Source: an uncultured archaeon
GTDB lineage: Archaea; Iainarchaeota; Iainarchaeia; Iainarchaeales; DATDZZ01
Assembly: GCA_964373795.1 (NCBI GenBank)
Contig: CAYJVY010000006.1
Location: 68,325-100,324, forward strand
Length of the DNA stretch: 32,000 bases
Direction: 5' to 3'
Program-made: the position numbers and the translations under genes
Shown here: in pieces, positions 1 to 32,000 of the stretch
How the letters are laid out: every line of letters starts with the position of its first letter
Position numbering within the stretch: the first letter of the stretch is position 1
The notes under the pieces: model-generated
The model's input: the letters and a program-made list of their open reading frames with translations, nothing else
Databases searched by the model: none
What the model was told of the DNA's origin: nothing

Positions 1-293
1 ATACTTGGATGTTTTGATAACCATACTTTTCCTAACACTCTTCTTTTATTATGTAAATCTCTTAACGTAATTGTTGTAATTGGCGTTCTTTTATTTCTAC
101 TAGCGCCAAAGACTGATTTTCCTTGAGAGGTTCCTTTCAATTGAATTTTTTTTGCAGTAACATCTTCAACAAATTCCCCTACAAGTGTTTCTCCAATTAT
201 AAAAACTTGTCTAGCAGTTTCTCTTTGGCTTCCAACATATCTTACTGGAATAATTCTTTTACGTGCTCTTTGTCGCGGCCTTCTTTGAAGCAT
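1..293 (-). CDS. Hypothetical basic protein, N-terminal 97 codons only (gene runs off the left edge of the window)
   Basis: My own reverse-strand translation from the ATG at 293-291 gives MLQRRPRQRARKRIIPVRYVGSQRETARQVFIIGETLVGEFVEDVTAKKIQLKGTSQGKSVFGASRNKRTPITTITLRDLHNKRRVLGKVWLSKHPS and stays open to position 1. It is absent from the ORF track because it is truncated. The Arg-rich N-terminus hints at an RNA/ribosome-associated protein, but I cannot assign a family. Confidence 0.5.
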   Translation of the reverse strand, partial: MLQRRPRQRARKRIIPVRYVGSQRETARQVFIIGETLVGEFVEDVTAKKIQLKGTSQGKSVFGASRNKRTPITTITLRDLHNKRRVLGKVWLSKHPS

Positions 294-387
294 TTTGTAA
301 CCTTAAATTTAAATAAATAGTTAACTTAAATCATTTATATTAATTTCTTTTGTTAACATGCATATTTTTTGATTAAAAAAGATTAAA

Positions 388-471
388 GCACGGGTACCGA
401 AGCGGTTAAACGGACCGGACTCAAGATCCGGTGACTTAGTGTCTTCACAGGTTCAAATCCTGTCCCGTGCA
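388..471 (+). tRNA. tRNA-Leu (anticodon CAA), class II with a long variable arm
   Basis: The cloverleaf was folded by eye. Acceptor stem is GCACGGG/CCCGTGC with discriminator A. D stem is CCG/CGG. Anticodon stem is CCGGA/TCCGG with loop CTCAAGA (CAA). A roughly 15-nt variable arm contains GAC/GTC pairing. T arm is ACAGG-TTCAAAT-CCTGT. No CCA is encoded, and a T-run follows. The region is a local GC-rich island in AT-rich DNA. Confidence 0.9.
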
Positions 472-753
472 TTTTGAAGTTTATGAATAAAGAAAATAGT
501 ATTTTGCGTTTTGTTTCACTTGATTTGTTTAGAACTCTAATAATTTTAGCATTCCTTTTTTTCAATCTCCTGGAAATTTTTGTTTCACAAGAAAAAATTC
601 CTCTTTTTTTTAAAACACAATCAAGGACAAATTTTATTGCCAGTTAATTTAATTGCACCTTCATTTGCATTCATTATTGGAGCTGCATTATTTGTTACAT
701 TTTTAAGTAAAAATTCTTTACTGCTTTGGATTTCGCAATTCGATTGGATTTTT

Positions 754-1554
754 TTAAGTCAAAAAATTAGCATGCTTTTTTTCCAAGAAAAAAATTAGTT
801 CAGTTGCCAAATCAATTCCTGAATTAGCTTTTTGAAATTTCTCAAAATTTGGTTGAAAAGAAATATTTGAAACAAAATGGTTTTCATTTGAATCAACTTT
901 AAATGAAATGCTTGCAAAATCAAAAGAATAGTTCAGTAAAAAGTTTGTTGAAAGCTCAATTAAATTGCTTGAAAGTTTTTGGCCTTTAATTTTATTAGTT
1001 GTAATTGAAGTTGCGCACACAACTTTGGATCCTATAGCAAGGCATTCAATTTCTTTTTCATAATCCAGTCGTTCTTGAATTAAATATCTATTAGTTGAAC
1101 TGAGTTTTTTGATTATTGAATCAAATTCATTTAGTTTGACTGCATTAATTTCAGTTGAATCGTTTGCTCCAAAAATATTAATTTCATTGTTTTGAAATGA
1201 TTCAATTAATTCGTTTAACTTTAATTTACTGAATTTAGGCATATCTAATACTATTGTCTTTGGAATCAATACATTTGATTTTTTTGATAAAATATATAAT
1301 TCATATTTTGTTGGATTGATTTTCAAAACATTTTTGTTTGCAAGAAAAGTTGTAAATGAAAGATTATTCAAAACTGCATTTATTTTTTCAAAACTAGTTG
1401 GAGATTCAATTATTACTGAATTAGGCGAATACTCTTCGAGTTTGTTTAAATCTTTTTCAAGAATAAAGTCGAAAATATGTTCTCTTTCCTCAGCAGTTTT
1501 AATTAGTTTTTTATGAAAAGAATTTAATTCTTTTGAAATCCATAAAATTTTCAT
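754..1554 (-). CDS. ATP-grasp-like (RimK/LysX-type) protein, apparently degenerate
   Basis: This is a 266-aa ORF with an ATG start. The segment YLIQERLDYEKEIECLAIGSKVVCA resembles the ATP-grasp 'hhhQEyi...D/E-h-R/C-hhhhG-kvv-a' core. The usual KP..GS.G loop and the E-x-N metal-binding motif are not recognisable (IFGANDS, VSNISFQPNF). Confidence 0.35.
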   Translation of the reverse strand: MKILWISKELNSFHKKLIKTAEEREHIFDFILEKDLNKLEEYSPNSVIIESPTSFEKINAVLNNLSFTTFLANKNVLKINPTKYELYILSKKSNVLIPKTIVLDMPKFSKLKLNELIESFQNNEINIFGANDSTEINAVKLNEFDSIIKKLSSTNRYLIQERLDYEKEIECLAIGSKVVCATSITTNKIKGQKLSSNLIELSTNFLLNYSFDFASISFKVDSNENHFVSNISFQPNFEKFQKANSGIDLATELIFFLEKKHANFLT

Positions 1555-1563
1555 TTTAACACT

Positions 1564-1896
1564 TTAAGGTTTTTTTTGAGTTTTAAGTTCAGAGTACAAA
1601 GAAGTTAAAAGCGCTTTTCGTTGATCTATTAAACCTCTAGGAATTTGTTGTCCGCGAGATTGTAAAACTAATAATTCGCTTTCAACTTTTTTTAAGTTTA
1701 AAAAAATTGAATGCGCACGAGACCCTTTTTCAACTGCATGACTTTCATGTCCAAATCTTCCTAAAAAATTAATTCCAACCTTTTCAATTTTTGGAGGCAT
1801 TGCAGCTTGGCGTCTTTTTTCAGCCTCTACAAATATTTGAGCAAACGCTCTAAATCGACGAGTTGTTGGTTCTCTTCTTGCAGCAAGTATAGGCAT
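1564..1896 (-). CDS. Hypothetical protein with an Arg-rich N-terminus (110 aa)
   Basis: The ORF has an ATG start. It lies 24 nt downstream of the ribL-like gene and 9 nt upstream of the ATP-grasp-like gene, so an operon context is likely. The N-terminus reads MPILAARREPTTRRFRAF. I recognise no family. Confidence 0.5.
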   Translation of the reverse strand: MPILAARREPTTRRFRAFAQIFVEAEKRRQAAMPPKIEKVGINFLGRFGHESHAVEKGSRAHSIFLNLKKVESELLVLQSRGQQIPRGLIDQRKALLTSLYSELKTQKKP

Positions 1897-1920
1897 ACTA
1901 ATAAATTGTTTTTGAATTAT

Positions 1921-2349
1921 TTAATTCTTTTGATTTTTTATTTTTTCTTTAATTTTACTTGTTTTATGAATTTCAGGTTTAAAAGGACTTAATCTAATGA
2001 TTTGAGTTCGGCAATTGTTTTCTTTTAAGAATTGAATTAATTTTTTTTCATCAACTCTTTGATCATACCCTAGAGCAATAATGTCTGGATTAATTTCAAG
2101 AACTGTTTTAAAAATCTCTTTTTTTCTGCCTAAAACAGCGTTGTCCACAACTTTTAACTCTTTAATTAATTGAAGTCTATGTAATTCGGAATTAGAGGGA
2201 TAAAATCCTTTAATTTTTTTAACATTTTCATCTCTTGCAATTACTACTATTAATTTACTTCCAAGTTCTTTGGCTCGTTTTAAGTATTGCAAATGCCCTG
2301 GATGAAGTAAATCAAATGTCCCAAAAGCTAGTACTGTTTTTTCATTCAT
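1921..2349 (-). CDS. ribL: Cytidylyltransferase-fold nucleotidyltransferase, probably archaeal FAD synthetase (FMN adenylyltransferase RibL)
   Basis: The 142-aa product has an N-terminal GTFDLLHPGH (HxGH nucleotidyltransferase motif). Size and layout are typical of archaeal RibL. A TagD-like glycerol-3-phosphate cytidylyltransferase cannot be excluded. Confidence 0.6.
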   Translation of the reverse strand: MNEKTVLAFGTFDLLHPGHLQYLKRAKELGSKLIVVIARDENVKKIKGFYPSNSELHRLQLIKELKVVDNAVLGRKKEIFKTVLEINPDIIALGYDQRVDEKKLIQFLKENNCRTQIIRLSPFKPEIHKTSKIKEKIKNQKN

Positions 2350-2393
2350 TTTTTTGCCTTGAATTTTTAGTAAAACAATTGTACTGGAAATAA

Positions 2394-2400
2394 TTTAAAT
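2394..2400 (+). promoter_or_regulatory. Putative TATA box (TTTAAAT) for tyrS
   Basis: AATTTAAAT lies 32-38 nt upstream of the tyrS ATG, in the divergent spacer between ribL and tyrS. Confidence 0.4.
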
Positions 2401-2431
2401 TGATTGTTATTATTTCAGTTAAAGTGATTTA

Positions 2432-3400
2432 ATGGATTTAGAGGAAAAACTTGCTTTAATTAAAAGAAACACTGTTGAATTAATTGAGGAAAAAGAATTA
2501 ACTGAAATTCTTCAAACAAAGTCAAATCCAGTAACTTATTGCGGGTATGAACCAAGCGGGGAAATGCATTTAGGGCATTTTGTTACTTTAACTAAATTAG
2601 TTGACTTGGAGAAAGCAGGGTTTAAAGTAAAAGTTTTACTTGCTGACTGGCATGCATGGTTAAACAAAAAAGGTTCTTGGGAGCAAATTCATGAAATTGC
2701 AAAAGTTTGGGAAAAAGCATTCAAAGCATTGGGGTTGAAAAATGCTGAATATGTTTTAGGATCAAGTTTTCAACGAAAAAATGAATACTTGGATGATGTT
2801 TTAACTCTGGCATTGAATACAACTGTTAATCGTTCAATTCGTTCAATGCAAGAAGTTGCAAGAGACGTTGAAAATGCAACTGTTTCTCAAATGATTTACC
2901 CCTTAATGCAAATAACTGACATTAAATACTTAAAAGTAGATGTAACAGAGGCAGGAATAGAGCAAAGAAAAATTCACATGCTTGGAAGAGAAATAATGGA
3001 AAAAATTAATTATCCAAAGCCTTGTTTAGTTCATACTCCTTTAATTAATTCCTTGCTTGGCCCTGGAAAAAAAATGAGTTCCTCCGAACCAAATTCACTT
3101 ATAAGTGTTCGAGATTCCGAACAAGACGTTTTAAAGAAAATCAATAAAGCTTATTGCCCTGAAGGCATAACTGAAAACAATCCTGTTCTAGAAATAACTA
3201 AGTTAATTATTTTTCCAAGAATTAAATCTTTTGAAGTTTCTCGCCCAGAAAAATTTGGAGGAAATGTTTCCTTTGAAAACTTTACTGAGTTAGAAAAAGC
3301 TTTTGCTGAAAAAAAGTTGCATCCAATGGATTTAAAAAATACAGTTTCAAAATATTTGCTAGAAATATTAGAACCAGTAAGAAAGGCATTCAATAATTAA
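2432..3400 (+). CDS. tyrS: Tyrosyl-tRNA synthetase, archaeal type
   Basis: The 322-aa product carries class I aaRS motifs: YCGYEPSGEMHLGH (HIGH-type) and KMSSS (KMSKS-type). Its short length is typical of archaeal TyrRS. Confidence 0.9.
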   Translation: MDLEEKLALIKRNTVELIEEKELTEILQTKSNPVTYCGYEPSGEMHLGHFVTLTKLVDLEKAGFKVKVLLADWHAWLNKKGSWEQIHEIAKVWEKAFKALGLKNAEYVLGSSFQRKNEYLDDVLTLALNTTVNRSIRSMQEVARDVENATVSQMIYPLMQITDIKYLKVDVTEAGIEQRKIHMLGREIMEKINYPKPCLVHTPLINSLLGPGKKMSSSEPNSLISVRDSEQDVLKKINKAYCPEGITENNPVLEITKLIIFPRIKSFEVSRPEKFGGNVSFENFTELEKAFAEKKLHPMDLKNTVSKYLLEILEPVRKAFNN

Positions 3401-3406
3401 AAAAGG

Positions 3407-3414
3407 TTTAAATA
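3407..3414 (+). promoter_or_regulatory. Putative TATA box (TTTAAATA)
   Basis: It lies 30-37 nt upstream of the ATG at 3444. Confidence 0.4.
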
Positions 3415-3443
3415 GTAGTTTACCTATTATTTTTTCGATTAAA

Positions 3444-4091
3444 ATGAATTTATTCAACTTATTTGTTAACCCTAGACAGGCAGTGAAGGATTCTCTTTCA
3501 AATCCAAATACGGCATTAATTGGAGTATTATTAATCGCACATGTATTGGTTGGATTAATAATTTTTGTTTTAAGAGGTTTAACGCTTAACTTGGTTCAAA
3601 GCGTTTTGCAAGTCGTTAACTCAATTATATTGGTTTTAGTTTTAACAGTTATAGTTTATTTTTTTTCAAAGTTTTCCAAGCAACAAAAATCTTTAATTGA
3701 TCGAAACAAATTATTTTTAGGTTTAATTCAAGCTTTTGCTTTAACTTTTTTCTATATTTTACTTGGAACAATTTTTTATGGAGTTCCAATTTTGTTGTTG
3801 AATAAAGAATTAGCAAAACCAATTCAAGATGCAACTGCTGGAACTATTACTTCTCAAGAATTATTTACTGTGTTAGACAGCAAGCTTTCAACTGAAAGTA
3901 CTTTCCCATTATCAATTATTTTAGGAGCATCACTTGTATTAATTTCATTAATGTTTTTGTATATTCTTTATCTATGGTATTTAGTGGTTTCTGAAACCCT
4001 TCAAGCAGGGTTTGTGAAGAATATTATTTTCTTTGTAATACTGTTATTGCTTGGATACCTTGTAATGGCTTTAAAGGGATTCTTATTCTAG
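3444..4091 (+). CDS. Polytopic membrane protein (Yip1-like topology), function unknown
   Basis: The 215-aa product has a short polar N-terminus followed by about 5 hydrophobic segments. I see no catalytic motifs. Confidence 0.5.
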   Translation: MNLFNLFVNPRQAVKDSLSNPNTALIGVLLIAHVLVGLIIFVLRGLTLNLVQSVLQVVNSIILVLVLTVIVYFFSKFSKQQKSLIDRNKLFLGLIQAFALTFFYILLGTIFYGVPILLLNKELAKPIQDATAGTITSQELFTVLDSKLSTESTFPLSIILGASLVLISLMFLYILYLWYLVVSETLQAGFVKNIIFFVILLLLGYLVMALKGFLF

Positions 4092-4187
4092 TTAAGCTTT
4101 AAATAAATGCAAAAATTGAAACAAAAAATATAAATACTTGTTTTACTGGTAAAATATTATTTAATATTACTGAAAAGGCGATTAAAC

Positions 4188-4385
4188 ATGAAAGTGAAAT
4201 GCCCTGGATGTGAAGAACGATTTGATGTAGACAAAAATGAATATGATGAAGACGATGTATTAGATTGCCCTGAATGCGAGGAAACCTTGATTTTAAAGGT
4301 TAAAGGTGGAAAATTTGTAGCCAAACTAGATAAAGAAAAATATGATGAAGATCTAGAAGATTATTACAATGAAGAAGACGAATAA
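4188..4385 (+). CDS. Small zinc-ribbon protein with an acidic C-terminal tail (LysW-like architecture)
   Basis: The 65-aa product has CPGC...x18...CPEC, giving four Cys ligands. The tail KYDEDLEDYYNEEDE ends in Glu. Confidence 0.6.
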   Translation: MKVKCPGCEERFDVDKNEYDEDDVLDCPECEETLILKVKGGKFVAKLDKEKYDEDLEDYYNEEDE

Positions 4386-4472
4386 GCCTTTAATGCAAGA
4401 ATTAATTTTAGCTATTCTTTTATTATAACTTTTATTCCTTTCTTATTTTAATTTACATTTAAGTTGATTTAA

Positions 4473-5867
4473 ATGAGTTTTGAAATATTTAATTCTCTTT
4501 CAAAGAAAAAAGAAGAATTCAAGCCATTAGAAGAAAATGAAGTAAAGATGTATGTTTGTGGACCCACAGTTTATGGTCCAGGCCATATAGGTCATGCAAA
4601 AACGTATACTGCTTTTGATATTATTAGAAGATATTTGGAATACTCTGGATTTAAAGTTAAATTTGTTGTAAACCTTACTGATGTGCATGATGACATGATT
4701 TCAAAAGCAAACGAACAAGGAATAACTATTTTTGAATTAGCTGAAAAAAACATTAAGCTTTTTTTTAAAGACATGGATGAATTAGGAATTAAAAAAGCAG
4801 ATATTAATCCAAGGGTAACTGAAACCATTCCTGAAATAATTGAACTGGTTAAAACCTTGCAAGAAAAAGGTTTTGCCTATGAAACAGAAGACGGAGTTTA
4901 TTTTAATGTACAAAAGTTTAAAGATTATGGAAAACTAGCAGGAATTAAAATTGAAAAAACTTTAACTGGAACAAGAGTTAAAACAGATAAATATGATAAA
5001 GAAAATGTTCAAGACTTTGCTTTATGGAAAAAACAAAAACTCGGAGAACCTTTTTGGGAAAGTCCTTGGGGAAGAGGCAGACCTGGATGGCATATTGAAT
5101 GTTCTGCCATGAGTAAAAAGCACTTAGGAGAACAAATAGATATTCACGGAGGCGCAGTTGACTTAATTTTTCCACATCATCAAAACGAAATAGCTCAAAG
5201 CGAAGCTGCTAGCGGGAAAAAACCTTTTGTAAAATATTGGTTGCATTCAGGGTTTCTAAATGTTGAAGGAGAAAAAATGTCTAAAAGTTTGGGAAACTAT
5301 ATCGAGATTCCAAAGCTTTTAGAAAAATACGATCCAAAAGTTTTCAGATTTTTTGTTGCAGGAATTCATTATAGAAGCCCAATTGATTTCACTGATTCAG
5401 CAATGCAAATAGCCAAAAAAACTCTTGAAAAATTAAATGACTTCATTAGAAGAATGCACGAAATTCAAAACGAAAAAAATAATTCCAAAATAATTGAATT
5501 AATTACTGAAACCAGAAAAAAGTTCATTAAAGAAATGAATGAAGACTTTAATACTCCTAATGCGTGGGCAACAATATTTGATTTTGTTTCAACAATAAAT
5601 AAATTTGAAGCTGAAAATAACTTAAGTAAAAAAGATGCTGAACAAGTGATGGATTTTATGAAAGAATTAGACACAATCTTTAAGGTTTTTAATTTTGAAC
5701 AAAAAAATGAATTAGATAAAGAAGTTGAAGAATTAATTCAGAAAAGAGAAGAATTTAGAAAACAAAAAAAGTTTTCAGAAGCAGATGAAATTCGTGCACA
5801 ATTAACTGCAAAAGGAATTCAATTGCTTGACACTCCTGAAGGAGTTAAATGGAAAAAAATAAGTTAA
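4473..5867 (+). CDS. cysS: Cysteinyl-tRNA synthetase
   Basis: The 464-aa product has GPGHIGHA (HIGH), KMSKSLGN (KMSKS) and the WHIECS zinc/cysteine-binding region. Confidence 0.92.
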   Translation: MSFEIFNSLSKKKEEFKPLEENEVKMYVCGPTVYGPGHIGHAKTYTAFDIIRRYLEYSGFKVKFVVNLTDVHDDMISKANEQGITIFELAEKNIKLFFKDMDELGIKKADINPRVTETIPEIIELVKTLQEKGFAYETEDGVYFNVQKFKDYGKLAGIKIEKTLTGTRVKTDKYDKENVQDFALWKKQKLGEPFWESPWGRGRPGWHIECSAMSKKHLGEQIDIHGGAVDLIFPHHQNEIAQSEAASGKKPFVKYWLHSGFLNVEGEKMSKSLGNYIEIPKLLEKYDPKVFRFFVAGIHYRSPIDFTDSAMQIAKKTLEKLNDFIRRMHEIQNEKNNSKIIELITETRKKFIKEMNEDFNTPNAWATIFDFVSTINKFEAENNLSKKDAEQVMDFMKELDTIFKVFNFEQKNELDKEVEELIQKREEFRKQKKFSEADEIRAQLTAKGIQLLDTPEGVKWKKIS

Positions 5868-5880
5868 ATATCAAGCAAAT

Positions 5881-5890
5881 AATTAAATAC
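5881..5890 (+). promoter_or_regulatory. Putative TATA box (AATTAAATAC)
   Basis: It lies 26-35 nt upstream of the ATG at 5916. Confidence 0.35.
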
Positions 5891-5915
5891 ATTAAAAACC
5901 ATTTTTTTAGTTATT

Positions 5916-7703
5916 ATGGCAATGCTTGACTTAACTTTATTGCTTGACTTGGGACTAATTATAATAGCTGCAACTGTGCTAGGATATGTTGCTAAAGCAT
6001 TAAAGCAACCTCCACTAATTGCATATATTGCAGCAGGATTGCTTATAGGGCCATATGCATTAGGTTCATTGGGAATAAGGTTTGGTCCAATTCCAGTACT
6101 AGGAGTTGGCCCTGAACAAATAAATAATATAATAATTTTATCCGAATTAGGAGTAGCATTTCTATTATTTTCAATTGCTGCTGAAACAAATTTTTCTAAA
6201 ATGTTTCAATTAAGAAACATTTTATTTGCAGGAGGAATTCTTCAAGTACTTTTAAGCACTGTTCTAGTATTCTTTTTAACTTTTTTAATTCTTCCAAATG
6301 CAATTCAAGCAATTTACATCGGATTCATTCTAGCGTTTAGTTCTACTATGATGGTTGTAAAAGTTTTATCAGACAAACAAGAAATTAATACAATTCATGG
6401 AAGGTTAATGGTTGGATTTCTTCTAGTGCAAGATGTAATAGTTATTCTTTTACTTCCTTTAATTGCAAAAATCTCTACTCAACTATCTTTTTTTCTTTTA
6501 TTAGAGGTTTTCTTAAAAGCATTCATTCTTTTTGCAATAGGATTTTTATTTAACAAATTTATTTTACCAAAATTAATTTCTTATTCAAGTAAATCAGTTG
6601 AATTGTTTTATTTAAGTAGTTTAAGTGTTTGCTTTTTATTCATCATTTTATCTCATTTAATGAATTTTTCAATTGCAGTAGGAGCATTTATTGGAGGACT
6701 AGCAATTTCAAATTTATTATTTAATTTAGAAATTGTTAGCAACATTAAGGGTTTAAGAAATTTTTTTGCCACAATATTTTTTGTAACACTTGGAATGCAA
6801 ATAAATTTTTCTTTTATAAATTTTTCCATTCCATTATTTGCTTTAATGTTGTTTGCTGTTTTCATTTTAAAACCAATTATTTTCAGCATTATTACTTTTT
6901 TTAGTGGCTATGGAGGAAGAATTTCTTTATTAGTTGGATTAGGCTTAGCTCAAGTAAGTGAATTTTCTTTTATTTTATTAAATCAAGGATTTAATGGAGG
7001 GCAAGGCCCTTTAAGTCAAGAAGTTTTTTCGAGTTCAATACTTGTAATTGGATTATCAATGGCTTTAACTCCTTACATTATAAAATACGACGACAAAATA
7101 AGTTTCTTTTTTAGAAACCGCTTAAGGAAAATAGATTTCTTGGCAAAATTTTTTGACAAACACAAACAAAATCTTGACAAATTAAGTAATGTTCCATTAA
7201 AATTAAACAAACACATTGTATTATTTGGTTGTGGGGAAACAGGTAAAGGATTTGTTTCGACTTTTAATGAAACTCAAAACCTTGTAGTAGTTGACAACGA
7301 TCCAAAAGTAATAGAAGAACTAATAAGTAAAGACGCTTATGCAATTTATGGCTCAGTTGAACATTTAGAGGCATTAGAAAAAGCTGGCTTGACTAGAGCT
7401 GATTTATTGGTTATTACAATTCCAAACGAAGAAGCATCAATTTATTTAACTGAATTAGCTAAACAAATAAATCCAGACATCATAATTTTTGCAAGAGCAC
7501 ATCATAACGAAGGCGTAATAAAATTATATGAAAAAGGAGCAGACTTAGTTATTGCTCCTGAAACACTTGCATCAACTGAATTAATTAAAAATGTTTCAAA
7601 TTATTTAGAGAAAGGGAAAAAGTTTAAAATAAAATTAAGAAAACAATATTTAGACTATGTAAAAAATGGATTAAGAAATAAAGAAAATAATTTCAAAATC
7701 TAA
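5916..7703 (+). CDS. Kef-type monovalent cation:proton antiporter (CPA2) with a C-terminal RCK/TrkA-N domain
   Basis: The 595-aa product has about 12 hydrophobic helices, followed by a Rossmann motif IVLFGCGETGKG and a soluble domain. Confidence 0.8.
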   Translation: MAMLDLTLLLDLGLIIIAATVLGYVAKALKQPPLIAYIAAGLLIGPYALGSLGIRFGPIPVLGVGPEQINNIIILSELGVAFLLFSIAAETNFSKMFQLRNILFAGGILQVLLSTVLVFFLTFLILPNAIQAIYIGFILAFSSTMMVVKVLSDKQEINTIHGRLMVGFLLVQDVIVILLLPLIAKISTQLSFFLLLEVFLKAFILFAIGFLFNKFILPKLISYSSKSVELFYLSSLSVCFLFIILSHLMNFSIAVGAFIGGLAISNLLFNLEIVSNIKGLRNFFATIFFVTLGMQINFSFINFSIPLFALMLFAVFILKPIIFSIITFFSGYGGRISLLVGLGLAQVSEFSFILLNQGFNGGQGPLSQEVFSSSILVIGLSMALTPYIIKYDDKISFFFRNRLRKIDFLAKFFDKHKQNLDKLSNVPLKLNKHIVLFGCGETGKGFVSTFNETQNLVVVDNDPKVIEELISKDAYAIYGSVEHLEALEKAGLTRADLLVITIPNEEASIYLTELAKQINPDIIIFARAHHNEGVIKLYEKGADLVIAPETLASTELIKNVSNYLEKGKKFKIKLRKQYLDYVKNGLRNKENNFKI

Positions 7704-8345
7704 CTATAAAAGTTTTTCTTTTAATTCTTGAATTGCTTTTTTTCTATCTGTTTGACCAAAAATTGCATTTCCGGCAACCAAAACATTTGCTCCTGCTTTC
7801 ACTACCTTTTGCACTGTATCAAGATTAATTCCGCCATCAACTTCAATATCTAAATTTGGTTTTAATTTTCGTAGTTTAGAAATTTTTGGTAAAACTGATT
7901 CAATAAATGTTTGCCCGCCAAAACCAGGGTTAACTGTCATCAATAAAACCATGTCTAATTCATCTAAAACATCTTCAATTGAATTCAAAGAGGTTGCAGG
8001 GTTTAATGCAACTGCAGCTTTTACTCCGCAAGACTTTATTTGCTGAATAACTCTATGCAAATGAGGACACGCTTCAACATGAACTGTAATAGAAGCTGCT
8101 CCTGCTTTAACAAATTCTTCAACAAATTTTTCGGGTTCAACAATCATTAAATGACAATCCAATGGTTTTGAAGATTTCAATTTTTTTACTACAGGTGGCC
8201 CAATAGTAATATTTGGAACAAACCTTCCATCCATTACATCTACATGAATTAAATCAACTTTTGATTCAACTAAAGCAATTTCTTCATTAATTTTTCCAAA
8301 ATCAGCTGATAAAATGCTTGGAGCAATTAAAACTTTTTTATTCAT
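7704..8345 (-). CDS. rpe: Ribulose-phosphate 3-epimerase
   Basis: The 213-aa product contains PSILSADF, HVDVMDG.FVPN, MTVNPGFGGQ and VDGGI motifs. Confidence 0.92.
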   Translation of the reverse strand: MNKKVLIAPSILSADFGKINEEIALVESKVDLIHVDVMDGRFVPNITIGPPVVKKLKSSKPLDCHLMIVEPEKFVEEFVKAGAASITVHVEACPHLHRVIQQIKSCGVKAAVALNPATSLNSIEDVLDELDMVLLMTVNPGFGGQTFIESVLPKISKLRKLKPNLDIEVDGGINLDTVQKVVKAGANVLVAGNAIFGQTDRKKAIQELKEKLL

Positions 8346-8926
8346 TTAAATGGTCCTCCAGGAATTAAAAAAAATATAATTAAATTTGCAATAATAATTC
8401 CAAGAATTTCAGCAACAATTAAAAGTATTATAGGCAATAAAGTTTTAAAATGAAATATAATGTTCAAAAATTCAAGCAAAACAAAATTAGCATAATACCA
8501 TGAAAAATTTAAATAATATGAGAACGGAATTGGTTTTTTTGAAAACAAACTTCCAAAATATATTAAAAAAATTGAAAAAAACACTAAAGCAATTGTTAAA
8601 AAAATAACCATTAAAGAAATATAAAAAGTTAAAAACCAAATCATTCCTAATACAAAAATTATCAAATTATTTTCAGGTTGAACATATTTGTTAAAAAAAG
8701 GAATAATTGGAAAAATAAAAATCAATGGCAAAAGGCAGGCAATTGGAATTAAAATAATTACTCCCAGAAATGAAACTGCTCTTTCAATGTCATTTTCAGG
8801 AGTAAATCCTTTATATAAATCCAAACGAGAATTAATTGAATTAAATAAATTTTGGTCAACTGAAATCAAGTTATTTTTTAATTTAATTACAAAACTCGCA
8901 TACGGTTTAAGAAAAAAATCAAACAT
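8342..8926 (-). CDS. Polytopic membrane protein of unknown function, between rpiB and rpe
   Basis: The 194-aa product has an ATG start and about 5 TM segments. Its TGA stop overlaps the rpe ATG (ATGA, 8342-8345). Confidence 0.55.
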   Translation of the reverse strand: MFDFFLKPYASFVIKLKNNLISVDQNLFNSINSRLDLYKGFTPENDIERAVSFLGVIILIPIACLLPLIFIFPIIPFFNKYVQPENNLIIFVLGMIWFLTFYISLMVIFLTIALVFFSIFLIYFGSLFSKKPIPFSYYLNFSWYYANFVLLEFLNIIFHFKTLLPIILLIVAEILGIIIANLIIFFLIPGGPFK

Positions 8927-8943
8927 TTTAATCAGCTATTTTC

Positions 8944-9420
8944 TCAATTTGGTTTAAGAAATTGCTTTTCTATCTCTTTAATTTTATTCAATCTACGCAA
9001 ATGCCTTTCATTTTCTGGTTTGCTTCCTTCAAACTTTGTTTTTAAAAAAATTTCTACAAACTTTAATGCATCTTCTTGATTTAAAAGTTTTTCACCTAAA
9101 CATAAGACATTTGTATCTCCATGTTCTCGACATTGTTTTGCAGATGCTTCACTGAATACAACTGCTGCCCTTATGCCTGGAACCTTATTTGCTGTTAAAG
9201 CCATTCCCATTCCAGTTCCACAAACTAAAATTCCTTGAGAATTAGGATTTTTTACAACATTTTGTGCAACGCTTAAAGCAAAATCAGGGTAATCACAACT
9301 TTCTTCAGAATTAGTGCCAATGTCAGTGAATTTAAAGCCCAGTTCTTTTAATTTTTCTTTAATTGCTTTCTTTAATTTAAACCCAGCATGATCTGATCCA
9401 ATAAAAATTTTCAAACACAT
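8944..9420 (-). CDS. rpiB: Ribose-5-phosphate isomerase B (RpiB/LacAB family)
   Basis: The 158-aa product has IGSDHAGFKLK at the N-terminus and the VCGTGMGM catalytic Cys loop. Confidence 0.9.
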   Translation of the reverse strand: MCLKIFIGSDHAGFKLKKAIKEKLKELGFKFTDIGTNSEESCDYPDFALSVAQNVVKNPNSQGILVCGTGMGMALTANKVPGIRAAVVFSEASAKQCREHGDTNVLCLGEKLLNQEDALKFVEIFLKTKFEGSKPENERHLRRLNKIKEIEKQFLKPN

Positions 9421-9489
9421 AAAAACTAATTAAATAAAGAACTCGTTATTCTTAAATACTTATTTTTTAGTTTTGAACTAGTCAACATA

Positions 9490-9497
9490 TTTAAATA
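9490..9497 (+). promoter_or_regulatory. Putative TATA box (TTTAAATA)
   Basis: It lies 22-29 nt upstream of the ATG at 9519, which implies a leaderless or near-leaderless mRNA. Confidence 0.4.
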
Positions 9498-9518
9498 CTA
9501 TAAACCTGTATTTGATTG

Positions 9519-9971
9519 ATGAAATTAAAAATTTGCATTACAGCTTCTGCAGGAGGGCATTTAACTGAAATACTACAACTACGACAGCATTATTCAAAAT
9601 ATATTCATTTTTATGTTTCAGATTATAGAACTAATGCAATTGATTTAAGCAAAAAAGAACAAGTTTTTTTTGTTGAATGCCCTAGGAGAAATCCATTAAA
9701 TCTTTTAAAGAATTTTTTTCAGTCAATTAAAATTTTTTTAAAAGAAAAACCTGATTTAGTTATTTCAACTGGTGCAGATACTGCTTTTTCTATTTGCTTG
9801 CTTGCAAAATTATTCGGAAAAAAACTAATTTTCATTGAATCGTTCGCAAGAATTGACCAGCCATCCTTGAGTGGAAAAATTTTTTATCCAATAGCGGATT
9901 TATTTTTTATTCAATGGCCTGAAAATAAAAAGTTTTTTCCAAAAGCAGTTTATGTTGGAGCAGTATTTTAA
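9519..9971 (+). CDS. Alg14-like glycosyltransferase membrane-anchoring subunit (PssD/Cps14F-like)
   Basis: The product has ITASAGGHLTE (compare the GSGGHT.EM motif of Alg14). It sits immediately upstream of an Alg13-like gene. The track ORF starts at TTG 9516; ATG 9519 is more likely. Confidence 0.7.
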   Translation: MKLKICITASAGGHLTEILQLRQHYSKYIHFYVSDYRTNAIDLSKKEQVFFVECPRRNPLNLLKNFFQSIKIFLKEKPDLVISTGADTAFSICLLAKLFGKKLIFIESFARIDQPSLSGKIFYPIADLFFIQWPENKKFFPKAVYVGAVF

Positions 9972-9980
9972 GGTGAGAAA

Positions 9981-10463
9981 ATGAATATCTTTGTAACAGT
10001 TGGCACTCACCCGATGAGTTTTCATAGATTAACAAATGAATTAGATTTTTTAATTGAAAAATGCATGCTTGAAGACAAAATTTTTGCTCAAATTGGGTCA
10101 ACTACTCCAAAACCAAAAAACTTTGATTTTGTGGAATTGCTTTCAGAAAAAGAATATTCTAAATGGTTTGATTGGGCTGATATAGTAATATCTCACGGTG
10201 GAGCTGGAAGCATAATAAATGCTTTGGCCAGAAATAAAAAATTAATTGTAGTTCCAAGGTTAAAAAAATTCTCTGAACATACAAATGATCATCAAATAGA
10301 TTTAGCTCGCTTGCTTGAAAAACAAAAAAAGGTTTTAGGAGTATATAATATTAAATCTCTTGGCACAATAATTGAAAAAGCAAAAAAATTCAAATTCAAT
10401 GTTAAAAAAGAAGAAAACCAAATTGGAAAAAAAATCGAAGAATTTATTTCAACAAATTTTTAA
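9981..10463 (+). CDS. Alg13-like glycosyltransferase catalytic subunit (GT28 C-terminal domain; PssE/Cps14G-like)
   Basis: The 160-aa product has the VISHGGAGSIINAL motif typical of the MurG/Alg13 C-terminal domain. An AGGTGA sequence lies 5 nt upstream of the ATG. The last 6 codons and the stop lie inside the left direct repeat. Confidence 0.72.
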   Translation: MNIFVTVGTHPMSFHRLTNELDFLIEKCMLEDKIFAQIGSTTPKPKNFDFVELLSEKEYSKWFDWADIVISHGGAGSIINALARNKKLIVVPRLKKFSEHTNDHQIDLARLLEKQKKVLGVYNIKSLGTIIEKAKKFKFNVKKEENQIGKKIEEFISTNF

Positions 10464-10493
10464 TTTGAGTTGAGAGATTTTCTGCAGTGAAAC
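10443..10493. repeat. Left copy of a perfect 51-bp direct repeat
   Basis: tTTATTTCAACAAATTTTTAATTTGAGTTGAGAGATTTTCTGCAGTGAAAC is identical base-for-base to 10980-11030 by my manual alignment. Confidence 0.95.
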
Positions 10494-10502
10494 AAAATTT
10501 GT

Positions 10503-10730
10503 TTATAAGAGTTTCAGAAAATTTTCTCGTTTCATTTGCAAATCGTGTTTTACTATTTTATTCAAAAGGCTTCTATCAATGTCTTCTCCACCATGATTTG
10601 GGATTACAGTTGTTCTACCATCTGGATGTTCAAAAAACATATGACTTCCTTGTTGTCTTTTCAATTCAAATCCAAGTCGCTTTAGAATTTTCGCCAATTC
10701 AAGAGCATTCATTAGCGGAAGCTTTGACAT
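10503..10730 (-). CDS. hicA: HicA-family mRNA interferase toxin
   Basis: The 75-aa product contains ELAKILKRLGFELKRQQGSHMFFEHPDGRTTVIPNHGGEDI, the classic HicA dsRBD-like signature with conserved GSH. Confidence 0.88.
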   Translation of the reverse strand: MSKLPLMNALELAKILKRLGFELKRQQGSHMFFEHPDGRTTVIPNHGGEDIDRSLLNKIVKHDLQMKRENFLKLL

Positions 10731-10731
10731 T

Positions 10732-10941
10732 TCAAACCTCTATTTGTTGCAAACTCAAAAATTTAGTCTCAAAATTATCTAGATTTTTAACTGCAAGATA
10801 AATAGAAATTGCTTCTTTTGTTCTCTTAATTAGTTCATCATAACTTTTTGCCTGAGTATGACAACCAGGCAAACCTATTACCTCTGAAATTAAATATCCA
10901 TCTTCTCCTTGCTCAACAATTACATTAAATTTTCTTGTCAT
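10732..10941 (-). CDS. hicB: HicB-like antitoxin (UPF0150, short form without a DNA-binding domain)
   Basis: The 69-aa product reads FNVIVEQGEDGYLISEVIGLPGCHTQAKSYDELIKRTKEAI, matching the HicB N-terminal fold signature. Its stop is 1 nt from the hicA ATG. Confidence 0.82.
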   Translation of the reverse strand: MTRKFNVIVEQGEDGYLISEVIGLPGCHTQAKSYDELIKRTKEAISIYLAVKNLDNFETKFLSLQQIEV

Positions 10942-10962
10942 AATATAATACTTCTAAATGTT

Positions 10963-10972
10963 CTATAAATAG
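10963..10972 (-). promoter_or_regulatory. Putative TATA box of the hicBA cassette
   Basis: The minus strand reads CTATTTATAG, 22-31 nt upstream of the hicB ATG and inside the insert. Confidence 0.4.
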
Positions 10973-10979
10973 TTATCGT

Positions 10980-11030
10980 TTTATTTCAACAAATTTTTAA
11001 TTTGAGTTGAGAGATTTTCTGCAGTGAAAC
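10980..11030. repeat. Right copy of the perfect 51-bp direct repeat
   Basis: It is identical to 10443-10493. It encodes the authentic 3' end of the transketolase C-terminal subunit (..FTAENLSTQIKNLLK*). Confidence 0.95.
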
Positions 11031-11943
11031 CGTATTTTGTATATAACTCTAATGGCTTGCCTGATTCTCCAAAACGATTTTGCATTCCAATTCTCTTAAA
11101 AGGAATTGAACAAGAATTTTCAGCTAATACTTCACTTACAGCTGAGCCAAGCCCGCCAATTATTTGATGATCTTCTGCAGTAATTAATGCATTTGTTTCT
11201 TTTGCTGCTTTTAAAATAATTTTTTCATCAATGGGTTTAATTGAATGAATATTTATTACTCTGCAAGAAATTTTTTCTTGTTCTAAAAGTTTTGCGGCAT
11301 TTAATGCAATATAAACTAGTCCTCCAGTTGCAATAATGGTTGCATCACTTCCTTCATGTAATTGAACTCCTTTTCCAAGTTCAAATTCATAATCTGCATT
11401 GTTTACTGTAGGAGTTTTTTCTCTGTTTGTACGCAAATAACTTGCTTCTTTAAATTCTGCTAAAAATTTTGTTGCCTCGCGAGTTTCAATTCCATCGCAT
11501 GGCACTATTACATTCATGAAAGGCAGTGTTCGAAAATAAGAAATGTCTTCCAAGCATTGCGCTGTTGCTCCATCTTGTCCTGTAAGTAATCCTGCATGCG
11601 AGCCCACAAGCTTTACTGGAACTTGTGCATAGCAAACGCTTTGTCTAATTATTTCAATTGCTCGAGTTAAAAAAATTGCAAAAGTTGAAGCAAAAACTTT
11701 TTTTCCTTCAAGAGTTAAACCAACAGACATTCCAACCATGTTTTGCTCGCAAATTCCTACATAGTGAAACCTGTTTGGATCAACTTCTTTTACAGTAATG
11801 CTTTTAGTGGATAAAGCTAAATCAGCATCTAAAGCAATAATGTTTTTGTCCTTTGCAGCTAATTCTTTTAAAGCTTCTCCATAAGCATCTCTTGTTGCAA
11901 TCATTTCAATTTTTTGTTCAGTCATCTGATCAACTCTATCCAT
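10981..11943 (-). CDS. tkt: Transketolase, C-terminal (pyrimidine-binding plus C-terminal domain) subunit
   Basis: The 320-aa product contains ATRDAYGEAL and a GICEQNMVGM-type pyrimidine-binding region. This is typical of archaeal split transketolase. The start could also be the ATG at 11925. Confidence 0.9.
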   Translation of the reverse strand: MDRVDQMTEQKIEMIATRDAYGEALKELAAKDKNIIALDADLALSTKSITVKEVDPNRFHYVGICEQNMVGMSVGLTLEGKKVFASTFAIFLTRAIEIIRQSVCYAQVPVKLVGSHAGLLTGQDGATAQCLEDISYFRTLPFMNVIVPCDGIETREATKFLAEFKEASYLRTNREKTPTVNNADYEFELGKGVQLHEGSDATIIATGGLVYIALNAAKLLEQEKISCRVINIHSIKPIDEKIILKAAKETNALITAEDHQIIGGLGSAVSEVLAENSCSIPFKRIGMQNRFGESGKPLELYTKYGFTAENLSTQIKNLLK

Positions 11944-12664
11944 GAATTACGTCAAAAAATATTAATTTGTTATCCCACTTACTAAAAAAGGCGTTCCAGG
12001 GAGCCAATGAAGTTTGAGTTCTTAACATGTTTCGCAATTGTGCAATAAATCTTTCAAGCTGAGTTCCTTTACTTTTATCCTCAAACTTTTTGCTTTGCAA
12101 TAAGTCTTGAACTGTTTGAACTTCTCCAAGTTGATGTAATTCAGTAATAATTATTCCAGGCAAACCCTCTTTTCCGGAATGTCCATAATGATATTTTACT
12201 ACCTCAAAAGTAATTCCAGGAAATTTTGCTTGAAGTTCTTGTTTTCGCGCTAAGAGTTCTTTTCTCAAATCCTGTGCAACTTTAATTTGATCAATGTCTC
12301 CTTGACTTGGAAGTATTTTAACAAAAAAACTTTTTCCTTCAATCTCTAATTTGAATACTCCTCTATTTCTTCTACCTTCATATCTTGAAGTAAATGGATG
12401 AGAAAGTTTTACAGTTACAAGTGAATGAAATTCATTGTTAAGCCTTATTTCTCGAGTAACCTTTTCCCCTACTTTTAACCCGCCTTCGTGTTCTTTTATT
12501 ATTTGCCATAGCTTGGGAAGAAGGCCTTTATTTCTAACTAAAAATTCTCTGAATTCTTTTGAATAAAATGCGCGCGGACGTTGAGCAACTTTTTTTCTTA
12601 TGCTAGAAGGTTTTCTAGGTAAACGCTTTTCAGCCGATTTTCTGTTTCTTTGATTTATGCGCAT
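11936..12664 (-). CDS. Hypothetical protein inserted between the two transketolase subunit genes; Arg-rich N-terminus
   Basis: The ORF is open to TTG 12676. The first ATG is at 12664, preceded by GGTGA with 5-nt spacing, 5 nt downstream of the tkt-N TGA. Its TAG stop at 11936-11938 overlaps the first ATG of the tkt-C ORF. I recognise no family with confidence; see the findings for a weak kinase-like pattern. Confidence 0.6.
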   Translation of the reverse strand: MRINQRNRKSAEKRLPRKPSSIRKKVAQRPRAFYSKEFREFLVRNKGLLPKLWQIIKEHEGGLKVGEKVTREIRLNNEFHSLVTVKLSHPFTSRYEGRRNRGVFKLEIEGKSFFVKILPSQGDIDQIKVAQDLRKELLARKQELQAKFPGITFEVVKYHYGHSGKEGLPGIIITELHQLGEVQTVQDLLQSKKFEDKSKGTQLERFIAQLRNMLRTQTSLAPWNAFFSKWDNKLIFFDVIHG

Positions 12665-12669
12665 TAATC

Positions 12670-13533
12670 TCACCAAGTTCCGTCAACTAGTTTTTCGTTT
12701 AGTTCGCGAATAGCTTGCTCTAATTGTTCTTGAGTTGGAGCCTTGCCGTGAAAAGAAGGATTATTGTTAATAAATGAAACCCCCTTGCCTTTCACTGTAT
12801 TACAAATTATTGCAAAAGGTTTGTCTGAAGAATCTGCTTCATTTAATGCTTGAATTATTTCTTCAACTTTATGGCCGTTAACTACTCTTACATTCCAATT
12901 AAAGGCTTCAAATTTTTTGTCTAAGGGATCTACGCTTAAAATTTCGTTTACAAATCCATCGTTTTGAATTCCGTTTTTATCGATTACTGCAACCAAGTTA
13001 TGTAATTTTTTGAATCCAGCAAAAGCAGCTGTTTCCCATATAATTCCTTCTTGGGTTTCTCCATCGCCTAGCCATGCAAAAACTTTGTGTTTTTTTTCAT
13101 CAAGTTTTGCAGCTAAAGCCATTCCACATGCAACTGAAAATCCTTGTCCTAGGCTTCCAGAAGACATTTCAACTCCAGGGGTTTTCAATCTATCTGGATG
13201 GCCTTGAAGCATTCCTCCAAGTGCGCGGAGTTTTTCTAATTCTAAGTCAGGAATTATTTTTAATTTATTTAATGCTGCATAAACAATTGGGCAAGCATGT
13301 CCTTTACTCATTACAAATCTGTCCCGAGAAGGATCATGTAAATCATTTAAATTGAAATGCATTTTGTAAAAATACAAAGCAGTAATTATTTCCGCGCTTG
13401 AAAGGCTTCCACCTGGATGCCCTGAATTAGCTTTAGTAATCATTTTCAAAGCAGAAATTCTTAAGTCTCGAGCAATTTCTCTTAATTCTTGAATTTTGTC
13501 TTTTGAAAGTGTTTTCTGCATTTCCGTCGCCAC
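12670..13533 (-). CDS. tkt: Transketolase, N-terminal (thiamine diphosphate-binding) subunit
   Basis: The product has SGHPGGSLS and the GDGETQEG ThDP/Mg motif. The track ORF starts at GTG 13533, 3 nt after the tal stop. The first ATG is at 13521. Confidence 0.9.
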   Translation of the reverse strand: MATEMQKTLSKDKIQELREIARDLRISALKMITKANSGHPGGSLSSAEIITALYFYKMHFNLNDLHDPSRDRFVMSKGHACPIVYAALNKLKIIPDLELEKLRALGGMLQGHPDRLKTPGVEMSSGSLGQGFSVACGMALAAKLDEKKHKVFAWLGDGETQEGIIWETAAFAGFKKLHNLVAVIDKNGIQNDGFVNEILSVDPLDKKFEAFNWNVRVVNGHKVEEIIQALNEADSSDKPFAIICNTVKGKGVSFINNNPSFHGKAPTQEQLEQAIRELNEKLVDGTW

Positions 13534-13536
13534 AAA

Positions 13537-14190
13537 TTATACTTTTAATCCAGCTTTTTTTGCATCATCTAAAAACTTTTTCAAGCCATTGTCAGTTAAA
13601 GGGTGTTGAAACATTTTTTCTAATACATTGAAAGGCATTGTACAATACTCTGCTCCAAGCCTTGCAGATTCAACTACATGCCTTGGATGTCTAATGCTTG
13701 CAACTAAAATTTTTGTTTGAATGTAGGAATATTTTTCAAATATTTCTTTAATCTCTTTAATTAAATTCATTCCATCTTCAGAAATATCGTCTAAGCGGCC
13801 AATGAATGGTGAAACAAATTCTGCTCCAGCTTTTGCAGCAATTAATGCTTGATTTGAAGAAAAAATTAAAGTGCAATTAATTTTAATTCCTTCAGAGGAA
13901 AGAGTTTTAATTGCTTTAACCCCTTCTGGAATAAATGGAACTTTTACTACAATGTTTTTATGCAGTGCTGCAAGAATTCTTGCTTCTTTTAAAATCTCGT
14001 TATACTCTGTTGCCAAAACCTCTGCTGAAATTGGGCCATCAACTAGTTTAGTTATTTCTTTAACTCTTTGCTTGAAGTCAACTCCTTCTTTTGCAATTAG
14101 GGATGGATTAGTTGTAATGCCGTCACATAAACCCCATTCAACTGCTTGTTTGATTTCATTTAAATTAGCTGTGTCTAAAAAAAATTTCAT
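13537..14190 (-). CDS. tal: Transaldolase, short TalC/fructose-6-phosphate aldolase family
   Basis: The 217-aa product has MKFFLDTAN, GITTNPSL, VVKVP (Schiff-base Lys) and SPFIGR motifs. Confidence 0.9.
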   Translation of the reverse strand: MKFFLDTANLNEIKQAVEWGLCDGITTNPSLIAKEGVDFKQRVKEITKLVDGPISAEVLATEYNEILKEARILAALHKNIVVKVPFIPEGVKAIKTLSSEGIKINCTLIFSSNQALIAAKAGAEFVSPFIGRLDDISEDGMNLIKEIKEIFEKYSYIQTKILVASIRHPRHVVESARLGAEYCTMPFNVLEKMFQHPLTDNGLKKFLDDAKKAGLKV

Positions 14191-14249
14191 TCATTCACCT
14201 TTAATTAACTTGTAAAAAACTAGCGTCAAAAAATTTAAATACCTATTAA

Positions 14250-14537
14250 TTAAGCTACTTTTTTGGAAAATTTTTTCAAAGCCTCTATTGAAGCTCTTTT
14301 AACTGCGTCAGGCTCGTTTGCTCTAATAAGTCCTTGAAGGAATGGAACAAAAACAGGATTTCTTGAATTGCCTGCTTGACTTACTAGTGAAACTTTTTCA
14401 GGCAGTGAACGGCTTTCACCAAATCTTTTAATTAACAGTTCAGAGTTAACAGCTGCTGTTGGTAAAACTCGTTGTTTTAAAGGAGTTCTTCTTCGCTCCA
14501 AAGAAATAATGCTTGCAGGCCTACGCGGTTTCAACAT
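14250..14537 (-). CDS. Hypothetical small protein with an Arg-rich N-terminus and one HEAT-like repeat
   Basis: ATG is at 14537; the track start at 14540 is TTG. The product begins MLKPRRPASIISLERRRTPLKQR. The C-terminal PFLQGLIRANEPDAVKRASIEALKKF resembles a HEAT/PBS-lyase repeat. Confidence 0.5.
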   Translation of the reverse strand: MLKPRRPASIISLERRRTPLKQRVLPTAAVNSELLIKRFGESRSLPEKVSLVSQAGNSRNPVFVPFLQGLIRANEPDAVKRASIEALKKFSKKVA

Positions 14538-14594
14538 CAATCACATTAAAATTGTTGTTAAAGTATTATAAAAAGCTTTTGCAACAAAAGAGCC

Positions 14595-15785
14595 TTATTT
14601 TTGTTTTTTCAAAGCAATTTCAATTTCCTTCATTCCTTTTTCTATTAGCTTCAAATTTGTTGCAAAACTGAATCTAAGAAAGCCTTCACCTGCATTGCCA
14701 AACTCTGTTCCTGGAATTGTTACAACTTTTGCTTTTTTAATTAGCCATTCGCAAAACTGAATTGAAGATCCGTGCCTGGAATCAAATTTTGGAAAAGCAT
14801 AAAATGCTCCTTCAGGTTGAACTTTTAAATCAAATTCAGGAATTTCTTGAAATCGTTTGCAAATAAATTTATTTCTTTTTTCGTATTCTTTTCGCATTAA
14901 TTCAACTGATTTTTTTGATTCAGGGTTACGTAAAGCCTCTAAAGCTGCAAGCTGAGAAATGGTTGAAGTTGCAAGAGAAGTATATACATGTGTTTTTTCC
15001 ATGTCTTGAATTAACCATTCAGGGCCAACAGCATACCCTACTCTAAATCCTGGCATTGCAAAGGTTTTAGAAAAACTTTGAAAAGATACAACATTTTCCT
15101 GCAAGCCATTAAATGAAGCAATTGAAACATGTTTTGCTTTTCTAAAAACAAATTTTTCATAAGCTTCATCTGAAAAAATAATTAAATCATGTTCAATTGC
15201 AATGTCTGCAATTTCTTCAAGCAAGTTTTTTTTAAAAACAGTTCCAGTGGGATTTGAAGGAGAATTAAGAATTAATGCTCTTGTTTTAGGAGAAACAAGT
15301 TTTTTTATTTCATCAGGGTTTACTTGAAAACCATTTTCATCAGACAATTTAAGTGAAACAGGAACTGCTGAAATTAATTCAGCCATTGGCTTGTAAGCAA
15401 GAAAACCCGGATCAGGAATAATTATTTCTTCAGTTACATCTAATACTCCAGTCATTGCCAAAAACAAGGCTTCAGTAGAACCAGCAGTAACAATTACTTG
15501 TTTTTGCGAGTCATTCACAAAAATCTTGTTTTCTTTTTTCACTTTTTTTGCAATTGCATCTCTTAAGTCAGGTCTTCCTCCAGAAGAAGAATAATGAGTA
15601 AAACCTTCATCCAATTTTTTTTTCGCAAAATCAATTATGTGTTTTGGAGTTGAAAAATCTGGTTCTCCAGGGCCTAAAGAAATAATTCCTTTAACGTTTT
15701 CAGCCATTGCAAAAAGCTTTGGAAAAATCGTTTTAGGCAATTCAAGGGTTCTCTCTGATTCCAAGAATCTTAAACTCTTTGACAT
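14595..15785 (-). CDS. PLP-dependent aminotransferase, class I (aspartate aminotransferase-like)
   Basis: The 396-aa product has NPSNPTG and SFSKTFAMPGFRVGY (PLP-binding Lys). Confidence 0.88.
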   Translation of the reverse strand: MSKSLRFLESERTLELPKTIFPKLFAMAENVKGIISLGPGEPDFSTPKHIIDFAKKKLDEGFTHYSSSGGRPDLRDAIAKKVKKENKIFVNDSQKQVIVTAGSTEALFLAMTGVLDVTEEIIIPDPGFLAYKPMAELISAVPVSLKLSDENGFQVNPDEIKKLVSPKTRALILNSPSNPTGTVFKKNLLEEIADIAIEHDLIIFSDEAYEKFVFRKAKHVSIASFNGLQENVVSFQSFSKTFAMPGFRVGYAVGPEWLIQDMEKTHVYTSLATSTISQLAALEALRNPESKKSVELMRKEYEKRNKFICKRFQEIPEFDLKVQPEGAFYAFPKFDSRHGSSIQFCEWLIKKAKVVTIPGTEFGNAGEGFLRFSFATNLKLIEKGMKEIEIALKKQK

Positions 15786-15806
15786 GACACATTAAAGCAT
15801 TTCCAG

Positions 15807-15814
15807 TTTTTAAA
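15807..15814 (+). promoter_or_regulatory. Putative TATA box (TTTTAAAC)
   Basis: It lies 24-31 nt upstream of the ATG at 15838. Confidence 0.35.
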
Positions 15815-15837
15815 CTTAATTTTCTACAAATAATGTC

Positions 15838-16410
15838 ATGAATTTAATTTCTTTTTTTGAATTAGTTGGAAAACTAAAAGAATTCAAAAGAGCTGGCTGG
15901 ATTTATAAAAAAGTTTCAAATCCTGAAAGCATTGCAGATCACATGTACAGAGTAGCATTAATGACTTATGTTTTAGCTCCTCAATTTAAATTAAATCAAA
16001 GCAAATGCATTAAAATGGCTTTAGTTCATGATTTGTGTGAAGCAATTCATGGCGATATAGCAGACCCTCAAAATGGAGATATGTATTTTAATGGTAAAAA
16101 AATCTCACGTGAAGAAAAAAGCAAGTTAGAAGAAGACTCACTTGAACAAATAACTTCTTTTCTTAATCCAAAAATGAAAAAAGAAATAATTAAAATGTTC
16201 CTCGAAACTGAAAAAAAAGAAACTGAAGAGGGAAAATTTGTTAAACAATTAGATAGACTGGATTTGGCTTTTCAATTACTTGAATATGAATGCAAGCGTT
16301 CAACTGAAAACTTTGATGAATTCTGGGAAGACTGTGAAAGCAAAATTTATTGGCCTAAATTAAAAAAAATTTTAAATGAGTTGAAAAAGAAGCGAGTAAA
16401 GTTTTCATAA
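15838..16410 (+). CDS. HD-domain phosphohydrolase, YfbR/HDDC2-like 5'-deoxynucleotidase
   Basis: The 190-aa product has RAGW, ESIADHMYRVALM and HDLCEAIHGDI (H...HD...D metal ligands). Confidence 0.75.
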   Translation: MNLISFFELVGKLKEFKRAGWIYKKVSNPESIADHMYRVALMTYVLAPQFKLNQSKCIKMALVHDLCEAIHGDIADPQNGDMYFNGKKISREEKSKLEEDSLEQITSFLNPKMKKEIIKMFLETEKKETEEGKFVKQLDRLDLAFQLLEYECKRSTENFDEFWEDCESKIYWPKLKKILNELKKKRVKFS

Positions 16411-17049
16411 TAGAATTGATTTTTTTCCATAAACTAGTTCATGAAGTCGTTTATATTCATCTAACTCAGGTTTACCATATCCTACTTCAAAAAAAATTTT
16501 AAACCCTAAATCCATTAAGTCTTTTAATGCTGCTTGTTTGGTTAGTTCACTTAAACCTTTTGCATCTAAAAATTGTCTTATTTTATGCGTAGAACCAAAA
16601 ACATCTCCATTAATAAATAAAAACAATGCATCATGTTCTTCTCTTTCAATAGGAACATCTGTTTTTGCTTGCATCTTTTTGAACAACTCTGTTTGCCTAT
16701 TCCAAACATCTGTTCTTTTATTAGGACTTAATCCTTGGAAATCCTCTGTAAATTCCCCTTTTTTAGTTATTCTTCTCTCTTTTTCAGGTAATCTTTCTTC
16801 AAGATTTAAAGTCTGACCAAAAATTTTTTCATGCAACCTAACAAAGGTTTTACGAAGCTCTTGAGCTTCAGCACTATCATGCGGAATAGATGAAATTTTT
16901 TCAATAAGGGCATCGTGTTCTCTTAACAAAACATCTCTTTCTCGTTCAGGCAAAGCACTAAAAGTATGACTATATACTATTGCCCTTGATTTAGGAGCTG
17001 TAACTATAGGTCGCTTTCCACGACGACCAGTTGTCCTTCTTTCAATCAT
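16405..17049 (-). CDS. Hypothetical protein with an Arg-rich N-terminus, downstream of the methyltransferase gene
   Basis: The track ORF starts at GTG 17058; the first ATG is at 17049 (MIERRTTGRRGKRPIV...). It is co-directional with the MTase gene and 54-63 nt downstream of it. Its 3' end overlaps the HD gene stop by 6 nt. I recognise no family. Confidence 0.55.
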   Translation of the reverse strand: MIERRTTGRRGKRPIVTAPKSRAIVYSHTFSALPERERDVLLREHDALIEKISSIPHDSAEAQELRKTFVRLHEKIFGQTLNLEERLPEKERRITKKGEFTEDFQGLSPNKRTDVWNRQTELFKKMQAKTDVPIEREEHDALFLFINGDVFGSTHKIRQFLDAKGLSELTKQAALKDLMDLGFKIFFEVGYGKPELDEYKRLHELVYGKKSILL

Positions 17050-17112
17050 TTTTGTCACAATTTAATATTGATATAAATTAGTTTAGGAATTCAAAAATAT
17101 AAATCTTTGCAC

Positions 17113-18255
17113 TCAGTTTTTGAGTAGAAAAACAATGCTTTCCTTCATTACTCCCACTTTTTCAGTTCTGTTTCGCATGCAAAACCTTTTGTTTACAACA
17201 ATTATTTCTTGAACTTGAAAACCAATTTTTTCTGCAAGAACTGCAAGTAATTCATCTGATTCAATTACTTTTTCGGGAAAACATCCTTGTCCTATAATTA
17301 AGGCTGCTTTTCCTTTTGGCTTTAATACTCTGAACATTTCTTTTAAAGCTAAATTCATGTCAAAAAAATATGCTTTAGCAATTTCAGGCAATTTTTTGTC
17401 AAAACCTTCTTCAAAAACTTGTTTAATTTCTTGTGAAACATTTTCTCCAATAAAAGATCGAACTGCAGGTTTGCCTGGCTCGTTAAAGAAAAGGTTTTGC
17501 TCTATTGCATAAACATTTGCATACTCAATTTTATTCAAGTAAGGAGGGGAAGAAATAATTGCGTCAACAGAGTTTTCAGGCAAAGGCAAATTCCTTGCAT
17601 CAGCTTTTTCTACAACTATTTTTGAAGAACTCGAATGAAAGGATTTTAATTCTTTAAAGAATTTTTGCATTACTTGTTTGAAAAGCTTTCTAAAAGGAGG
17701 CAAGTGACGTTTTTTATTAAACTTAATTGCTCCTCCATGTTTTTCAGCGTAAGTGCATTTAGTTGAAGCATTAATTAATCCAAGCAAAAACAAGTCTTGA
17801 ATTTCTTTTTCTTGAATTAATTCAATAATTTTTGTTTTAAAAAAAATTATGTCTTCTAATGCATAAATTGAAAACGCGCGTTTAATAAATTTAGGCAATT
17901 CACCAATTTTTATGCGTTGAAATTTTTCTGCAAACAATTTCTTTGCAGCAGCATGCAATTTTTCTAAATCATAGTTTTGAGTTTTAACTTTTGCTGCAAA
18001 AACTGCTACAGTTGAAACATCAAATGCAAAGCAATTCAATTCTAATTCCTTGCATGCAAGAGGAGTTGTTCCAACTCCACAAAAAGAATCTAACACTGTT
18101 TGTCCTTCTTGCAAGCCAAATTTTTTTGCAAGCAAAAAAACTAGTTCGCGAGAAAAACCTTCCTTATAGTAAAGCCAGTTATAAATTCCCAGTTTTTTGT
18201 TTGAAACAAAAGTAGCCAATTCACCTAATCCTAATTGTTCTAAAGATTTGAACAT
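17113..18255 (-). CDS. SAM-dependent DNA methyltransferase, SPPY motif IV (N4-cytosine/N6-adenine amino-MTase)
   Basis: The 380-aa product has motif I LDSFCGVGTT near residue 56 and motif IV IISSPPYLN near residue 235, with about 180 aa between them as a candidate target-recognition region. Confidence 0.75.
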   Translation of the reverse strand: MFKSLEQLGLGELATFVSNKKLGIYNWLYYKEGFSRELVFLLAKKFGLQEGQTVLDSFCGVGTTPLACKELELNCFAFDVSTVAVFAAKVKTQNYDLEKLHAAAKKLFAEKFQRIKIGELPKFIKRAFSIYALEDIIFFKTKIIELIQEKEIQDLFLLGLINASTKCTYAEKHGGAIKFNKKRHLPPFRKLFKQVMQKFFKELKSFHSSSSKIVVEKADARNLPLPENSVDAIISSPPYLNKIEYANVYAIEQNLFFNEPGKPAVRSFIGENVSQEIKQVFEEGFDKKLPEIAKAYFFDMNLALKEMFRVLKPKGKAALIIGQGCFPEKVIESDELLAVLAEKIGFQVQEIIVVNKRFCMRNRTEKVGVMKESIVFLLKN

Positions 18256-18307
18256 ACTAGAAATTGATGTGAAAAGAAATTAAAATACATCTTTGTTTGA
18301 TTTTTAC

Positions 18308-18496
18308 ATGATTAAAAAGAAACCTGAAAAAGCATTTGTTTTAGACTTGAAAGGAAAAAGATATTACTATGCCGTTGGCAACACAAAAAGCTATATTGCT
18401 GCACATGAAGCAAGAGCAAGAAAAAATAAATGGTATGTGCAAGAAGAAAGAAAAAAATTCAAGGAAAAAGTGAAAAGAATTCAAAGAAGAAAATAA
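18308..18496 (+). CDS. Small basic hypothetical protein (62 aa)
   Basis: ATG is at 18308; the track start at 18293 is TTG. AAATTAAAATACAT lies about 20-30 nt upstream. The tail is Lys/Arg-rich (KKFKEKVKRIQRRK). It is convergent with rbcL, 6 nt apart. Confidence 0.35.
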   Translation: MIKKKPEKAFVLDLKGKRYYYAVGNTKSYIAAHEARARKNKWYVQEERKKFKEKVKRIQRRK

Positions 18497-18502
18497 TTCA
18501 AT

Positions 18503-19798
18503 TCATTTCGGCTTTAAATGACCCCATTTTTCTAGTGCTTGAGCTAATTCTTTGTGTTGTTTTGCTGCTTCTTCTAAGGTTTTTCCTTCAAGAGTTGCAT
18601 TTATTGCTTGCATTGAAGCCACTGCACCACTTAAAGTGCCTTTTGGATGTCCATGAATTCCTCCAGAAACAAGAATTACGCAGTCATTGCCAAAAATTTT
18701 CATTACATCTGGAACTAATCCGGGATGTAACCCTCCGGATGAAACAGGAAAAGCAGGTTTAATGTTTTGCCAGTCTTGTTTTAAAACTCCTTCACTTTCT
18801 TTTACTTGTTTTTCACGCAAAGTATTAGCTATTTCTATAACTTCGTGCTTTGATCCAACTAGTTTTCCTACAGCTGTTCCTGCATGAATTTGGTCAACTC
18901 CAATTAAGCGATTAATTTTTGCTAAAAACTGCATTGAAATTCCGTGTTTTGGATTGCGATCAAAGGATGCATGCATTGCTCTATGAGCATGAATAGCCAT
19001 TCCCATGTCTCCAAGTTCATTGCGCAAAGTTTGCACTGCAGCAGCTCCAACTACAACTACGTCAATCATTGCATATCTCCATCCATGTTCATGCAAAAAT
19101 TTTGCTCGCTTAATCATTTCCTTTGTTTCAGCAGTAATATTTAGAAGCGCGTCTTTTTGTTCGCCAGTAATTTTTTCAGCTTTGTCTCTAAGCTTTGTCA
19201 TTAATTTCACGCGTTCAAAAAAATTATTAAATGAAGTAGAGGAAAGATTTTCATCGTCTTTCACTAAATCAAATCCTCCCATCCAGGTTTGAAAACCAAT
19301 TTCTGCATGTTCTTTTGCAGAAAAACCAATTTTTGGTTTTGGAACAGCTCCTGTTAGAGGACGTTTTTGAACTTTGAATAATTTTCTTAGTCCTTGAATT
19401 CCTTGTCTAGGACCTTTAAAAGAATTCACATATTCTTTTGGAAAACATGCATCAATTAATTTCAAATTTTTCAATGCTTTCATTCCAAAAATATTGCCTG
19501 CAATTCCTGAAAGCATTTGAGGCATGTTTCCTTTTTCCCATAAACCAAGTGGATAAGCAATTTTCACTAAATTTCCGCGAACTTCAAAAGCAGTTGCCAT
19601 TAAGCCTTTCATTCTAGGAGGCAATTTGAATAAAGTAGTCCAAGTTCCAGTTGAACTCTCTGAAGCAATTCTTCCAATTGCTTCATTTCTGGAAATTCCT
19701 GCAGCTGGTTCAAAATAATATAAAACAATTACATCGCTTTTAGTTGGAGAGTAATGCAAGTTAATGAATTCATCATACCAATCAATTTTTTTAGTCAT
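18503..19798 (-). CDS. rbcL: Ribulose-1,5-bisphosphate carboxylase/oxygenase large subunit, archaeal form III type
   Basis: The 431-aa product has GGFDLVKDDENL (carbamylated Lys in KDDE), GIAGNIFGMK, IHAHRAMHA, VSSGGLHPG and SGGIHGHP. No small-subunit gene is nearby. The N-terminus YDEFINLHYSPTKSDVIVLYYFEP is typical of form III. Confidence 0.92.
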   Translation of the reverse strand: MTKKIDWYDEFINLHYSPTKSDVIVLYYFEPAAGISRNEAIGRIASESSTGTWTTLFKLPPRMKGLMATAFEVRGNLVKIAYPLGLWEKGNMPQMLSGIAGNIFGMKALKNLKLIDACFPKEYVNSFKGPRQGIQGLRKLFKVQKRPLTGAVPKPKIGFSAKEHAEIGFQTWMGGFDLVKDDENLSSTSFNNFFERVKLMTKLRDKAEKITGEQKDALLNITAETKEMIKRAKFLHEHGWRYAMIDVVVVGAAAVQTLRNELGDMGMAIHAHRAMHASFDRNPKHGISMQFLAKINRLIGVDQIHAGTAVGKLVGSKHEVIEIANTLREKQVKESEGVLKQDWQNIKPAFPVSSGGLHPGLVPDVMKIFGNDCVILVSGGIHGHPKGTLSGAVASMQAINATLEGKTLEEAAKQHKELAQALEKWGHLKPK

Positions 19799-19818
19799 GA
19801 AAGTAATAGGAAAAAGGG

Positions 19819-19828
19819 ATATAAAAAG
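19819..19828 (-). promoter_or_regulatory. Putative TATA box for rbcL
   Basis: The minus strand reads TTTTTATATC, 21-30 nt upstream of the rbcL ATG. Confidence 0.35.
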
Positions 19829-19845
19829 TTTTCGGCTTGCAAAAG

Positions 19846-19853
19846 TTTATTAA
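19846..19853 (+). promoter_or_regulatory. Putative TATA box (TTTATTAA) for the vWA protein gene
   Basis: It lies 25-32 nt upstream of the ATG at 19878. Confidence 0.35.
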
Positions 19854-19877
19854 GATCTTTCAACTTTTAAGAATTAA

Positions 19878-22778
19878 ATGCATGAAAAAAAATTAGTAAT
19901 TCAGAAAAAGTTTTTACCAAAATTTTTATTCCTAGGAATTTTGTTAATTATTTTGATTTTATTAGCTGGTTGCATAAATTTAAATCTATTTCAACCTGAA
20001 CAAGGAGTAATTAATTTAAGGGTTTTCGATGGGTTTGGAGTGCCATTAAATGAAGTGAAAGTCTTTAATAAAACTGAATTACTTGGAAAAACAAACAATG
20101 AAGGATATTTTAATTATAAATTTCCTGCAACGAAAAGACTATTGTTAAACTTTAAAAAAGAAGGAAAAATAACTTTTTTTAAAATATTTGAAATAACTCC
20201 AAATAAAACAACTTTTTATTCAATTAAACTTGACTCCAAAGCAGAACCTGTTTTAATTAATTCACTTGAAGGCGGTTCAATAGGATTGCAAGGAAAAAGA
20301 ATTGAAATTCCTGCAAATTCTTTGTTTTTTGAAAATGGAAAAAAAGTTGAAGGCAATGTAGAGGTTTCAGTAAATTTTTTCGATCCAACAAAACCTCAAG
20401 ACTTGGAGAGTTTTCCAGGAGATTTTAGTGGAATTGATTCTCAAAACAAGGAACAATTAATTGAATCATTTGGATTTGTAAACATTGAAGTAGAAAAAGA
20501 AAAACAAAAAGTTAACCTTAAAGAAAATCAAGCAATACTAGAAATTCCTATTTCAGAAGATGCAAATGCCCCTCAAGAAACAGGGTTGTGGTTTTTTGAT
20601 GAAGAAAAAGGAACTTGGGTTGAAACAGGAACACTAGAAAAAAAATGCGTTAACAGTAAATGCTTTTACAGCGGAAAAATCTCTCACTTTTCAACTTGGA
20701 ATGCAGACAAATCATATGAAGTTTTAACAGTGCATGGATTAATTTTTAAAAGCTCAATGATAAAAGAAGCATTATTTGTTACACTTGGATTAGCATTTCC
20801 TCAATACAGAATAGGATTATTTGCTTTCAAAGTAGGATATGACGTAATTTTTAGTGGTAAAAGTTTTTCAAAAGCAATTACAGATAACGTTTTATCTTTT
20901 GTTGGAGGAAATATTGCAAGACAGTTTGGTTTGGGAGATGCATATAATTTAGGAAAAGTTCAATATGCAATTTTTAAGGATGTTTCAAAAATTCAAACAC
21001 GCATATTAATGGAAACCTTTCAAAGTGATCCAAATAATTGGACTTCTTCAAATATTGAGGAAAAAATTTATAATGGAATGATTGAAAGATATAATCAGCC
21101 TTTCAAGACAGATGAAGAATTAGATATAAGACTTCCTCCAAAAATGGACACTCCAATAGAAGGCGATTTTATTACCGATCTAACTTACAATGTTAACAAA
21201 TTACCTGAACCAAGAGAAGTTAGACTAGATGTTGACAAACCTTTATTGAGAGAAGCCATTAGAGAAACTACGCCTAGTTTAATGGATTTAATTACAAGAA
21301 AAACTGGAAAACAACCAGGATCAAAGTTAACTGAAAAAGAAATCGAAAAAATTAATCAAGAAATGCCTGACGAGGTATTCCATGCAACTGTGACAAGAGT
21401 TGTATTGGGTTTGCCTGAAAAAGAAGCAGAAAAAACTTTTATAAATAAATCAGGAAAACCACAAAAAATTGAAGAAATATTAGTTGAATTAACAAAGGCT
21501 TCACTTAATGCCGCAAAATTATTTAAAGAAGGCAATATTTCTCCAATTGAAAATGCAAGCGTAAAAGCAAATGGATTAGACTATTCTTCTCAAACTAGAA
21601 GTAATTCAAATAAATCAGGAGAATACACAATTGCTACAAAAAAAAATTCTAAAGTAGAAATACAAGCATTTGTTCCAGGGTTGGCTGTAACTCCTTTAGA
21701 AATTAAAACAGATAATAGAAATGTTCGTCCCACAGATAATTCTGAATCATTTCAAAGAATCCTACCAATACTGTTAACAAAACCAGACAAAAAAGCGGTA
21801 ATAGTATTAGATGTTTCTGGTTCAATGGAATGGCCAATAGGTTTTCCGAACGACTTTAATTATGAAGACAAAAACGTTCAACAAATTTTATTTGATTTTA
21901 ATGCAGAAAAAAATAGGGATGAATATACAGAAGAACTCTTAAAATATTTAAAAGAAAAAAATATTGATAAAAGCGAGTATATTAGAATTGATGCAGCTAA
22001 AAAAGCACTTCTTTCATCAATTGATTTATTTAAAGAAAATAATTATGCAGTTTCATTTATTACTTTTTCTAGCTCTGCAAAAATAGAAATGCCTTTAACG
22101 TTTGAATACAATAAGTTAAAAGAAAAAATAGAAAACCTTTCCATAAGTGGTGGAACAGATATTGAAGGCGCAATAAGTGAAGCATTAAATGTATTAGGAG
22201 AAAATGGAATAATAATTTTTATCACAGACGGCGAAGATCCTGATAGTAAAAAAAGAATTATGCAAAAAATTGATGAATACAATGTAGTTGAAATAGCCAA
22301 AAATAAGAATGTAAGAATTTGCACTATTGGAATAGGCTTTCCTACAACAGTTGATTCAGAACTTTTAAGTTATATTGCAAATAAAGCAAGTTGCAACTAC
22401 AAGTTTGGGGAAAACCTTAGCAAAATTAAGTCATCAATTTTAGAAAATATTTATACTGAAACAGGAATTATATTTATTACGGAAACAAATAAACTTAAAT
22501 CAAATGAAAAGCAAGTTATAACTAAATTCAATGCAGGAAATGAAACTAATAAACTAAAAATATATTTAGTTTCAAATGGTTCTCCAGAAATTGCATTAAT
22601 TGATAAAAGTGGAAATGAATCAAAAAAACAAGCGGAAGAAGACACTCCTCTAATTATAGAGATAGATAAACCAACTGTAAACCAGGAATATTCTGTAGAA
22701 GTAAGAAATAATTCTGAAAAAGAATTAAATTTCACTATAACTATTTCCTCTGAGGGACAAGCTCTTCAACCAATTTAA
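19878..22778 (+). CDS. Large surface protein: lipobox signal peptide, carboxypeptidase-regulatory-like beta-sandwich domains and a C-terminal von Willebrand factor A domain
   Basis: The 966-aa product has an N-terminal hydrophobic segment ending LLAGC (Cys32). GVINLRVFDGFGVPLNEVKVF...NNEGYF and a second NKSGEYTI segment resemble CarboxypepD_reg domains. The vWA MIDAS is VIVLDVSGSM...GGTDI...ITDGED. Confidence 0.75.
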   Translation: MHEKKLVIQKKFLPKFLFLGILLIILILLAGCINLNLFQPEQGVINLRVFDGFGVPLNEVKVFNKTELLGKTNNEGYFNYKFPATKRLLLNFKKEGKITFFKIFEITPNKTTFYSIKLDSKAEPVLINSLEGGSIGLQGKRIEIPANSLFFENGKKVEGNVEVSVNFFDPTKPQDLESFPGDFSGIDSQNKEQLIESFGFVNIEVEKEKQKVNLKENQAILEIPISEDANAPQETGLWFFDEEKGTWVETGTLEKKCVNSKCFYSGKISHFSTWNADKSYEVLTVHGLIFKSSMIKEALFVTLGLAFPQYRIGLFAFKVGYDVIFSGKSFSKAITDNVLSFVGGNIARQFGLGDAYNLGKVQYAIFKDVSKIQTRILMETFQSDPNNWTSSNIEEKIYNGMIERYNQPFKTDEELDIRLPPKMDTPIEGDFITDLTYNVNKLPEPREVRLDVDKPLLREAIRETTPSLMDLITRKTGKQPGSKLTEKEIEKINQEMPDEVFHATVTRVVLGLPEKEAEKTFINKSGKPQKIEEILVELTKASLNAAKLFKEGNISPIENASVKANGLDYSSQTRSNSNKSGEYTIATKKNSKVEIQAFVPGLAVTPLEIKTDNRNVRPTDNSESFQRILPILLTKPDKKAVIVLDVSGSMEWPIGFPNDFNYEDKNVQQILFDFNAEKNRDEYTEELLKYLKEKNIDKSEYIRIDAAKKALLSSIDLFKENNYAVSFITFSSSAKIEMPLTFEYNKLKEKIENLSISGGTDIEGAISEALNVLGENGIIIFITDGEDPDSKKRIMQKIDEYNVVEIAKNKNVRICTIGIGFPTTVDSELLSYIANKASCNYKFGENLSKIKSSILENIYTETGIIFITETNKLKSNEKQVITKFNAGNETNKLKIYLVSNGSPEIALIDKSGNESKKQAEEDTPLIIEIDKPTVNQEYSVEVRNNSEKELNFTITISSEGQALQPI

Positions 22779-22780
22779 AT

Positions 22781-23305
22781 TTAAGTTGAAGGCCCTGTTC
22801 CTGTGCGCCAGTTAGTTTCTCCTTTTGGACGCCAAAAATCTTCATCTTTAAATCCCCCATCAGAAGTTCCAGTGCGAATTTTTTTTCTTTCAATTGGATT
22901 GCCTTTTGAATCTTCTTTCCAAGCCCATTCTCCATCAATTTTCCAAGGCTTTGAAGTTGGCTCTGGACAAATTTCTTGACCATGTCTTTCAAACTCTGTT
23001 TCTATGAATTGATCAAATTCTTGTGATTTATCATTTGTTACTTGATGTCCTGTAACATATCCACAAGGAATAGTTGGAGAAGTTACTTCTAATAAACAAG
23101 CACTTGGAATTTCAGGAGGAGATGGAAAAGGGAACTCAAAAACTCCATTTACTGCATTCATTTTAGTTGGTAAGACAGGGCATTTTGTGTTATATTCAAA
23201 AACTTTCAAGTTTATTTCATCGTTTGCATTAGAAATTAATTTACAATCAGAGTCAACTATGTGAAAAATGGCAATCCTCTTCAGTTGGAGTAAAATTTTC
23301 TTCAC
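22781..23305 (-). CDS. Cys-rich secreted-protein fragment, probably the C-terminal part of a frameshift-split lipoprotein gene
   Basis: The open frame begins at GTG 23305. It has no nearby ATG, no signal peptide and no promoter. It overlaps the upstream lipoprotein ORF by 53 nt in another frame. It contains 5 Cys and a Trp/Gly-rich C-terminus. Confidence 0.5.
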   Translation of the reverse strand: MKKILLQLKRIAIFHIVDSDCKLISNANDEINLKVFEYNTKCPVLPTKMNAVNGVFEFPFPSPPEIPSACLLEVTSPTIPCGYVTGHQVTNDKSQEFDQFIETEFERHGQEICPEPTSKPWKIDGEWAWKEDSKGNPIERKKIRTGTSDGGFKDEDFWRPKGETNWRTGTGPST

Positions 23306-23522
23306 TTGTATCTGTTTTTGGATTTGTTTCTGATGAAAGATTGTCTTCTTTGCTTGAAAAATCTTTTCCTGAAACAGGTTTATCTGAATCGACAGCAGGT
23401 TTATCTTGTTTAGAAATTTTATTAGTTATGCTATCCAAGAGGTCAGGTGAAAGTGATTGGTTAATACAACCAGTTAAAAAAATTAATACAAAGATTAGTG
23501 CAATGAATAAAATTTTTTGCAT
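23253..23522 (-). CDS. Lipoprotein signal peptide plus Ser/Asp/Lys-rich linker, probably the N-terminal part of the same split gene
   Basis: The 89-aa product begins MQKILFIALIFVLIFLTGC (lipobox LTGC, Cys19), followed by a low-complexity linker. It terminates just after an A5/T5 tract at 23264-23268. Confidence 0.55.
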   Translation of the reverse strand: MQKILFIALIFVLIFLTGCINQSLSPDLLDSITNKISKQDKPAVDSDKPVSGKDFSSKEDNLSSETNPKTDTSEENFTPTEEDCHFSHS

Positions 23523-23560
23523 GAAATTAAATGGAAAAAGAAGTATTTAATTATTGCTGC

Positions 23561-24544
23561 TTATTTTGTGGGAGTTGTGCCAATATTTGCAATGATTGGA
23601 ATAGAGCCTTCAGTTGGAACTAAAACAGTGTTAACTCCGCCTGATTTTTCAAGTGCTTGCAAGTATCTATATGAAAGTAAATCCTTATTTTTAGATAATG
23701 CTTCATTAACCTTTTGTAATCCAGCTGCTTCTCCTTCAGAAATTGAGCGAATTGCATCTGCTTCTCCTTTAGCTCTTTCTCTTCTAGCATCTGCATCTCC
23801 TTTTGCTTGAATTACAGCTGCATCAGCTAATCCTTGCTGTTCTTGTCTAACTCTTTCAGCTTCTTGCTTGGCAATTTCTACTTCATTCTTTTTTTGAGTA
23901 ATTCTTTCTTCAGCAGCTCTCTTGGCTTCAATTGCTTCAGTAATAGTTTTAGGTAAAATAATTGCTCTAATTAAAACCTTTTCAATTACAAATCCATCTC
24001 CTTCAAATGAAGGCTTTAAGTTGTCAAAGATTTGTTGTTCAAGTTTTTCTCTTCCAGATCCATATAACTCAGTTGCTAAAGATCCTCCGGTTACTTCTCT
24101 TGCAGCACTTCTAATTCTTGGAATAACAGTGTTAGCTCTATAATCACGACTAAGGTTTTGAATAATCGAAGGAGCTTGAGCATCTTTAACTCTATAAAAT
24201 ACACTGACATCCATTGAAACAACTAATCCTTCCACAGTTGGAGCACTAATAGCAATATCGTCTCCTCCTGTATGCAAATTAATTGTATCACGAGCTGTTT
24301 GAACCAAAATAATGTCTTGAATAATTGGAATCCTGAAATGCCATCCAGGATTTAAAACCCTATCAAAATCAATTCCACCTGAAGCGTTATAAATTACTCC
24401 AACATTTCCTGGAGGAATAATTACTATTGGCCCTAAAGCAAAAAAGATTGGAACAACTATGAATAAGAAAATAATAACAATTACAACCCATTTAAATAGT
24501 CCGCCAACGCTTTCAAAAAAGTTTTCAACAGGGTTTGAAGCCAT
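23561..24544 (-). CDS. SPFH/Band 7 (stomatin/prohibitin/HflKC-like) membrane protein
   Basis: The 327-aa product has an N-terminal TM helix and an SPFH core (VIIPPGNVGVIY..., FYRV). A C-terminal Ala/Glu/Arg-rich coiled coil follows (AKRAAEERITQKKNEVEIAKQEAERVRQEQ...). Confidence 0.85.
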   Translation of the reverse strand: MASNPVENFFESVGGLFKWVVIVIIFLFIVVPIFFALGPIVIIPPGNVGVIYNASGGIDFDRVLNPGWHFRIPIIQDIILVQTARDTINLHTGGDDIAISAPTVEGLVVSMDVSVFYRVKDAQAPSIIQNLSRDYRANTVIPRIRSAAREVTGGSLATELYGSGREKLEQQIFDNLKPSFEGDGFVIEKVLIRAIILPKTITEAIEAKRAAEERITQKKNEVEIAKQEAERVRQEQQGLADAAVIQAKGDADARRERAKGEADAIRSISEGEAAGLQKVNEALSKNKDLLSYRYLQALEKSGGVNTVLVPTEGSIPIIANIGTTPTK

Positions 24545-24596
24545 GCAATAAATAAGTAATTAGGGTTTAAAAAACTTTTCCTTTTAACAAAGCATT

Positions 24597-25469
24597 TCAA
24601 AGAGCTTTTGTTTTCACAAATTCGTTATACAAAACTATATGATAATAGATTTGAATTACAGTGAAAAAAACTGATGGCAAAACCAGTGAAGGAATAGCAA
24701 AAAGGAAAAACAATTCATAAGAATTAAGTAAAATAAGAAAAATTGCTCCTAAAACTAGTCCTGCAAACCAGAATGTCGCTGTAATAATTAGAATTGGAAG
24801 TTCATATACCAAAAGGAAGGCAAGCAATTTCCAAAACCTGTGATGAGTTAATTCAAATCCTTCTTTCAAAGCAACAAGAATTGAAATATCTTTTTGCACA
24901 AAAATAATCCAAGCAAAAACCATTCTAATAAGGTTATAAGTATACATTGCAAAAAAATAAATTACTGTAATAAGTCCTACAATCAAGGGCACTACAACTA
25001 GAATTGGGTTAACTAAAACAAGTAATAGGCTTAAAAGAGTTAAAACAATTAACACAATTAATGGAATTAATAATTTTAAATTTAAAATTGAGAAAAACGA
25101 GAACACAACATAAGCAATAAATAAGATTACAAGCTTAATGAATTTCATTAAATCAAATTTGGCATGCTTTAATCCAAGAAATTTGAATGCATTAAATGCA
25201 ACGTTTACTGCTAAAAAAGTCAATACAAGTGAAAGAATTAATCCTAAAACTAATTCAATTAATTTTAAAATTAATTGAGTAAAATCTTTTGGCGCCAACA
25301 TAAAATTTTTCAGAGAACCATAAATTAAAAGAATTACAACAAAGTAAATCAAGAAATAAATAAAATAACTAATTAAATATGCTGCAAAAAACTTGAATGT
25401 ATTTAAATCATTCCACCAAAAAGTTAAAGGTGTTAAAAAAAGTTTAAAGTAATCTGTTTTATGCTGCAT
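24597..25469 (-). CDS. Polytopic membrane protein, unknown function
   Basis: The product has about 6-7 hydrophobic helices. The track ORF starts at TTG 25484; the first ATG is at 25469. It lies directly upstream of the SPFH gene on the same strand. Confidence 0.55.
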   Translation of the reverse strand: MQHKTDYFKLFLTPLTFWWNDLNTFKFFAAYLISYFIYFLIYFVVILLIYGSLKNFMLAPKDFTQLILKLIELVLGLILSLVLTFLAVNVAFNAFKFLGLKHAKFDLMKFIKLVILFIAYVVFSFFSILNLKLLIPLIVLIVLTLLSLLLVLVNPILVVVPLIVGLITVIYFFAMYTYNLIRMVFAWIIFVQKDISILVALKEGFELTHHRFWKLLAFLLVYELPILIITATFWFAGLVLGAIFLILLNSYELFFLFAIPSLVLPSVFFTVIQIYYHIVLYNEFVKTKAL

Positions 25470-25490
25470 TAAAATATTTTTCAATGAATT

Positions 25491-25500
25491 TATTTAAAAT
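25491..25500 (+). promoter_or_regulatory. Putative TATA box (TATTTAAAAT) for cmk
   Basis: It lies 33-42 nt upstream of the ATG at 25533. Confidence 0.3.
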
Positions 25501-25532
25501 CTCTTTGTTTTCAAATTTCTTGTGAAAATTAA

Positions 25533-26123
25533 ATGGAAATATTGATTTGCGGCTTGTCCGGAAGCGGGAAAAGTGGAGTAGCAGAAATAGTGGCAAAAAA
25601 ACTAAACTTAAGACTAATTCATACCTCGGGAATTTTAAGACAGTTATTTGAAAAAAAAATTGAAGAAATCAATGTAGAAAAAGGTTTGAAGAATAAAGGT
25701 TTTTGGGAATCAAATGAAGGAAAAAAATTAAACCAGCAAAGACTTGAAGGGATTTCAAAAAAAGGAAAAACAGTTGACGAGCTATTGGATGAAAAATTAT
25801 TAATAGAAATTGGGAAAGGAAATGTTGTAATGGATTCTTGGACAATGCCTTGGTTATCCAAGAAAGGATTAAAGATTTGGTTGAAAACATCTAATAAAGT
25901 TAGAGGAAAAAGGCTTGCAAAAAGAGATAATTTAAGTGAAAAAGAAGTAATGAAAAGAGTTAAAGAAAAAGAAAAACAGGTTTCAAAAATTTATAAAAAA
26001 CTTTATGGATTTAATTTTGGAAAAGACTTGAAAGTATTTGATTTAATTATTGATGTAGATCTGTTAACTGTTGAAGAAACAGCTGACAAAATAATTGAGT
26101 TTGTAAATGCAATCGACGATTAA
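25533..26123 (+). CDS. cmk: Cytidylate (CMP) kinase, archaeal type
   Basis: The 196-aa product has the P-loop GLSGSGKS. The GNVVMDSW...LKIWLK...R.KRLAKRD...YKKLYGFN...FDLIIDV pattern matches archaeal Cmk layout. A related P-loop NMP kinase is an alternative. Confidence 0.65.
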   Translation: MEILICGLSGSGKSGVAEIVAKKLNLRLIHTSGILRQLFEKKIEEINVEKGLKNKGFWESNEGKKLNQQRLEGISKKGKTVDELLDEKLLIEIGKGNVVMDSWTMPWLSKKGLKIWLKTSNKVRGKRLAKRDNLSEKEVMKRVKEKEKQVSKIYKKLYGFNFGKDLKVFDLIIDVDLLTVEETADKIIEFVNAIDD

Positions 26124-26132
26124 AAAATAGTT

Positions 26133-26345
26133 TTAAGGTTGTTTTGAAGCTAGTTCAATGTCTTCATCAGTGATTGTTTTTCTTTTAGCGTGTAAGGCAA
26201 AGATTTTAGCTTTTTTGGAAATTTCTTGGCCGTGAAATTCTAATTTGTTTCTTAAAACATCTGCTGCTTTTTCACTTACTCTCATGCTTGGATCAATTGA
26301 TTTAATTAATCTTATAACTGCAGCTAAAGGTAATTCATTAGACAT
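26133..26345 (-). CDS. Archaeal histone (HMf-like histone fold)
   Basis: The 70-aa product reads LPLAAVIRLIK...RVSEKAADVLRNKLEFHGQEISKKAKIFALHAKRKTITDEDIELA, matching the canonical archaeal histone pattern. Confidence 0.85.
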   Translation of the reverse strand: MSNELPLAAVIRLIKSIDPSMRVSEKAADVLRNKLEFHGQEISKKAKIFALHAKRKTITDEDIELASKQP

Positions 26346-26495
26346 TTAAACCACTTTAAACCTTAATTAAAGCATTAAAGGCAAAAAACTATTTAAATAT
26401 AATCTTTTTCATTGAAAAAGCTTTAAATTTGAATTAATTTTCAACGGAAATCTGCTTTAAAAACTATTTTAAAAGCATAATTGAGTATTACTTTA

Positions 26496-28826
26496 ATGAA
26501 TATGCTTGAAGTGAATTCAATTCAGTTTGAAGAGAAATTTGTTTCTCATCCTTTAATTAAGTCAAACATTGTTGAAAGAAGGCTTTATCAAGAAATTCTT
26601 GCAGCAAGAGTAGTTGAAAATGGTAATTCATTAGTTGTTGCTCCAACTGCTTTAGGTAAAACAATTATTGCTGTGTTAGTTGCTGCTTTTATTCTTGAAA
26701 AAAATCCTGAAAGCAAGTTAGTGTTTCTTTCTCCTACAAAGCCTTTGGCTCAACAACATGAACAGTCTTTGAAAAAAATTTTGAATTTAGGGGAAGAAAA
26801 AATTGCTTTGCTTACTGGAACTGTAATGACTCAGGAAAGAAAAGAGTTATGGGAAAAATCAATGGTTATTTCTGCTACTCCTCAAACAATTGAAAACTCT
26901 ATTTTAAGAGGTGAAATTGATTTTGAAAAGGTTTCATTGCTTGTATTTGATGAATCTCATAGAGCTGTAGGAGATTATTCTTATGTTTATCTTGCAAGAA
27001 GATATATGAAGCAAGCAAAAAATCCTTTAATTTTAGCTTTAACTGCGTCTCCTGGATCGCAAGAAGAAAGAATTCAAGAGGTTTGCAAAAACTTGTTCAT
27101 TAAAAACATCGAAATTAAAACAGTAAAAGATTTTGATGTAAAAGAATACGTTAACGAAATAGAGGTTGACTGGAAATTTATTTCCTTGCCTTCAGAATTT
27201 ATTGAAATAAAAAATTTATTAGATTCATTCATTAAAGAACAAATTCAGTTTTTCAGAAAAATAGGTTATTCAAGGCATTTAGATTTCTCATACATTAGGA
27301 GAAATGAATTGCTTGCCTTGCAAGCCTTGCTTAGAAAAGACATGATTGAAAAAGGAAGAGAAAATCCATCTCTTTACGTAGCGGTTTCAAAAATTGCTTC
27401 CTTGCTGAAAATTCTTCACGCGCGAACCTTGCTTGAAACACAGGGATTAAATGCATTAAATGAATATTTTAAAAGACTGAAATTAGATGCAAGTCAAATT
27501 AATTCATCTAAAGCAGTGAAATCGATAATAAAAAATGAAGAAATTTATGAAGCAATTCAGAAAACAGAAAAATTAATTCAACAAAATATTTTGCATCCAA
27601 AATTGATTGAATTAAAGCAAATCTTGCTACAACAATTCAAGTCAAATCCTGAGTCAAAAGTATTAGTATTCAATCACTATAGAGACTCAATTTCAGGTTT
27701 AATTGAATTCTTGAATCAGTTTCCAGAAATAAAGGCTCAAAAATTTATTGGACAAGCTTCAAAGGATTCAGGCAAGGGAATGAGTCAAAAAGAACAATTA
27801 GAAGTAATTCAAGACTTGAAAAAAGGAATCTTCAATGTCTTGTGTTGTTCAAGTGTTGCAGAAGAAGGATTAGATATTCCTTCAGTTGACTTGGTTATAT
27901 TCTTTGAGCCGGTTCCAAGCGAGATAAGATTAATTCAAAGAATGGGTAGAACTGGAAGAATTGCAAAAGGAAAAGTAATAATTTTAATTGCAAAAAATAC
28001 TTCAGATGAAGGAATTTATTGGGCAAGCATTGCAAAAGAAAAAAAAATGCATTCCACTTTAAAGGAAATGAAAAAAAATTCAAGCAATTATCAAACAACT
28101 ATTTCAAATGCAAATGCATTGCCAAAGCAAAGCACTTTAATTCACTTTCATGAAAACCAAAAAGTATTAATTTATGTTGACACTCGCGAACAAAACTCTT
28201 CCCTTATTGGTTTACTGGAAGAAAAAGATGCAATAATAAAAGTAAAACAGATTGAAGTAGGAGACTATGTTTTATCAGATCAAATAGTTGTTGAAAGAAA
28301 AACATTAGAGGATTTCTTGAATTCAATTATTGATGGCAGATTGTTTAATCAATTAAATAAAATGAATGAAAACTATGATTCTCCCTTGATTTTAGTTGAA
28401 GGCAACCAAGAAGAATTATTTTCTTTGCGAAACATTCACCGCAATGCAATAATTGGAGCATTAACTTCTATTGCATTAAATTACAGGATTCCAATTCTTT
28501 TCACTAAAAATTCTGCTGAAACTGCGGAATATTTATTTCTCACTGCAAAACGCGAACAACTAGGAAAAGGCTCTGATATTCGTTTACGTGTTGGAAGAAA
28601 AGGTTTAACTCTTTCCGAGCAACAAAGATTTTTAGTTGAAGGCTTGCCAATGGTTGGCCCTCAAATGGCTCGCTCGCTCTTAAATCATTTTGGTTCAATT
28701 AAAGCAATTGCAAACGCGGATCAAAAAGAATTACAAGAAATTGAAAACCTTGGAGAAAAAAAAGCCAGAGCAATAAAAAACGTTTTACAAAAAAAATTCT
28801 CCGAAGAAGAGAATAACAAAATTTAA
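26496..28826 (+). CDS. hef: Hef: SF2 helicase fused to an XPF/ERCC4 nuclease and an HhH2 domain
   Basis: The product has helicase motifs APTALGKT and DESH. The ERCC4 region reads IYVDTREQ...VGDYVL...VERKTLEDFLNSIIDGRLFNQ. A helix-hairpin-helix tail sits at the C-terminus. The track ORF starts at TTG 26481; ATG 26496 is more likely. Confidence 0.9.
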   Translation: MNMLEVNSIQFEEKFVSHPLIKSNIVERRLYQEILAARVVENGNSLVVAPTALGKTIIAVLVAAFILEKNPESKLVFLSPTKPLAQQHEQSLKKILNLGEEKIALLTGTVMTQERKELWEKSMVISATPQTIENSILRGEIDFEKVSLLVFDESHRAVGDYSYVYLARRYMKQAKNPLILALTASPGSQEERIQEVCKNLFIKNIEIKTVKDFDVKEYVNEIEVDWKFISLPSEFIEIKNLLDSFIKEQIQFFRKIGYSRHLDFSYIRRNELLALQALLRKDMIEKGRENPSLYVAVSKIASLLKILHARTLLETQGLNALNEYFKRLKLDASQINSSKAVKSIIKNEEIYEAIQKTEKLIQQNILHPKLIELKQILLQQFKSNPESKVLVFNHYRDSISGLIEFLNQFPEIKAQKFIGQASKDSGKGMSQKEQLEVIQDLKKGIFNVLCCSSVAEEGLDIPSVDLVIFFEPVPSEIRLIQRMGRTGRIAKGKVIILIAKNTSDEGIYWASIAKEKKMHSTLKEMKKNSSNYQTTISNANALPKQSTLIHFHENQKVLIYVDTREQNSSLIGLLEEKDAIIKVKQIEVGDYVLSDQIVVERKTLEDFLNSIIDGRLFNQLNKMNENYDSPLILVEGNQEELFSLRNIHRNAIIGALTSIALNYRIPILFTKNSAETAEYLFLTAKREQLGKGSDIRLRVGRKGLTLSEQQRFLVEGLPMVGPQMARSLLNHFGSIKAIANADQKELQEIENLGEKKARAIKNVLQKKFSEEENNKI

Positions 28827-28875
28827 ATATACAAATGCACACTAAGTTAATATGAAATGCATATGAGGTGTATAT

Positions 28876-29127
28876 ATGGTTGTTGCAAGGGTTTTACTAA
28901 AAGACTATACAAATAAAGTTTTAAACCTAGTAAAAATAAAATACGATTTAGTTGACAAAAGTGAGGCAATAAACAAATTCATAGAAATGTATGGCGAAAA
29001 CGAATTAGAACCACAAGTAAAAGAAAGCTATATAAAAAAAATTCTGGCAATTGAAGAAGAATATTACAAAAAACACAAAAATAGAAGAATGACCAATAAA
29101 GAATTAGACAAATTGTTTGAAAAGTGA
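28876..29127 (+). CDS. Putative antitoxin of a RelE-type toxin-antitoxin pair
   Basis: The 83-aa product has GAGGTG 5 nt upstream of the ATG. Its stop is 4 nt before the toxin ATG. The call rests on position and size, and the family is not recognised with certainty. Confidence 0.55.
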   Translation: MVVARVLLKDYTNKVLNLVKIKYDLVDKSEAINKFIEMYGENELEPQVKESYIKKILAIEEEYYKKHKNRRMTNKELDKLFEK

Positions 29128-29131
29128 CTTA

Positions 29132-29407
29132 ATGCCTTTCGAATACGACTTTGCCGATAAGCTTAAATCCATAATAGAAAAGCTTAGAAAAAGAGATCCG
29201 CAAAGGGCAGAAATTTTATACAAAAAAGTAAACCAAATAATAAACTCTGATGAAATAACAATAGGCCACTACAAAAACTTAAGACATGATTTAAGCGACA
29301 GAAAAAGAGTCCACATAGACAAAAGCTTTGTTTTAACCTTTAAATATGACAAACAAAAAAAATCCATATTATTTTTAGATTTTGATCACCACGACAATAT
29401 ATACTAG
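29132..29407 (+). CDS. relE: RelE/ParE-superfamily toxin (mRNA interferase)
   Basis: The C-terminal pattern KNLRHDLSDRKRVHIDKSFVLTFKYDKQKKSILFLDFDHHDNIY resembles RelE/YoeB/YafQ. ATG 29132 is preferred over the track's TTG at 29117. Confidence 0.7.
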   Translation: MPFEYDFADKLKSIIEKLRKRDPQRAEILYKKVNQIINSDEITIGHYKNLRHDLSDRKRVHIDKSFVLTFKYDKQKKSILFLDFDHHDNIY

Positions 29408-29516
29408 TTTTTAAGTGAATAAACATGACAAAAGAGCTTGTAACAAATCTGCAATTACAATTACAGGTTCTAGACACCAAGACTAAACTAAGTTCATGAA
29501 ATCTGTTTTTGAAGAC

Positions 29517-30917
29517 TTAGTCAAAGCTGTATTGAATTATTTTTCCTCCATTGCTTGAAAAAATGCTTGATACTCCTGGACAGTTTTTTGCTTCCAAGAT
29601 TCCTGTTTGAAATTTCAAAGAATTTAATGCGCCTTTGTGAATGAAAAAATAATTTGCATTAAATTTCTTAACGTTTTTTTCAATTCTCTTACAATTACTT
29701 GACTCAATTAATTCCTTCATTACTTGATTTCGCTCTTCTAATTCTGGCGCAAATTCAAAATACCCATCAATTACTTGTTTTCGTTGAGTTAAATAAGCTA
29801 AAGGATGCCCTTGATCCCATTGAGAAAAAATATTTTCATCAGAGGAAGAATTATTCTTAAGCCATTCAATTGCCTTTTTTTGGGAAACAGGAACTAATTG
29901 TTCAAAAGAATCAAGTAAAGGAATTAGCGAGACCAGTGCAAGAACTAATAATAAAACAAAAAAAATGCCAGTATAAGGTCGAATTTTTTCTAATGCAAAG
30001 TTTAATCCAAAACCTGCAATAATTGCTGCAGGAATTGATAAGAAAATTCCTAAACGCAAAGCAAAAACCCCAAATAAAAGTGAAACCACAAACCAGAGTT
30101 TCAAAAACAGGTTTTCTTTGAGCTTGAATAACCCGATTAAAATGAAAATCCAGCTAAAAGTAAAAAAAGTAAAAAAATGAATAAACAATAATTTAGATGC
30201 TTCACTTGATTCAAATGAAACAAAAGAAAAATAATCAGTTAAAGGATACGGCAAACTTGAAAGCCATAAAATCCAAGTAACTACAATTAATAAAATTGTG
30301 AACAAAATTTTTTTAAAATCCAATTCAAGCTTTTTAATTTTAAAAACTATTAACCATGCAAGCAAAAATAGCACTAAATATGAAGCGGAAAGCGGATGCA
30401 ATAATGTTTGCGCAATTGAAAGCAAGTAAGCTATGCGAAATTTTTTTAAATAAAGCAAGAAAATAATTGCAGGAACAATAAGCAAACTTAAACCATCAGG
30501 GCGAGCAGAAGAAAAAGTTCTAATAATGTGGAATAAAGTTATAGCCAAAATAAAGGCTGAAAGAAAAGCAATTTTTTCTCCAAAAATTCTTCGAGTGAAA
30601 ACAAAAACTAGCAATATTCCTAGTACTCCATAAATATTTGGAAGAAAATTAATTAAGACAATTATTGGAATATTGCTTGCAATGAAAAGTACTGCAAAAA
30701 GAATGTGAAACAAAGGAGGATAAGAGTAAAACCTGCCTTGCAAACTTAATTCATCAAATTTAGGCAAAGAATGTTCTTGAACTGTTTGCTCGCTTAATCT
30801 TGCATGAAAATAATTATCTGGATCAACTAAAGAATTATTCAGCATTGGATAAAATCTTAAAATAAATCCAAGAGAAAGAATTAACAGCAAGCCTGCTATG
30901 AAAAATTTTAAATTCAT
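29517..30917 (-). CDS. GT-C fold membrane glycosyltransferase, possibly a very short AglB/STT3-type oligosaccharyltransferase
   Basis: The 466-aa product has about 11-13 TM helices. The first external loop reads DPDNYFHARL (DxD-type motif). After the TM block, SQWDQGHPLAY sits where STT3/AglB has WWDYG. The soluble C-terminal domain is short, about 90 aa. An ArnT/PMT-like GT39/83 enzyme is the alternative. Confidence 0.5.
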   Translation of the reverse strand: MNLKFFIAGLLLILSLGFILRFYPMLNNSLVDPDNYFHARLSEQTVQEHSLPKFDELSLQGRFYSYPPLFHILFAVLFIASNIPIIVLINFLPNIYGVLGILLVFVFTRRIFGEKIAFLSAFILAITLFHIIRTFSSARPDGLSLLIVPAIIFLLYLKKFRIAYLLSIAQTLLHPLSASYLVLFLLAWLIVFKIKKLELDFKKILFTILLIVVTWILWLSSLPYPLTDYFSFVSFESSEASKLLFIHFFTFFTFSWIFILIGLFKLKENLFLKLWFVVSLLFGVFALRLGIFLSIPAAIIAGFGLNFALEKIRPYTGIFFVLLLVLALVSLIPLLDSFEQLVPVSQKKAIEWLKNNSSSDENIFSQWDQGHPLAYLTQRKQVIDGYFEFAPELEERNQVMKELIESSNCKRIEKNVKKFNANYFFIHKGALNSLKFQTGILEAKNCPGVSSIFSSNGGKIIQYSFD

Positions 30918-30965
30918 TTCATTAAAGAAAGTGCAAAAGAATTAATATTTATTTCCACAAGCGAA

Positions 30966-31235
30966 TTATTTTTTGTAAACGTGTTTTAGCCATAAGCTTT
31001 TGAAAAAAGGAAGAGTTAAGGTTGAAAGCATGAAAGCAATTGCTGGAACAATTGCATTAAGCCAAGGATTTGGAATATTGATTATCTGCAAGTAGAATCC
31101 AATTGCAAGGTAAGTGAAAATCATTAAAAGTCCTCTGCGGGAAAAACTTGTCTCCCAAGATTTATCTGATTCAACTTTTTTATTTCTTTCTTTGAGTTGA
31201 TTAATTTCTTCTTCAATTCTTTTAAGTTTTGTCAT
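30966..31235 (-). CDS. Small membrane protein with an N-terminal coiled coil, unknown function
   Basis: The 89-aa product has an ATG start. MTKLKRIEEEINQLKERNKKVE is followed by two hydrophobic helices. Confidence 0.45.
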   Translation of the reverse strand: MTKLKRIEEEINQLKERNKKVESDKSWETSFSRRGLLMIFTYLAIGFYLQIINIPNPWLNAIVPAIAFMLSTLTLPFFKSLWLKHVYKK

Positions 31236-31256
31236 AAGATTTTCTCCGAGGAAAAG

Positions 31257-31811
31257 TTAGCTGAATTCGTTTAAAGCAATTTTTTCTAAAACTAATTCTT
31301 GCAATGCTGCTTCTTTTGAATAGTCATTTAATGCATTTAATTCTGTGTCAGTTACTTTGAAAAATTTTTTAACGAATTCAAAATTTAATTCAAAGTCTCG
31401 TGATTTAAAGGAGAGTTCTTTTTCAATAATTTTTTTCATTTCATTAACTTGTTTATTGTTTGAACTTGAAATAATTATGCAAATCATTTGATTGCCTTTT
31501 TTTAATTCAGCATTTTTTAAGGCAAGATGGATTTTTCTGGTTGCAGTTAGCCGACATAAAAATTCTAATTGAATGTTTTTTGAAAAAGCGTTTTTGGAGT
31601 TAATTGCTTGAATTGAATGAAAAAATGCAAAAAGCACGTGGTTTGGAGAGGAAACAATATTTGCATTGCAAACCTGCCAAAAATCTTTTACAGAATTAAA
31701 ATTCTTTTTTTCAAGGCTAGTAGAAATGTTTTTAATAGTTGCATCTACATTATTAATATTAATTAAACCAAATTCAATGAAAACTTGTTGGCCTGTTAAA
31801 GTTGAATTCAT
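31257..31811 (-). CDS. cgi121: Cgi121-like KEOPS complex subunit
   Basis: The 184-aa product has NANIVSSPNHVLFAFFHSIQA...LEFLCRLTATRKIHLALKNAEL...ICII and a C-terminal LVLEKIALNEF. This matches my recollection of the archaeal Cgi121 pattern (h-D/N-a-xxV-xxxxHhxxA ... sGxRqIxxAh ... LEKIAL). Confidence 0.55.
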   Translation of the reverse strand: MNSTLTGQQVFIEFGLININNVDATIKNISTSLEKKNFNSVKDFWQVCNANIVSSPNHVLFAFFHSIQAINSKNAFSKNIQLEFLCRLTATRKIHLALKNAELKKGNQMICIIISSSNNKQVNEMKKIIEKELSFKSRDFELNFEFVKKFFKVTDTELNALNDYSKEAALQELVLEKIALNEFS

Positions 31812-31877
31812 TAATTAAATTTAGTTCAATGGATTTATAAAAAAAACGTTAAAACTATAAAACTGGGAGAGAATGAA

Positions 31878-32000
31878 ATGACTCAATGGCATTCAAAATC
31901 AAAGAAAAAACGTACTGGTGGAATAAGAAAAACACTTAATAGGTGTGATAAAAAGCTTGCCTGGAAAGGCTCTATGCCGACTGAAACAAAGGTTGCAGCC
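31878..32000 (+). CDS. rps8e: Ribosomal protein S8e, N-terminal 41 codons (runs off the right edge)
   Basis: My own translation gives MTQWHSKSKKKRTGGIRKTLNRCDKKLAWKGSMPTETKVAA. The W-x-x-x-S-x-x-K-x-T-G-G pattern and 'TETKV' match the S8e N-terminus. Confidence 0.65.
   Translation, partial: MTQWHSKSKKKRTGGIRKTLNRCDKKLAWKGSMPTETKVAA

Follow-up and report, generated by a model that had tools for sequence, protein, structure and literature searches.

How can a bare toxin-antitoxin (TA) module that brings no recombinase of its own enter a genome at a point where two genes overlap, and leave both neighbours undamaged? The question is raised by a hicB-hicA cassette located directly behind the transketolase gene of a tiny DPANN archaeon, within the stretch of 32,000 nucleotides that was analysed here (the window), and it concerns how the hicBA module came to be inserted rather than the module as such. 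The horizontal mobility of TA operons has been recorded in a comprehensive survey, which does not give a mechanism (PMC2701414), and a 2026 study treats TA integration as unclear, invoking transport on larger mobile elements and subsequent streamlining (PMC13617665). Our literature searches found no description of a footprint of duplicated gene ends around TA cassettes. The locus comprises the following features:

9981-10463, plus strand: Alg13-like glycosyltransferase gene (GT28 C-terminal domain, GT28_C; open reading frame with Pfam match PF04101, E=5e-16)
10443-10493, unstranded: left repeat copy, of which nucleotides 1-21 are the functional Alg13 3' end
10494-10979, minus strand: inserted segment of 486 bp (promoter, hicB, hicA and a 9-nt tail), which a relative (L118) lacks at the orthologous position
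10494-10508, unstranded: imperfect continuation of the duplication (against 11031-11046, ~11-12 of 16 positions agree, with a 1-nt gap)
10503-10730, minus strand: hicA toxin gene, 75 aa (PF07927, E=6.2e-19, 68.3 bits against a cut-off of 27)
10732-10941, minus strand: hicB-like antitoxin gene, 69 aa, upstream of hicA (PF15919, E=1.6e-4)
10942-10979, minus strand: predicted cassette promoter region, 38 nt, reading ACGATAACTATTTATAG on the minus strand and starting 1 nt past the tktC stop
10980-11030, unstranded: right repeat copy, of which nucleotides 2-51 are the functional tktC 3' end (stop and last 16 codons)
10981-11943, minus strand: tktC, transketolase C-terminal half (PF02779 and PF02780)

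The segments 10443-10493 and 10980-11030 are identical 51-mers (TTTATTTCAACAAATTTTTAATTTGAGTTGAGAGATTTTCTGCAGTGAAAC), on which direct reading, a repeat finder and a pattern search agree: with up to 3 mismatches allowed, the pattern search returned 2 matches as opposed to 0 in 100 shuffles, and chance alone should yield no such pair. The edges of the repeat are sharp, with a and t preceding the two copies and a and c following them, and the pair is the sole long local direct repeat within the window. The Alg13-like protein terminates in FISTNF, its last 6 codons and stop lying inside the left copy; nucleotides 22-51 of this copy no longer code but are left over from tktC codons (GFTAENLSTQ), and they contain a TTTTCT tract that, judging from its sequence, may act as the Alg13 terminator. 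The tktC protein terminates in FTAENLSTQIKNLLK, with its last 16 codons and stop inside the right copy, and collapsing the repeat to a single copy causes the Alg13-like gene and tktC to overlap by 20 nt. Between the copies lie just a BRE/TATA promoter, hicB and hicA. This bears out the description in the first-pass annotation, which had reported the identical 51-mers, the 6 and 16 codons that they supply, a 20-nt convergent overlap upon collapse (computed here and exactly present in L118) and an interior containing only hicB, hicA and a TATA-like element (confirmed by open reading frames and Pfam matches, and by TTTATA at 10964-10969). In blastn the alignment runs on, less than perfectly, to 67 nt (92.5% identity with 1 gap); the added stretch takes in the stop and the final two codons of hicA and, after comparison with L118, could be either the decayed remainder of an original duplication of ~67 bp or chance similarity, its significance being marginal.

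The inserted segment has a GC content of 0.298, compared to 0.301 in the window. For HicA, 800 homologs were found (the best being 85% identical), with the source-named matches belonging to Woesearchaeota/Nanoarchaeota, whilst the HicB-like protein scores only 22.2 bits, a weak match under the gathering cut-off of 27 for PF15919, and source annotations mark its relatives, also weakly, as HicB_lk. The hicB-hicA pair is nonetheless kept in nearly all of the 79 related loci. On the minus strand, a BRE-like CGATAA is followed by the TATA element TTTATA at 10969-10964, which we take to be an archaeal BRE/TATA promoter on the basis of established knowledge and which remains a prediction; a CGAAA-NN-TATATAA layout is present upstream of hicB in most members of the cassette family. 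No terminal inverted repeats were detected in 10485-10990, no Rfam matches for the inserted segment or the repeats, and no hairpin in the 51-mer (z=-1.27 on both strands relative to shuffles). The earlier claim that no recombinase lies nearby also held: no integrase, transposase, Cas1, IntI/attI or other recombinase was identified among the open reading frames of the 32-kb window. A check for viral carriage gave one distant match (31%), no close viral relative and no DNA match.

The closest relative that we found, a Diapherotrites MAG (L118) with an Alg13 protein 72% identical to that of the window, displays the site without the cassette: there is one repeat copy, Alg13 and tktC overlap by exactly 20 nt and the hicBA insert is absent. 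The alignment of L118 to the collapsed window is gap-free, with the L118 Alg13 ortholog ending in EEFISANF and its tktC in QIKNLLK. This single-copy site implies that the window gained 537 bp, namely the 486-bp insert and the 51-bp duplication, and the empty site of the window was reconstructed as GAAGAA, the 51-mer and CCGTATTTTG. We are nearly certain that the locus represents a real insertion with target duplication. The idea that a promoter-containing minicassette had entered an overlapping convergent gene pair with both genes kept is supported by this empty site; relatives without hicAB but with a duplicated 51-mer would have refuted it, and L118 has a single copy. The L118 site came from a protein database, following a scan for Alg13 in representative genomes that returned only relatives of at most 54% identity with differing synteny. 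Synteny also differs in the second-closest relative (P0124), which is hence uninformative on the empty site, and the Alg13 and tktC protein clusters are both singletons, so that no strain-level empty allele is available. A second empty site was sought at a cysteine desulfurase locus (L077), where all close relatives proved to be filled.

The footprint is not confined to this locus but recurs in dozens of groundwater archaeal contigs. Our survey covered related hicBA cassettes from groundwater archaea, mostly from few sites and notably from Rifle-type JGI samples and Hainich: flank duplications at E<=1e-8 bracket 11 of the 51 non-redundant cassettes, against 1 of 131 pseudo-cassettes (Fisher p=3e-6). 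The duplications span 27-150 bp when aligned (gapped alignments reach 45-150 bp) and are unrelated in sequence, with no core common to the repeats of the related hicBA cassettes. Exact repeats measure 78+ bp in L034, 51 in the window, 40 in L027, 35 in L064, 27 in L045, 23 in L041/L042, 19 in L077 and 18 in L044, with further examples of 14-23 bp, compared to 7-12 bp in most of 290 random controls. What is copied is the 3' end of the neighbouring gene, and one edge usually falls 0-7 nt past its stop (window +1, L070 0, L056 +1, L064 +7); in L042 and L086 the edge coincides with the stop, for which the two copies use different codons (TGA/TAG and TAG/TAA), and L055 is an exception at +46. The target gene differs in almost every two-copy locus. 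Across the loci, the repeats derive from genes as diverse as tktC, a cysteine desulfurase gene, radical-SAM-like and SMC-like genes and the gene of a large surface-type protein. The pattern extends to other TA families, as seen for a DUF4258/DUF2283-like pair (L070/L072) and for DUF433/DUF5615 (L054). Cassette termini differ between loci, with no ends conserved across the family. The junctions of perfect repeats are blunt, with no base shared just outside either edge, and young junctions exhibit no microhomology. Perfect pairs occur in the window (51/51), L086 (46/46) and L045 (27/27), and identities in two-copy loci range through 100%, 98%, 93%, 90%, 81% and ~70%. The identities form an age series in which relics diverge from functional copies roughly as under neutral decay, in keeping with a duplication identical at birth; relic and functional copies in these loci differ by 18 synonymous and 33 non-synonymous codon changes, including an in-frame stop.

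Our tentative preference, which holds a little under half of our confidence, is that the repeat is a long target duplication created by host break repair or replication at the time of insertion and independent of any integrase, both the repair origin and the absence of a recombinase being inferred. A hicB-hicA minicassette reaching from its BRE/TATA promoter to 9 nt past the hicA stop would have entered 1 nt past the tktC stop, at the site of the 20-nt overlap between tktC and the convergent Alg13-like gene, and would have duplicated the final 50 nt of tktC together with 1 further nt; as the 51-bp segment spans the whole overlap, each gene retains a full end, Alg13 through the left copy and tktC through the right one. 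Mechanistically, a foreign linear fragment may have been joined bluntly into a break with strand cuts ~51 nt apart, the overhangs then being filled in. The direct repeats could afterwards serve as substrates for homologous recombination, allowing precise loss, spread between related genomes and the formation of arrays at favoured gene ends. Such later recombination is an inference that receives support from the L100 array described below; what is observed comprises the insertion with its duplication, the empty site, and a pattern that recurs with variable repeats. The variable repeats, together with the lack of hairpin and terminal inverted repeats and of any recombinase in the 32-kb window, speak against a fixed att site, an attC site and a transposase. 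In case of the undescribed insertion mechanism for TA minicassettes that the first-pass annotation had offered as one possibility, the survey points in this direction (11/51 against 1/131), although the mechanism itself is only inferred.

Several points weigh against the host-repair reading. Neither an enzyme nor an intermediate has been seen, only 32 kb of the genome are available, and no defined archaeal pathway is known to produce breaks with a stagger of 27 to more than 100 nt. Random breaks moreover fail to explain why the edge lies within 0-2 nt of the stop in most loci, which suggests a targeting feature that is still unidentified. The 51/51 identity in the window is compatible both with a duplication that arose de novo and with recombination involving an identical sequence of the same species, and cannot tell the two apart. 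Two variants of the insertion history were judged unlikely: deletional streamlining that set the edges after a larger duplication, since older loci still contain decayed relics of 100-150 bp that have not been trimmed, and a two-step origin by tandem duplication followed by insertion, since the insert would have needed to strike the exact junction of the two copies.

Homology alone could also generate such a repeat, an explanation that we consider unlikely: a circle or fragment carrying hicBA and a tktC 3' end would integrate in a Campbell-type (ends-in) manner, with a single RadA crossover duplicating the homology, such that the repeat would act like attP/attB without a dedicated integrase and the whole would correspond to an integron without attC or IntI. 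The duplicated segment is expected in this case to be arbitrary homology of variable length and sequence, as is indeed found, whilst the first joining of a cassette to a new target gene end is left unexplained; given that almost every two-copy locus uses a different target, such joining events would have to be frequent. Evidence for integration by homology comes from a 12.6-kb contig (L100), on which eight to nine extra copies of a large gene's 3' end separate different TA/defence cassettes (a pattern search placed eight copies, BLAST adding a weak 17-nt match). These copies all end at the stop codon and begin at variable points, with only the last ~28 nt common to all; compared to the functional copy they contain 96 synonymous and 16 non-synonymous codon changes in a mosaic SNP pattern and no frameshift except in degraded first codons at the variable 5' edge, which indicates that they evolved as working gene ends. 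Every insertion in the island duplicates this same gene end and no cassette gene end is ever duplicated. The mostly synonymous changes and the restriction of all insertions to one gene end argue that some cassettes travel with a copy of the target gene end, which fits homology-driven integration better. Interpretation of the copies as variable/template repeats (DGR) was rejected: the differences are synonymous and not adenine-directed, and the window copies are identical. In comparisons for cassette gain or loss between samples of one island, L100 and L101 are collinear; L108 and L109 do differ, but at a separate non-coding 239-bp repeat.

The L100 type of gene end recurs in L045, L038 and L054, and several of these have it directly against the TATA box, in the manner of a promoter element. 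Mismatches are concentrated, as are all indels, in the initial ~20 nt at the variable edge (21.5% versus 14.5%, p=0.002), a stretch that would never become functional following a crossover, even though an edge-of-alignment effect may account for part of this gradient. The insert in the window is harder to reconcile with integration by homology: it extends 9 nt past hicA and starts at the BRE, without a remnant of another gene end. Furthermore, the two-copy relics resemble neutral decay in situ (the 18 synonymous versus 33 non-synonymous differences given above), and the gene-end copies of related cassettes differ greatly in length, from 27 bp in L045 to 149 bp in L027.

Improbable, in our assessment, is site-specific recombination by a recombinase encoded elsewhere, according to which the 51-mers would be the attL and attR of an element that is not autonomous, in the manner of integron cassettes in CALINs or of cis-mobilizable or Xer-exploiting elements. 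Integrase integration at gene ends classically leaves direct repeats that restore the 3' end of the target; the window has such repeats and, in combination with the single-copy empty site of L118, satisfies this one criterion for integrase att sites, whilst L100-like arrays resemble tandem accretion at one att site. In addition, integrons with TA cassettes and integrase-less attC clusters (CALINs) exist in Archaea, including Nanoarchaeota (PMC9668308). However, the repeats of related loci have no common core and extend over anything from 27 to 150 bp aligned, the L100 copies agree only in their final ~28 nt, and the repeats are ordinary coding sequence of unrelated genes. An attC-like single-strand fold is absent both from the 51-mer and from the L100 repeat unit (z=-0.20 and +0.27, no excess over shuffles), and neither the window nor the 12.6-kb L100 contig contains a recombinase, including IntI. 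The proposal of a trans-acting integrase working on attL/attR, the other possibility of the first-pass annotation, is thus disfavoured by repeats that vary in length and sequence, form no hairpin and are accompanied by no recombinase in the window.

Less probable again is an enzyme acting in trans, whether a transposase, a casposase/Cas1 or a reverse transcriptase, that staggers the target cuts and leaves the 51 bp as an unusually long target-site duplication. Blunt junctions with target duplication are what strand-transfer or target-primed mechanisms produce, but the duplications of known transposases and casposases are short and of fixed length, and the cassettes have neither terminal inverted repeats nor conserved ends. 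Variable-length duplications are typical of target-primed reverse transcription, so that a LINE-like version would accommodate the lengths seen; the window cassette also terminates in TTTT, like a transcript 3' end, and an RVT_1 gene lies ~2.2 kb from one bracketed cassette (L121). This association is nevertheless limited to a single locus, the cassettes include their own promoter, which is not transcribed, and no such enzyme is encoded in the 32-kb window.

Finally, the duplication could be an assembly artefact, with the genome holding an empty site and the 537-bp unit being a separate circle or a mis-join across a k-mer-sized overlap. The region is present in two Logan assemblies (ERR3478686 and ERR4904391): Alg13 contigs L002 (ERR3478686) and L003 (ERR4904391) stop exactly 30 nt (k-1) inside the repeat and tktC contig L001 (ERR4904391) stops exactly at its outer end. 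Without read mapping, these breaks are what a true repeat should give in a k=31 graph; a circle plus an empty site yields the same de Bruijn graph as the integrated form, though, and L001 passes the repeat entry to end only at the far end, which renders the hicA-side junction invisible in the ERR4904391 graph. Exact look-ups of the HicA and HicB protein sequences returned no record, meaning that the cassette contig was not recovered from the two Logan samples containing the organism. Integration of the cassette in the window stands without read-level proof. Even so, an artefact is very improbable: the breaks at the repeat are exactly those that a duplicated 51-mer should give and are seen in two independent samples and in two strain variants (L003 differs at 4 of 1017 positions), related loci have imperfect repeats that are impossible as assembly overlaps, a 537-bp replicon is implausible, and 51 bp is shorter than typical reads and than the largest k of common metagenome assemblers, and is thus resolvable.

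With doubts that still outweigh our confidence, we suggest that DPANN genomes, and perhaps other compact genomes, harbour an undescribed route without a recombinase that places TA/defence minicassettes behind host stop codons and duplicates tens to hundreds of bases of the 3' end, which then act as portable homology for excision, exchange and integron-like stacking. The edge adjacent to the stop would, on such a route, reflect a specific targeting step that is still unidentified. The footprint may reveal how bare TA modules move without their own recombinase, and the window provides a case of a selfish module entering a genome without intergenic space, even between overlapping genes. The locus with its empty site and the recurrence of the footprint also supply a searchable signature, in which a cassette starting at its own promoter behind a host stop is followed by a partial copy of the gene 3' end; read-level data and genome-wide scans would make the mechanism directly testable. 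If true, the gene-end repeats would be a possible integrase-free analogue of integron arrays, that is, arrays without attC or integron integrase.

As in HicAB type II TA systems, a HicA toxin domain and a putative HicB-like antitoxin form a two-gene operon, but here the antitoxin comes first, as opposed to toxin first in E. coli hicAB, and HicB is short (69 aa) with a Pfam score under the cut-off. Integrase insertion at gene 3' ends likewise generates flanking direct repeats that copy the target 3' end and leave the gene intact, and the tandem accretion of integrase or cis-mobilizable elements at one gene end yields arrays of partial copies as in L100; these elements differ in that here the insert holds only a promoter and two small genes, no recombinase is found in the insert, the window or the array contig, and the repeats, which have no core in common, range from 27 to 150 bp in alignment. 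Integron cassettes and CALINs are similarly small, are often TA pairs with their own promoter, are separated by repeats of 50-180 bp, form arrays beside a fixed entry point and require no recombinase within the cassette. Their attC, however, is an imperfect palindrome recognised as a folded single strand, whereas the repeats here are plain coding 3' ends without excess fold, have a variable 5' edge and occur without IntI or attI; as CALINs also exist without IntI, its absence alone is not decisive. Transposons, casposons and CRISPR repeat duplication also duplicate the target on both sides of a bluntly joined insert, and casposons and CRISPR adaptation act beside defined sites, some casposons inserting at the 3' end of a protein gene. 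They do so with defined ends and a fixed duplication length (2-15 bp or one CRISPR repeat), whereas here the lengths vary more than tenfold (14-78+ bp exact, up to 150 aligned) and the inserts have neither inverted repeats nor conserved termini. Illegitimate and homology-facilitated illegitimate recombination and the exchange of TA islets share with our cassettes the lack of a dedicated recombinase and the position of bare TA operons between core genes, and the exchange of such 'minimal mobile elements' or TA islets, brought about by homologous recombination in the core genes on either side, has been discussed (PMC13617665). Spread by general recombination is plausible and common to the cassettes described here, yet these models predict replacement or simple insertion and not the duplication of a gene end with its edge at the stop codon.

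The cassette had been described in the first-pass annotation as hicAB between identical 51-bp direct repeats, the left copy forming the 3' end of an Alg13-like gene and the right copy that of the convergent tktC, the C-terminal half of transketolase. ORF calling and Pfam searches recovered the genes and families of the locus as described:

Genes at the cassette locus of the window (ORF calling, Pfam)
9516-9971, plus strand: Alg14-like gene
9981-10463, plus strand: Alg13-like gene (GT28_C)
10503-10730, minus strand: HicA (PF07927, E=6e-19)
10732-10941, minus strand: HicB-like gene (PF15919, weak match)
10981-11943, minus strand: tktC

Direct reading, a repeat finder and a pattern search all showed that 10443-10493 and 10980-11030 are identical: with three mismatches allowed, the 51-mer was found twice in the window and not once in 100 shuffles, and no further long local direct repeat was found anywhere in the 32-kb window. 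The edges are sharp, since the bases just outside the two copies do not match (a/t preceding them, a/c following). The left copy encodes FISTNF* of Alg13 and the right copy the stop and last 16 codons of tktC. As claimed, the 486 bp between them hold only hicB, hicA and a TATA-like element, here resolved as two genes, a 9-nt tail and a 38-nt promoter that reads ACGATAACTATTTATAG on the minus strand, with its TATA at 10969-10964. The GC content of the insert is that of the host, it matched no Rfam family, and no terminal inverted repeats were found at this cassette.

The exact Alg13 and tktC proteins are present in one NCBI contig (100,324 nt) and in two Logan assemblies. The Alg13 contigs from ERR3478686 (L002, 100% identical to the window) and ERR4904391 (L003, 4 SNPs in 1017 nt) both break off after exactly 30 nt of the repeat (k-1 at k=31), and the tktC contig from ERR4904391 (L001, window 11953-10980) ends exactly at the repeat's far end. 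Such breaks are the behaviour of a de Bruijn graph at a true repeat, here in two samples and two strain variants. As L001 passes the repeat entry and ends only at the far end, the hicA-side junction is absent from the ERR4904391 graph, for which an admixture of empty-site cells, clipped tips and low coverage are all possible causes. Given this ambiguity and the lack of raw-read evidence, misassembly at the window locus is not excluded: it remains possible but unlikely.

Representative genomes contained only distant Alg13 relatives; the protein database supplied a homolog, P0123, which belongs to a Candidatus Diapherotrites MAG and shares 72% identity. The 1467-nt contig encoding it, L118, has the order rpiB(-), Alg14(+), Alg13(+), tktC(-):

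Convergent genes of the empty-site relative L118
772-1254, plus strand: Alg13
1235-1467, minus strand: tktC

These genes (protein ends EEFISANF* and QIKNLLK*) overlap by exactly 20 nt and the repeat region is single-copy: the arrangement predicted by collapsing the repeat actually exists, and this relative does not carry the duplicated 51-mer without hicAB, which would have refuted the link between repeat and cassette. The alignment of L118 to the window with the repeat collapsed is gapless and collinear, and therefore the window lineage gained 537 bp (486 + 51). Alternatively, the L118 relative may have undergone precise loss through recombination between the repeats; in either case, an insertion that generated a duplication took place. 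The insert was placed behind the stop codon of tktC; its junctions are blunt, and 51 bp of the target were duplicated.

That there is almost no intergenic space for insertions is confirmed by genes abutting or overlapping throughout the window (7703/7704, 8342-8345, 12670-12676, 11936-11943), including a zero-spacer convergent pair of the kind noted previously, 5916-7703 (+) and 7704-8345 (-). Between the split transketolase halves tktN (12670-13533) and tktC (10981-11943), a 246-aa ORF (11936-12676, minus strand) overlaps both neighbours by 7-8 nt; it matches no Pfam family, lacks flanking repeats and gives the impression of a further gene squeezed into an operon of this gap-free genome. On L005 (DAOWAC010000125.1), a 2.9-kb contig binned as Chloroflexota, a convergent 316-aa gene follows homologs of Alg14 and Alg13 that share 52% identity with those of the window; the contig probably derives from a DPANN genome and was misbinned.

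HicA has 800 database homologs (best 85% identical), with the source-named matches coming from Woesearchaeota/Nanoarchaeota, and a metagenome scan yielded 79 loci, nearly all with a hicB-hicA pair. The first-pass annotation had proposed a search for such inserts next to other duplicated gene ends; here, 11 of 51 non-redundant cassettes were bracketed at E<=1e-8 versus 1 of 131 pseudo-cassettes (p=3e-6). The longest exact bracketing repeats measured at least 78 bp (L034, cut by the contig end), 40 (L027), 35 (L064), 27 (L045) and 23 bp (L041/L042), with 19, 18, 16, 15 and 14 bp at other loci; random controls gave 7-12 bp in most cases (n=290). Gapped alignment revealed that the duplications are longer than these exact repeats, and imperfect:

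Duplications at related loci (gapped alignment)
L027: 149 bp, 88.6% identity
L064: 150 bp, 81% identity
L041/L042: 102 bp, about 90% identity
L034: at least 94 bp, 97.9% identity
Other loci: 45-77 bp

The duplicated sequences are unrelated between loci; wherever the repeat could be resolved, it corresponded to a flanking gene's 3' end. Relative to the stop codon, the cassette-side edge lies at +1 (window, L056), 0 (L070) or +7 (L064), and in L042 and L086 at a stop codon that is unlike between copies; L055 (+46) is the exception, and the edge away from the cassette is variable in position. A conserved BRE/TATA (CGAAA-NN-TATATAA) follows the start of most cassettes at a distance of 0-10 nt, several cassettes terminate at or near the hicA stop, and no conserved cassette ends were found across related loci. 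Other TA families are bracketed alike: a DUF4258/DUF2283-like pair (L070/L072) and DUF433/DUF5615 (L054). The window insertion belongs to this recurrent class of variable duplication length. Cassettes that are 92% identical have unlike right flanks (L029 versus L032/L035), an indication of recent movement.

Some loci show further peculiarities. In L086 (2464-2718), a perfect 46-bp duplication of an SMC-like gene end (TAG in one copy, TAA in the other) brackets only 173 bp, with a hicBA cassette directly after the second copy; it may be what remains of a cassette, or the outcome of two successive steps. At L121 (5720-5855), a reverse-transcriptase gene (RVT_1) lies some 2.2 kb from the bracketed hicBA behind cysteine desulfurase; in L121-L123, gene calls for hicA are either missing or cover only a 45-aa fragment, and hence the toxin seems to be decaying whilst hicB persists.

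At two-copy loci, relic and functional gene ends differ by 18 synonymous versus 33 non-synonymous codons, one stop included, and repeat identities are graded from 100% to about 70%, as would be expected if the two copies were identical when the duplication arose and diverged by decay afterwards. The L100 array (Ga0209541_10013278, 1-12616, 12.6 kb) is unlike these: its first gene encodes a protein of >985 aa ending ...GSVIIQLG*, and the next 9.6 kb contain eight to nine further copies of its 3' end of 28-182 bp (eight placed by pattern search, BLAST adding a weak 17-nt match). The placed copies all terminate at the stop codon from differing start points, and the copies separate PBECR2, DUF2283, PDDEXK, DUF3368, MNT/HEPN, DUF433/DUF5615, hicBA and PIN/RHH cassettes. 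Against the functional copy, we counted 96 synonymous and 16 non-synonymous codons (neutral expectation 25% synonymous), with no frameshift or stop in the compared regions, indels being confined to the initial codons of the variable 5' edge; variable sites are mosaic. Until recently, then, the copies were functional gene ends, implying allele turnover or cassettes bringing their own gene end, with recombination among copies. In another island, a 239-bp non-coding repeat (L108, 976-1212 and 3163-3399, 89% identical) brackets several TA cassettes, its start coinciding with the L108/L109 synteny break; an inverted repeat lies within it (TCGTGCCC...GGGCACGA), it folds weakly (z=-1.5) and has no Rfam match, and it may represent another type of element at cassette boundaries.

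The reading we tentatively favour, as the likeliest single inference, is that host repair or replication made the duplication at insertion: a foreign fragment would be joined into a widely staggered break, the overhangs would be filled in to give the target duplication, and homologous recombination would later act on the direct repeats. Its main rival, a Campbell-type crossover by a cassette already carrying the gene end, is the best fit to the L100 array but does not account for how a cassette first reaches a new target, why the window insert has clean ends or why relics at two-copy loci decay neutrally, and we hold it to be rather unlikely. The first-pass annotation had offered an undescribed insertion mechanism or a trans-acting integrase: the recurrent class points to the former, whilst a site-specific recombinase acting in trans seems distinctly unlikely. 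The absence of a recombinase applied to the whole window, whose genes (aminoacyl-tRNA synthetases, rpe, rpiB, tktN/C, transaldolase, a RuBisCO large-subunit homolog and a Hef-like helicase-nuclease) are of housekeeping type and include no integrase, transposase, Cas1 or reverse transcriptase; no close viral relatives were found. A transposase, Cas1 or reverse-transcriptase route is more doubtful still, and an assembly artefact, set against contig breaks typical of a true repeat, is very improbable. The remaining probability belongs to mechanisms not thought of, and the main fact unexplained by any mechanism named is the tight coupling of one repeat edge to the stop codon.

The mobility of TA modules is covered in reviews (PMC2701414) and a 2026 study (PMC13617665), which give neither a mechanism nor a footprint comparable to this one, and our literature search met with no account of TA minicassettes bracketed by duplicated gene ends. 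TA cassettes are known from archaeal integrons, which are defined by folded attC sites (PMC9668308); in contrast, the repeats of the window and L100 are not attC sites, an identity rejected because neither the 51-mer (z=-1.27) nor the L100 unit showed an attC-like fold. The pattern rather combines known kinds, namely target duplication, gene-end att sites and cassette arrays, and there is a fair chance that a new mechanism is hidden behind it.

Follow-up and report, generated by a model that had tools for sequence, protein, structure and literature searches.

RESULTS

Gene order and probable translational coupling around ORFX

The window, the whole 32,000-nucleotide stretch of archaeal DNA analyzed here, carries an open reading frame, ORFX, between the two genes of a split transketolase. 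Four minus-strand genes, tal, tkt-N, ORFX, and tkt-C, are packed in this order (Table 1), as a sequence-only reading of the same DNA had claimed. Within the block, no terminator-like site was found on the coding strand, and ORFX is very probably co-transcribed with its neighbors. The window also carries rpe, rpiB, and RuBisCO genes, which, like tal, lie at most 7 kb from ORFX, with RuBisCO within 6 kb and rpe (7704 to 8345) away from the tkt halves.

The stop codon of tkt-N (TGA, 12672 to 12670) is followed by the 5-nt spacer GATTA and then by the ATG of ORFX (12664 to 12662). The GGTGA motif before this ATG overlaps the final Trp codon and the stop of tkt-N and is a putative ribosome-binding site of ORFX; start, spacing, and motif can be read directly from the sequence, in agreement with the earlier description. 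Two other in-frame starts exist, GTG at 12673, used by the public annotation (P0001, 245 aa), and TTG at 12676 (246 aa). We favor ATG 12664 because at the locus of the closest relative (L037) an ATG 4 nt past the tkt-N stop is the sole in-frame start. At the other end, the TAG of ORFX (11938 to 11936) sits within ATGGATAG and, as had been noted, overlaps the start of tkt-C, by 8 nt when the first tkt-C ATG (11943) is used. Residue numbers given here count from ATG 12664 (242 aa); the 246-aa numbering of the sequence-only reading is higher by 4.

Table 1. Genes of the block and features of ORFX (242-aa numbering)
Feature	Position	Strand	Remarks
tal (transaldolase/FSA family)	13537-14190	minus	Opens the packed tal-tktN-ORFX-tktC block
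tkt-N (thiamine-diphosphate-binding-domain subunit)	12670-13533	minus	Transketolase_N, 2.7e-53; directly upstream of ORFX
GGTGA, Shine-Dalgarno-like motif	12670-12674	minus	Read from sequence; 5 nt upstream of the ORFX ATG; kept in L037
ORFX	11936-12664	minus	242 aa from ATG 12664; stop TAG 11938-11936
tkt-C (pyrimidine-binding and C-terminal domains)	10981-11943	minus	Transket_pyr, 2.1e-39; Transketolase_C, 1.5e-33
Residues 1-31, Arg/Lys-rich tail	12572-12664	minus	13/31 basic; predicted disordered
Residues 32-60, N-terminal extension	12485-12571	minus	Short strand and two helices; family motif [AV]YSxEF(K/R)xF
Residues 68-176, kinase-like N-lobe	12137-12463	minus	AF2 model and family alignment
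K116 (K120 in 246-aa numbering), equivalent of the β3 "VAIK" Lys	12317-12319	minus	AAA; invariant in family
Residues 177-242, rudimentary C-lobe	11939-12136	minus	AF2 model, Foldseek, hhalign
S219, at the kinase catalytic-Asp position	12008-12010	minus	TCA; 5 residues before N224; family alignment, hhalign
N224 (N228), equivalent of the catalytic-loop Asn	11993-11995	minus	AAC; family alignment
D238 (D242), equivalent of the DFG Asp	11951-11953	minus	GAC; invariant in all members

A small family of unannotated proteins

ORFX is one of about 25 proteins, 220 to 253 aa long, that form a small family not annotated before. A search of 1.84 billion cluster representatives gave 12 homologues of ORFX, and profile searches of 5.8 billion clusters gave about 12 more. 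Just two members bear an organism name, in both cases "Candidatus Diapherotrites" (DPANN archaea); archaeal marker genes are present at the family loci that can be read. The members are labeled hypothetical proteins or unlabeled, no Pfam domain is on record for them, and ORFX itself has no match among Pfam, NCBIfam, PDB-sequence, PADLOC, and PHROG models. Among 19 members, none matched PADLOC and no toxin-antitoxin or defense signature was found, while PHROGs gave only scattered single matches at E > 0.01. The family gene is sometimes duplicated.

Identity to the closest relative is 45% for ORFX and 84.5% for tkt-N. Between ORFX and this relative (P0002), dN/dS is about 0.44, against 0.04 for tkt-N in the same genome pair; these figures are rough because dS is saturated. 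The genome has 30% G+C, and the 242-codon ORFX has homologues. The sequence-only reading had allowed for an unconserved insert, spurious or decaying; with about 25 full-length homologues and dN/dS below 1, a spurious ORF is ruled out. Judged from sequence comparison, ORFX is a real gene and not a chance ORF, and it evolves fast yet under constraint.

Seven residues (F38, F113, F114, K116, H159, N224, and D238) are invariant across 19 to 20 aligned sequences; beyond these, the outlier P0024 has Asp where others have N224, and H159 is lost in P0021 to P0024. D238 lies 14 positions after N224, within the motif (L/F)FD. The catalytic-Asp position is Asp or Glu in 13 of 19 members and non-acidic in the other 6, with Ser in ORFX and His in P0002; non-acidic residues also occur there outside the ORFX clade, which combines the lost Asp with two insertions. 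In all members except P0024 the C terminus falls 0 to 10 residues past the D238 equivalent. Hence the truncation claimed for ORFX is real, but it is a trait of the whole family and not a sign of decay.

Predicted fold

The motifs on which a truncated kinase-like protein had been proposed are all present: GKSFFVK116, I171-IITEL176, S219-LAPWN224, and LIFFD238-VIHG-stop. With the family alignment (A2), AlphaFold2 (AF2) gave a model with pLDDT 84.6 and pTM 0.77 (five models span 82 to 85). The best 50 Foldseek matches in the PDB were only protein kinases or pseudokinases, with probabilities of 0.8 to 1.0, and include ROP5 (4e-4), ASK1, PKA, PRPK/Bud32, and ILK; in BFVD, an independent library, the top matches were mostly Ser/Thr kinases (best 1.7e-4). 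The structural check suggested with the sequence-only reading thus returned kinases and not a confident non-kinase fold. TM-scores were low (0.27 to 0.42) and RMSDs high, so that the kinase assignment rests on consistent matches at E values of about 1e-3 to 1e-4 and not on close superposition.

The predicted order of elements is β1, G-loop, β2, β3 (K116), αC, β4, β5, hinge, αD, αE, catalytic loop, β7, β8, and D238. The model places an extra strand, β0, at 68 to 74, β1 at 82 to 88, β2 at 102 to 108, β3 with FFVK116 at 111 to 118, αC at 125 to 147, β4 with H159 at 152 to 162, and β5 with the hinge-like IIITEL at 170 to 176; this five-stranded antiparallel N-lobe sheet with αC and hinge is predicted as in the protein-kinase-like (PKL) fold. 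The rudimentary C-lobe consists of αD (185 to 189), αE (194 to 214), S219-L-A-P-W-N224, β7 (225 to 228), β8 (233 to 236), and FFD238, after which ORFX ends within 4 residues (VIHG); the activation segment and helices αF to αI are absent. The Gly-rich loop is degenerate, TSRYEG against a family consensus of TGSYKG that aligns with GTGSFG of PKA; its first Gly is gone, and pLDDT is low there. No conserved acidic residue that could stand for the αC Glu was found in the 125 to 147 region of the family alignment.

The N-terminal extension is conserved in the family, with F38 invariant in alignments A2 and A4, and has no counterpart in canonical kinases. Before it, every member has a basic tail whose sequence differs among members; in the ORFX model residues 7 to 28 have pLDDT below 50.

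An hhalign comparison with PKA, CDK2, and PRPK was weak (P = 0.004; probability 8%) but in register at the G-loop, hinge, catalytic loop, and DFG. It sets S219, N224, and D238 on D166, N171, and D184 of PKA, in agreement with the earlier placement of these residues and with the proposal that Ser replaces the catalytic Asp. The near-canonical spacing of Lys, loop, and Asp also held up, since invariant residues fall on kinase positions with matching secondary structure. At the sequence level, ORFX matched none of Pkinase (PF00069), RIO1 (PF01163), Kdo/Bud32-type (PF06293), APH (PF01636), and ABC1 (PF03109); the sole kinase-family match among 19 members was ABC1 at E = 0.12 for one member, and NCBIfam and PDB profile searches gave no kinase family.

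Could the kinase likeness be an artifact of AF2 and Foldseek working from a shallow alignment, or ORFX a spurious or decaying insert? The alignment holds only 19 sequences, the single-sequence model is poor (pLDDT 65.5) and finds no kinases, Foldseek TM-scores are low, and no kinase family is matched by sequence. However, two independent structure libraries give almost exclusively kinases, and invariant residues sit where kinases have Lys, Asn, and Asp, the spacing and secondary structure being canonical; we regard such an artifact as highly improbable. As modeled, ORFX has a PKL fold in which the C-lobe is reduced to its first third.

Gene neighborhoods of the family

Split tkt genes are normally adjacent, as had been stated: among the GTDB loci with both halves, 22 of 23 have nothing between them. 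The exception, a Methanocaldococcaceae MAG (L013), has rpe, in the same orientation, between its tkt-N and tkt-C genes. This gene is also associated with the pentose pathway and resembles ORFX in its position; it encodes a known enzyme, ribulose-phosphate 3-epimerase, whereas ORFX encodes an unannotated kinase-like protein.

The order tktN-X-tktC, where X is the family gene, recurs with near-zero spacing only in the closest relative (L037), that is, at 2 of about 12 independent loci. Elsewhere X follows cmk (L034 to L036), in one case with RuBisCO ahead of cmk and within 1 kb (L029), or an e2b2-like gene, with carA behind it (L033), or AP_endonuc_2 genes, nfo-like in L043 and known from a Pfam match only in the L044 fragment; an nfo-like gene also adjoins X in L038. 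RuBisCO is near X twice (window and L029). A metabolic link is absent in the neighborhoods of L030, L040, L041, and L042. Neighbors related to translation or RNA are RtcB with archease (L038 and L040), FtsY (L042), LSM with aIF5A (L030), and S10 with EF-1a (L038 and L040). A partner gene able to supply the missing C-lobe does not recur beside family genes at the loci examined. The common theme of the neighborhoods is sugar-phosphate and nucleotide metabolism.

DISCUSSION

ORFX is a genuine gene, and we consider it moderately probable that it belongs to a family with a minimal PKL fold whose ORFX clade is a weakly catalytic or non-catalytic nucleotide binder inserted between tkt-N and tkt-C. 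We hypothesize that the interlobe cleft has a Mg-nucleotide site made up of K116, N224, and D238. The family would most likely act on a small ligand, or be an ATPase or nucleotide sensor, rather than a classical protein kinase, because the substrate-binding C-lobe is missing. ORFX and P0002 have lost the catalytic Asp, and ORFX also the first Gly of the Gly-rich loop; therefore, their clade is probably a pseudokinase-like nucleotide binder with weak or no catalysis. Presumably, the gene was inserted between tkt-N and tkt-C in this lineage, where it would be translated in step with both; in other lineages it lies directly behind CMP kinase, R15P-isomerase-like, or nfo-like TIM-barrel genes. Nucleotide binding, the lack of catalysis, and any tie to transketolase activity are what we infer from these features.

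A proposal first made from the sequence alone sees ORFX as a pseudokinase that serves the split transketolase as a third subunit of its own or as a regulator, binding TktN and TktC as a scaffold or sensor. The arrangement is kept with near-zero spacing in two genomes despite 45% identity of X, and the changes in the clade, the lost catalytic Asp and two insertions, fit a move away from catalysis. However, the conserved linkage that the proposal led one to look for is confined to L037, and about 10 other loci have other neighbors, which weakens the case for a role in regulating or scaffolding transketolase. Moreover, nearly all GTDB loci with both tkt halves manage without an insert, and the nonsynonymous rate of X is about 5 times that of tkt-N, which is unusual for an obligate subunit. 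We deem a dedicated subunit improbable, and ORFX is at best a candidate regulator of transketolase.

Instead of binders with weak or no catalysis, the family could be made up of minimal small-molecule kinases that are active in pentose-phosphate or nucleoside metabolism; ORFX would then remain an enzyme, with a non-canonical base. Such kinases could, for example, make ribose phosphates for R15P isomerase, RuBisCO, and the non-oxidative pentose phosphate pathway, or use them. PKL small-molecule kinases (APH, choline kinase, and MtnK; PF01636) likewise combine this fold with a place beside metabolic genes, and the methylthioribose kinase MtnK pairs in an operon with the eIF-2B-family isomerase MtnA, a precedent that resembles the family member behind the e2b2-like gene. 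Tight coupling downstream of that isomerase-like gene (L033), of CMP kinase (L029 and L034), and of tkt-N (window and L037), the proximity of RuBisCO, the invariant metal and nucleotide ligands Lys, Asn, and Asp, and the absence of a protein-substrate lobe all agree with this possibility. To our knowledge, though, APH, ChoK, and MtnK all keep the catalytic Asp of HxDxxxxN, and they have a large helical C-lobe; ORFX has neither, and other members (6/19 in all) are also non-acidic at the Asp position. No APH or ChoK profile was matched, several loci have no metabolic neighbor, and a pathway gap needing such a kinase is not demonstrated. The AMP/R15P-RuBisCO pathway is documented in DPANN archaea, Diapherotrites included (PMC6389311), which counts in favor of such kinases; on balance we think them unlikely.

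The smallest well-studied archaeal proteins with a kinase fold are Bud32/PRPK (of KEOPS) and RIO, which serve mostly as ATPases or switches and not as classical protein kinases. Like the ORFX family as modeled, they are small (about 200 to 260 aa), have the β3 Lys in an N-lobe, a catalytic loop of the D-x4-N type, and, about 13 residues on, an Asp that binds metal, and lack the activation loop and protein-substrate lobe. The family could be RNA- or ribosome-associated ATPases of the RIO or Bud32 type, with the basic tail binding RNA and the metabolic neighbors incidental. The disordered Lys/Arg-rich tail of every member, the translation- or RNA-related neighbors at four loci (L030, L038, L040, and L042), weak profile matches to ribosomal protein L28 (0.003) and the YfiA/HPF ribosome-binding factor (0.06 to 0.2), and the PRPK/Bud32 structure 7sza, whose target-normalized TM-score (0.37) is the best among the Foldseek matches, point in this direction. 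However, the ribosome-related matches are non-significant and cover only 60 to 80 residues, and tight downstream coupling is with metabolic and not RNA-related genes. A small DPANN genome consists in good part of translation genes, and such neighbors are therefore expected by chance. In addition, Bud32 and RIO keep roughly at least 50 residues after DFG, αF-like helices included, whereas the ORFX family (P0024 excepted) ends almost directly after the Asp; the family differs further in its two-helix N-terminal extension with basic tail, in the missing αC Glu, in a catalytic Asp that is not invariant, and in matching none of the RIO1, Kdo, and Bud32 Pfam models, nor any NCBIfam or PDB sequence. 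We judge a role of the RIO or Bud32 type quite unlikely.

Eukaryotic-type kinases and pseudokinases (PKA, ASK1, ROP5, and ILK) are the best structural matches of the ORFX model, with the same order of elements from β1 to the DFG Asp and the same register of G-loop, Lys, hinge, catalytic loop, and DFG; pseudokinases also share the missing catalytic Asp. In contrast, the family has only about the first 60% of the domain, lacking the activation segment, APE, and αF to αI; identity is 10 to 18%, and the Pkinase HMM is not matched. HopBF1, a minimal bacterial kinase, is a precedent for a pared-down kinase fold. In HipBST, described in PMC9325769, the fold is divided between polypeptides, HipS and HipT being a split HipA. 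No sequence or profile relationship of the ORFX family to HipS/HipT or HopBF1 was detected.

The practical lesson for transketolase itself is a small one, namely that a foreign gene can sit between the two genes of the split enzyme and is tolerated there. Defining the ORFX family would improve annotation, there being no entry for it in Pfam, NCBIfam, PADLOC, or PHROGs. A bolder reading, to which we give a low probability, is that the family is the smallest self-sufficient kinase-fold module known, in which the N-terminal helical extension replaces the αF-centered C-lobe, at work in sugar-phosphate and nucleotide salvage of DPANN archaea. It could take two forms: the family could be a new small-molecule kinase or ATPase that feeds the R15P-RuBisCO and pentose-phosphate module, or the ORFX clade could be a nucleotide-sensing pseudokinase and third regulatory subunit of the split transketolase. 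In the textbook view, a kinase domain cannot be stable and bind nucleotides without its αF-centered C-lobe. If the prediction holds, the family would be a natural kinase fold ending right after the DFG Asp and would provide a test of that view. DPANN archaea have very small genomes, and a conserved gene that is repeatedly joined to sugar-phosphate and nucleotide enzymes is a concrete candidate for a step, regulatory or enzymatic, that their salvage metabolism is missing.

Position of ORFX in the transketolase gene block

ORFX, the gene between tkt-N and tkt-C (P0001 in the public gene call), belongs to a run of four consecutive minus-strand genes in the order tal, tkt-N, ORFX, tkt-C. This packing and both ORFX junctions, already described in the sequence-only reading, can be read directly from the DNA. 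The tkt-N stop TGA (12672-12670) is followed by GATTA and then by the ORFX ATG at 12664, with GGTGA at 12674-12670 ahead of it, and the ORFX stop TAG (11938-11936) falls within ATGGATAG, the start of tkt-C. Besides this ATG, the frame has two further starts, the GTG at 12673 used in the public gene call (245 aa) and a TTG at 12676. We adopted ATG 12664 and the resulting 242-aa numbering, which runs 4 below that of the sequence-only reading, because the only in-frame start in the closest relative (P0002, encoded at locus L037) is an ATG, 4 nt past the tkt-N stop. The G+C content of ORFX is the same as that of the adjoining genes. A bacterial-type scan found no terminator-like sites on the coding strand within the tal-tktN-ORFX-tktC block; promoter-like sites there were fewer than the shuffle expectation, in a scan that is likewise bacterial and not applicable to archaeal promoters. 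With this location, co-transcription and coupled translation of ORFX with both transketolase subunits are likely.

Directly upstream of tal lies a 96-aa ORF with an Arg/Pro-rich N-terminus and no Pfam match, which may be the operon's first gene or spurious. Because a HicAB pair adjoins tkt-C, defence-system, phage and toxin readings of the ORFX family were considered and dropped, as neither PADLOC nor PHROGs returned anything for them.

A divergent family of ORFX homologues

ORFX had no significant match in Pfam, NCBIfam or PDB sequences. When 5.8 billion protein clusters were searched through a word index with ORFX as single query, only the query itself came back, so that an exhaustive HMMER scan was required to find the family. 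That scan, over 1.84 billion cluster representatives, gave 12 homologues at E<1e-3. The best, P0002 (MDO8627731.1, 243 aa), is 46% identical to ORFX in the scan and 45% over 226 aligned codons; P0003, a 128-aa fragment, is 39% identical, and the others are mostly 23-30% identical and 220-240 aa long. All full-length homologues align with ORFX from end to end. Profile searches added further members to a family of about 25 (none with a recorded Pfam domain or functional name), and the final profile search, with E up to 10, gave no kinase-annotated distant relatives. We found no description of such a family in the literature searched, which is a weak negative. P0002 and another homologue, P0023 (MBI2530232.1), are both labelled Candidatus Diapherotrites archaeon. 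The readable loci carry archaeal markers (histone, TFIIB, Hef, LSM, aIF5A and Spt5), and the window has its own (Hef, Cgi121 and an archaeal histone).

Comparison of the window with L037 gives a protein identity of 84.5% for tkt-N versus 45% for ORFX, and a Nei-Gojobori dN/dS of ~0.44 for ORFX versus 0.04 for tkt-N; these dN/dS values are rough because dS is saturated. These comparisons of sequence indicate that ORFX is a real gene, fast-evolving yet constrained. The concern that it might be a spurious ORF or decaying insert was not borne out; the homologue family and the constraint on the ORF rule this reading out.

Predicted fold and conserved residues

A single-sequence AF2 model of ORFX (pLDDT 65.5), whose Foldseek matches were noise, was dropped together with that search and superseded by a model built from the family alignment A2. 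The latter reached a pLDDT of 84.6 and a pTM of 0.77 (five models, 82-85), with predicted disorder confined to the tail, residues 7-28. From residue 82 onward the modelled elements (see the table) follow the canonical kinase order b1, G-loop, b2, b3, aC, b4, b5, hinge, aD, aE, catalytic loop, b7, b8, DFG. All of the top 50 Foldseek matches in the PDB (50/50) were protein kinases or pseudokinases, mostly with probabilities >0.9, including ROP5 (4e-4), DRAK1, GAK, ASK1, PknG, PKA, ILK, PRPK/Bud32 and ChaK. In BFVD, an independent library, the top matches were mostly Ser/Thr kinases (best 1.7e-4). The TM-scores were low (0.27-0.42), as expected because 40% of the target domain is unmatched and the query has an extra N-terminal module, and they make this an assignment to a fold class that falls short of a close match. 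Comparing profiles with PKA, CDK2 and PRPK, for which approximate sequences were used, gave a statistically weak result (P=0.004, probability 8%) that is a lead, not a test; the alignment was in register throughout, aligning TGSYKG with GTGSFG, the hinge xVTDF/IIITEL with MVMEY, S219 with D166, N224 with N171 and D238 with D184.

The kinase-like reading made from sequence alone is thus supported by the family-alignment model and by Foldseek against both libraries. All of its motifs were found (FFVK116, IIITEL176, S219-LAPWN224 and LIFFD238-VIHG-stop), and its assignment of kinase residues is very probably right. A PDB profile search returned only weak matches, to L28, Rpo7 and YfiA/HPF. An HPF-like beta-alpha-beta-beta-beta-alpha fold was rejected, the matches being non-significant and 60-80 residues long, and the Foldseek lists containing no fold of this kind. 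That the fold is mispredicted is barely credible beside the family and the Foldseek results.

In 19- and 20-sequence alignments F38, F113, F114, K116, H159, N224 and D238 are invariant. On adding four more distant members, K116, D238 and the flanking Phe residues stayed invariant, N224 was replaced, by Asp, solely in the outlier P0024, and H159 was absent from four members. The N-terminal tail is basic in all members and variable in sequence, and is followed by a conserved (A/V)YSxEF(K/R)xF. The C-terminus lies 0-10 residues past D238 in every member but P0024, so the truncation first noticed in ORFX holds up and is the normal state of the family. The model and alignments together show a conserved protein of predicted kinase-like fold without a C-lobe, whose invariant Lys, Asn and Asp occupy the ATP-phosphate/Mg positions of kinases. 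P0024 (300 aa) is the sole member with a C-terminal extension, ~60 residues past the DFG-like Asp; with this extension and Asp for Asn, it may provide a link to longer kinase-like relatives.

Genomic neighbourhoods of the family

In L037 (Ca. Diapherotrites, GCA_030650135.1) the ORFX homologue, X, lies in the order tktN-X-tktC as in the window, with 37 nt between X and tkt-C. The split halves are both present in 23 GTDB loci found via tkt-C and adjacent in 22 of them. The exception, the Methanocaldococcaceae MAG locus L013, has rpe (237 aa, 1062-1775) between tkt-N and tkt-C (152-2757) and sets a precedent for an intervening gene.

Other members keep different company. In L029 and L034-36 X is directly preceded by a gene for archaeal (d)CMP kinase (TIGR02173, above cut-off), the gaps being 3 and 1 nt, and in L029 RuBisCO lies just past the kinase gene. 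In L033 X comes 1 nt after the end of an e2b2-like gene of the eIF-2B family and is followed by carA. An AP_endonuc_2 TIM-barrel gene immediately precedes X in L043 (overlapping it by 4 nt) and in L044, and adjoins X on the opposite strand in L038/39; NCBIfam makes this gene nfo-like in L043 and L038, while the fragment in L044 has a Pfam match alone. No metabolic neighbour of X was seen in L030-32, L040, L041 (X then CutA1) or L042 (FtsY, X1, X2). L038, L040 and L042 each have two X copies, and in the L038/L040 group one paralogue has G or N where the catalytic Asp would be and the other has D. The family-wide theme is a loose association with sugar-phosphate and nucleotide enzymes, not with transketolase particularly. 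The earlier proposal that ORFX may regulate or scaffold transketolase is not established, and these contexts weaken it. A dedicated transketolase subunit, to which the gene order shared with L037 would point, is very unlikely given the same contexts.

The gene order in L034 (3638-8443) is cmk, X, a KaiC-like gene, histone (minus strand) and Hef. The window has no second X copy or remnant, including in its cmk-Hef gap, which is syntenic with L034. This synteny fits X having moved into the tkt operon in the lineage to which the window belongs.

The window's rpe, rpiB and RuBisCO large-subunit genes all lie <7 kb from ORFX, and the neighbourhood is a compact pentose-phosphate and nucleotide-salvage gene set. 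A second unannotated gene is wedged into this set between rpiB and rpe: a 194-aa ORF, very hydrophobic and multi-pass membrane-like, with a 4-nt overlap with the rpe start and no Pfam, NCBIfam or PDB-sequence match. The window has several further sizeable ORFs without a Pfam match (see the table), a dark-matter content that is typical of DPANN genomes. DPANN archaea are documented as having the AMP/R15P-RuBisCO pathway (deoA, e2b2, RuBisCO), and Diapherotrites as having Form III-b RuBisCO (PMC6389311). In the window itself we saw no deoA and no e2b2.

Coordinates of genes, homologue pairs and modelled structural elements
Feature	Reference	Position	Strand	Remark
266-aa ORF	window	754-1554	-	no Pfam match
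rpe	window	7704-8345	-	
194-aa ORF	window	8342-8926	-	
rpiB	window	8944-9420	-	
HicA toxin	window	10503-10730	-	directly downstream of tkt-C
HicB-like antitoxin	window	10732-10941	-	directly downstream of tkt-C
tkt-C	window	10981-11943	-	Pfam Transket_pyr 2.1e-39, Transketolase_C 1.5e-33
tkt-N	window	12670-13533	-	Pfam Transketolase_N 2.7e-53
tal	window	13537-14190	-	Pfam TAL_FSA 4e-62
96-aa ORF	window	14250-14540	-	
217-aa ORF	window	16405-17058	-	no Pfam match
RuBisCO large subunit	window	18503-19798	-	
295-aa ORF	window	24597-25484	-	no Pfam match
cmk-like gene	window	25533-26123		
Histone	window	26133-26345	-	
Hef	window	26481-28826		
466-aa ORF	window	29517-30917	-	no Pfam match
X paralogues	L038	431-1150, 2175-2945		~1 kb apart
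X paralogues	L040	76-861, 1052-1771		tandem
X paralogues	L042	1106-1795, 1818-2504		tandem
Short strand	AF2 A2 model, residues	32-34		
N-terminal helices	AF2 A2 model, residues	36-44, 48-58		
Strands	AF2 A2 model, residues	68-74, 82-88, 102-108, 111-118		last carries K116
Helices	AF2 A2 model, residues	125-139, 141-147		
Strands	AF2 A2 model, residues	152-162, 170-175		first carries H159
Helices	AF2 A2 model, residues	185-189, 194-214		
Loop	AF2 A2 model, residues	S219 to N224		
Strands	AF2 A2 model, residues	225-228, 233-236		then D238

Discussion

The family and the protein-kinase-like superfamily are probably distantly related, the nearest counterparts in spirit being Bud32/PRPK and RIO, the minimal kinases of archaea. 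The family has no HMM match to curated kinase families, and it lacks two canonical features of kinases, the aC Glu and a C-lobe after the DFG. Two others are ambiguous: at the catalytic-Asp position, five residues ahead of N224, 13 of 19 members have D/E, ORFX has Ser and P0002 has His, and the Gly-rich-loop-like consensus TGSYKG between the first two core strands reads TSRYEG in ORFX. The ORFX group is a new family within the kinase-like kind, and our results support its being unannotated, so far seen only in archaeal (DPANN-type) loci and unusually truncated for a kinase fold.

The sugar-phosphate and nucleotide enzymes nearby would suit a catalytically active kinase of small molecules in pentose or nucleoside salvage, which we consider unlikely in view of the substituted catalytic Asp of ORFX. 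With its basic tail, and with some neighbours that relate to translation, the protein could instead be a RIO/Bud32-like RNA-associated ATPase; set beside the metabolic neighbours of other members, this is distinctly unlikely.

We hypothesize that the kinase-like protein would hold an Mg-nucleotide in its inter-lobe cleft. Lacking both an activation segment and a substrate lobe, it would probably act on a small ligand or serve as an ATPase or sensor, as Bud32 and RIO work. The clade of ORFX and P0002, without the catalytic Asp and, in ORFX, also without the first G-loop Gly, probably catalyses poorly and may bind nucleotides in the manner of a pseudokinase.
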